NCBI GenBank assembly: GCA_977862235.1
Contig: OZ374561.1
Location: 1-64,000 of the forward strand
DNA from: Dudresnaya verticillata
Taxonomy: Eukaryota
Direction of reading: 5' to 3'
Length of the DNA: 64,000 bases
Shown here: in pieces, positions 1 through 64,000 of the stretch
Layout of the letters: each line of letters starts with the position of its first letter
Position numbering within the stretch: the first letter of the stretch is position 1
The notes under the pieces: generated by a model
The model's database searches: none
What the model was told of the DNA's origin: nothing
Seen by the model: only the letters and a program-made list of their open reading frames with translations
Program-made: the position numbers and the translations under genes

Positions 1-1273
1 AACCCTAAAACCCTAAACCCCTAAACCCCTAAACCCCTAAACCCCTAAACCCTAAACCCCTAAACCCCTAAAACCCCTAAACCCCTAAACCCCTAAACCC
101 CTAAACCCCTAACCCTAAAACCCCTAAACCCCTAAACCCCTAAACCCCTAAACCCCTAAAACCCCTAAACCCCTAAACCCCTAAACCCCTAAACCCCTAA
201 ACCCCTAAACCCCTAAACCCCTAACCAAACCCTAAACCCTAAAACCCCTAAACCCTAAACCCTAAACCCCTAAACCCCTAAACCCCTAAACCCCTAAACT
301 CCTAAAACCCCTAAAAACCCCTAAAACCCTAAAAACCCCTAAACCCCTAAACCCCTAAACCCCTAAACCCCTAAACCCCTAAACCCCTAAACCCCTAAAC
401 CCCTAAACCCCTAAACCCCTAAACCCCTAAACCCCTAAACCCCTAAAACCCCTAAACCCCTAAACCCCTAAACCCCTAAACCCCTAAACCCCTAAACCCC
501 TAAACCCCTAAACCCCTAAACCCCTAAACCCCTAAACCCCTAAACCCCTAAACCCCTAAACCCCTAAACCCCTAAACCCCTAAACCCCTAAACCCCTAAA
601 CCCCTAAACCCCTAAACCCCTAAACCCCTAAAACCCCTAAACCCCTAAAACCCCTAAACCCCTAAACCCCTAAAACCCCTAAACCCCTAAACCCCTAAAC
701 CCCTAAACCCCTAAACCCCTAAACCCCTAAACCCCTAAACCCCTAAACCCCTAAACCCCTAAAGCCCTAAACCCCTAAAACCCCTAAACCCCTAAACCCC
801 TAAACCCCTAAACCCCTAAACCCCTAAACCCCTAAACCCCTAAACCCCTAAAACCCCTAAAAACCCCTAAACCCCTAAACCCCTAAAACCCCTAAACCCC
901 TAAAACCCCTAAACCCCTAAACCCCTAAACCCCTAAACCCCTAAAACCCCTAAACCCCTAAACCCCTAAACCCCTAAACCCCTAAACCCTAAACCCCTAA
1001 ACCCCTAAACCCCTAAACCCCTAAACCCCTAAAAACCCCTAAAACCCCTAAACCCCTAAACCCCTAAACCCCTAAACCCCTAAAACCCCTAAACCCCTAA
1101 ACCCCTAAACCCCTAAACCCCTAAAAACCCCTAAAACCCCTAAACCCCTAAACCCCTAAACCCCTAAACCCCTAAAACCCCTAAACCCCTAAAACCCCTA
1201 AACCCCTAAACCCCTAAAACCCCTAAAACCCCTAAAACCCCTAAACCCCTAAAAAACCCCTAAACCCCTAAAA
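1..1273 (+). repeat. Telomeric array (CCCCTAAA)n, i.e. TTTAGGGG on the G-strand; left chromosome end
   Basis: Uninterrupted tandem AAACCCCT from base 1 with the C-rich strand at the 5' end. Scattered variants in A- and C-run length may be real or read errors. Confidence 0.97.
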
Positions 1274-1870
1274 AGACCCCATTCACAGCGGTTCGCGCTT
1301 AAAATGTGCCCTTGATTTGCATACAATTCGTGGGCTGATTTCTTTCACAAAAAATGTTTTGATTCGCCTTGAGCAGTGGCCGCGAGCAAAAATACTGTAT
1401 TTCTTATCATACTTGGTCCCAAACACGTTTTGGTCTCTATCTCCTTAACGAAAACAGAGTTCAGAATCGCTCTTTCTGCACTAGTTCGGTGGGAATCCGA
1501 AAATGTGCAAAATCAGTACAGTGGAGAAGGGTAGCCCAGATGGTACTGTACAGAGCTCTAACCCCTAAACCCCAAAAGAATGCTCCGGCCTCGATTGCAA
1601 GTTTGCAAACGAGGCCGGTCGGTGAATTTGTCGTATAGCAGCTCAGTTTCATACTCGCGACGAGCCCCAACCCGGATTTCGGCTGTCGGCGTGCTAGCGA
1701 CTACGATTTTTCACGTGACAGCAAGTCGAGTACCTATCACTGACAAGAGGTCCGGCCTCAATTGCAAACTTGCAATCGAGGCCGGAGATCGAAAAGCACT
1801 CCAGGACTCCGGTATATGCATACCGGAGCCCGGGTTAGAAGTATAGTTTAAGTTTACAAGTTGGTTATGC

Positions 1871-4800
1871 TCATTCTGACTCAGATTCGGACTGATCGGA
1901 CTCCTCCTCATACTCTTCCGAGGAGTCCTCCTTCCTCCTCCTACGCTGTGTAGAATCCCGACGCCCACTGTCATTTTCCCGCCTTCTCTTGCGATTGCTT
2001 TGTTTCTTCGGACACCTATTCCATCCGAGTTTGTGCTGGGCATGCGAGAATGCTGCCTGCAGCCCTCCCAACAGCTGGTCCTCGGTGTCGTCGGGGACCG
2101 CAAACGTTGTCATGTCAAGCCTTCCCAGTTCATCCATCCTGTTCAGTGCCTCGGCTGGTGATATACCTTTTGGTATCTCCTCCAGGGACGCCATTAAAGA
2201 CACGACCCCGGCTGCAAGCGTTTCCGTGACGTCTTTGCGTTCACTCTCTGACCCCTTGTGCCTGGATACCATCTCCGATATTGCGCCATCTATTACTACG
2301 CTTAGGTTCTTAGCCCCTTTCTTGCGCCATCTCTTCGCATTACTTCTCTTCGGGGTGGCAACTTGTGTAGACGTCTTCCTGCGGGCTTGTGTAGGAGGCA
2401 CGGCCTCATAATCCACGTGGAGACTTTTGCGGATAGGGAGACCGGTTCTTAACGGTACTTCGATTGAGTTACGACGTTCCATCTCCTCCTGATCCAAAAA
2501 TTCAGCCATGAACATGAGACGGTCGTTCTCTGTCTCGAAGTTATTCCTCAGCAAGATTGGTTCCTTGAGCGTTACCCCCAGATTACCGGGTGCTTGTGCT
2601 TCCGCGATAGCACCAAGCACACGGGAAATCCTCGTCGGTATCCGGTTCTTCACCCATCCATCGGGCTCAAACTTGTTCGCAGCTTCCTCCAGTTCGCGGA
2701 ATATGGCAAGGTCGAACATTACGCCTCCAAGTCTGCCACGGTCTTTGGGTTCGGTTCTCATCTTGCTTTCCGGATCGCCAAACCACAGGTCCATGTCGTA
2801 GAGTGACCCGTTCAAGAGCTCGCGGAGAATACCTTGAATTCCGGGCAACGCCATTGCAACGATGCACAGCATGTTGGCGTCGTAGTCCAGAAACCCTTTG
2901 ATGCCATCCTCCGGTTCACGGGCTAGAATAGCCAGCGGCTTTCCGGGCTCCCTGCACCCCCTGTTCTCAAACTCTTCCTGACTGGGTCTGTACACCCAAA
3001 GATTGGCGGAAAAGTATTCGAACACTGCCTTGTTGTGTGTCGGTAACCCTACCATGCAGTTTCCGGCTTGGAAAACACAGTTGATGCTGCTCAGGCCGAG
3101 AAGACAGCAGCAAACACGGAAAGCAGCAGTAGCACAGCGTCGACCAACCGCCCCAGCGAGCTTGAACTTCGAGTTGAGGCCACGTGTGGCATTCAGTGCG
3201 TGAAATCGGTAAGCAGAACACAGTGCGGTCTTCGGTGGGTTTCTCGGCTTGTGACCCTCTTCAACTCGGGCCCAATGCTTCAAGTTGGAGCCGTTTCCTT
3301 CCACACAATCCCTGTCAAGTCTTCGAATCGCTGCTACCATGACAAAGCCGATAACCTCAGACATCAGAACAGTTCCTTCGCCTTCGGCAATAAGGTACGC
3401 ACAGACCTCTTCGTCACTGTATGAAGCTTTCTGTGCTGGCCCGTCTTTCAATAGGCGATTTTTGAACCGAAGACTCTTGTCGCCAAAGATTCCCTTGACA
3501 GTCTGGAAGGCCTTCGTCTTCAATTCTCGGTACTTTTCCCCCTCGTACGGCAACTCAAAGCGAACCGGTGTTCCACCTTTCTGTTCAGACTTCTCGCGGT
3601 CGATTAGCACTTCAATTGGCCATGTTACTGCGAGGTCCCCAGCGATTAACTCCAGGCACGCAGTGCAGGCTGGACAGCGATGACGGATCTTGTTGTGCTC
3701 CAAAGAGATTCCACCGCGAATGAACAGGAGGTCTGTGTTCCTGATCGCCATGTGGAGATAGGACTTGGTCTGCGACTGGTCCATATCAGATTTGACGTCT
3801 TCTCGAGTTAGAGAAGTGCCAACACCCTTGAGGAATTGCTGCGAGAGCTTCTCGTCCTTTTCACGAATGGCAGCAAAAGACTTGGGCAACAGAAGGGAAG
3901 TGTTCTTGGCCAGCCCTCTTCTTTCCCCCGGCACGTCCCATCCACCGAGTAGTCTCAACCCTGACATCCTTGTAAAGTCCGGCTCCGTGGAATACCTAAG
4001 ATTGACCGCCGCAGTGAGATATTCATAGAACATTTCATCCAAAACCAATGGTGTTTGCGTGCCCGGCCTCGATTGCAAGCTTGCAATCGAGGCCGGAGTC
4101 TGCTCTCCAAGAATTTCTCCGGCATGGTCTATAATTCCTGTGCACCACTTACAAGTGTCCGTCTTGTTGAAGAAAATACTCCTCTTGGTCGGCACCATTC
4201 GGGCCTTTCCGGTTCTCTGCCGGGCACAGGATACAATCATCTGTATGGCAGAACTCTTCGCGCCATTCGTGGTTGCCATGTTCAGATGGTTTGCCATAGA
4301 GGTAAAGACACCCTCCATCCACGATCCGACATTAGAGATCCTCTCCACTTTGCCAGTCGCAGCTTCTGCAAACTCCCACCACCCTTTGTACTGTTCTTTG
4401 GGTATGACTAGCACAGAAAAGCGTAGAGAGAGTCTGTACCCCTTCACAGCGACCGTTGTGAGGCGACCATTGCCGTCGATAATACCGACTACAGTGCCGT
4501 CCGGTACGCGCGGCTCCCCGTGTTCGTCAAACCAGGTTGGCGGTAGTACTGGGCGCCTACCTTCCTTGAAGAAATAAAGACGTGTAGGGCCGGAGGGCTT
4601 CCCTCCAGTTGATGGTTTTCCAATCTGAATAGAGTCGATGTCTTCGGCGGCAATGTCGACGCCTAGATCCTCTTCAAGAATGCACAACGTCATGTACCCC
4701 ATACTATCCACAACACGCGGTTTGCGGTCCGCTCCCGCAGTGAGAAGTCCGTCGACTGTCTCAATGTTGTTTTCAGTGATCATACGGATATTGCTCGTCG

Positions 4801-6235
4801 GAACGGCAATGGGAGCCGTCCCGAACTCTCCTTCAAGTGCCCCGGCCCTTTCGCTCTCGTCGACGTCATTGTGCCTGAGAGGCTGCTGAAATATGACGGT
4901 CTTAGTGGACTTTTCCGTTCTGACGAGGGCCCAAGTCTCGAGCAACTCACTAACGATTGGGGCCTCGGGAAGGCAGGGCACGCGAACGCCTTCGATCAGC
5001 TCAAACGCTTCGTACCTGTCCTTGGTGGCGGCATACATGACAGTGCGTTCCAGGGCTTCATATACATCTTCGGGTCCTCCCAAGGATTCCGAGCGCCCCT
5101 CGCGGTCAGATGCAGGTCCGGATTTCGCTCTAGCTGCTTTTGCAGCTCGGCTCGGTGGAGGGGATCGCACTTTCTCGGTAGAGGTCTTCTCGGCGGATAC
5201 AAGCATCTGTTGAGGCAATTGTATGGACGTCGGTTCAGAGGAAGGTCGTGGGGAGTAGTGCGGCCAGGTTGGCGAGTACGCGTCGGAGACCGGGAGCATC
5301 GAACCGGTCAAGTCAGAAACCGGGGGAAGGGTTTCATTCGCTTTTCCCTTCTCGATCCGTTCCTCGTCCAGTTGAGAGTCGGGCACTATGACGTTGGCCG
5401 ACGGCTGGGTGAGAGGCGGACGGACATCCTCCGGGGTCGCTGGAACCTCTGCAAGTTTTGCGGGCTCAGTTTCCGATGGATCTGGAACGGCGTCTTTCTG
5501 TGGAACACCAACCCCTTCCACATCTTCGCGGTCCGGCCTCGTTTGCAAGTTTGCAATCGAGGCCGGCTGAGCAGAGACGGGTGCCAAGCTTGCAGTTGTG
5601 TCCTTCTCGTCCACCAATACTCGCCTCTGGACCGGCGAGAGGTGCATTCGTAGACGTGTGGGAGATTGCTCGGCTTTCGGTGGCGTCTCAGGCGCGCCTG
5701 ATTCCGGCCTGGTCGGCAGTTCCGCTTGCGAAGCAACGGTATCGTTCCTAAAGCTAGGTTCCGGACTCGGTTGGCCGTTTGCAATAGGAGCAGGGATGGA
5801 CCGTATGTGCACCCGTTTCTTGGACTGTGGAACCTTCACAGGGCCATTATTCTTCCCTGTCGTCTCGGCGCTAGCAGGACGATCCTTTCCCGGCCTCGAT
5901 TGCGAGTTTTCAATCGAGGCCGGGGTCTTCGGCGGAGCGATTGTTGGAGGCCTTGCTACTGGGGGAAGCGTTGTCGCCGGAACGTTACTTGCCGGCCTCG
6001 ATTGCAAGTTTGCAATCGAGGCCGGCGTGCGAGCTGGCCCATCTTCTGCCGGCCTCGATTGCAAGTTTGCAATCGGGGCCGGCGAACTGTCTCGAGACGA
6101 TTCTGCATCACAAATTTCTTCTCTTCCGGATTGTCGAGTTGTCCTTCTGGTGCCCGGGGCAGTGTTGCCAGCACCAGTACGTTTCCCCGGCACCTTTGCG
6201 GGTTTCTTCTGCCCCATCTCGCACTCTCGCTTCAC
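1871..6235 (-). CDS. 1454-aa protein of unknown function: low-complexity N-terminus with palindrome-encoded PASIANLQSRP repeats, putative ParB/Srx-like domain, Cys cluster, acidic tail
   Basis: Intact 4.4-kb ORF. NIRMITENNIETV...VVGIIDGNGRL resembles the ParB-like segment of the ORF at 54376. It also has RCPACTAC. The start codon is uncertain. Confidence 0.75.
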   Translation of the reverse strand: MKRECEMGQKKPAKVPGKRTGAGNTAPGTRRTTRQSGREEICDAESSRDSSPAPIANLQSRPAEDGPARTPASIANLQSRPASNVPATTLPPVARPPTIAPPKTPASIENSQSRPGKDRPASAETTGKNNGPVKVPQSKKRVHIRSIPAPIANGQPSPEPSFRNDTVASQAELPTRPESGAPETPPKAEQSPTRLRMHLSPVQRRVLVDEKDTTASLAPVSAQPASIANLQTRPDREDVEGVGVPQKDAVPDPSETEPAKLAEVPATPEDVRPPLTQPSANVIVPDSQLDEERIEKGKANETLPPVSDLTGSMLPVSDAYSPTWPHYSPRPSSEPTSIQLPQQMLVSAEKTSTEKVRSPPPSRAAKAARAKSGPASDREGRSESLGGPEDVYEALERTVMYAATKDRYEAFELIEGVRVPCLPEAPIVSELLETWALVRTEKSTKTVIFQQPLRHNDVDESERAGALEGEFGTAPIAVPTSNIRMITENNIETVDGLLTAGADRKPRVVDSMGYMTLCILEEDLGVDIAAEDIDSIQIGKPSTGGKPSGPTRLYFFKEGRRPVLPPTWFDEHGEPRVPDGTVVGIIDGNGRLTTVAVKGYRLSLRFSVLVIPKEQYKGWWEFAEAATGKVERISNVGSWMEGVFTSMANHLNMATTNGAKSSAIQMIVSCARQRTGKARMVPTKRSIFFNKTDTCKWCTGIIDHAGEILGEQTPASIASLQSRPGTQTPLVLDEMFYEYLTAAVNLRYSTEPDFTRMSGLRLLGGWDVPGERRGLAKNTSLLLPKSFAAIREKDEKLSQQFLKGVGTSLTREDVKSDMDQSQTKSYLHMAIRNTDLLFIRGGISLEHNKIRHRCPACTACLELIAGDLAVTWPIEVLIDREKSEQKGGTPVRFELPYEGEKYRELKTKAFQTVKGIFGDKSLRFKNRLLKDGPAQKASYSDEEVCAYLIAEGEGTVLMSEVIGFVMVAAIRRLDRDCVEGNGSNLKHWARVEEGHKPRNPPKTALCSAYRFHALNATRGLNSKFKLAGAVGRRCATAAFRVCCCLLGLSSINCVFQAGNCMVGLPTHNKAVFEYFSANLWVYRPSQEEFENRGCREPGKPLAILAREPEDGIKGFLDYDANMLCIVAMALPGIQGILRELLNGSLYDMDLWFGDPESKMRTEPKDRGRLGGVMFDLAIFRELEEAANKFEPDGWVKNRIPTRISRVLGAIAEAQAPGNLGVTLKEPILLRNNFETENDRLMFMAEFLDQEEMERRNSIEVPLRTGLPIRKSLHVDYEAVPPTQARRKTSTQVATPKRSNAKRWRKKGAKNLSVVIDGAISEMVSRHKGSESERKDVTETLAAGVVSLMASLEEIPKGISPAEALNRMDELGRLDMTTFAVPDDTEDQLLGGLQAAFSHAQHKLGWNRCPKKQSNRKRRRENDSGRRDSTQRRRRKEDSSEEYEEESDQSESESE

Positions 6236-6259
6236 TCAACCCTAATTCCAGCGAAACCA

Positions 6260-7330
6260 CGACAGCACAGAACAGACGAGAAGCACCAGCAGAGTCAGGA
6301 CCAGAAGAAGAGCGGCAGACCAAACAACAGAGCACCACGGAATTCACGACGCGCAGCAGCGGCTGCAGCAGTAGAACGAGCGGGGTAGAGCGGCGCACAA
6401 CCCTAAACCAAAGCAGCGAGCCCAAAGACCAGACCAGCGCGACGACACACCAGACAAAAACCACAGCGCAGCAGTGAAACAGCGGGAACAAAGCACCGAG
6501 GACAACGACCAGAGCAGCGCGACGGCACACCAGACAACAGCAGTAGCGGGTAGCAGCGAAACAGCGGGAGCGAAGCAGGACACTGCAGTAGACCGAGCGG
6601 GCCGGAGCAGCGCACAAACCACGACCAAAGCAGCGACAAAAACGACCAGAGCAGCGCGAAGACACACAACACAACAACCACAGCGAGCAGCAGCGAAACA
6701 GCGGGCGCAGAGCTGGACACAGCAGTAGGCCGAGCGGCCCGGGGAAGCGCACAAACCACGACCAAAGCAGCGACAACAACGACCAGAGCAGCGCGACGGC
6801 ACACAAGACAACAACCACAGGCGAAACAGCGGAGCAAAGCAGAACAACTCCAGACGACAACGGCAGCGCGCGAGCCACCGAAAAAACAGTGTTGTAGACG
6901 CGCACAGCGAGGGCGCGCAACGAGGTAGAGTGAGCACGCTAGGGGCGCCGTGCACGGGAGTGCACACGGACGGTGGCGGGATGTGTAGCGAGCGCGCGGG
7001 CGGTGGCGCGATGTGTAGCGAGCGCGCCGGCGGTGGCGCAATGTGCAGAGGGCACGGCGTCGGGAGCGATATGTAGCGAGGGCGCGGGCGCGACGGCGGG
7101 AGTGCAGTGCGGGGAGCACGCGCGGGCAGGCGCGATATGCTGCAGAGTCCAGCGGCGGGGAGCACGCGCGGGCAGACGCGATATGCTGCAGAGTCCAGCG
7201 GCGGGGTCGCGATGCACAGGAGGGTGGCAGCGCGGAGTGCAATGTGCACGAGGGGGTGAGCGGGTGAGGGGGTGTGCATGCGGAAGGTGCGCGCGTGCGG
7301 TGGAAGGGTTTTTGTGCGGGAGCGCGAGAG
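6260..7330. repeat. GC-rich imperfect subtelomeric repeats upstream of the 1454-aa ORF
   Basis: Recurrent CAGAGCAGCGCGACGGCACAC, GCGCACAAACCACGACCAAAGCAGCGAC, GATGTGTAGCGAGCGCGC and GCGATATGCTGCAGAGTCCAGCGGCGGGG units. Confidence 0.75.
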
Positions 7331-7689
7331 CGCTCTGTGCCTTCCACGCTCTGCCAGATGAGCGCCACATCATCCCGTTGACGCAACCGCCGCCGCCGCC
7401 GCCGCGCAAAAAAACGGCCCAAAAATTACAAATAATAAACGGTCATGACCGTTGCGTACCCTAAACCGGTGCCGCAGTGATCCGGTTCAGACACAATCTG
7501 ACCGTTCACTTAATCTGCCACCACACAGCCCACCACGCGTGCGACTGACCCCTCCTACTCCTCCTCCCTCACCACGCCTCTCTTACCCCATTAGCTCTAT
7601 ACCGCCTTGCTCCTCACCCGCCCGCACCAACCGCTCCCCTCTACCGCTACGCCTAAAGCGCTCGCTCACACCGTCATCGCTCTCCCGCC

Positions 7690-7960
7690 GGGCTGCGCGC
7701 TGTCTCTCGTTCTGTGCTGCCGTCGCGCTCCCGCTCGGTGCTGCGCTCGCCGCCGTCGCTCCTGGGCTGGGCTGTGCGCTGCTTTCTCGCTGTTGGCCTG
7801 TGCTGCGCTGTTGCATTGTGCTGCGCGCGACCCTTTTGTGCTCTACCGCCGTCGCTCCTGGGCCGTGCTGCGCGCTCTCTCTCGTTCTGTGCTGCCGTCG
7901 CGCTCCCGCTCGGTGCTGCGCTCGCCGCAGTCGCTCCTGGGCTGGGCTGTGCGCCGCTTC
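7690..7960. repeat. Direct duplication with a period of about 175 bp
   Basis: CTCTCGTTCTGTGCTGCCGTCGCGCTCCCGCTCGGTGCTGCGCTCGCCGC occurs near 7704 and near 7879. Confidence 0.85.
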
Positions 7961-8954
7961 CTCGATGTTGGGCTGTGCTACGCGCGCAAACCCTGCAGGA
8001 AAAGCGTCTAGGAAGGACAGCCTGTACTGAAGCATGCGGGCCATGCTTGTGAACTGCGATTTCGAGCTCCGGCCTCAATTGCAAGTTCGCAACCGAGGCC
8101 GGGCACGGTTTTCAGGGGCTATTTCTTTCGTCAAGCCACGTTTTGATTGCCAACAGGTATTATGGACCACATCTGTGATCCGGCCTGGATTGCAAACTTG
8201 CAATCGAGGCCGGATCGAAGATGTGGTCTACGCTTTTTTACTGCTCCTTTCGTCAAGCTACGTCTTGGTAACTTGACAAAAGGAAGCGCAATCGGCCTCG
8301 TCAAGCTACGTCTTGGTTGCAACTATGTCTTGGGGAACACATGCGCAACCCAGCCCAGCCCTATTTGCACACTTGCAATTGATGGCGCTTTTCGGTGCTG
8401 TTCCTGCCGTCAATGTCTTTTTCGATGGTAGCTACGCCTTAGAACACATCGACAATGACCCTGGCCTCGATTGCAAGTTTGCAACCGAGGCCGGACATTC
8501 CTTTCGTCTTGTTACACCTTGGTTGCCGCCCGACCTTACAGCACGTGCACACATCCAGGCCTAAGTTGCAAGCTTGCAACCTTAGCCGGACATCCTTTCT
8601 CGGCGTCGTGAGTCTCTGCCGTGATTGCAACTACCCGTCAGACCATATGTGCGCGATCCGGCGTCGATTGCAAACTTTCAATCGAAGCCGAGAACACTTT
8701 TCCGGTTTTGTTTCTTTCGTCTACCTCCGTTCTGATTGTAACTAACCCGTCAGAACGCAAGCGCAGACACACTTTCCCGGTGTCATTCCTTTCATCGACA
8801 CCAGTTTGAATTGCAGGTACGCGTTGGGGAACATGCAAGTGATCCGGCCTCGGTAGGAAACTTGCGATCTAAGCTGTGTATTTATTTCCGGTGCCGTTTG
8901 ACGTATCCGGCCACGATTTCAGATTTACAAACTAGGCCGTAGCTCTCTTCTGTT

Positions 8955-11900
8955 TCAGTCTCGTTGCTGCTCTTCGTCTGTTACTTTCACAACGAATTCG
9001 CAACAGTCCAGAATGCCTGGCGGTTTTAGAACGCGATCGTTCAAAAGCCATTTGGAGAATTCATTATCGGAAAAGTTCCCACTTAGGCCCTTATCCATCA
9101 ACTCCGATAACATCCGCCGTTTCAGGACAGGATTTCTCCAACAGGCAAATGAGGCTACTACGGGCTTCCAGAATGGACACAACGCCCGACTGCTGTATTC
9201 ATTCGTCCCGTCACGCCGTGTGCCGTTTCCGTGGTGCACCCGCTCGCCTCCAAACGTTCTTATCGAACATTCGGTGCATCCTGTCACCTTGGTACCCCTC
9301 CTAGCTATCGGTCTGACTAGGCACTGATATGCGTCGTGCCCAGAGCCAAGACATCGGAGACACCTCCCGCTGTAACAATGAATATTGTGACTGTACGTGC
9401 CCTCCCTGCTCTTGCCAACGCATGGTGGGCATATGCTCTCCATTCGGGAAACAAGTGCGCGGAGTCGGTCCACGTTCCGTTTAACCTCTTCCGTTTTGAT
9501 TACAGTTACAACGTTTCGAGGTGGCGGAGGGGCGTGACAGCGAATATTATGCACTGGGTTGGTCGTACGGCAGTTTGAATCAGGTTCCGTTTCGGCTCCT
9601 CCCAGCAACATATTCGCGCATACATCGCACATGGATGTGCTTTGTGAGTCGTCTCCTCTGCGCTCCCAGCACTCCTCCGTTCCAGCAGGACACCCAAGAT
9701 ATCTTTCCAGTGCCAGTTTCCGGCACGACCTAGTGTCTGTGATCCATCGAATCACGTCATCTAGAAGTGGGATTGCACTGCTATCCGATACATTTGCACG
9801 ATCACGAAAGGAAGGATGGAATAGCACCGTGACGACGCCACGGGACCCATCTCGGCCCACGCGTCCCGCTATCTGTGCCATGTCCAGCATGGTCCTCGTG
9901 CAGCCAAAGATAATCACACGGCGCACATCGGGTGCATCTATTCCGGTACCGAACCCATCCGTTGCAACCATCACAAATATCTTCCCATTGGAGGCGCCCG
10001 TCTGACACCACGTGTCGGCATTTGCCTCCCTCTGCATGTCCGTCATACCACTGTGGTAACGCCTCACCGTCACGTCTGCTTCCCGTATATGCGCCCTGCG
10101 GATCAGACTGCTGCACTCGTCTGCATCGCTTCGCGTGAGAACAGATACTAGGCACTTTCCACCACCCTTGGTCCTGATCTCACGAATCGCCGCGGCAACG
10201 GATTCTTTCAATACGTTTCGAATTTCAAACTCTTCCGTATTCTCGAGATTCTTCACTACGATTGACACGTTGTCTCTTCTCAGAAAACCTCGCACAACAA
10301 CTGTCTTGCAAGGGTCGCATCCATTCGCTGCAATAATGGAATCCTCGAGACACAGCGGTGCCGTGGCCGTCATCAGGACAGTCTGTGCACGTATGCCATC
10401 TGGGCGCACAAGCCTCATTGCCGTCATACAAGACCGGTAGTGCGCAGACTATATAATCATATGCGCTTCATCCACCACAAATCGGCAGAGCAACCTTCTT
10501 GCGTACAAGTTCCCGACAACTTCCACGTATTTCTTGGAATTTACAGCTTCAGGCTGCACAAGCAAAATGCCGCGTTCCAAAGATGATCCCGTCTCTCGGT
10601 CTCGGAGATCATTCAGCGTGTGAAAGACGAGCTCAGCTTCCCGGCACCTCTTCTCAATCTCTTTAGAGAGGGATTTCAATGGCGAAATGAATACTGTCAC
10701 GCCTGCCTCGTTGGTGCAGGGTCCAAATATAACGGCTGTCTTGCCACCTCCCGTCCTCAACACGATCAAGGCGTCCACAGCACCCTCAGCAACAACCTCC
10801 ATAGCTCTTCGCTGTTCCGGACTTCGAAACTGCGCTTCTGGTGTCCTCAGCACCCTTCGGAGGTGTTCTTCTACGTCAACATCTCGCTGGAACGGGAATC
10901 GGATCTCGTCCTCTGCATCCAAATCTTCCGCATTTGCTGTGCTCCCTGGACTTCCAATGCTCATCAACTCGTCTTGATCTTCGGCACTACCCGTGACTTC
11001 ATACATTGGTTCCCCACCCACGCCACTTCCGGACGATGGGTCCGCATTGTTCGTACGAAGGGATTCGCCACGGCTGGGTTCCCGTTCACGGCTGGGTTCC
11101 CGTGGACTACTTGGCGAGGTCAACGGCGCCATGCCCTTCTGTTCTTTCGCCTCCACTCCCACGGCCGGTCCCTGTTCCACACTTGCAATACTGTTCGGAA
11201 CCACTGGATCCATTGAAGTACCTGGCTCCTCAGTGGGCGCCATGGGTGCCTGCTTGTCCGACCTCGGATGTACATTTTCAACCATGTCGGCGGCTGTTCT
11301 ACTACCATTTCCATCTGCTTCGCTACTCGGAGCACAGTCCTCCGTCTCCATTCGATCCATTGCCCACAAATGCAACCTTTCGAAAACGTCCATTTCCCGA
11401 ATTGACCTCCTTCCGTACAGCAACCGCTGAAAGGTCAAGCAAGTCTGTTCACCTACCTCTTTTCCCCCCTTCGGCCTCGATCTCAAGCTTGCAATCTGGG
11501 CCGGCACCATCACTTCCTCCGCTATACTCGGATTCTCCACCGAGGTCAAACAAGTCTGCTTTTCCACCTCTTTTTCGCAGCTTGCAACCTCGGCCGCCAC
11601 CATCACTTCCTCCGCTATACTCGGATTCTCCAACGAGGTCAAACAAGTCTGCTTTTCCACCTCTTTTTCGCAGCTTGCAACCTCGGCCGCCACCATCACT
11701 TCCTTCGCTAGACTCGGATTCTCCACCGAGGTCAAACAAGTCTGTTTTTCCACCTCTTTTCCACCGTCCGGCCTCGATTGCAACCTTGCAATCTCGGCCG
11801 GCACCATCGGTTCCTCCGCTAGAGTCGATGTATGCCTTGTATTATCTATCTCCATGCATACATCCGGCCTCGGCCCCACACCTGCAACCTTAGCGACCGC

Positions 11901-14768
11901 CATCGCCGTGGTTGTTCGAATGTGTTCGGGCACTGGCCGAAAAAGAGATACGTCGGCTGATTCTCGTCTCTTCGTTGCCTTCGGTTGCTCGTCCTCAACC
12001 GGGGCAGGAACTTTCGCGGCACGGCTTCTCCTCATCTTCTTCGCCTTTCTTGGCACCTTTTCTGTACAAGTATTCCCAATTCGGCGCTTCCTCGGTTTGT
12101 TCTTCTTCTCGAACACTGGAGCTTCATCTTCAGCTACAGACTCAAGAGTGTCCCAATCGTCGTGGCCGACCAACCCGCAGTCCCTATGCCAGTCATTCGT
12201 GGCCGCCAGGAACAACTTCATACTGCGGTCGTCGACCACGCCCTCGCCACCAATGGTCGAGACGCACTTTCCATAGTGCTGCTCAGCAATTTTCCTGCTG
12301 TGCCCACCTTGCAGCTCCAACGTGTGACCTACGTTGGACTCTTCCTCCTCATAACATTCTACACCTCTCTTCAGTGCAAATAGTACTTCCCGATTTGTCT
12401 GTGACTTGTCAATACTGTAACCGCCAAACCATTGCCGGTGCTTCTCCCCGTTGTATCCTTGTGGAAGCCCATATCGATTCCACTGGCTTGCCATGACCTT
12501 TAGAGCGTCATTCCTCATCGGGACAGTTGGAAGAAGGTAATCGTAACTGTCCTTCTTGACGCTCCTGCCGAGGTATTTCATGAGTGCTACTCGCAACTCT
12601 ACCCCAAGAAGAACCACGGCCTTGTACAAGTTACTGGACACCACATCGGGATGCTTGCTCGTGAACTTCATCATACCTTCCTTCTGCGACCTGGTCTTGC
12701 TGTGACTCGGTATGCAAGTCAATCTGGCCCCACCGTGAATTTGGAACCCCCTCGGGCCACTCCCATTGTTCCTGGTTGCCATGAATCCCACCTCCGATCC
12801 GCGAGCAACATTTCCCCCAGACAGATGGATGCATGCACAAACTAGCTCCACAGACTCCTGTATAAGGGATAGCATACTCACAGCTCTCTTGTGCGCCTCT
12901 CGAGCTGGAAGAATTCCGAGTTGACCTATCGCTCGTCTCACACACGCACGGCAGTCCATCACAACATCTCGATTTCCCTCGTCTTCGAAAAAACTGTACG
13001 GTGACTTGGTCTCCTTAGGGTTCTCGATGACGACGGAGAGTCTCTCCTGAAAGTCTTCTGGAAGAATAACCCCGTTCATGAAGCCCTCGTTCGTTGTTAT
13101 GAGCTCCAATATCCTCCGTTGCATACGTCTCACACATCTTCCAATGCGCTTCGCGCTCATATGGATCCCAAGCACAAACCCACAGTGTTCCTCCTTGTGC
13201 CTCGGATCATCACACACCGTCCATGTACACCGCGAACTCTCCGAGCTTCTATGCTTGCGAGTTTTTGCCGCCAGTTCCTGCAACACATGGATACCGAGGT
13301 TGCCTCCAGACCTGTGATCTTTCCGAAATCTCTCAACCTCCTCGTCGGAATCCCCAGAAGATGGCCAGTGCACGATGGAGATAATTGCACAGCAGCCCGC
13401 AATGTATGCCACTGCAGAAAGTGTGGGGGAAACTTCTACACCTCGCGACAGAGCGACTCCTCTCTCTGTCAGTCGCACTCCCAAGCAACCACAAATAACA
13501 CTTGCTGCTGTTATACTCCCGGATTGTACGCTACTCTTCTCGTACAGAATGGCTTCGAGCAACCGATGTACAGCCCGCATGTGATCCCATTTGGTGCCCG
13601 GCCTCGATTGCAAACTTTCAATCGAGGCCGTGCGCGGTCGTTCGGTGCGCGATGCTTCCACCTTCCGGACAACTTCCTTTGCGGCGTCTACAATCTCTTG
13701 GGAGGTGATTAGTGTCGTCTCCTGACACAAACGGAGAGTCATTACCAGTACCTCGGACATCTCCCTCCTGTACCTTTGTTCACTTTCATCACGGATCCAT
13801 CGAAACTCCTTCTTCCTATCGCAATCCATGCCAGGGGGGGCCCTCACGGCGAGAAGTATCCTGGTCGATCCCATGTTTGGCCTTGTGCCCGCAGCACGAG
13901 CAGTTCTGCAAATCTTCATCAGGGTGTCATTGAACCACTTGAGAACTTTCGTCTCAGGTATGCGGAAGACTGAGCGGCTCTTGTGTGCCTTGGCACTCAT
14001 TTCCGCAGCCTTCTGAATGCTGATCCCAAGCTCTTTCAGTTTCAAATCCGCCCGTGTGTCAAATGCAAAGTTTCCCATGGCACTCAAACGCGGCTCCTGC
14101 GAAAGAACGGAAACTTTTCTCTCCTCCTCAACATCTTCAAGACAGTGGATGATTCCTTGGGCAACACTGTTGGCCACGTCGGATGTAGATCTACTCCCTT
14201 CATCACCGTCTTCTCGTACAAAGAAGTATTGTCCACCTTTTTTGAATAGTTTCTGAGCCTTTTCCGGTCGTACTTCTTTTCGAAGATCGGACAAGGTAAC
14301 GTTCTCCATCGCTTGCACGTGCTTCTCGCGGTAATGCTGGTAGAGACCCCGTATCGTAGGGCTGCTATGGTGGCATACGCGACACGGGTACACCTCAACC
14401 ACAGGGAGAAATGACAGTGGCCGTACTCTTCCTCTGCATTCATCATTTTTCACGGTGGAAAAGTAATGCTCACGTTCCGTCTCGGTGCAGCTCGGTACAA
14501 CGGAGGCCTTCACTTTCTGCAGGGAAGTGAACAGACCTCGATTTTTCTTCCCCTCGGCAGGCTTTTCGCATCTCCGAATATGATTGCGAAAGTTTTTTAA
14601 TTGCTCTTTCCCAAGGTATATCCCAGACCTGCACCTGCGGCAAAATGGATGTGAGATCTCAGGTATGATTACAACCCCACTTTCCGACAGTCCTTCTTCC
14701 GCCTTTCTAAGTTCAGAAACGGACTCAGCTGTTACATCAGCTTCCGATGCAGTCATCTGGAAGGGCAA
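8955..14768 (-). pseudogene. Telomere-linked helicase-like gene, copy 1: Zn finger + tyrosine-recombinase-like domain + RecQ (SF2) helicase; one in-frame TAG at 10449-10451
   Basis: ORFs 10449..14768 and 8955..10427 are in one frame (DEAHMII*SAHYRSCM; copy 2 reads DEAHIILLSAHYRECM). Helicase motifs: LRTGGGKT, DEAH, MTATAP, ATDGFGTGID, QIAGRVGRDG, RecQ Zn-binding CR...C...CDVC. YR-like motifs: GGNVARGSE, HSKT, KHRQW, QGGHS-x7-HY. Confidence 0.88.
11435..11810 (-). repeat. 93-bp (31-aa) coding tandem repeat in the recombinase-helicase linker, containing family A sites and half-sites
   Basis: KEVEKQTCLTSVENPSIAEEVMVAAEVASC repeated about 3.5 times; AAACAAGTCTG at 11548, 11641 and 11734. Confidence 0.9.
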
Positions 14769-17700
14769 AGAATTGCGGATGCAATGTTCGTACTCGGTTT
14801 CCGTGTACTTCTGCCGGTCGGCCTCGATTGCAAGCTTGCAATCGAAGCCGGGTCCTCGGATTCCGTTCTACTCTGCCGCTCAAGTCCAACAGCCTCCTTT
14901 CTTGTGGCCGTCGGCCTCGGTTACAAATTTTCAATCGAAGCCGGTTGCCCCACAAGTTCACAGAGAATATCCGCTTCTCCTTAGAGTTCAAAACGGGCTC
15001 TTTTGCAAGCTAACAACTGTGTTCGTCCCCAAGAAATGGCCAGGGCTCTATTGTAAGCTTGCAATTGTGCCCGGTTTTCAAACTCTCGTGGAGACAAGGT
15101 CGACAATTGCCAGTACCTACGCAGGCAATTACAATTACAAGTCGACTCGGGCAATTGGACGATGCAGTGGATCCGACGGTGCGCTTGCCGGAATAGTTCT
15201 GCGTTGCTCGGGTCACGTCGGACGCGCAGAAAGGAAGGGAAGAAGGCTCGGTGCAGGGCAGAACGTCAAGGAAAGAGGTTAGCGATCGCAAATCGAAATG
15301 TTAGGCACGTCGAGGGTCGAAAAAGAAGCGATAGTTGAGCGGCTTAGGGTCAGGGGGGTGTTTGTCTGCATCGTGGGGAGGCCATGGGCCTCACAACTGT
15401 CTGTCACACTTATGCGCAACTGCCGTCGATATTTTGGCGGGAAACCGAAACAGGGCCAGCTTGCCCTCCTGTATGTGAGATCCCTGTCTGGCGGGAATCT
15501 TGCGCAACCTCGCTCTCCTGACAAGTGTTTCAATTACGGTGCCGAATAGCAGTTTGCGACCAATGCCTGGTGATGCTTCACACCTATCGTATCAATGCGT
15601 TTCGGTACGTTTGGAAACTGCCGCCAGACGCACGCCATCAGACTTAAACCCCAAACTGCAGTCGGTGGTCGTCCCCTCCCCCTCCCCCTCTCTCCAGAGA
15701 CACCGACCCTAGCCCACAGTTCAACACCTCCCCGCAGCTTCCGCGACAGAGTCACCCCGGAGCTGGCCTGCTTCACTGCCCCATACGATTCCCGTCGCCG
15801 TCGGGCGCAGCCGTGCGCACTAACCTAATCCACAGCGATCCGATTCGGATATGATCTACTTCTGTTTGGATCCCATTCGGATCCAATTAAAGAAGCAGAT
15901 CATATCCGGCCTAGGTTGCAAACTTGCAATCGAGGCCGGATGGGAAAATCCGAGGCATGATGTACGTATTATCCCCCTCACTTCGCGATCTCTTCGTCAT
16001 GACTTACATTTCCCACTCAATAGAGTTCGCAAGGGACCTGTGTCAGCCCATTCACACCCTCCGGCCACGATTGCAAGCTTGCAACTTAGGCCGCAAAGCC
16101 CATTGGGCTGTGTGGAGCATGCTTTCCATCCGGCCTGCATTGAAAACTTTCAATCGAGGCCGAGAGGGCTGGAGTGCGTTCGAGTGCGCTGTGTGGAGCA
16201 TTCTTTCTATCCGGCCTGCATTGAAAACTTTCAATTGAGGCCGGGAGGGTTGAAACGGGCTATACGGAGCATTCCACCGCACGTCCACGTCCAGTGCTCG
16301 GGAGAATACGTAGACATTAGTCCACGTATTCTCCCGCTCACTACGCGATCTTTGCTAGTAAAGGACTTCCTTCCTCAGTGTTGTCGCTGGTGTTTCGATA
16401 CCCAGACAATGGATGCCTTACTGACTCGTTGTATGCCCACACCTGGTTGCCTGCAAACCTGCGGGTGGTAGAGTTAGCAGTCACCACACTTGTTTCCTTC
16501 CCTGGACTTGTTGCGCATTACATGTCTACAAGTACGGAACTGAATGTGCTGAATGCTTCGTACGGTTGTCGGTCTAACGGGACATGCGGGACGGTGCCAC
16601 GCGCCCCGTTGCATTGTGTGCGCCCAACCCAATGACACACTCCCCACAGAGTTTGTTTCCGGTAGGCTTACAGGTTTATTTGCGCGCGCGCGCGCTTTTC
16701 CCGCTCTCGATTTTGTATTTCGTATTTTGGACCGCATGGATGTAGCATGCGTGCACACGCAAATCGATATCAGCACTGCGTGCTCGACACGCGCACTGCG
16801 CCTGCTGTGTTGGTTGGCCGAAAGCAGCACGGAACCGTGTGCGCTCCGTGCCTCACAGTGTGTATTCGCCGTTAAGCATGAAGTCGGCCCTCACGGGGTC
16901 AGGAAGGCCGTTATTAAGCATGGAGTCGAAACGAATCGGCCAATGCTGGCCTATAGAGATACCCCCTCACAGTAGTTCGTATTGCGCGACGCGGTCCTTA
17001 ACGGAATGTTGATTTGTAATTAATCTGGGCGTTTCGTCTCCATGCTTAACCCCGGATTACATATAGGGAGACTCCGCGCGGGATGTCACTCGCTTGCAGC
17101 TAATGTTTACATCTTCTATCGCGACGATGCGATACATGCAAGAGATAAACATTGCCTCCTTGGGCTGATTGCAGAAAAACCGCTGCTGCTGAAGGCTGAG
17201 CTACGCAACTCTCGAGACGTACGAGACGTCAGCGCTTTATTGACATCAACGGACCTTGCAAGCATGTCTGGGGCCGATAAAATGACGTTATAGTGCGCTA
17301 GTGTGGTTCGCGCGTGGCTTACGCGTATTGTCCTCTACTCAGACAAGCTGCTGAATGCGGAGCAATCGCGCCCAGGAGGGCGTGGGGGAAGTCGTGTCTT
17401 CAAGAAGCTCACTCGCACGGCTTTTCAATTAACAATGGACGTGGTGCAACCATCAATGAAGATGACTTATGCACGATTGAGCAATGGCCGATTTTGCGTA
17501 ATTGTGGCAGATATGTTACACGAGCAGCCATTGCTGGTTTTGTCACAACTGCAGACTGACAACAATATCATCAGAGGTCCTCACAACGCAGGCCGCACAT
17601 ACGCAGAGTCATCTGCCACGCAAGTTTCTGCTAGTACTGAGCGGGTGGCAGGAACGTAACAAGCCTGCCTTTCCGTCCTTTGCGATAACAACTGCCATAT

Positions 17701-20700
17701 TAGCCCGTTACTACGGGTTCAGAGCTGCCTACTATTGTATCCTGGCTGCGAGACTGTTTGTCAGTTTTAGTCGACTCAGGTGAACCGACGCAACCAAGGA
17801 AAGACTATGAAAGCCCCAGGCAGTCCGCGATACCACCTTTCTCTTGCACAGTGCCCTCCTATTGATATTCTTGACTCCGGGCTTTTGGTGCTTCACTGGC
17901 GAATAGCGGTGCCAAGGCGCCTCAAAGGGCTGCAGCTCTACTGCATTACACTCCAGCCAGCGCCTGAACCCCATGCTAGAAACAAAAGAGTGGAACAAGC
18001 TGCTCCAAGCCCTGGAGATCACGCTATAATCCGATCCGTCTCCTATAGTTGCGGCACTAGCCATTCACGAGCCCTTCTAGCTCGGTCATCCAAAGCACCT
18101 CATATGCTCCCGCGCCTTTCTTCTCGCCACCTACATTCCCCCTCCCCTGCAGTACACCTTTCGCACCTTGCAAATATTCCCAACTGGTCTTGAAGTTAAC
18201 CCCGCTGCGAAAATTCCACATAAGCGCCTCAATCCCATTTCGCAAACTATCTAGCCCAGTGCCAAACCTCGCCTTCACCTCCTCAACTCCCGCCACGCTA
18301 TCGCTGTGAATCTCCTGTGCGAACGCATCTGCCGAAGCGCAACAGTGTAAGTCCCATGCAGCACATCTCCCTTCCGCAACACTCGGTCCTTTGCCTGCAT
18401 CAGCCTATCTACTCCATTCCGTCATCGTCAAGTCCGCCATGACCTGCCGCCGCGTACATCTCCCGAAGCACATGCTCCCATTCCACCGCTTCTGCGCAAA
18501 AACGAGCTTTCCACACGCACGCTGCGCTTCGTACCATGCCCACACCTCCCGGCATGCCGCCGTATGCCGCACACATGCGCAGTGCACCCACAAGGTCCCT
18601 CCCGAGCCCTTGTCCGACATATGCACCGCCCTCTTCCCGCCTGCTCCGCACGGCTACGGCATCGCGCCCTCGCACAGCAGCAAGCTGGTGCGCAACGCGC
18701 GCTACAAGCGCGAGGTCGGCCAAAGTGGATCGAAAGCCTTTCGAGCCGGCCGAGAGGAGGAAGACCAGCTCCGGGTAGGCGGGATGAAGCAGGGCGCCCT
18801 CGAGCTTGAGGATGGTGAGCCGGCGGAGGGCGTCGAATAGGGAGCGGGTCTTGCGCGTGAGAGTGATTGCGAGGCGTGCTGCGGGGTACGCTAACCCGCG
18901 GCGAATTGCTTTCTGCAAGCACAGAGCGCAGGATGGAGTGCGGCAGACGCGACGCGGGGCTTCCCCCGCTTCAGCGAGGCGTTGTGTGCAGTTGCCCGTC
19001 CCCAACTACACTGAGCTCTCACCGAATGCACAACACAACTATTCTGTCAGCGTAGGAAAGAAATCGAGGTACATGGACCAGGGCTCACTCCCGGCAATTC
19101 ATACAGAAGTTCCCATTGCGCGTTCTCGGTCACGAAACAGCGCAAGCGGCTTGTTATGTGCGGCAGCCAGAGCCGTTTCACCAACCAGCAGGCCTATTCC
19201 TGCTAGAGCATCACGTGGCGGAGAAACTTGCGCCGGTGAAGGCAACACCCGGCTTTGGCCCAGAGAGATCTGTGTTGCATACGCGTTGACTTGAGAATGC
19301 TTCGCAGTAACGCGCATGACAATGGTGTTTCGTCCGGCAAATTGCGTAGCGCTGATCTGGCTCATGCCGTAGTGCTATGGCGGAGGGCTGCTGCCGCTGT
19401 AGTCCATTCGAGTTGGAGTACAGTGCTGGTCGCTGGTCATCAAGACGGCTGCGTCACGGGTTGGTTTGGTTTGGTTTGTAGGCGACTGCTGCACACCAGC
19501 CCTATACGGACCGAGTGCTCGTGAGACGAGGCGGTGCCTGCACCGCGCGCGCACCTGCCACCGCATCGCTAACCACGCTTCAGCACGAGCGCCTGACGCT
19601 CTATATCACTCGCCAGCCCATGCGCCGAATAGATTTGTCGCTGTGCCAAGACCTGTTTGGCCTTCGTGTGCGTCCTAACACCCACTTCCTCATCGTCGTT
19701 ATTGCCCAGTTGCCCCCTCTCACCTTTCGAGATAACATAGATAGCCGGCCTACACTCAGTCCTGCGTTCACCCTACCGCTGGACACACTCACTCGCTCCC
19801 CGTGTCATCTATCCGACAGCTCGCTGTCTGGCTGTCACCTGCTCACTTCCGCGCCCTCTTCCACTCTTGCCCATTTAACGAAGCAGCCTGTTGTCAAGCT
19901 GTCAGTGTCCAACAATCCGCGCTCTTCGGAACGGCGTCATCGGCAACTGCATACAGAAACCCTTTGGACGAGAATAGGGTACTGTAGCGGGGTATACATC
20001 TAGTACAGGAAAGGGCCTTAATGCCCCCATCCATTCCCGAATCCCTGTCCACAACAGTAGATGTCAACGCTCATTCTCATTCCAAACTGTTCTAAAACTT
20101 AACAGCCGATGCTGAGTGCGAGTTGGACTACATGCACAGCACAGCGACAGGAGGCGGAGCAGCCGATATGCTGCATGGCACCGCAGCCGCTAGCGTATCC
20201 GTAGTTCTGAACGCGAATATGCGCCATGCCCTACACCGTCACGTGATCATTCCTATCTTGCTCCCGCAGGACACCAATACGCTGCGGTACGGTAAGCCAT
20301 AAATCAGCGGGGTCAGGTAAGTCCTGGCAATTATCCGTACGCTAAGAGGAAGCCACGGGGGCAGTAGCCAGAGCAGTTGCGGTTGATTACACACGCAGTA
20401 CATCCAATTCACTCGAAACCTTCCCAGGTCCCTCGCGCGGGGTCGAATGCATCGTCTGGCCGTCTTATGGCACCCTGCATTACTCGAGAGGCTACTCGGG
20501 CATAGCACACTGCTGACCCGGTTTCGAAAGTTGAGAACGCGTTATTAGTTTCACTTCTTCTTCGCCCTCTTCCACACTTGGTCCTTTAACCCAGAAGCAT
20601 GTCGCCAAGCGCGTACGGTGCAGCATTCCGCGCGCTTCACAACGGCGCCCGTGGCAACTGCAAAGCAACCATCGCGTTGATGAAACTGTCATTGTATGTC

Positions 20701-21201
20701 ATAAACATGGCGCCACAGTGAGAGTAACTGCGCGTTCCACGTACGGTAGGACACCTGATCCCGTCGCGGCAACATCGTAGCTGCAATTCGTTTCATGTCC
20801 TATTGCTGCATATCAAACCCCGTTACAAAATGCGAGCTGCGTAAGGTGTCAATTGTTCCATCAGCTTGCATCTTGAGTAGACAACTACGGCTGCTGGTCA
20901 GTTCACTGTAGGGCTGCCACCTGATCGTCCTGCCAACCTCTTTGGCACAACATGCCCCTGTCGCAGCAATATTGTGTTTGCAATGCACTTGATGTCCGAT
21001 TGCGGTAGATCGAATGGCATTACGAAAGGCGAGGTGCGTAACGTTTCAATTGTTCCACCAGATTGCAATCTGCACATGAGACGCTGGGCCATTTCGGAAG
21101 AGGGCATGAGAAGAACTTTCAGCAAGGCGCAGAAAGACTTGTTGTTGATTAGTAAGCTCATGCAGTAAGGAGCGGTGAGAACGTTGTCAACTCGAGCAAC
21201 T

Positions 21202-21335
21202 CCAGGCACAAGTGCCGGGGAGTTGCTCAATTTGCAGGCGGCGCAGTTCACCACGCATAGTGTTAGACCAGGCACAAGTGCCGGGGAGGTGCTCAATTTG
21301 CAGGCTGCGCAATTCACCACGCATAGTGTTAGACC
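21202..21335. repeat. 66-bp direct tandem duplication
   Basis: CCAGGCACAAGTGCCGGGGAG...CACCACGCATAGTGTTAGACC occurs twice (21202 and 21268). Confidence 0.85.
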
Positions 21336-22400
21336 CTGAAACTCGCCGTCGGGAGGCAGGCCTGCCCTTTCCGGTTCAATGTATTGGTAGGTGCCACGGG
21401 TATGAAATCTGCTTTCACATACAGTTTCGACACCACTGGCGGGAGAAAGCCGAAGCCCACGCAGCAAACCAAGCTCCCACACTGCTAAACCAAGCTATTC
21501 GACGCCCTTCCCAAAAGGCGACAAACGGCTTTGCCACGGTCTCGTCATGCAGCAGAGCCGTCAGACGGTTTCACACAGCCAGATTCGCTGCAATCTTGAC
21601 CAGCCCCAGTGCGGCTGCGTTGCCCATCGGTAGCGATGCGTGGGAGTATTTCTGGACTGGGGCGGGATTTGGTCGCGGCACAACAGCGCCGCTCCAGCGA
21701 CCCGCAACGGCGGCGACGATGTGCGGGCATCGTCGCGGGTGTCAGGTGGAGTTGGGAGCGTGGTGCGCAGGGGGGTTGTGCAGTGCACTTGACGGCGGTG
21801 ACCGTTGCAGATCTTGAGGCAGCCGGGCGTGGTGCGCATGGACAACAACACGTGTATGCAGCGGTCGTTGGAGGTGCGGGTGCTGCAGTCCGTTTCGAAA
21901 CTTTACAACTTTTCTGAACATATTGTAGCTTGCCCTAAACGATCGGAGATCAGTACTACAATGCGACGCCGGTAGGAGACTCCTCTCCACCCTACTATCG
22001 ACTGCGCGTGGAAACCAACCTCTACCCTCGCACTACCCTCACTCTCACCTCGCACTACCCAAGCTCCAACCTCAACCTACCCTGCTTCTTCTAACCTCGC
22101 GCTTTCCACCCCACTCTGGCGCGATCGACCCATCCTAGCGCGCGCGACCAACGTCCTTTTACCATTACCGCTTGCACCGTACGTCCGCGCGTTTTGCATT
22201 ACATCTTCCCCGACGACGGCGATATTACGATCACTCGCAACTGGCGCGCTCTGGTATTCGCGTTACGCTTGTTATCGTGTCAACACGTGCACACGGTGTG
22301 CACGTGTTGACACGAGAATGCGCGTAACACGAATACCAGGGTTGCCACGTGGACACGTATGCCTTGCATGCTTTCCGGAACCGTTTGCTGTTCTGCTTCC

Positions 22401-25400
22401 GCAGAAGCAGTAGAAGCACCGTGACAGCTTCCACAGTCGCGTCCCTGCGCGTCCCGCGGAAGCCGTCGCAACTCCACTACTCCTTCCGCAACGGATGCTT
22501 GCCTTGCCTCCACCTACTAACAGCTACCATCTGACCGCGGAAACAGTTGCCTATCTACATCTTTTTTCGCAACCATTAACTGTCATCTGCGCATTTGCTA
22601 ACACTCCCAGTCTGTCTGCGGAGCCCGTCGCAAACCTATAACTGCTTCCGCTGCATTCTCTCACTTCTCTAGCGCCTCGCGTCTTTCCGCAGATTCCGCA
22701 GCCGCCTCCACCATTGGTATCTTATACAACCTCCTTCTCCACCACCTCCTGCTCACCGTCCCGCGCTGCAACTTCGTTGCAGTTATTTACCCACTCCCGC
22801 GTCAAAAACTAACAATCATTCCTTTACTTCTATTCTCGCTTCACTTTACATATTCAAGGGACACACAGGTACGTGCTGGAGTCGCGTTCTTCACATTTCT
22901 ACAACCCAAAAACCTCCACAGCATAGCGACAAAACTCTAGAATTCCGGGGCACCATCCCGGTTTGTCTACGAGAAGTTCCTCGCAAAACTGTTGCAGTCC
23001 TGTGCATCTCCTGAATCTCTGCATTCCCGTATGCTTCTTCATCTCCTCCCTCCACCGCTGGTTGTTCCACATCATCAGGGCCAGTTGCATAGGCCTATAG
23101 AAGGGACACCGCTCCGAAGATCCATACTCGTTCTGCCCCCGCAGTGGACTACCGCTACCTACATGTGTCTTCTTCGAACCAAAGGTCTTCATCGAACATT
23201 CAGAACACCCGTTCGAAAAGAGCCCCCTCTTCGACTTCCAAGGCCGCATCCCGCACTGTGTGGCCCTGTGCCCTGACTTCATGCAGCGAAAGCACAGTCC
23301 AAAGCTACAGACTCTGCAATGCTCCTTCGACTTCACCGCTTCAAGTCCGGCTGCATCCCCGGGTCTCGAACGCCCCCAGCACGGCGCGCATACCGTTCCC
23401 AGCTTCATCGAGAGATCCCGTAATTCTTCCACCGCATCCATGGCTCCGCTCGCCGTCCGAACAGCAGCCACCACGCTGTCCTCCGGAGTACACTGTACGT
23501 CCAGACTCAACTCAGGTGCAGCTTGCCGCTGATTGCCCCCGCCCTCAGCTGGCAACAGCTCCCCACTCGAATCACTGTCGTCGGTATCTCCCGCCAGCTT
23601 CTCCAGGTGTATCTGCGTCGGACTCGCATACACACCCCCGGTCGAGGCCAAGAGTACCGACGAGGCCTCCTCCGGGACTGGAGCAGGCTTGGCACATACA
23701 TCGCACAACTGTACGGTCTCGTCTGGCAGTGTGGTCACACGCTCCGTACAGTTTCTCGGTACCTCCGGGCATCCCAGGTATTGCTCGATGGCCACACTTC
23801 GACACCGCCCCGTTTCTTCGGCCCATCTCTGGAATCGCTTAAGAGCCATCAGACCCTCCGTGTCCCTTACATTTGCACGGTCCCCAAACTCACGGTGGTA
23901 CAGTACACTCACAACCCCGCTCTTTCCATCCCTTCCAACCCGCCCGGCAACTTGGTACAGCTCCAACAGTGAACGGGTGCTCCCAACAATCACTGTCTTT
24001 GACACGTCAGGAGCATCAATTCCCGTCCCAAACCCTTCCGTAGCAATCATCACGCAAACGGTAAGCTCCCCCGCCCTCCCCCACTTCCACTGGGACACAC
24101 TCCGCCGCCGCGCAGTATCATTCATCCCACTGTTATACTTCGATATCACAACCCTCCGGGATGCTTTAAACTCTCTCCTCGCGCAAAGGGCTGCATGCAT
24201 ATCATCCGCTTCACCCTTAGTAAGTACACACACCAGAACCTTCCCCCCCGCGCGCTCGGAAAAGGCCAGGCGTACCCCTGCCATCACACTGTCATTAACA
24301 CACCCCATCACTTCTTCATCCTCCGCACTGGACAGCAGGTGCACACTGTACAGTACATTGTTCCGCCGCATGCTTCCACGAACAACCTCCGTGTCCCCAA
24401 CATTCGCACCACAGGCAGAAATTATCCTGTTCCCCATATGCACCGGGGCTGTGGCTGTCATCATTATCAGAGGGACACGCACGCGAGCCGGTCTCGCGTG
24501 ACGCATCCGTAACATGCACTCCCGATAGTGCGCGCTCAATAGGATAATGTGAGCCTCATCCACAACAACCCTCATCAACTTCTTGTTCTTGTGCAACACG
24601 CGCAGAGCAGCCTTGTATTTCGCCAAAGACACATGCTCTGGCGCGGCCAGGATTATACCTTTGCCGAATATTTCCATCTGTTCGTGATCATGGACGTCTT
24701 CGAAATCCAAAACGGGCAGCATGATGCTGTCGCACCGCTCTCTGATCTCCTCACGCAACGCACGAAGGGGGCATATGAAAACAGTCACCCCTTCCTCGCG
24801 CAATGCGGGCCCAAAAATAACCGCAGTCTTGCCAGCCCCCGTCCGAAGTACAATTAACGCGTCCCTCTCCCTCCTGACAACAACCCTCATTGCATCCTTC
24901 TGTTTCTCACTCTTGAACTCAGCCTCAGGATCTCCAACCGCTTCCTGGAGACACTCAACCAAACTCCATCGGGTCTCAGGTGACACGTCTTCATCAGACG
25001 ACGAATACTCTCCCCTCTCACTTTCCAGCCTCTCCTTCTCATTAATTTGACGAACGTCCTGTTCGTAAACATCCATTCTCTTTCCGATATCGGAAAGAAA
25101 CCCGACCAGCTTGCTTAAGAGCTCAGGGTCCCCCGCCTTCGGCTTCCCATCCCTCTCCTCACCCTCACTCCGTCGAAGACCATGAACGCCCTTCTCCGCA
25201 GCAGCAGCATTCACTGCGTTCACACCATCCCCCCCGCTCTGCCCCCGTCCCTCCCCTCTCTCTCCTTCCCACGCCACCCCTTCACTCACGCCCACGGTCA
25301 CCGCGTTCACATCCCTTGTCCCCGCCGCCGCACCCCGTTCTTCCGTTCTCTCTCCTTGCGACCCAGGCACTTCACTCGGGCCTGCTGCGCACCTCCCCCT

Positions 25401-37475: not shown

Positions 37476-39782
37476 ATGGCGCAGTTCAATGGCCTGCAAG
37501 TGGCTGCGCCTTCGGCGGCGCCGGTGTATCCGTCCCCCTTCGACTTCGTCGGGAGGACGCCCCGCAACGATGCGCGATTATTCTCGCGGGCCCCCTGGTT
37601 AGACCAGGAGGCCCTGCGGCACGAGGATCTCATCACCCATTACGCTTTGAGCGGATTTTTGCCAGGGGAGTTGCCCCTGGCCGTCGTGTGGACGAACGAG
37701 TGGCGCCATCGGTGCGCCATTCCGAGCGGTTGGCTGCGTATTGCCGCCGGCCAGACGCGTGAAGATGCACATGCGCGTTTCGTCGTTGACGTGTATCGGC
37801 GGTTTACCCGCTATCCGGGGTCGGTATTGACGCCCACCGTCTTTTCATTTGACGCAGGGCAGTACCGCACAAATGGCGAGGTGGGTTATGGGGACCGTCT
37901 TGGGACGTTGTCGTTAAGCCATGTGGCTGTTTCGGCTGAGCCGCGGGTGCTTCAGGAGGCTAACCTCCTTGGTGTACGCTTGAAAGCGGATTTCCGATAC
38001 TTGCATAGGACGGGCACCTTCTATTGGGAGCGCTGCGTCCGTTGGGATTGCGAAACGCGCCGCCGCAAAGGCGTTTTTGTACCGTATCAAGATATGCAGG
38101 TCGATCGCATTGAGCGGGAAAAGTTGCCGCATTGCTTCATTCGCGTCCCACCGATGTAGCGGGACTTTGAGGTCTGCGAGGGCTTTGCGGCTGAATTGCC
38201 TCCGTGTGTCACGTATATTGGCTCCGAGTTGCGGATGGATCCGTACTCCCGATGTTGGATCGTATTTTTCACCGAGTGGGTCGTCAACGTAACTTACGCA
38301 TGGATGTGGGAGGTGTATGACACCTTCCGGCTCTATTATGTGCCGCCACGCGTAGTCAGCCTCCTTGATGGGCTTGACTTGACCGAAGTGCTGGGTGGTG
38401 CCAGGAACTGCCAAGAGTTCTGGGATTTACGCCATGTGGCGGATAACGTCAACTGGGACGACCCGGCAGCTGTGCCGCCGGGAAACCGGCGCCGTAAGGC
38501 AAACCGTCCGCGTTACGCGATGAGTAGGAATCATTCCGCCTGTGGCGATTGGGTATGGTACAACCCGTGGACCAAACGTCTTACGACGGAGAACATTGCT
38601 GAGAGCCAACGTCGTACGGACCGCTTCACGCCAGCGAATCACCCGCGTGGGTTGTGCAAGAATTGCGACTTCGCGGGGGATTTCCCGCCCCACTTGAGCG
38701 CCTTGATGGCGGAGGTGGATGCTTTCCACGCTAACAGCGGACCGGTTAACCCGTCTGGGACGGACTTCGTTACGCCTATGGCGGTTGAGCTTTCTGCGGG
38801 GGCGACAGCTCCCGCGACGATTTCGCCAGCGGCGGTAGGGCCGTCGGCGGTGATGCCTGTTGGCTTGCCGTCGGTTGTGCCGTTGGATCTCTCGGCTCCC
38901 GTCAATGACGGTGATGGTGATGCCATCATGGCTGCGCCCATGGCGAGTTCTTCGTCTGCAGTTACGCCTCAAGGCGGCTTGTTTAACGTCGCTGACGGTG
39001 CGAATCGCCCTCCTGCAGTGACCGAGTGGACTGAGGAGCAGCGCCGCACGGTGCTCGCATTCTTGCGAGCCACCGGTGTCGTCACTGACGGATCGGGCGG
39101 AACATCCACGACGCCCCTCGGGCACTCGCTTCTGGCTGCTCTGCAGCCCAGCGTTGCTGCGGTTCCGGCGTCGACCGTCGTTGCGACTGCGCCGTCTAAC
39201 GACGAAGGTGTGGCGTCTAATGAAGGAGTGGCGAAAAAGCCTTTGTCGCCTAAGGCGGGTTGTGCGAGTTGGTCCGCCATTGCGTCCACTGAAGTTGGTA
39301 ACAAAAGTCCGCTAAAGGCGAGTGCGGTGGTAGCGCCTACGGCGGTCCCGCAGGCTCCAGTGGCCTCTTCGTCGGTGACGGTTGTTGATCGTTCAACGCC
39401 TTTGGCGGTTAATGCGGTCCCGTCACCGGAGGTGCCGGGGCCGTCGACTGCGCCCAAGGCGGTTGAGGATGCTCCGCCGCCAAAGGCACGTGAGCTTCCT
39501 GTTGTAGCGCCTAAGGCGGATAATGATTCTAACGTTGCGCCTATGGCGGTTGACGAACAGTCGTCGCCTAAGGCGGGTTGTGAGACAGGTGCGTCGCCAG
39601 CGGCGGATGTCGTGACTTCGACAGCAGTGGTTGTGGCGGGTCCCTTGCGGTCCGTTCCTGCCCCTGCTGCGAGCATACCGTCGGTGACGGAGGACGACCT
39701 CTATGAAGAGGCGTTAAGAGAATCCGCCAATGGCGTTGGGGATGATGCCCCACTTGAGCCGTCTGCGACGGAAAAGGCGTAG
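37476..39782 (+). CDS. Antisense accessory ORF of the gypsy element, unknown function; Trp/aromatic-rich N-half and Ala/Pro-rich tail; one in-frame TAG at 38157-38159
   Basis: ORFs 37476..38159 and 38196..39782 are in the same frame (36-nt gap) and lie between the chromodomain and the PPT. Confidence 0.7.
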
Positions 39783-40986
39783 CCTTTGTTAGATCGTTAA
39801 GAACGGTTAGCAAACGCGAGAGCGCGTGTGGTGTCGCTTTGCCTGCCCCGTGGTGGGGCGGCGAGCGAGGGATTCATACGTCATAGACGGTTAGTGCCGC
39901 GTCTCACGACGTAGGTCGTAGTGGAAGGTCATGCGGGCACGGGGGTTACCCTCGCTTGTGAAGCCCGAATAAACGTGACCGTTGTCAAACGTAGTTGCTT
40001 ATGTGTCCGCTTGATGTAGAGCGCTGCGATAGCGAGCAGTAGGTAGCCGACGGGTCCCGTTCGTATAGACTTCGTTGTTGTCTGTCCGCTGTAGTAGCGT
40101 TTACGAAAAAGCTTGGGGCGGTGCCAACTTGATGGCGTTTTTCCCTTTTCTTGATGCCGCTACAGTAGCGTAAGCCCCTTTTGGAGGGCCCATGTTCTTA
40201 TGCCGACTTAGTCGTTTTGCTTCAAATTGTGATTCCACTTGTGAAGCGAATATGTAGTTGGGGAGCCGTTCGTTGGTTGGCTTTTCGTCCTTGACGTAGG
40301 GCATGTTGGGTTAGCGTCGGGGACGGTTAGGTTGGCGATGCGCCGCGCGTTGGGCGCGTTTCCTGCGACTCCTGGGTGCGGCTGCCGCCCCCAGCGGCGG
40401 AGTCATTTTTGCGATTAGCGCGTCGTGCACGAAACGTAGCCCAACTCCGTCTTCGACGACTGTTTCTTCTCTCGTGTTTGCGGGCGACCCCTTTTTCGGC
40501 TTGAGACACGTCGTTGACGTTCGCGGGCGTCACCCTCGAGGCGGTTGCGTGTGCCGCCTGTAAGGGTGGCGAGTTTCGGACTTGGCCGTGGGTGGCGCGC
40601 CTGGGCGAGGACGTCGGAGACGGTCGGTCGCGTCCGTGCTCGGTTGCCTCGTGGGCGTTCGTAGTGCTGGGCACACACTTGTCAGGTTCTCGTTTGTTGG
40701 GCGCCGCCGCCTGCCTGGTGCCTTCGCGTTATTGTTTCACATTAAAAATTTCCATTTCGTTTGTTGCCCGATTTCGTGTGGTGCGTGCGCCCTTCACGCC
40801 TTCTGACTACTGTCAGCCGTCCTGTCCTTACGGACCCCCTCCGAAGAGGGTTGCCTATTCGCGTGTCGCCAACCCAATCGTCCTTGGTCCGGTTGGTTAC
40901 AGCCCCCGTCGTCCGTAACGAGTGCACGTCTGCGTCAATTTGTATGTGGCGTGTTTTGTCGCTTCCAGCGTCCACCCTGACTAGGG

Positions 40987-41952
40987 TTACCCGCGTTGCG
41001 CGTCGTCGATGTTTGGCGGCAGGCGCGTGTGCTTCTGACGGTGATACCGCACAACGTGAGATCGCGGTAGACTGGACACTGGTTCCCAGGTATTCGCTGA
41101 AGCGGGGTATCCAAACCACTTGACGCGGTAGAGGATCTCGCCGTCTTCTGCGTGTTCGTGCGACTCAACCCGTTGGATAACGTACTCCGTCGCGCTTGTA
41201 GCGGTCGACGTGGGCTCCTGCCGTTCTAACGCCTGGGGCGGTTCAATGTGTTGCGTGATGGGCGTCTGCACCGGTTCTGCAAACCGTACTCGACGAGTCG
41301 ATCGCCTAAGGCGCTGGGTCGGTGCCCCGAGCGCTTGCGTAGCGGGTTGTGGTTCGTCGCTTTTGCGTACTGGTTCCTCGCTTCTACCGGCGTCCTTCGC
41401 GTTAGCGCGGTCTTCCTCATCGTCAGTCGATGCGCTCGAAGCGGGACCTACCTTGGTAGCCGGCGAAGCCAAGGTTGCGTGTCCCATTCGTGTACGGATG
41501 CCTGGACCCTCCTCCTCGTCGGAGACGGATTGCGATACACCGTCGTCGGGGTTAGCGGTGAAGGGCGAGAGCTCTGCAAACCCGCGACTTCGCGGCGTTG
41601 CATTCAGTCGCTCTTGCGAGTCGTCGGTGCTTCGCGGTGTCCCTTTGCCTCCTGCCGGGTCCGCCTGTGGCGTGTCTGGGGTTCCTGCTCCTTCGTCAGT
41701 TGACGTGGGGGCAGTGGGCCCCGGTACGTGAGGTGGTCCCGGTGGTTGCACGGTTGCGGGGGCGGTGTGCCCTGGTGGGGTTGGCGCCCATACCACGCGG
41801 TCCCGGGATAAACGTTCGCGTTCTCCGCGTCCCTTGTCGACGGTGACTGTCCCGTCGTCGACGTGAGTGACTCGATACGGTCCATCCGCCACAGGCGCGA
41901 GCTTGTGCGGTGCTCCCGCCCCGGGCGAAGTATTCCTTCCGCACGAATGCAA
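40987..41952 (-). CDS. Integrase C-terminal region with GPY/F motif and chromodomain (frameshifted from pol)
   Basis: KLAPVADGPYRV; EYVIQRVESHE...YRVKWFGYPASANTWEPVSSLP. Confidence 0.9.
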   Translation of the reverse strand: MHSCGRNTSPGAGAPHKLAPVADGPYRVTHVDDGTVTVDKGRGERERLSRDRVVWAPTPPGHTAPATVQPPGPPHVPGPTAPTSTDEGAGTPDTPQADPAGGKGTPRSTDDSQERLNATPRSRGFAELSPFTANPDDGVSQSVSDEEEGPGIRTRMGHATLASPATKVGPASSASTDDEEDRANAKDAGRSEEPVRKSDEPQPATQALGAPTQRLRRSTRRVRFAEPVQTPITQHIEPPQALERQEPTSTATSATEYVIQRVESHEHAEDGEILYRVKWFGYPASANTWEPVSSLPRSHVVRYHRQKHTRLPPNIDDAQRG

Positions 41953-44569
41953 AGTCGCCCACAGCGATGTTCTCCTTCGATTTCCGCAGACGAGTATCGA
42001 AGTTCCGTTTGTAACGCGCCTGCGTTTTCACGAGCGACGCTTTAGCGGTTCCCATCAATGCGGACAGCCAGGTTCGCCATTTGGTGTAGTACTGTCCGGC
42101 AGTGGGCACGCTTTCGAGCGACGGCTCGGCTTCCAGCGACAAGGGCCGCGGGGGCTTAGATAGAACCAGCTCGAATGGAGCGAGGTTGGTGGACGAGTGC
42201 AGTTGCGTATTGTACGCGAACGTCAGAGCATCGGTGAAAAAATCCCAGTCCCTGGGGTGGTCTGCTACGTAGTGACGCAGGGAGGCGAGGATGGTTCGAT
42301 TGAATCGTTCCACTTGGCCGTTACACTGCGGATAGTACATAGTAGTGAAGAGATTCTCCACCCCTAAGATACGGCAGACGTCCTGGAACAACTTGGCTAC
42401 AAATTGCGGCCCATTATCGGACAGTAGCTTCTTGGGTGGGCCATACACCAACACCCAGTGTCGAACAAACGCCTGAGCGATTTCCAATGCCGTAATCTTA
42501 CGTAAGGGAACCGTCCGGACCAGCTTCGAGAAGCGGTATACGATGACGAGTAGAAACTTATTCCCCCGCTTAGTGCGTATGAGCTCCCCGAGTATATCGA
42601 TGGGCACAAACTCGAGAGGCTCGGTTGCTGCGAACAGTTTCATCTCCTTCACGTTCTTTCGCATCAGTACCCGGTTCTTCGCGCAAGTAACGCAATTGCG
42701 GACGGTCGCGTAACAATCCACCGACATAGACGACCAATAATACTCACGTCGAAGCGTATGGTATAGCTTCCGTCCTCCGGGATGTCCTGCTAATTTAGCA
42801 TGATGTCGGAGATGGAGCAATCTAACGCGTAACGCGAATGGTACAACGACTTGGGGTCGGGCCTCGACGGTCCGAACCAATAGTCCTTGTTCGTGCGTTG
42901 CAAACGGTGGGTTGTCCCCGTCATCTAGACGTTTCCGGATCTCGGAACAGTACGGGTCACTGCTCTGAGCATGCACCAACTCTCCATGCGTCAATTGACG
43001 GAGGAGCACTTCGTCCGCCGGTGGCGCGTTTGTAACCAACATCTGGTCAAACTCCTCGAAGTCTCGTTCGGAGAAATCGACTTCGCCCTTGGCGTTTGAC
43101 GTATCGCTTTTTGCGTGAGCGTAGCCGTCTTCTGACGAGTGATCCTCGTCTTTGACGCAACTTCCGTGGTAACACGGGATATCATCGTCGATCGGTTCGA
43201 CCGTTTCGCCGTTCGTCTGTAGACGTGAGAGGGCATCTGCCTGAGTATTCAGGTATCCCTTTTTATACTTCACGACGAAGTCGAACTCAGAGAGGCGAAG
43301 GCGCCATCTCATTAAACGTCCCGAGGGGTCGCTGATTTCCATGAGCCACCTCAATGACGAATGATCCGTATGGACTACGAAGGACTCCATCTGAAGGTAC
43401 GGTCTCAACGTCGTGATGGACCAGACTACTGCTAGGCATTCCTTTTCGGATACCGAGTAGTTGCGCTCCGGAGCGGTTAACGAGCGTGACCAGAAGCCAA
43501 GCGGCTTCCGTTCGCCGTCAGGCTGCGTTTGAAAGAGTGCACAGCCAACTTGGTATTCGCTCGCGTCACAATCAACGGAGTACGGGAGTCCTTGCTGCGG
43601 CAACGCCAGGATGGGCGGGTGAGTCACCGCTTCGACAAGCGTGCGGAATGCCCGAGCTTGTTCCTCGGTGAACGGTTGTAACCGGAAGTCTTGCTCTTTC
43701 CTCAACAATTTGTTGAGGGGAGCGGCGACGTGCGCGTATCGCGATACAAACCGTCTGTAGACGTTGCACAATCCGAGAAAGCTCCGTAATTCCTTCTGGT
43801 CCCGCGGATGCTTGGCTTGGCGTAACGCGGCTGTGACCGTACGGTCTACTTCCAATCGTCCCGGACGTATCACATGGCCTAAATAGTTGACGGTCGGGGT
43901 GAAGAAGTCGCATTTGGTTAACTTCAATGTCAACCCGGCCCGAGGCAAGGTCGAAAGGATCTCGTCAACATGACGGAAGTGACTGTCAATATCGTTCGAG
44001 AAGATGATCACATCGTCAAGGTAGACGAGGCATGAGCGCCACTTGTAACCAGCAAGCAGGATATCGAGGGTCCGTTGAAACGTGGCCGGTGCGTTAGTAA
44101 GTCCGAAGGGCATACGCTTGTAGCGGAACAATCCGGCATGGCACTTGAACGCGGTCTTGTCGCGATCTCGCGGATTTATGGGCACCTGCCAGTAACCACT
44201 ATTGCAGTCTAGGGTGGTGAAGACGTTCGCTTCCCCTAGGCTGTCAATACATTCGTCGATTCGCGGGAGAGGGTACGTATCTCGTACCGTTACCATGTTC
44301 AAGCGACGGTAGTCAACGCAGAAGCGGAGTGTACCGTCCTTCTTGGGAGCAAAGACGACCGGCGACGCCCATGGCGATTGTGCGGGTTCGATAACCCCCT
44401 GACGCAACATGCGATCCACCTCCGCTTGAGCGAGTTGCCTTTGCTTTGGGCCAGCGCGGTAAGGCGGGGATGAAATCGGCCTGGAGCCGGGGAGCAAGTC
44501 AATATAGTGCTCCGTGGTTGCGATTTCTCCTAATGAACCGTCCCACATCGACGAGTACCTGCGCAGCAT
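41696..44569 (-). CDS. Gypsy pol: reverse transcriptase, RNase H, integrase
   Basis: LRFCVDYRRLN, MPFGLTNAPATFQ, YLDD, DCDASEY, HHCC Zn finger (H..LAGHPG..CVTC), SDNGPQF, NGQVERFNRT. Confidence 0.96.
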   Translation of the reverse strand: MLRRYSSMWDGSLGEIATTEHYIDLLPGSRPISSPPYRAGPKQRQLAQAEVDRMLRQGVIEPAQSPWASPVVFAPKKDGTLRFCVDYRRLNMVTVRDTYPLPRIDECIDSLGEANVFTTLDCNSGYWQVPINPRDRDKTAFKCHAGLFRYKRMPFGLTNAPATFQRTLDILLAGYKWRSCLVYLDDVIIFSNDIDSHFRHVDEILSTLPRAGLTLKLTKCDFFTPTVNYLGHVIRPGRLEVDRTVTAALRQAKHPRDQKELRSFLGLCNVYRRFVSRYAHVAAPLNKLLRKEQDFRLQPFTEEQARAFRTLVEAVTHPPILALPQQGLPYSVDCDASEYQVGCALFQTQPDGERKPLGFWSRSLTAPERNYSVSEKECLAVVWSITTLRPYLQMESFVVHTDHSSLRWLMEISDPSGRLMRWRLRLSEFDFVVKYKKGYLNTQADALSRLQTNGETVEPIDDDIPCYHGSCVKDEDHSSEDGYAHAKSDTSNAKGEVDFSERDFEEFDQMLVTNAPPADEVLLRQLTHGELVHAQSSDPYCSEIRKRLDDGDNPPFATHEQGLLVRTVEARPQVVVPFALRVRLLHLRHHAKLAGHPGGRKLYHTLRREYYWSSMSVDCYATVRNCVTCAKNRVLMRKNVKEMKLFAATEPLEFVPIDILGELIRTKRGNKFLLVIVYRFSKLVRTVPLRKITALEIAQAFVRHWVLVYGPPKKLLSDNGPQFVAKLFQDVCRILGVENLFTTMYYPQCNGQVERFNRTILASLRHYVADHPRDWDFFTDALTFAYNTQLHSSTNLAPFELVLSKPPRPLSLEAEPSLESVPTAGQYYTKWRTWLSALMGTAKASLVKTQARYKRNFDTRLRKSKENIAVGDFAFVRKEYFARGGSTAQARACGGWTVSSHSRRRRDSHRRQGTRRTRTFIPGPRGMGANPTRAHRPRNRATTGTTSRTGAHCPHVN

Positions 44570-44590
44570 CTCCTTCAGCCGTCCTTGATG

Positions 44591-46135
44591 TTAGGCTGAG
44601 AGATGACTCAGATCCAACTCGTCCACTGACGGAGGTTTAGCTACAGTTGCTTCGATCGACTTAGCGAATGTATCCGGCTGCGCCGTTACCCCATCGTTCG
44701 TTTGAAAACGGAAATCTTGATTTGCTTCCTCCTCCGTTGCCTGCTCCTCGGTGATACCTAGGACATCGGCCAGATTTATGTGACTGGGGAACACTGCTGT
44801 GGGATGTGGCAACGCGGTAGCGACGACTTGTCCTTTGACGAGCGCTTGCGGGCGCGGGGAGAAGTTTGCGACGAGAATCCGGAACACTCTCAGCGGCTCT
44901 ACTTGAGCGACTCCGTTAGTAGCGGCCAAAGCTTGCCGATCATATAACGTTCCAAACGGTTGGATCGTAATGACCCCTGGTCGCTCGGTCGTTACCGAGA
45001 TCCACTTTTGCGCCTGCGGCGGGATGATCGTTCGTTCCGCAACGCGTATCTTGGGCGACGTTCGCCCTTCGGCCGTGCCGTACTCTTGTTCCGTTGGAAA
45101 CGGGGGGTACGACGGGGGCCGGTGCAGCGGGCGGCGCGTTATAGGGACACGGGTCCCGTCGTCCAGCTCAATCTCGCGACTCCGCGGATAAACCGCTTCG
45201 ACAAAGCGGTCGCAAACGTCGCAACCGAGTATAACCGGCGCAGCGAGCCGTTCACAGACGATCAACTCCAACTTGACGACCCTTCGTCCGAGACGTACGA
45301 CTAAGATGATAGTGCCCCGGGTCTGAATCGCCTTGTTGTTAGCGTCTGATATGACGGGGAGACTCTTGGATACGATCCGTGATCGCGCTTCTAGTGGAAT
45401 ATCGTCAATTCGGATGAAATTCGGACCAGCCCCCGTGTCGAGGACAGTGAGTTTACGTGCCAAGGTACCTACAGATACGTCTAGATCAGCGTATACTTTG
45501 TAGTTCCTTTTGGCCATTACGAACAACTGTCCCCGGGCTTGTGGGGGCTGGTACCTACGCCAGGGGCGCTTCAAGGACGTCTGTGACGAGTCTACCCGCC
45601 CATCGGCGTATTTGTTAACTAAGTTCGGGCCCTCCTCCCGTGTCAGCACCCGAGGCGGAAGCCTCTCTGCTTGGTGCGACACCCCAGTGTCAGGAGTTGG
45701 TACCCTCATTACTTTTTCGCCTGCGGCGGTTGTGGCGGCGCTGTGTAGCGATTGACCACTGTCGGATGACGTTCTGCTGCATGCGGCATAGGTCCGCCTC
45801 GTGGTGACGGCGGTCGCGCTGCACGGCGTGCTGCTTCGCGCGCGTTCCTTGTACCGAGTGTACGCATCGGCGGGGACCCCCGCCTTCTCGGCGTCTGTTA
45901 AGCCTTCGTAGTTGGCGATCGCTTTCATATACTCGCTCATGCGGAGGAAGCAGTCCGGTGCGATGTGGCCACGGGCATAACACTGATGACAGATCAACTG
46001 TCTGCGAGCGTCTTGACGGAGCGGACCCCTGTCTTCCCAACCTGGCCTCACCCGATGGAAGTGGGGGGCATACTCCGAGTACGGGACGCGTGGCGCGGGC
46101 ACGACGGAACGCCCAAAGACGAGTGTAGGATCCAT
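44591..46135 (-). CDS. Gypsy gag C-terminus (CCHC knuckle) and aspartic protease; separated from pol by one in-frame TAA
   Basis: CHQCYARGHIAPDC; VLDTGAGPNFI; the 21-nt gap to pol keeps the frame. Confidence 0.9.
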   Translation of the reverse strand: MDPTLVFGRSVVPAPRVPYSEYAPHFHRVRPGWEDRGPLRQDARRQLICHQCYARGHIAPDCFLRMSEYMKAIANYEGLTDAEKAGVPADAYTRYKERARSSTPCSATAVTTRRTYAACSRTSSDSGQSLHSAATTAAGEKVMRVPTPDTGVSHQAERLPPRVLTREEGPNLVNKYADGRVDSSQTSLKRPWRRYQPPQARGQLFVMAKRNYKVYADLDVSVGTLARKLTVLDTGAGPNFIRIDDIPLEARSRIVSKSLPVISDANNKAIQTRGTIILVVRLGRRVVKLELIVCERLAAPVILGCDVCDRFVEAVYPRSREIELDDGTRVPITRRPLHRPPSYPPFPTEQEYGTAEGRTSPKIRVAERTIIPPQAQKWISVTTERPGVITIQPFGTLYDRQALAATNGVAQVEPLRVFRILVANFSPRPQALVKGQVVATALPHPTAVFPSHINLADVLGITEEQATEEEANQDFRFQTNDGVTAQPDTFAKSIEATVAKPPSVDELDLSHLSA

Positions 46136-46882
46136 TGCCTCTGTGTCCTCATCTTCGACGTAGCTAACACTAATTTCGCCGGCTACAGAATTTCCAAAAC
46201 AGAACAGAATTTTTTGAGGGTCCTTGAATCCAGGCGTTCGATAGCGCGTTGGAAAGGGGCGCTACCCTGAGAACAGTGGTGCAAACAGATCGGAGCAAAC
46301 GCTAATAGTTTCGGAGTTATGCGCTCCGGTATATGGCCCCCCCGGGGTCGAAAGTTCCCGAAACTTGTGATTTTTCCGAAAAGTTCCAATTAAAAATTCT
46401 CCAGAAATTGATTCTGGCCCGTCCCGCCGCCCGCGCCCCCGCCCCCCGACCGCACACCGCATTCTGGCGACTTCCCGCCGCATTCCGACGCGCTCGGACT
46501 TGGCTTCCCACCGCATTCCGACGTGCGCTCGGCCACCTCCCCACGTCCGACAGCCACTCCCACCATCACCCTTCCTGGTGCTGCTACTGGCCCACGCATT
46601 CCGCATTCTGGCGCGTGCGCACACGCTCTGCTTCTGCCTTGCGCGTAATGAGGCGCGCTTCCCCACCCCCTCCCAGACCCGTAGTGCCGCTCCCCGCCCC
46701 AGTCCGGCCTGTGACCGCACTCTGTCTCACGCTCCCTGCCGTTCACCGACACCTCGCCGTCACCCTTCCCCACGCTCCTGCGCACCGCGCCCTGCCGCAT
46801 TCTGACACGTCCACATCAAGTTGCCGCATTCAGGCGCACGGTCAGCCCCTCGCAGCAGTCCCCCGACACGCCTCCTTCACCC

Positions 46883-47045
46883 CTACCCCGCTCCCGTGCG
46901 GCACGGCCACCCGCATTCTGACCCGTCCTCACAACTGGGCCCACTACCCGCCCGACCTGGTACCACTACCAGGTAGCTCAGCCGCTTGCGCACCCGCGGT
47001 TCGGACTTAACTTGTGGCGTAGACGGGCGCTACAGGCGTCGAATG
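46883..47045 (+). repeat. Left arm of a ~160-bp inverted repeat (TIR); it may extend further left toward about 46165
   Basis: CTACCCCGCTCCCGTGCGGCACGGCCACCCGCATTCTGACCCG...CTACAGGCGTCGA is the reverse complement of 58626-58784 with few mismatches. Confidence 0.92.
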
Positions 47046-47112
47046 GCCTTGCATTTCTCGTGTGCTGCATCAACCTGAGAGTAGAATTTACTGGTTGTAG
47101 CTGTTTCTCGTA

Positions 47113-50088
47113 TCAAGAGCCGGCATACCTAACTAACAACGGCGATTCTCTGATTCTCTTCTGGACGAGCTGCGGTAGACGTCTCTTCGTAAGAGCTTCG
47201 AATTCGACCATTACAGTCGCGACGCCGACAGTACCAGTCCATGGCTGCTTAGTCGCTGAGTATATGGATGCCTTGCACTTTCCGTCCCAAGCACCCTTTC
47301 CGTCATACGCCTCGTACCATCTTATATACAGCTCAGTAGCCTTTCCCGTAGCGTCCTGCACAACATCTATAATCTGTCCAACCCAAAATGGGCATCGTGC
47401 GGTGGCGTTCTCCCTCACAACGACAAAGAAGTAGTTCTTCGTGTACTGCAGGTCTGAAGAGGCGGTCACAGTCTCCTCCTCACCGTCATCCCCTTCCGGT
47501 ACGTACTCCAGCGCCGCTCTTCCGCTGTACTTTCCCCTTGTCTCAAATATGCGTCCCATATCCCAGTGAAACGTTTCCAGCCTATCTCTGTACACGTGGT
47601 CACGCAATTCCTGCAGCTCCCTCATCTTTCCCGTGTCATTCACAGGTGTCTCTTCAGAACGAAACCTGTCTTTGACTTCCTTCAAATCTGGCGGCGATTT
47701 GACCACTGTTGCTGGAGTCTTGCCAAGGCCAGGAGGGGATAGTACGAACCCCTTATGCTCTCCTCCTGTCTGCAACGGAACCCAGTCATCCGCGCATGTC
47801 ATTCTAAATTGAAAGCCTGTCACAAAAGCTGCAACAGATTCTGCCTCTTCCGTCGCAGCTGGACCCACACGGTGGAATCTGAAATAGCGATAGGTCGTGA
47901 ATGCCTCAACATTACCAATGCATCCTTCCTGTCGACACAGGCCTGAGAAATTCGCAATTTGAAGCATGCGACTGACAACTGGTTCTGGACTGTACGACTG
48001 CCGAAGCTCTTCCATCAATTCAGTCATTGTGACTGCGTCCCGAACTTTAAGCCGGCGTGCCGTGCACGAAAAGGCCTGATCTATATCTGTGTGAGTGTGC
48101 CCGACGGGCAGGAAAGACACGAAGACCTCTTGGAACACACCCCATGCAACGAGACTCTCCAGGTATGAGAACAAAAAGATATTTTTGTTCTCTCTCGAAC
48201 AGTTGTCTACTTGTAGAAATAAAGTCCCTTGTAGCTCTCCTCTGGACTGTTTGTCCGAAAGCGTTCTGTGCAACGCCTCGATAATGTGGTTCGCGCCGGT
48301 CTCGAACTCACCGGTCATTGTGTACAAGTGCAGACGCTTCTCAGCCCTGTGTTCAAGCACCCCAATAAGTTTCGCTTTCATGGCATGCCCAATGCTGGCT
48401 TTGGACGACACCACAAAATGTGGAAGTCCAAATGCGGACTGATCAGCACCATCCACTATGAGGGAGCAATACTCCTGCGGCAATAGTATCGCCTTCTCAT
48501 ATTTTTCTGATATTCACGTCTCTCTGCCTGTATGAATTTCAAGTGAATGTTGCGCCGCTCATGCAGGTGTTCAGTGCCTGCTCCAGAGGTCCCTGCCTGA
48601 GCAAGTCGCTCGCGAATGAGTTCGCATTCACTGCACTTTGCAAATCGGTGTGTCTTTCGCACCTTAATGCGGGAGCAGCTGTGTTTCCATACAAAGTAAA
48701 AGTAACTCTGACACGGAATTTCCCTGTTTCTGTACAGCCTGGTGTGGTCCAATTTGAACATGTCATACACAACTGATTTCTGAAAGTAGGGGAGGTGCGA
48801 CTCCCCATTATCGGGCATTGGTTCAGCAGTGCTGTCTGCAAGACGTTCAAGGAAGCAAATGATACTATCCTGCTGATGGGATGAGGTATCACGCCTCGCA
48901 TTGTTTGGGAGCTGCAGCTTCTGGGACTGCCTCGTGCCTTTTACAGAGGTCTGTAAGTCACGGGAGAATCCAAAGGCCTGCTCCAAAAAGTTGTAGCAGA
49001 CAGGCTGACGGTTGAAAAGTATTTCATCTTGGTCGTGTCCAACAGATTGCGAAGATACGTTCGCCTTGCTTCTACGTTCATTCCGGCAATTCTGCGCGCC
49101 TCCGCCTTTAAGTGCACTTGCTCTACACTTTGGAAGCATTTGTTCCCGATGCAGCATCTCATTGACTGCGTGTTTGCGCGTTCCAAGTCTTGGAACAGGT
49201 GCCTACGTCTCTTCTGAAGACTTCCTCTCCCACTGAATGTCTGCTGCTTTCTCTTCCTGTAAGTATATTTTCGCTTCGTCCTGACCTGCACCTTATGAAA
49301 AGGGTCATATGCGTCGTCATCACTTTCCGACACGTGTCGTACGGCGTCCGCATCATCATGGTTGGCCTCCCTCAAATGCTCTCGCGGTTCTCTCAATTCC
49401 TCACTGCTCGGAGCATTGCCAGGCGGGGGTGTTGTTCGAATTGACCGCGCTGCGGCATCCGCTTGCGGCCCCGCACTTTGTTGGAGGGGTGATGCTGGCC
49501 TTGTCGTGTCAACTGGTGTCATCTGCTGGGGCGATGCGGTAGGGGCCACCGCTGCGGCATTGTGTTCTGCAGTTGACGTAGGGGGGCAATTGCTCAGTAA
49601 ATTCTGCGACGAACTATGCCCTGTCGTGGAGAGTACAACCGTCTCTGGCACAACGGTGCGATTTCTCGATTGCCGAGCTCCTGAATGTAGTTCACATCCC
49701 ATGCATGAAAACCCCCACCCATCTCCCCAAGTGTGTGCGGAACGGAGTCCGTTGTCTTGTACTTGTATTTGTACTGAAGTTTCTCATACGGTTGCATGAT
49801 TTGTGCTCGGTAAACCACAACCAGCTTCTCCCCTTTTTTCTGACTGGGAGACAATTTGTGGCCATGCAGGGTGACACAATACCTGCCAGACTGGTCCGCG
49901 TCCTCTTTTGTCCCCGGTCTCTTGACAATAGCAGTGCCGACCATTTCCCTGTCATACAGAAGAGCAACATGCCCTTCGTCGCGCGCGTTGCCTCCTCCTT
50001 TTGCTTCATTTTCTCGCTCAGCGCAATCCGTACTTGACGGGCTCATTTCCATCTCGTTCAAACTGTCCTTCCGCGATGACATCTGCAC
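47113..50088 (-). pseudogene. DDE-type transposase (Sola-like / GHTHxDID family), about 990 codons in four frameshifted pieces
   Basis: ORFs 49594..50088, 48941..49702, 48456..49157 and 47113..48483 tile one gene. Motifs: FAKCSEC..H, LIVDGADQ, LQVDNCSRENKN, FLPVGHTHTDIDQAFS. The family assignment is from motif recall only. Confidence 0.75.
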
Positions 50089-51019
50089 ACAGCTTGTGAG
50101 ACTGCCACTCGTTCTGTCTTCCCTTCACGCTCTAAGCAGAACGCCCGCTTTGCAGTCTATTAAGGCACCTGCCTGACCTGGCCGGGAGGCGCAGCCCTTC
50201 GCAGCAAAACGCTTGCGCATTAAATACCCTCTGTGATACCGCGGCGCGCCGCCTGTTGCCTGCTCTTGAGGCTTCACACCCGTGGAGCGGCACGAGTGGC
50301 TGCACGAGGTGCATCTGGGTTATTCTGCAACCCAGATTCTGTTTGTGATCAGATTCTGGTTCTGCACTTGGCCAATTACATTTCAGGACAAGTCTCCACG
50401 TGCATGCGGAGCCACACAAGCTGCAGCTTCTGGGAGGCGGACACATACAGCTGACGGTCTCCGCAGCTTCGGAGAGGCGCTCTCTCAGCTGCTTTGCGAT
50501 TCGATATGCGCGGTCATATGCTTCCCTGTAGCCCTCATTGCACGCCTTTGCTGCATACGCGCCCAACCCGTTGCCTCCTTCCTTGAAATAGTCTTGCGGT
50601 CCAATAACAGGGGCGCCCCATGCACATGCACTGCAGGAATGTTCAACGATTGGAAATCAGGGACTCAACGCTTCAGCCCCCAGTCTCCTGCTCCGGCTGC
50701 ACCAACCCCATCTACCTCAACTCTGCGTCGTTTCCCAGCACAGCTCGAGTATTATTTCGCGTTGTCAGCCAAGGCACCGATTTCATCCACATCTTCGCCC
50801 TGCGTTCCAGACCCATCAACAACGCGCGTTGCTCCCCTTCCCTGTAACCACTTGTCAGCACCAGCCGCCCTCAGCGCTGACTCAATATGCATCTCCTTCA
50901 TCCAAAAGCCGAGGACCCTGTCCAACCCACCAACAATGGGCTCTTCCTCATTTCCAGAGTACATGAGTACAGAAAGCCCGTGCTTCCCGAATCACCCGGC
51001 TCTGCCCACTCGGTGGCGG

Positions 51020-51450
51020 CAAAGTGCAACATCTCCCCGAGCGATGCCTACGGCCGCCGATGGATGCCTCCGGTTATTCCTGGCAATGCAGCACTGACAT
51101 TTGAGATTGAGGTTGCAGACTTCAAGGGCGGCGGATGCGAAGATGTCAAGAAAGTCACAGAGTTCAATCCTGAGGTGGCCAGGACTCCAACTGAAATTGC
51201 CACAGAATATGATGCCGGACTTGAAACGCAAGAGGAGCGAAGGAAGAACATGTCCTTGCTAGAACGCTTTTACCTCATGAGCCCATTTGCCAGCCGAACG
51301 GGAGAACGCCCGCCTTGGTGGATCAATCCGATTATTACTTTCGTTGCAATCGCGGTGTTCTGTGTACTTGACTTCTATCCCGTTGTTGTTGCAGGTGGCA
51401 TTCATGTGGGCTATGTTGATCAGCCTGTGTATGTGACCATCTTTAAATAG
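51020..51450 (+). pseudogene. C-terminal fragment of an FKBP-type peptidyl-prolyl isomerase with a membrane tail
   Basis: AKCNISPSDAYGRRWMPPVIPGNAALTFEIEVADF matches the FKBP C-terminal signature (AYGxxGxPxxIPxNxxLxFEVEL). The N-terminal half is missing; a hydrophobic segment follows PPWWINP. Confidence 0.8.
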
Positions 51451-51799
51451 CCTTGCTTTTTCACTGCTTTACTCCATGTAAACACTGTGCTAACTTCGGG
51501 TTGACAGAGAATGAAAATGCGTTTGGGCAAGGTAATGGTAACAATCGGGTGAGAAAGAAATCACCCGAGAAAACCCAGCGCCTAAATCACTCAGTGCGAG
51601 GTCATGGGTTGATAACTCTCGCGCGACCTCGAGAAGCATTTTGCGACCGAATGCTTGTCTCCTGGGAGCATTCCAGCCTTCTGCCTCCTCTGTGAATCTT
51701 TCAAATCTGAGACGCTGCCCGGTCGCACACCCCGTGTCACCACGTATTACGCTTTCATCGAAGTAAGCGTTTAGAATTTGTTTTCGGGACTGGGAATGT

Positions 51800-52950
51800 G
51801 TTCTGTAGACTGAAATATCATTCTCGAAACGTCCTGGGCGGAGACGTGCATCATCCAGAAGGTCTAGGGGTCGCGTCTTCCCCGCAAGAAAACAGGCTCA
51901 TCCCAAGAATGGTTGTTGGTGCCGTCTATTTCGGTGAGAAATGTTCCCAGAATGCGATTGAATGCTTCAGAAGCGGATTCCTCATCAGTGCAACCTACAG
52001 ATGCACGACCACGACTCGGAGAGAGAAAATCGACATTCTCAATGACGACGACTGTTTAGAGTATGGCCCTCGCTGTAGCGAACAGTTCTGATAGCCGTAT
52101 CTCACCATCGCCGACAATGCTGCTTGTAATAGATGTGCCTTCAACGCATGGATTGTTTATGCTCCCATGGGTAACTGTCTGCGACGCCAGTCGCGCGATT
52201 GCGTACTTTCCAGATCCTGTTGCACCATAACAGATTAAACACTTCCATATCCCTAGCGTTTGCAATGCTTCCTGGCTGCTATCAGTCGAAGGGGGCCACT
52301 CCGAGCCCGAAGCACTGTTGTCAGACATTCCTGAAATTGTTTGATTGGCGATTCCAAGCCATGAAAGGCCTTGATAGACTCAGGATCAAAACTTTCGTCG
52401 GCTGGGGTTCCTTTCACGACCGACCGCAAGGCTGCCTTTGTCATTTTCAAGGAGTCCCAAAACTACGGAGCAGAAAGAAGGTCATGCGGTTCGAACGAGG
52501 AATTCCTCGCTTAAGAATTGATCGTTGGTCTTCCCCAGGCTTGTTCCAGTGTAGAGAACAAACTTGTCATGTCGCCATGCATGAACCCAGGTCTAACGAC
52601 GGCAACACCCTGTTGATTACGTGTAGTAGTAATAAAGACTACAGGGATATGGCTTTCGTCATGCAATGCGGAAAGCTCTTCACGGAGTGCAGCAAAGAAT
52701 TAGTGCGCTTAAGCGAAAGTCACGGGATGACAGAAGTTTGGCTGGTGCCCATACGTCGAGCACATCAATAAGGATTGCAACTGGGAAACAAGCAGTACTC
52801 AGCATAGACTCATTACCAAACATATCGTTCTCAAGACCAACAGCTTCCGAGAAAGGTTCCGAAATAGCACCTCCTATGAACCCAGCATCATCAACTGCTA
52901 CAACTCTTGGACACGAGCACACTATCCAAACGCCGGCGAAACGTGCCCCT
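51800..52950 (-). pseudogene. Decayed AAA+ ATPase (CDC48/AFG2/PEX-like double-AAA) fragment
   Basis: Manual read-through: LICYGATGSGKYAIAR (Walker A), TSITSSIVGDGEIRLSELFATARAIL*TVVVIENVDFLSPSR (Walker B region), NRILGTFLTEIDG. The upstream ILIDVLDVWAP resembles a first-domain Walker B. Confidence 0.8.
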
Positions 52951-54375
52951 TGTATAGCAAGTGTACTCTTCCTTGATGCGGACGTCTTTCATGCGGCAGT
53001 CCAGAGCGCTTGAATGGCTAGAGGTGACCTGCGTACCGCTTGTAGAATGCCATTGAGTTCTGGACACGATAACGGAATGATGAATATGAATAGCAAGCGA
53101 GGGCTATGGGAGCATCTGAGAGACGTGCGGTTGACTAACACGACGATCACGGCTCGCATTTAAACGTTTTCGGTTCGGGAAGGGGTTGGGAACAATAATA
53201 CCATGATGACCATGATGACAGGCTGAATGATGGCAGGCTGAATTATGGTTTTCAAGGCAAGCGAGAATTTTCGTGTCAGAAGCGAACGTAGGACGGTAAG
53301 CAGGCAGGCAAACACAACGGCGGTATTACGCAGCGGAGAGGAAGGGGAGTGGAGGAGGATACCGTGAGTGATGGATTCGCGGAGCGGGAAAATCGCGGCA
53401 AGGGTAAGGGCGTTTGTGAGGCAGTGTGTTGTGGAAGGCGTATTTGTGTCCGCATTCTGGGCAATCATCTCGTGAGCTCGCAGCGCCGAGGCCAGATAGA
53501 TTGTGGAGTTTGCGGGCTCTCAGGACCTGTTCCCTGATACTGATATTGCACTTTGGGCTCCTGCGTTGCCGTGAAGCGCAATATCTGTTCTCATAGCAAT
53601 GTGACTTGGCCGCATTCAGAAGCTGTAAAGGTGTTGACGGCGGCCCAATGGAAAGACCCTTTTACAAGCTTATTCAATATCATTGGACAGAAAATCTATA
53701 CAGGTTTTTCAGCGCGCATTTTGCCACATCAAATGAACAGCTATTTGGCCCGGTTCTCTCGCCCCACCTGTTCCCTGATACTGATATTGCACCCACAGGT
53801 GTTGACACCTCCCACCCCCGAGAACCTGTTCCTCGTAAATTGACCGCCGCGGCCCCCGCTGGCACGCCGCTGACAACTGTGCGCCAGTACTCACCGAAAC
53901 CGTGTGTGGCATGCTATTTTACTCGCAGTATCAGCACCTGGCCAGGCCGGCCTCAACTTCAAAGCCCGGTCAAGTCGGCTGGGACAGCGAGCAGCATGCC
54001 CTAATTGACTTTGTTACATCTCGCCGTGCAGGTCCGGTGAAACCTGCATTCTACCAATTCCAACTGTACGGCCTGTGCTAAGAATAGTTCTGATGGAGAC
54101 TGCCCAAACCCGGTGAACAATCCACGTGACCTCCCGTGCCATCTCAGAATTTGCGGTACATCCATGTCGTACTCCTGCCGTCCAGTGTGTCGAAAGCCCG
54201 TATGGTGTCAGTCGAAAACGGCACCCTGCAAACATGAGCCGGGGACGTAAAGAATTTCTTGCGGAAGGTTTTCTGAACAGAATCTGGACAACTCATCGGA
54301 CATGCAGTACCCCTTTCCGTACTCTTTCAAGGAGAGCGGTTTTCACGTGCACAGTGAGTCTTTCTCTCGCACACC

Positions 54376-57300
54376 ATGTCGAAGCGCAAGAAGCGGAGCA
54401 GGGGGTCAAGTGAGCCGTTGAGGAAGGAGGAGATGGCACAGGCACTGTTTGGAGATGTCATGGAGGGGTCTAACAACATTCGAATAGACCCCAGGTCCTG
54501 TGTTCCGATGACTGATATAAGGGACATCTCGAGATCCGGTGTTGAGAGGCTCAAGAAGATTTTCAGGGTTGGTGGGACGAGGAGCGCTAACTACAACAAC
54601 GGGTACATTGCCGGTTCCGATGCGCCCATACTGGTTCGCCTAACAGGTCCCTTCAGGAGTTTCATTTTTGAGTTTCTCCGAGCTAAACGGAATGTGGATG
54701 GGACAGAGTACACAGAGAAACAGGTGAAAGAAGAGGCCTCCAGTCGGTCGGAGTGGTTCGGAGTTGTTGATGGCATGCATCGACTTATCGCCATTATGGA
54801 GCTAATCGATGAAGACCGGGAGACATGGAAGGGGTTTGCTTTGACTGCCACTGTGCTTAAAGGGGGGCACAACATCCAGATTCTGAAGCAACTGGCTCGT
54901 CATCAGAACAGAAAGCACGACTCCAGCTTTTTTTTAGAAACCACGTTTTACGATCAGATATGCGGTCTTAGGAAAGAGGCAGACCGTCTCGAATCCAGTA
55001 ATGGGAAGACTCCGACTGCGACGGCAGTTGCCGAAGCATATGATGGATGCAGTCACCTATCGGAAAACACTATCAAACAGACAGCGGCAACCGTTCTTCG
55101 TCTTGACCGTCGCGTTATAGATGCAATTGGGAAGATAATGAAGGAGGAGGTCCCTGAACTAGCAACTATGCAACTGTTGACTGCTTCCGGAAAGGCCATA
55201 GACGCAAATGTCGCGATGCAGAATCTGGATTGCAGAGTATACAGACGCTTCATTCACGTCAGTTCCATCAAGTCTTCCAAGGCCTTTATGAATGCAGGCA
55301 GCTCTGACAACGGCATTACTGTTCAAATAGCTACCCTGTACAGGCTCCGAGAGGTGTCAAGGACACACAATTTCAAACCTGTTTCGGCCAAACACACGCA
55401 AGAGCAATTCTTGAAAGCTTCAGCCGCCCTTTCCGAGACTCGGAAGTTTGAAGCGATGAGGGAGAGGACAGAATGGCCTTCAGGCATGAGTACATTAAGA
55501 GAAAACCTGTTACACACTACGAAGCTGGACGTCGAGGTCATCATAAATCGAGGTAATTACTGTACACTGTTGAAAACAATAGTTGAGATGTACAGAGAGT
55601 GTTGTCCGGAAGAGGCCCCAGTGAAGTTGCAGAAGTACAAAGATCTGCAAACTGTGATGGATTCGACAGAAGGCAGACGTGATGATGCTGTCATGACCCG
55701 CCCGGGTTCCGATGAATGTGGAGCAAAAGGTTCTGACGGTCAACAGAATTTGGACTGCACGTTGTCACCGCAGGTGGACGCTACCGGAATCTCTAGCGAC
55801 GAAGAGGGTTTAGACTTAGTAACATCAACCAATTCGAAAAGGGAAGAAGGTCGCGAACCAGCAGAATCTGGACAGGCACCCGTCCAGAACGTAGACCCTA
55901 AAGCTGCATGTGCAGCCAAAAACCTTTCTGTACCGGAAAAGAGTCCCACAGACCCCACTGTATCAACTGTTTCATCAAAGCAGTCTGTTCGCCTCAACAT
56001 GGGTACTAAGGCTGTGCCGGTGGAGGACGGATTGCTTTCTGTTCCAATAGATTATCTTGCGGAAATGAAACTGACATGCTTTCAGATGACATGGCAGAGC
56101 TACGATAGTACCGTAAGGAAGGAAGGTGACAAACGATTCGATTTAATCCTCACTGATCCACCATACGGTACACCGAAATCGCAGTCTAAGTCGGGGAGGT
56201 CATTCGATAATTACCTCAGCGAGGAAGACATTAAGAAGATAGTTGAGTTCTCGAGGCGCGTACTTGTAGCAGGGGGTGGTTGTTTGTTTTCATGTCATTC
56301 CTGAACTTCAGTGTATTCCACGATGCTCTGAAGAAGGCACAATTAATGTGCCCATCATACCCATTCATATTCTCCAAAGACCCCAAGACCATGCAGGAAC
56401 ATCGGGGGAGCGATATGCCCAGAACTGTGTGGAAATAGCCGTCATGGAGCGTGCCCCAGGTCAGCATGGCGGAGGGTTCTTGCTCGACCTCAGGAGCGAG
56501 TATCACTGCATCCCCTCCCCAGAAAAGCGGAAATTCGCGTGCATGTCCTCTCTACCAACACCGAAACACAAGTTGCTACGCCCAGGCACCAAGTACCCAG
56601 TTCTGGTCGAGGAGAAGTCTCCCGAAGTACTTGTGGAGATAATGTCAACATTCTGTCCGGATGGCGGGTCAGTTCTGGATATGCACAGCGGAACCATGAC
56701 GACTGGGATTGCAGCTCTCAGAATAGATCGTCGGTGTACACTAATCGAATCACAGGTCGAAACATTCAAGCTGGGGGCTGAACGTTTGCGTAGGCTTGCC
56801 ACGGAAGCATATGAAATGAAGACAGGTCGTAAACGTTTGGAATCAAGTGCTCATGACGAACTGAATGGTATCGGTGAGGCAGCAAGAGGTAGTGTTGTCA
56901 AAACAGATTCTGCTCCACCAACAAACCATTCCGTAAAGAGGAAGGGACCTGAAATGTCCCATCTGACGACACCGTCCGAGCACGTATTGGATGACCCCGA
57001 AGAGAGTATCGAGAAGCACGGCAGGAGTGAAGAAAAAGTTGTAGGAAGTGTGGAGAAAAGTGAAAAGTGCAGGAGAAGGAAAAAACCTGAACCTTGTGCA
57101 ATGCCCAAGGCCGGAGACAGAGTCACGCTTCTTGCAGATGATAAGGAAGTGGGGGAGGCCGTGTTGCATCCTGAAAAGACTCCAGGAGGGAACTGGAATG
57201 AACGCTTGCACGGCCACGATCTGTCAGAATCTGCCAAACCAGGGGAGCATCTTGTGGTCGTCTACAGTTTGAAGATCATGGCGGAGTATGAGCTAAGTTC

Positions 57301-57406
57301 GTATCCGTATATATTTAAGGGAGTAAAGGACCCTCCTGCCAATCTCAAGGGCCTAAACGGCTTGTTGTTCTCGTGGGACTTACACAACATGAAGAAGATT
57401 GGGTAG
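54376..57406 (+). pseudogene. ParB/Srx-like domain fused to a beta-class DNA amino-methyltransferase (N6-adenine or N4-cytosine) and a C-terminal transposase-associated domain; two frameshifts
   Basis: GVVDGMHRL; FDLILTDPPYG (motif IV, 56155); RRVLVAGG then +1 frame WLFVFMSF...; EKSPEVLVEIMSTFCPDGGSVLDMHSGTMTTGIAALRIDRRCTLIE (motif X-I). The frameshifts lie at or near G-runs around 56275 and 56405. Confidence 0.85.
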
Positions 57407-57914
57407 GAATTATAGTCAGTACAGTACTATTGTCATAGGCCGAATTGAACATTTCTCGAGCATCCGTATTCTGAACATGTCTTTGCGTCTTGCTTCCGCC
57501 ATGGTCCATGAATTCGACGTCGTTCAGGCACCATTTACTCGAATAACGCCAGTGCTTCCACATGCCGTACTATGAACGCGGGGGTTATATTTGGTCCACC
57601 AAACAGAATCTGTCACGGAAGGCTGTCGCGAGTGTGGCACATGTACCGTACTGCTGCAGCTGCTGGCAACGTTGCGGCATATTGGCAGTAAGTGATTGAT
57701 CCACTACGTACCGGAGTGCGCCCAGGGCTGTCTCCAACGCATATGAAATGGAAACCCGTCAGCTCGTGGAAAGATGGACCATGTATTGCCCAGGCACGCA
57801 GTGATCCTGTCGCAGGTGAAGGCCTCGGCCATTTCGGAAAGAGAGCTGAGATGAAACGAAGTGTTCGTTCACCACCATAATCTGCTGTGACCAGAATACC
57901 GCTGTATTGAGACC

Positions 57915-58337
57915 ATGGATGACTTGATTCTGGATGTGGAAAAGCTGTACAACGCCGTTAAACGTCGGATGGAGGAAGATCTTAATCGTGAGGCACGAAA
58001 ATGGACGCACCAAAGCCCTAGCAGTGACGACGACATTCTGGACAACCACAATGACCTGGATCGTGCCCAAATGGCTTGGGAATCATCACAGCAATTTTAC
58101 GCAGACAAGACGATGATGGAGCATTCCCACCATCAGAAAGCTTTGGACAAGCTGTACAGGTTGTTGCTGAACAAAATCTTTCTCGTGGGAAGGGGCAAGT
58201 ACGTGCACGGTGCAGCCCATGCTATAGACTTCGCGATCGTCGAAACGCTGCACAGGGGCGGAGAGAACGCGTATCAACTGGGTCGCTACACACGTCTGCT
58301 TTGCACAAATTCTACATGCCCAATAGCCGCGCAATGA
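57915..58337 (+). other. Possible coding fragment of unknown identity inside the transposon
   Basis: 140-aa ORF with protein-like composition and no recognised motif. Confidence 0.3.
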
Positions 58338-58625
58338 AACCGGAGGTGAGGATGTGCATCATGAGGAGCCTGAACAATGAACTGTCTAGTTGTGAAGGGC
58401 TGTATATGCGGAAGCATGATAGCAGCGATTGCTAACGTTAGAGATAGTAAAGTGGTGGCCTTCTCCCATGAGCACAGCAATGCGCTTCATTCCATTTGGC
58501 GGCCTACAATCGGGGATGTGCCCCATTGAAGTATGGCATGGTCCTCAGCTGCGGTGCAATAAACGCGGCGCAGACAACAGAATGCAATGGGGTCAGGCTG
58601 GCATTGTGCAGAACCGCAAGGGAAA

Positions 58626-58784
58626 TCGACGCCTGTAGCGTCAGTCTACGCCACAATTTAAGTCCGAACCGCGGGTGCGCAAGTGGCTTAGCTACCTGGT
58701 AGTGTACCAGGTCGGACGGGTAGTGGGCCCAGTTGTGAGGACGGGTCAGAATGCGGGTGGCCGTGCCGCACGGGAGCGGGGTAG
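58626..58784 (-). repeat. Right arm of the inverted repeat, abutting a gypsy LTR
   Basis: Reverse complement of 46883-47045; the similarity stops exactly at the TGTAGTGCA LTR terminus at 58785. Confidence 0.92.
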
Positions 58785-59453
58785 TGTAGTGCAACACCCA
58801 AAAACGGGGATTGCCCCAACCGTGTTCGACGCGGTCTCCCGCGGTTAGGTAGCAGGCGCCACGCGGTGAGGCGGGCGCCTGTGTGCTGGTAGAGCAGCCG
58901 AGACACGGGATGTGCCCCGGGGATAGTGTAACCGGGGTCGACTGTAAACCCCCGATCCACCTGAAGTGCCGTAGCGCACGTAAATGCAGCGACGGCGATA
59001 CACGCCGGTAGGATGGCGCGGAAGAGGGACTCAGAACAGGGTACGTAGCCCGAGTTGCGTGCGGTGGTGACACCGGAAGCAAAGTCGGGGGTATCCTCAG
59101 GTTCAGAGACCAACTTGGCGCTTTACTGTGAGAGGGGCTCACCCCGTATACTAAGTATCCCCCGCGGGAGGTGCGCGCGCGTGTCTGGCGCCGTACGCCT
59201 GACACTTGGCATGTGCGCGCACCGCGGGCTCACTAAAATATCGCGCAAAAAGATCTAGCGTAGAAATACTACTAGCGCACTGTAAATCAGTGTAAACTAA
59301 GGGTGCGCGTTGCTGGCGTGCACCCGATCGAGGACTCCCTCGGATATGTTCGGCGCGCGTGTCGCGCGTGTAAACGTAGATGAGTGCGCATACCAGTGCG
59401 CGTGTATCTGAGCGGGCGTCCGCGCAAAAACAGGTTCCGGGCACTGCACCACA
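58785..59453 (-). repeat. 3' LTR (669 bp) of the second gypsy element
   Basis: On the minus strand the PPT CTCTTGAAGGGGGGG is followed by TGTGGTGCA...TGCACTACA, giving TG..CA ends with a 9-bp imperfect terminal inverted repeat. Confidence 0.75.
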
Positions 59454-62424
59454 CAACCCCCCCTTCAAGAGCGGACCCTGCAGCAGAGCTTCCAATCAGT
59501 CAGTTCCCCGGAGGGGCCGTGCAAATAGCGGAGTCTTCTCCGAAATCCATAGCCACTTCACGCCCATCCCTGGCATGGCCGTAGACATCATCCGCGGGTC
59601 CCCGCGTTCCAACTTACCACCACCCTGTCGCGGCTGGCCCTCCCGCTCTTTGAACATCATGAGCAACCCCCATACACGGTGCATCCCCCCGACCCACTCG
59701 AGGAGAACCTTCCGCAAAAAAAACTCGCAGCCCGCCGTAATCGGCATTCGTAACGGGCGCAGTGCCAATGAGGTCCTTCAAGCTCCGAGAGTGGTAGATT
59801 CCACGCGTGGATACCTGTCTCACCATCATCTGCACGCTCGGCCGGGGCTACACTCGGAAAACATTTGCAGAGGTGCGTGCTCCATTTTCCGAATTGCCAC
59901 TGTAAGTCACTGTAAGCATTCCCGATGGACCGACTGGTCCTCATCGTGGACCGACCGGGGCGGACCTGAGTGGGCCATGGACCGGGTGGGCCATTGGCTG
60001 GGCCGCGCGGGCCTCATCGCGTGCAGCGTAGAAATTACCGAATGAGGCATTGCTGGCCGAAATCCAGAGTCCTCTCCCAGGTGCGGAGTCCTCTCTCCAC
60101 GGACCGGAGATATCTCCGAGAATAGATTCCGAAAATAGATTCCGAAAATAGATTAATCGGAGTCTTCTCCCAGAATACAGCGGCATACAGTGCCATGAGA
60201 AGTGCCACCACAGCAGTACGAGGGCGCCCCTGAAGCGGCGCCGGCGTGGTCCTCCACGGTTTGGGACGCCCCTCGAGCGGGTTGCCGCGACTACGCGGTT
60301 TTCCGCTTCTTAAGAATTTCCTCCGCAGCTTCCTGCGTCTCCCTCGACTCATTTTTGCGAATTATCGCGGTGTACGCCGACAGGGTGTACCCTGGTGTAG
60401 CCACCTATAGAGCAATAAGGGGCGTTCTCCGCGTTGAACGACGACGACGGCGTCGTGTCGTCGGCCATTAGCGCACTAAGCCGCGGCTTGCACGGCCGAA
60501 ACGACTTCCCGTGGATATCCACGCCACGGCCTCAGCGGACCTGTCCGCGCCATAGTAACCATCGCGTTCCCGCGCGCCAATGGCGTACGCGGCCATCCCA
60601 CAGCGTTTTGTGGGTGCTCGATGATGACTCCAAAAGCGCGCAACAGCGATTTCGCAACCGAGTCGCGACCGCAGCCTCTCCGTAGGGTCCATTCGGACCA
60701 TCTGTGACCCCATCGGAGCAAGTTACAGTCGACTTACAGTAATCAAGAAAGTTGTTTGCAGCTTCATGTCAACCCTGAAAGCGCTGTCATTAAGGGCAAA
60801 GCGCACCGAAACCGTTGCAGCTGGTGGAAACGCCGGCGTTGTCGCCGAAAAGAGCCACAACGGAGTCGACTCCGAACATAACCCCATATCGGGACTGTGC
60901 AGACCCACCGACAGGCAGGGGCAGCGAAGGAGACTCCGGTGGGTAATTTCCCAGCAGACATGCTGCTGGTAACCGGGCGGTTCATGGTCGGATCGCAAGG
61001 ACACGCGGACACCCCCGCGGGGGTTCCACGGAAGGTATTGACCCGAAGCGGTCTGCCCGCATAGATATATCCGTTGATATTCAGAGCAAGTCAGACACTG
61101 TAGGGCAAAACCCGGCGATGAGAAACACGGCCATACTAGAGCAGGGTCGAGGCTAGTCGTCGCGTTCATGGCGTGTAGCAATAGTAGTTGAGCGGAACTT
61201 CCGCGTAGTATTACTCGTCGCTTCAAAACGTCCCTTCATTCCCCCGCTGCCGTGGCTAGCGCTGACCTGGACGCACGTGTCCAAGCACACCTCGTCTGAT
61301 TAGGAGCGGCAGCTTAAGCGGTTGATCCGCGTAAAGAATGGCCGTTGAATGCCAGCACGGAGCCTGCCGACACGTGAAGCGAAGTTGTGCCTCGTAGACG
61401 TCGTTGGTTTCGTCGGTTCGTATTATTATGTTCGATACCAGACTCAACGTGCCGTTACACCTCCATAATGCATCGCGATGGCATTCGACGTGGTGAACCA
61501 CGGGTTGCTAGCCGTTGGATTTCAACGTTACTTGTTACCATCTCGTGTTGCTGTGTTCAGCGTGAAGCTCGTGGGGGCAATTGGTGCGGTGCGGTACATC
61601 CCACGTCGCCTCGCCATGCTTGGGAGCGATAGTCGAAGCGGTTGGTCTGCGTAGAAATGTTCGTTGGTCATCAACGTCGTACATAAAGTCAGCCTCCTTT
61701 GATGAACCCCCCTTTTTCGAGGGCCATGAGTCAGTGCGCGGAGGCAGTGCTACTCGGTGCGTTCTGTGAGCCGATCGCATGTGGCAATAACGAAGCGGCT
61801 TGTCCGCGTGTCGATCGTCGTTGTCTGCCAACTCTTCGATTGTCCCCGCATTCCCGTTACTGTGTCGCGACCTTAACACGCCTTGTCTCCTAGAGTCATG
61901 GGAAACGTTGTCGTAGTAACCCTCCAAGCGGATTGTCTGCGTGACAGTTGTCGTTGATTTTCGGCATGAGCCGGTTAACTGTTTTGGCCTCGGACCTAGC
62001 TACGGAGCATATGACTATTGTATAGTCCATGTTGACGTTAACCACCACGAGCCACCGCCCATAACCATGCGGATCATCCGCGCGTTGTCACCCGTTCACT
62101 TTAGTATCCTCGTTGACTTGCAATGCCATTGTGTGTGGGTGTCGTCTAGAGCGGTTGTTCCGCGGGTTGTTTTCCCCCAGGTATAGAGACATAAGCGAGG
62201 TTACTCCCCGTAAGTAGTTTTGTCATATGTGTCCAGTGGTGTTGGTCATCACGAGAACGGCGTACTCCAACGTCGGTTTTGGTGGGTGAACGTCTCCCGC
62301 CGATGTGTGGTGATGGGATTTGGCGTGGTGGACCATAGTGAGTTATTCGTTGTATACCAACGGTATTGCGCCTTTCCTTCCCCACAGAACGTCGGTGCAA
62401 CTTGCCTGCGCAACGGTGTCTCAG

Positions 62425-62620
62425 CCTACCATGGCGCGACGGACGTCACTGGGCGTTCCCAACTTAGCCTTACGGTAATAGCGCAGGACCTGGCTGCGAG
62501 GTAAGTTCTCAATTGGTTCAAGGGTATTCTGCGAACTTGGGTACCCAAACCATTTGACTTCGTAGAGGGTGCCCTCATCAGCGTGTTCTTGGTTAACCAC
62601 TTTCTTTGTCTATGACAAAC
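62425..62620 (-). pseudogene. Chromodomain of the second gypsy element (frameshifted)
   Basis: Manual translation KVVNQEHADEGTLYEVKWFGYPSSQNTLEPIENLPRSQVLRYYRK, homologous to the chromodomain near 41000-41190. Confidence 0.85.
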
Positions 62621-64000
62621 ATTGTACGCGGAGCTCCCGCGGTAGATGGTACAGTAGCGGGTGTAGCTACTGTAGAGCGAGGATGAGCCTCAGTATGATA
62701 CATCGTGGGTATGACCACTGGAGTTTGACCGAACGTAACGCGCCGTGTTGTAGCGGTGCCACTCGTAGGTTGGCGTGGGGTTGAACCGGCATAGTTGGGC
62801 GCAAACGCGCACTCCGACGCGCTCGTCCGCGGTTGAGTGACGATTGTGCGAGGGTTGACCCCGGTGAGTGTGGGCGTCGACGAGCTCTGCACACTCCGTT
62901 GGTCATCAGAGACGACTCCATTCTTTTCTACGTCATCAGTGCTCGTGGCACGCGTGAGTTGTTTGGTAGACGCACCGACCGACGATGAGTCGTGTGAACT
63001 GACAAGGTTATCCTCGTGTAGTCGAAAGAGAGCGTCGTTGGCCGGCTTGGCGCGCATGGTATCTCGAAAGCCCGAATCGTGGCTACCCACGTCGTCCACT
63101 GTAGCGTTACTGTGGTTACCCACTTCATCTAAACGTACACGTTCTAGGCCGGCAGTGGTGGGCTCGCTCGCGCGGTCGGCTCGATTGTCCACGTTGGCTT
63201 CTGATGAGTGGGTCTCCACGACGGCGTCGCGCTTTGCCGGGCTGGGCTGCAAACCACGTGTGGTAGCCTCCGTTGTTGGTTTGGCACGAGACGCTGATTG
63301 TCCTGGCGTCACGTGGTTGTCCACACCCTCAACGTTTCGATCCCGTGGTGCATTATCCATGTTAACAACATCAGCGACGCGTGTAGAGCGGTCGAACGCG
63401 TGGTCTTCAGTCGGTAAGGGTAACTTAGACATACCTTTTGCAGCGAGGGCTCAGCCTCGATGGCTAGTGGCGGCAGCCGGCGTGATCACGCCGGTATCGA
63501 TAGAAAGAGTTGACATAGGGCTAGCTTCGTCGCAGTGTGCGTCTGCGTGTTGTAAGACTACGTGAGCGCGTCACTGAACAAATCTCAATCACGCGGATGG
63601 TCCGCGACGTAGTGGCGTAGGCTCGCGAGGATTGTCCTATTGAATCTTTCGACCTGCCCGTTGGTCTGGGTGTGATACTTAGTCGTAAACAGGGTCTTGA
63701 CGCCCAGTATTCCACAGATAACTTGAAACAGCTTCGCAGTGAACTGCGGTCCATTATCCGACAGTAATGTCTTCGGCATAGACAAAGACCCAATGGTGTA
63801 CAAACTCTTTCGCGATCTCCATCGCAGATATCCTCTTGAGCGGTATAGTCCGCGTGAGCTTCGAATAGCGGTCTGCGATGACCAGTAGGAATCGATTGCC
63901 GCGCTTGGACCAGATGAGTTCTCCAAGAAGTTCAATCGAAACCTTGTTCAAACGGCGCTGTCGCCGGTAATAACCGTAGATACGTGGACACACGTCGTAG

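Follow-up and report, generated by a model that had tools for sequence, protein, structure and literature searches.

What does a gene for a prokaryote-type DNA amino-methyltransferase do inside a eukaryotic DNA transposon? The question is raised by positions 46,883 to 58,784 of a 64,000-nucleotide stretch of Dudresnaya verticillata contig OZ374561.1 (hereafter, the window). At this locus, terminal inverted repeats, a transposase gene, an accessory gene on the opposite strand, a ParB fold and a methyltransferase fold occur together, and the linkage of the two genes recurs in other loci. We propose, with a probability of about one half, that the accessory protein uses its ParB region to target N6-methyladenine (6mA) to the element's own DNA, against silencing.

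Element boundaries and the DDD transposase

Self-BLAST revealed inverted repeats of 176 nt at 46883-47058 and 58610-58784 (93% identity, E = 5e-70), the outer 81 nt of which are 99% complementary, and these delimit an 11.9-kb element with the termini CTACC..GGTAG. The left terminal repeat (46883..47058, + strand, 176 bp) contains palindromes at 46894-46906 and 46955-46974, and the same two palindromes are found in the right repeat (58610..58784, − strand) at 58694-58712 and 58761-58773; no palindrome arrays above chance expectation were found outside the terminal repeats. The transposase gene and the divergent gene both lie within these repeats, as the sequence-only reading had claimed.

No target site duplication (TSD) of 3 nt or more flanked the repeats at any of the symmetric boundaries checked, and CACCC or ACCC repeats were present at both ends only when the right end was moved 10-11 nt outward. 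An array of 8 CCGCATTCTG-like motifs (46457..46920, + strand) begins outside the left end and runs into the left repeat, while 2 further copies lie upstream of the accessory gene (53450 and 53610) and 1 in the right repeat; over the whole window this motif, picked post hoc, had 14 matches against 5.1 expected. The motifs are candidate binding sites, and the membership of the array in the element is uncertain. Because there is no TSD and the array continues to 46457, the outer ends may differ from the true termini, and the true ends of the element may have been lost. No matching pair of long terminal repeats (LTRs) was located for the neighbouring Gypsy element, so this search gave no support for insertion of the transposon into an LTR. 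The spacer also holds a fragment of an FKBP-type prolyl-isomerase gene (50881..51450, + strand; FKBP_C E = 0.0022, and E = 7e-5 in a second search), likely a captured host piece.

The transposase gene (47113..50082, − strand) comprises about 990 codons in four frames, with a presumed start at 50082, and matches Pfam DUF7869 with an E value of 3.9e-47. Its frame changes near 49650, 49016 and 48504, and the aligned parts are free of in-frame stops. The three catalytic-type acidic residues lie in IVDGADQ (48453), QVDNC (48207) and GHTHxDID (48087) with the spacing D-82-D-40-D, and a D,D,D triad is present in 170 of 185 transposase cores. Thus, the enzyme, which had been labelled DDE, is of the DDD type. 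A DDD catalytic triad was reportedly given as a Sola1 feature by Bao et al. in 2009, and the element shows two Sola1 features, this triad and terminal inverted repeats. The Sola1 TSD measures 4 bp and is often AWWT, according to the accessible text of PMC3845634. We infer that DUF7869 corresponds to Sola; the name DUF7869 itself appeared in no paper of the literature searched. Homologs of the transposase were found in Pylaiella and Saccoglossus, and a transposase scan of viral contigs returned no locus.

The accessory protein and a domain shared with the transposase

The accessory gene (54376..57406, + strand) spans about 1,010 codons spread over three frames and encodes, in order, a ParB-N, HTH and helical region, an acidic linker, a beta-class amino-methyltransferase and a tail of about 100 aa; its intact homologs measure 850-1,010 aa. 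The ParB-N/HTH/helical region (54430..55659, + strand) was modelled with a pLDDT of 93.7, and Foldseek matched it to Noc, ParB and KorB, with a structural match to VIA pNOB8-like ParB (Z 8.9, rmsd 4.5, 214 residues aligned). ParB is visible by this fold; in sequence its trace consists of weak DndB matches, and Pfam, PHROGs and PDB sequence searches returned nothing for ParB. The DGMHR motif read earlier as ParB-like lies at 54769-54783, within this region.

In the methyltransferase domain (56060..56830, + strand), motif IV (DPPY, 56155-56166) precedes motif I (DMHSGT from 56678, within VLDMHSGTMTT at 56672-56704). This order, together with a permuted fold matched in the structure search, upholds the earlier beta-class N6A/N4C assignment. 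P0002, an intact homolog, served for modelling the fold (mean pLDDT 53.8, with higher values across much of the methyltransferase domain), and the top-ranked matches of the fold were beta-class N6A methyltransferases, including CcrM (E = 1.7e-11), M1.HpyAVI (Z 18.7, rmsd 3.8, 188 aligned) and M.BceJIV. If the enzyme is active, its mark is probably 6mA and not N4-methylcytosine (4mC).

Conservation of the motifs differs among relatives. DPPY is present in 9 of 11 full-length close homologs (about 40-55% overall identity), and a canonical [DNS]PP[YFW] occurs in 27 of 91 non-redundant relatives; at least 19 of the other 64 share a recurring EPPx variant, and many relatives lacking the canonical motif still have long open frames. 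DGxHR is kept in 33 of 93 relatives, and 29 of the 54 that cover both motifs have neither. As for the transposase-linked relatives, L007 from the window's own transposase clade has TAIP at motif IV and L009 from the same clade ends before it, while the distant L018 and L024 have DPPF and DPPW. Motif I of the window copy carries a His where most relatives have Tyr or Phe. Judging from these motifs, methylation is likely for the window's clade and would not be general across relatives; that the clade is catalytically active is the reading toward which we lean.

Two frameshifts, at about 56274 and 56419, separate DPPY from motif I and put them in different frames; they fall in a G-run (56272-56276) and a C-run (56418-56420) on the + strand inside the methyltransferase domain. 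All four located breaks in the two genes are one-base shortfalls within homopolymer runs of 3-5 bases, runs that make up 15% of the coding bases, and no aligned segment has an in-frame stop. Because stops are absent and all four breaks fall in homopolymers, this may be an intact copy, with breaks that probably arose as long-read assembly errors. The frame split of DPPY and motif I and the three frame changes of the transposase were absent from the earlier account.

The C-terminal tail of the accessory protein (57107..57394, + strand) is a beta-rich domain of about 100 aa with no Pfam match and a weak SH3/KOW-like structural lead (4zn3, Z 4.7, rmsd 3.5, 62 aligned). A second copy, likewise beta-rich and about 100 aa long, lies at 49681..49977 (− strand), at what appears to be the N-terminus of the transposase; the two are 38% identical over 102 aa (E = 7e-19), and the intact transposase P0115 has the same domain at residues 11-109. 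Among 120 listed transposase homologs, a set excluding proteins longer than 816 aa, 1 carries it, and a weak search for longer proteins with the domain found none. A Tnp1/En/Spm-like identity of the domain received no support: Pfam searches gave no match, and a profile gave none to the N-termini of L084 and L085, the latter a poor test dominated by methyltransferase columns.

Linkage of the two genes in related loci

Of 80 metagenome loci, 9 have a ParB/methyltransferase match next to the transposase, and two of these 9 (L020 and L024) are 97.8% alike. Among the 12 metagenome loci whose flank reaches 3 kb or more, 8 have such a neighbour and 4 have none, and the genome-collection scan found none at 11 transposase loci, mostly on short MAG contigs that likely represent eukaryotic contamination. 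Since the methyltransferase is missing at 4 of 12 long metagenome loci and at all 11 genome-collection loci, the gene is dispensable for the transposase family. Identical contig sizes (9936, 10330 and 8109) indirectly indicate three more methyltransferase/transposase pairs on one contig each; scans with the methyltransferase alignment gave no locus in metagenome or viral contigs.

The divergent orientation of the window is repeated in L007, L009, L018, L020, L024 and L040, while the genes are on the same strand in L033 and convergent in L034 and L063. Linkage is scattered across the transposase tree, and pairwise identities of the ParB-N region and the transposase core are correlated (Spearman 0.78, 8 pairs; 8 of 5040 permutations as high), a correlation that could also reflect host kinship. 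Distant members have added domains, SET in L033, L034 and L063 and OTU in L024, which suggests chromatin as the setting in which they act.

The sequence-only reading was to fall if the methyltransferase was an incidental capture of a single-copy host gene or was never linked to this transposase elsewhere. Recurrence of the linkage rules out the former and contradicts the latter. The association was also expected within the same terminal repeats; linkage as such recurs, but none of the related loci fetched, whose contigs are short, showed repeats on the outer sides of the two genes.

Proposed self-marking, rival explanations and known systems

We favor the following explanation. The locus is a Sola-like cut-and-paste DNA transposon with an accessory gene long associated with its transposase; through its ParB-type region the accessory protein likely attaches to repeated sites along the element, the methyltransferase would likely deposit 6mA on the element's own DNA, and this mark would probably keep the element expressed or transposable despite host silencing. 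That the mark acts on the element itself and in its favour we hold to be evenly balanced. In several eukaryotes, expressed genes are marked by 6mA and transposons are covered by 5mC (PMC12695648, the accessible part of which does not mention red algae).

The accessory protein could instead be mainly a DNA-binding scaffold, a ParB clamp with a methyltransferase-fold module that recruits the transposase through the shared domain or engages host chromatin factors, with methylation secondary or lost. The noncanonical motif IV of most relatives, many with long open frames, and the occurrence of one domain on both proteins speak for this, but DPPY in the window's clade, DPPF and DPPW in distant members and the rarity of the domain among the listed transposase homologs speak against it, and we regard it as possible though rather unlikely. 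Dam methylation restrains or times IS10 and Tn5 transposition. An active enzyme might likewise restrain or time transposition here, or confer target immunity by marking existing copies; the same anatomy and linkage and the candidate motifs near the termini and upstream of the accessory gene would suit this role, which nevertheless appears unlikely, as red algal elements with related genes have expanded strongly and the authors read this as an advantage (bioRxiv 10.1101/2025.02.11.637652, available text). According to the same text, red algal PAG genes move among Plavaka, Mutator, Zisupton and Fanzor elements. This mobility, the varying gene orientation and the FKBP fragment would fit a methyltransferase gene that is a passenger or separately mobile cassette of no benefit to large transposons, but the parallel distances of the two genes, the spread of their linkage over the transposase tree and their common domain make this very improbable.

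A broader reading joins these elements: a Sola-like lineage across unrelated eukaryotes may long have carried a ParB-clamp-targeted chromatin writer with swappable amino-methyltransferase, SET or OTU effectors, and here, in an intact copy, writer and transposase would share a docking domain and self-specific 6mA would license the element's own transpososome. As a whole, this is doubtful.

Sola1-1_Ec32 of Ectocarpus is a Sola1 element with an opposite-strand gene for a ParB-like and N4mC/N6mA methyltransferase protein and comes with a self-marking hypothesis (PMC12477816, available text). By description, not by sequence, the window element resembles it in being large, with long imperfect terminal repeats and an opposite-strand ParB-methyltransferase gene of about 1,000-1,100 aa. 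It differs in size (11.9 versus 21.5 kb), repeat length (176 versus 282 bp), termini (CTACC..GGTAG versus AACCG..CGGTT) and TSD (none versus 4 bp), and the accessible text on Sola1-1_Ec32 does not mention the shared domain. With such an element already in print, the sequence-only reading overstated the novelty of its possible transposon-borne epigenetic module; the structures that it observed are confirmed, and its interpretation is supported in part. In red seaweeds, PAG2 (PF01555 methylase plus SET) and PAG3 (ParB-like) are mobile among transposon families (Petroll et al., bioRxiv 10.1101/2025.02.11.637652, available text). The likeness lies in a transposon-borne methylase and ParB-like domain, and L033, L034 and L063 also combine methyltransferase and SET; however, the PAG elements described there have an EnSpm/Plavaka transposase and encode the methylase apart from ParB, which is joined to a 2OG oxygenase, whereas the window element has a DUF7869 DDD transposase next to a single protein that unites ParB and methyltransferase. 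Searches of the window element turned up neither SET nor an oxygenase, which places it outside the Plavaka PAG cassette.

Phage ParB-N plus N6_N4 methyltransferases at ParB-terminase loci have the same domain order (PMC4738411, available text). Atlas phage clusters with ParB_N and N6_N4_Mtase reached look-alike scores of 0.86-0.88, under the 0.9 bar; the phage methyltransferases match the window's domain at 24-27% identity, the phage ParB-methyltransferases measure 400-510 aa, and no phage record reaches 80% coverage of the query. Bdelloid rotifer N4CMT (PDB 8s9m/8s9n/8s9o; Z 16.0) is likewise a eukaryotic beta-class amino-methyltransferase of bacterial origin. Instead of being transposon cargo, however, it has been domesticated by its host; it has SPPY and a chromodomain, and it marks transposons for silencing.

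The element is a further example of a design described in 2025 in brown and red algae and not a new system; added here are a possibly intact copy, a tail domain recurring on the transposase, members with SET or OTU, and motif loss in relatives. Few transposons epigenetically modify their own DNA; VANDAL is the sole case named in the available text of Petroll et al. (bioRxiv 10.1101/2025.02.11.637652). The ParB-methyltransferase class goes back to a 2025 proposal, and the accessible text of the reports on it contains no functional test. The window provides a compact, possibly intact example together with a clade whose intact homologs with DPPY, such as P0002, P0006 and P0008, lend themselves to assay, and the pairing of accessory gene and transposase adds evidence for an old, widespread association. 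If active, the enzyme would be a self-targeting writer that supplies eukaryotic genomes with non-AMT1 6mA or 4mC.

Structure and state of the element

The inverted repeats proposed in the sequence-only reading were borne out by a pair at 46883-47058 and 58610-58784, which extended over 176 nt with 93% identity (E 5e-70). Each repeat contained two short palindromes, with 0.2 to 0.3 expected and 2 to 3 of 100 shuffles reaching two, and no palindrome array was found outside the repeats of this element. No TSD was detected at their symmetric boundaries. Since a run of eight CCGCATTCTG-like motifs (a motif picked after inspection) starts at 46457 and continues into the left repeat, the element may actually extend beyond the left repeat. 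The CpG observed/expected ratio was 0.86 within 46883-58784 versus 1.2 to 1.26 in both flanks, with TpG/CpA elevated inside.

The minus-strand gene (47113-50082) matched DUF7869 (E 3.9e-47) and yielded 129 protein matches, the top one at about 50% identity. It had been taken for a DDE transposase; its acidic triad instead reads D, D, D, likewise in 170 of 185 cores. A DDD triad is a feature of Sola transposases, and we read the enzyme as putatively Sola-like.

Two frame changes were present in the methyltransferase (MTase) gene and three in the transposase gene, all as if one base were missing, and no stop was found in any aligned segment of either gene. The four frame changes that could be located each fell within a homopolymer (5 G, 3 C, 4 A and 5 T), runs of three or more making up 15% of coding bases. 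The base-run positions, the one-base direction and the lack of stops suggested long-read consensus error rather than decay, and this compact copy is possibly intact. Two further stretches were observed. In the spacer lies the C-terminal part of an FKBP, bearing a hydrophobic tail (50881-51450) and likely captured host DNA; past the MTase and before the right repeat is a plus-strand 148-codon ORF without family match (57891-58337).

The accessory protein and its catalytic motifs

The accessory gene (54376-57406, plus strand) had 13 close homologs at 28 to 53% identity, several of them intact at 850 to 1,010 aa. The N-terminal 410 residues encoded in the window were modelled with a pLDDT of 93.7, and the model resembled Noc, ParB and KorB (best E 7e-4) and aligned with pNOB8-like ParB (Z 8.9, rmsd 4.5, 214 residues aligned). 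For the MTase part, the model of the homolog P0002 gave CcrM, M1.HpyAVI, M.BceJIV and M.MboIIA as top beta-class matches, with N4C enzymes slightly lower, in agreement with the beta-class N6A/N4C assignment made earlier. The DPPY motif points to N6-adenine and is still compatible with N4-cytosine. The last ~100 residues recurred just upstream of the transposase core at 38% identity, and one of the 120 transposase homologs listed, the intact P0115, has this domain at its N terminus; hence the two element proteins likely share it.

A profile search with the accessory protein returned 262 representatives with E values no higher than 1e-30. Among the best 150 of these, motif IV was canonical in 27 of 91 covering representatives, motif I matched in 54 of 89 and DGxHR was kept in 33 of 93, while DPPY was retained in 9 of 11 close homologs of the window. 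Some noncanonical representatives may be decayed copies or misalignments, but the repeated occurrence of an EPPx variant suggests that one branch is inactive. Such counts would argue against catalysis as the rule among relatives.

Linkage to the transposase and possible functions

When the best 80 of 486 transposase relatives were kept from a scan of metagenome contigs, a ParB/MTase profile match was present in nine loci (two of them near-identical). Among the 12 metagenome loci flanked by 3 kb or more, 8 had such a neighbor, the exceptions being L004, L008, L051 and L065; none of 11 genome-collection loci had one. The linkage that the earlier reading proposed to check was recovered elsewhere; repeats enclosing both genes were not seen in these short contigs. 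Six of the nine were divergent as in the window, one was tandem and two were convergent; they were scattered across the transposase tree, and distant members carried extra SET or OTU domains. At one of them, L024 (708-4283, minus strand), an OTU-like protease is fused ahead of ParB and an MTase that has DPPW; the fusion gene runs divergently to a DUF7869 transposase gene. At L018, a minus-strand ORF without Pfam match (3-1091) follows the ParB-MTase gene and ends in a motif that we take to resemble the start of a sirtuin. ParB-N and transposase identities correlated (rho 0.78 over 8 pairs; 8 of 5040 permutations), the pairs comprising the window, four loci and three pairs inferred from contigs of equal size; five other linked loci, near-duplicate, partial or split, were excluded. 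Host kinship may be part of this correlation.

Given the observed anatomy and gene linkage, the transposase would most likely cut and paste at the inverted repeats. The accessory protein would load onto the element via its putative DNA-binding ParB/HTH region and would methylate nearby positions, presumably adenines, and the mark would favor expression or mobility of the element. Alternatively, the protein could be a noncatalytic scaffold, the methyl mark could restrain the element, or the MTase gene could be a passenger.

Surroundings and relation to described elements

The window opens with a telomere array of ~1.27 kb (1-1270) of CCCCTAAA (TTTAGGGG) units, and this repeat indicated eukaryotic DNA. 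Its genes are intron-free and its telomere unit resembles TTTTTAGGGG of Bostrychia; together with the precedents in algae, these features suggest a seaweed as the likely host. Of 155 units, 115 were perfect and 40 varied in run length, through telomerase slippage or read noise. From 1583 to 16244, a ~32-bp palindrome (CCGGCCTCGATTGCAA..TTGCAATCGAGGCCGG type) occurs in at least 26 scattered copies. These extend through an ORF of 1,454 aa that has no Pfam match and through a gene with zinc-finger and SF2 helicase domains (8958-14867), which contains one in-frame stop; the region resembles a helicase element linked to the telomere, in which the palindromes would be numerous candidate binding sites. 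A second such gene (22902-29098, two frames) lies in a region (22400-30000) that has a separate family of dispersed hairpin-like repeats and is followed by a 21-bp tandem array (30039-30523). Directly left of the element is a Gypsy-type retroelement (41000-46261), for which no matching LTR pair was found in the regions compared. On other contigs, tandem ~50-bp palindromic units (4504-4825 of L084) lie just upstream of an intact DUF7869 transposase (965 aa), whose 6 kb of flanking sequence contains no MTase. A broken DUF7869 gene (8900-10570 of L086) sits in repeat-rich, eukaryote-like surroundings within a 733-kb contig assigned to a bacterial MAG, likely as contamination.

PAG2 and PAG3, accessory genes of red seaweeds, are described in Petroll's preprint (bioRxiv 10.1101/2025.02.11.637652), whose list of curated elements (Table 6) may already include Sola elements of red algae that carry genes of this type; a phage ParB-terminase context is given in PMC4738411. 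Searches of the literature outside subscription journals and Repbase reports turned up no paper that describes the shared domain, a correlated divergence of the two genes or a census of the catalytic motifs. The element is real and well supported and belongs to a recently described kind, and its possibly intact, compact copy, together with the DPPY-bearing clade, makes the idea of self-methylation open to assay.

Follow-up and report, generated by a model that had tools for sequence, protein, structure and literature searches.

A predicted SH3-like domain shared by the transposase and the methyltransferase of a transposon-like element in Dudresnaya verticillata

Genomic setting of the element

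The stretch of DNA analysed, here called the window, consists of the first 64,000 nucleotides of contig OZ374561.1 (forward strand, GenBank assembly GCA_977862235.1) of Dudresnaya verticillata. It opens with a telomere array (1–1274) of the 8-base unit AAACCCCT, in which 115 of the 154 units have the commonest length and the other 39 differ, nearly all of them in run length, a scatter resembling what noisy long reads would give. The array, together with two helicase genes and a Ty3-type retrotransposon harbouring a chromodomain, identifies the window as subtelomeric eukaryotic DNA. The helicase genes (8958–14867 and 22902–29098, minus strand), which we take to be of the RecQ-like, telomere-linked type, are large, contain zinc-finger-like, DEAD and Helicase_C domains and are each split over two frames. 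Adjoining the telomere is a 1454-codon open frame (1874–6235, minus strand) without a Pfam match, and a palindromic repeat of ~35 nt is found in many copies within 1580–16250. The retrotransposon (40987–46261, minus strand) contains RT, RNase H and integrase domains besides the chromodomain; no pair of LTRs was found for it and its 5' part breaks off at ~46261, where sequence resembling the end of a DNA transposon starts.

A pair of inverted repeats was identified in the window, enclosing two divergent genes, one for a DUF7869 transposase (minus strand) and one for a protein with a ParB-like and an amino-methyltransferase part (plus strand). The features of the element are:

46457–46920, plus strand: left subterminal array, eight copies of a 10-nt motif (at most one mismatch)
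46883–47058, plus strand: left inverted repeat of 176 nt, matching its right counterpart at 93% identity; candidate terminal or subterminal inverted repeat
47113–50082, minus strand: gene for a DUF7869 (Sola-like) DDE-type transposase, ~990 codons in four frames, breaks near 49670, 49026 and 48505
47866–48387, minus strand: DUF7869 core of the transposase (PF25273, E 3.9e-47)
49672–49974, minus strand: copy A of the shared domain, situated N-terminally in the transposase and predicted to fold as an SH3-like barrel (pLDDT 93.5)
50881–51450, plus strand: fragment resembling the C-terminus of an FKBP prolyl isomerase, between the two genes (FKBP_C E 0.002, below the curated cut-off)
54376–57406, plus strand: gene for a ParB-like and beta-class amino-methyltransferase protein, ~1010 codons in three frames, breaks near 56276 and 56407; divergent from the transposase gene
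54763–54783, plus strand: VVDGMHR motif of the ParB-like N-terminal domain
56155–56166, plus strand: DPPY catalytic motif, intact
57119–57403, plus strand: copy B of the shared domain, situated C-terminally in the methyltransferase and predicted to fold as an SH3-like barrel (pLDDT 90.1)
58610–58784, minus strand: right inverted repeat, 93% identical to the left

The 10-nt motif, which was chosen after the repeats had been seen, matched the window 14 times where 5.1 matches are expected, and its array on the left side suggests that the left end of the element is to be sought beyond the inverted repeat. By eye, no target-site duplication could be seen at the inverted repeats of this single genomic copy. 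The right end was also considered as CACTA-like, but the left end does not fit such a reading. The 4-kb spacer between the genes (50200–54300) contains the FKBP-like fragment, likely a captured host sequence, and a perfect direct repeat of 27 nt at 53525 and 53766. Two copies of the subterminal motif are also located in the spacer, at 53450 and 53610, and are candidate binding sites for the ParB-like domain. A frame of 148 codons (57891–58337, plus strand) that matches nothing in Pfam and has Cys and His residues close to its end is situated between the methyltransferase gene and the right repeat.

The transposase and methyltransferase genes

The transposase belongs to PF25273, scoring 160.7 bits against a Pfam cut-off of 26, while its Sola label is our own assumption, drawn from a layout in common with Sola1-1_Ec32 together with its motifs. 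At the C-terminal end of the protein (47130–47500, minus strand) a second small beta-rich domain with F-W-x-G and W-Y motifs, presumably PWWP/Tudor-like, is kept in all 14 aligned rows.

Copy A is located in an ORF (49594–50124, with a stop at 49594) that is not in the frame of the remaining transposase, so that the proposal that the domain starts the transposase could not be read from the window alone. Among 107 long relatives of the transposase, P0102 and P0103 match best; they are 56% identical to it in the core and carry the domain N-terminally, in frame and within a single ORF, and P0103 (978 aa) is colinear with the window from the domain through all four frames. Together these relatives show that the domain does start the transposase, a conclusion reached through them and not from the out-of-frame copy A itself.

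In the methyltransferase gene the DPPY motif precedes the SAM-binding motif, as in the beta class (PF01555), the cut-off of which was passed by six out of six whole relatives while the two halves of the window gene, each scored alone, fall below it. The best solved relatives of the catalytic part are DpnA (E 6.5e-14) and CcrM (E 1.5e-7), which share the beta-class order of motifs but are bacterial and have neither the ParB-like head nor the shared tail. The ParB label of the N-terminal domain is an assumption of ours made from a DGxHR-type motif that is kept across the relatives and from weak matches to DndB (E ~0.1) in the relatives P0002 and P0008; the ParBc profile gave no match, and P0088 matched a profile of the methyltransferase head with an E-value of 0.003. 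A subclade of ParB-methyltransferases (L009:338–3319, minus strand, P0013, P0042 and P0064) lacks DPPY although the ORFs are whole, and some of its members carry the shared domain and some do not. Nothing folded follows copy B before the stop codon at 57404–57406, confirming that the domain ends the methyltransferase.

The two genes contain five frame breaks, three in the transposase and two in the methyltransferase. Four of them could be placed by alignment, each being one base short and positioned at or within ~10 bases of a homopolymer run of four or five bases, runs that together with 3-base margins make up ~12% of both genes. The fifth, directly after copy A, was not placed by alignment but the frames demand the same one-base shortfall. 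The seven frame segments, ~1990 codons in all, have no internal stop. The five frameshifts are likely read errors and the element is probably intact.

The shared domain

Both domain peptides are present where the original prediction had placed them, and their similarity is significant. BLASTP aligned copy A with copy B over 39 identities in 102 positions (E 2e-17), and the Smith-Waterman score of 152 is far above those of 5000 shuffles, which averaged 25 and reached 53 at most. Profiles built separately from the transposase-class and the methyltransferase-class copies aligned with an hhalign probability of 99.6. Identity between the two window copies is only 38%, each of them scores better with other copies than with its partner (ranks 5 and 10 of 91), and a six-frame profile search of the 64-kb window revealed no third copy.

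AlphaFold2 gave the same strand order for both copies, and the top structure matches were SH3, KOW, Tudor, LSm, PWWP and chromo barrels with Z-scores of 3.2–3.9. SH3-like barrels made up most of the 50 VIA matches listed (best Z 3.9, ~48 residues aligned, rmsd 2.5), while with Foldseek neither the PDB nor the viral models yielded a match at E up to 0.001 (E above 0.1), and no single structure match was significant. The two copies represent one domain of ~90 residues, predicted to fold as an SH3-like barrel. Among 90 copies a His (93%), a Tyr-Pro-Tyr (76–88%), a Pro (92%) and a Trp-Asp (96–97%) are conserved together with a near-invariant Leu, and these residues are kept despite an identity of 30–40%.

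It had also been suggested that the domain recalls the En/Spm Tnp1-like domain. The PF03017 model matched none of seven domain stretches or 53 short members at E up to 10, a threshold to be read with the HMMER filters, which drop most matches above ~0.1. By eye the order of motifs in the domain profile agrees with that in the one PF03017 segment compared, from soybean Tgmt*, as printed in the source (PMC2613891). The resemblance stands at the level of motif order and the Pfam model lends it no support in any of the 60 members or fragments; the domain is not classed as a member of PF03017, and a remote kinship with that family appears fairly probable.

Distribution of the domain

A search of 1.84 billion representative proteins with a profile made from copies A and B resulted in 88 matches, two of which (P0089 and P0090) were judged false because they contain unrelated Pfam domains and were dropped. 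The 86 matches kept are 20 methyltransferases with the domain at the C-terminus, nine transposases and four ParB-like proteins with the domain at the N-terminus, and 53 unassigned fragments. Two of the four ParB-like carriers, P0085 and P0088, also contain motifs that we take to be of the 2OG-oxygenase type. No NCBIfam family was found for either copy and the ESM Atlas gave nothing for the domain beyond unnamed bacterial clusters. With copy B as the query, a word-based search of proteins 663–2000 aa long returned nothing, which is a miss of sensitivity since other searches found such proteins.

Fairer counts of carriers come from searches run without use of the domain. Six of eight full-length ParB-methyltransferases carry it at the C-terminus (13 matches in all, five of them N-terminal halves), and 17 of the 107 long transposase relatives carry it at the N-terminus. 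Absence from other members of either gene family had been named as evidence against the original prediction, and such absence was found in part, in the 90 transposases lacking the domain. Missing domains may partly be artefacts of gene calling in which upstream exons have been missed.

When 106 transposase rows were placed in a tree (P0204 and P0205 excluded), every carrier fell inside one clade of 30 rows (support 84), requiring at least five gains or losses. In the methyltransferase tree the carriers occur all over, and P0013 and L009, which are whole but have no copy of the domain, take nested positions and no longer possess DPPY. This pattern suggests an old presence of the domain on the methyltransferase and its addition to a single lineage of transposases. 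From the trees we infer that the methyltransferase of this clade had it ancestrally, that at least one copying event brought it to the transposase and that several losses occurred. The tree of the domain itself is too weak to give the direction or number of transfers, and both AU tests on domain trees are uninformative because the free search missed better trees.

Methyltransferase loci were found in neither the metagenome nor the viral contig scans and the transposase scan of viral contigs was also empty. A scan of prokaryote genomes gave two short contigs, which are likely contaminants.

Linkage of the two genes in other loci

A related methyltransferase is linked to a DUF7869 transposase in five (L001, L009, L014, L017 and L021) of 78 metagenome transposase loci, most of the 78 being too short to show a second gene. 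The gene pair is divergent in L001, L009 and L014, as in the window, and convergent in L017 and L021, where SET domains are present; in L017 a single ORF holds the methyltransferase and, after it, the SET domain. The latter two are distant DUF7869 elements in which a methylase-SET gene (PAG2-like; L017:4516–5970 and L021:4404–6101, both minus strand) faces the transposase and a palindrome separates the ends of the two genes. A SET label for L014 was dropped, Pfam giving no support for it. None of the 78 loci contains the shared domain at E up to 0.01, and in L009 both genes are whole and neither carries it.

The nearest relatives of the window genes point the same way. In the two gene trees the nearest methyltransferase is P0001 and the nearest transposase is P0103, each from a contig of 8748 bases; P0002 and P0107 likewise have a contig size in common, 7926 bases, while 0.13 matches of equal contig size are expected by chance. 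Judged by these equal sizes, P0001/P0103 and P0002/P0107 are probably gene pairs on the same contigs. In each pair the domain is found on one partner only; P0001 may be cut short by a frameshift.

The occurrence of the methyltransferase beside DUF7869 transposases in other loci makes it a native gene of this element type, on the evidence of gene linkage, and by the same evidence the link between the genes does not need the domain. The original prediction had taken the shared domain as proof that the methyltransferase is a native component and not cargo; its conclusion is supported by the linked loci and the probable pairs, while the domain cannot serve as the proof, given L009 and the one-sided pairs.

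Possible function of the shared domain

The explanation that we rate highest, though as an even call, is that the domain is an optional targeting tag that brings each of its carriers separately to a common site, most likely the chromatin of the element. The ParB-like domain would bind the repeats of the element, the DPPY enzyme would write N6-methyladenine (or N4-methylcytosine) on it, and the shared barrel would help the writer and the transposase to meet the same DNA. The one-sided pairs and the existence of a third class of carriers, the ParB-like proteins, fit independent targeting, and the SET domain occupying the slot of the shared domain in L017 shows a chromatin-directed module holding that position in another lineage. 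Against the tag stands that no solved relative was found (E above 0.001, Z under 4), and the fold does not favour targeting because SH3-like barrels also serve plain protein-protein docking. A predicted complex of copies A and B, run without alignments, scored 0.01 and was counted neither for nor against.

A shared dimerisation or targeting module had been proposed, and of this a common domain in both gene families is confirmed. Compulsory pairing is not supported, given L009, the one-sided pairs, the many transposases without the domain and the third carrier class; an obligate heterodimer of transposase and methyltransferase is unlikely because L009 lacks the domain on either gene and the two probable pairs are one-sided. 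A looser form of docking, in which the domain binds itself, oligomerises each protein and joins transposase and methyltransferase where both carry copies, is a tentative second choice. Transposases and beta-class methyltransferases often act as oligomers, both copies are situated at free termini behind long low-complexity linkers, and self-association would be useful even with one partner lacking the domain. Binding of an accessory protein by the N-terminus of the transposase is reported for maize MURA-MURB (PMC12973397). The same whole but domain-free genes of L009, the one-sided pairs and the 90 transposases lacking the domain also weigh against this docking, as do the low identity of the window copies and their ranks as matches to each other.

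It is distinctly unlikely that a rearrangement inside the element left the transposase with a copy that is no more than a tolerated passenger, the methyltransferase copy alone being of importance. Such an origin would agree with the patchy occurrence and repeated changes on the transposase tree, with the different N-terminus that P0104, P0106 and P0107 have in common, and with the finding that the window-type transposase copies, after each other, score best against methyltransferase copies, but the invariant residues are kept in transposase copies from proteins only 40–56% identical in the core, 16 transposase copies form a clade of their own with a common insertion (support 92), and copy A is predicted with high confidence. 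Very improbable is that copy A is a separate small ORF or the decayed remnant of a methyltransferase, outside the transposase: its own frame with a stop, and the junction not placed by alignment, would allow this, but the closest transposases hold the domain in one ORF, P0103 aligns across the junction, and the frame offset equals the one-base shortfall of the four other breaks. Carrying the targeting tag further, the domain would be the algal counterpart of the plant TNP1/En/Spm domain, a common address or docking tag that gathers transposase, adenine methyltransferase writer and a possible ParB/2OG-oxygenase eraser on element DNA across unrelated transposon superfamilies, an extension that we consider unlikely.

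Comparison with known systems

Sola1-1_Ec32 of Ectocarpus measures 21.5 kb, has AACCG at its ends and a repeat of 282 bp, and duplicates 4 bp at its target (PMC12477816). Like the window element it is described as giant and moving by cut-and-paste, and it has long, imperfect inverted repeats together with a gene for a ParB-like and N4/N6 amino-methyltransferase protein of ~1000–1100 aa on the strand opposite to the transposase; its ends, repeat and duplication, compared by description, were not found in the window element, and the part of the text covering it mentions no domain common to the two proteins (PMC12477816). In red seaweeds, Bostrychia among them, the Plavaka accessory genes PAG2 and PAG3 encode N6-methylase and ParB/2OG-oxygenase proteins (bioRxiv 10.1101/2025.02.11.637652). 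These genes are transposon-borne, like the methylase of the window, and move between element families, and by motif P0085 and P0088 have a PAG3-like layout that starts with the shared domain. They differ in being methylase-SET and ParB-oxygenase fusions accompanied by a Plavaka/EnSpm transposase, whereas the window has a ParB-like-methylase and DUF7869, and no common terminal domain is described in the part of that preprint covered here (bioRxiv 10.1101/2025.02.11.637652).

The soybean Tgmt* segment of PF03017 and the shared domain agree by eye in a hydrophobic strand, a V-x-x-G/A strand, a hydrophobic-His-Gly/Asn motif, a further hydrophobic strand, a Pro-containing motif, a short helix and an aromatic-x-Trp, but the segment has no Tyr-Pro-Tyr or Trp-Asp as such and differs in host element and lineage (PMC2613891). 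PF03017 of plant CACTA elements is, like the shared domain, restricted to transposons and located beside an enzyme domain. Eukaryotic adenine methyltransferases in general are covered by Iyer et al. (PMC4738411). DUF7869 is not mentioned in the literature searched. For the enzyme domain next to the soybean segment we assume, by its motifs, a Ulp1-like protease.

No description of a domain common to these transposon proteins was found in the literature searched. The element type is already known, from Ectocarpus Sola1-1 and the Bostrychia Plavaka accessory genes, while for the shared module no earlier description was found in the parts of these sources covered.

The patchy distribution limits the claim to a refinement in one lineage and not the basis of the partnership between transposase and methylase. 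A well-folded domain of ~95 residues on transposase, methylase and oxygenase-like proteins offers a concrete handle on how the DNA-modifying accessory enzymes of giant algal transposons find their own element, and it is small enough to be expressed and tested for binding. If the domain is related to PF03017, it would also provide an initial clue to the function of a plant CACTA domain.
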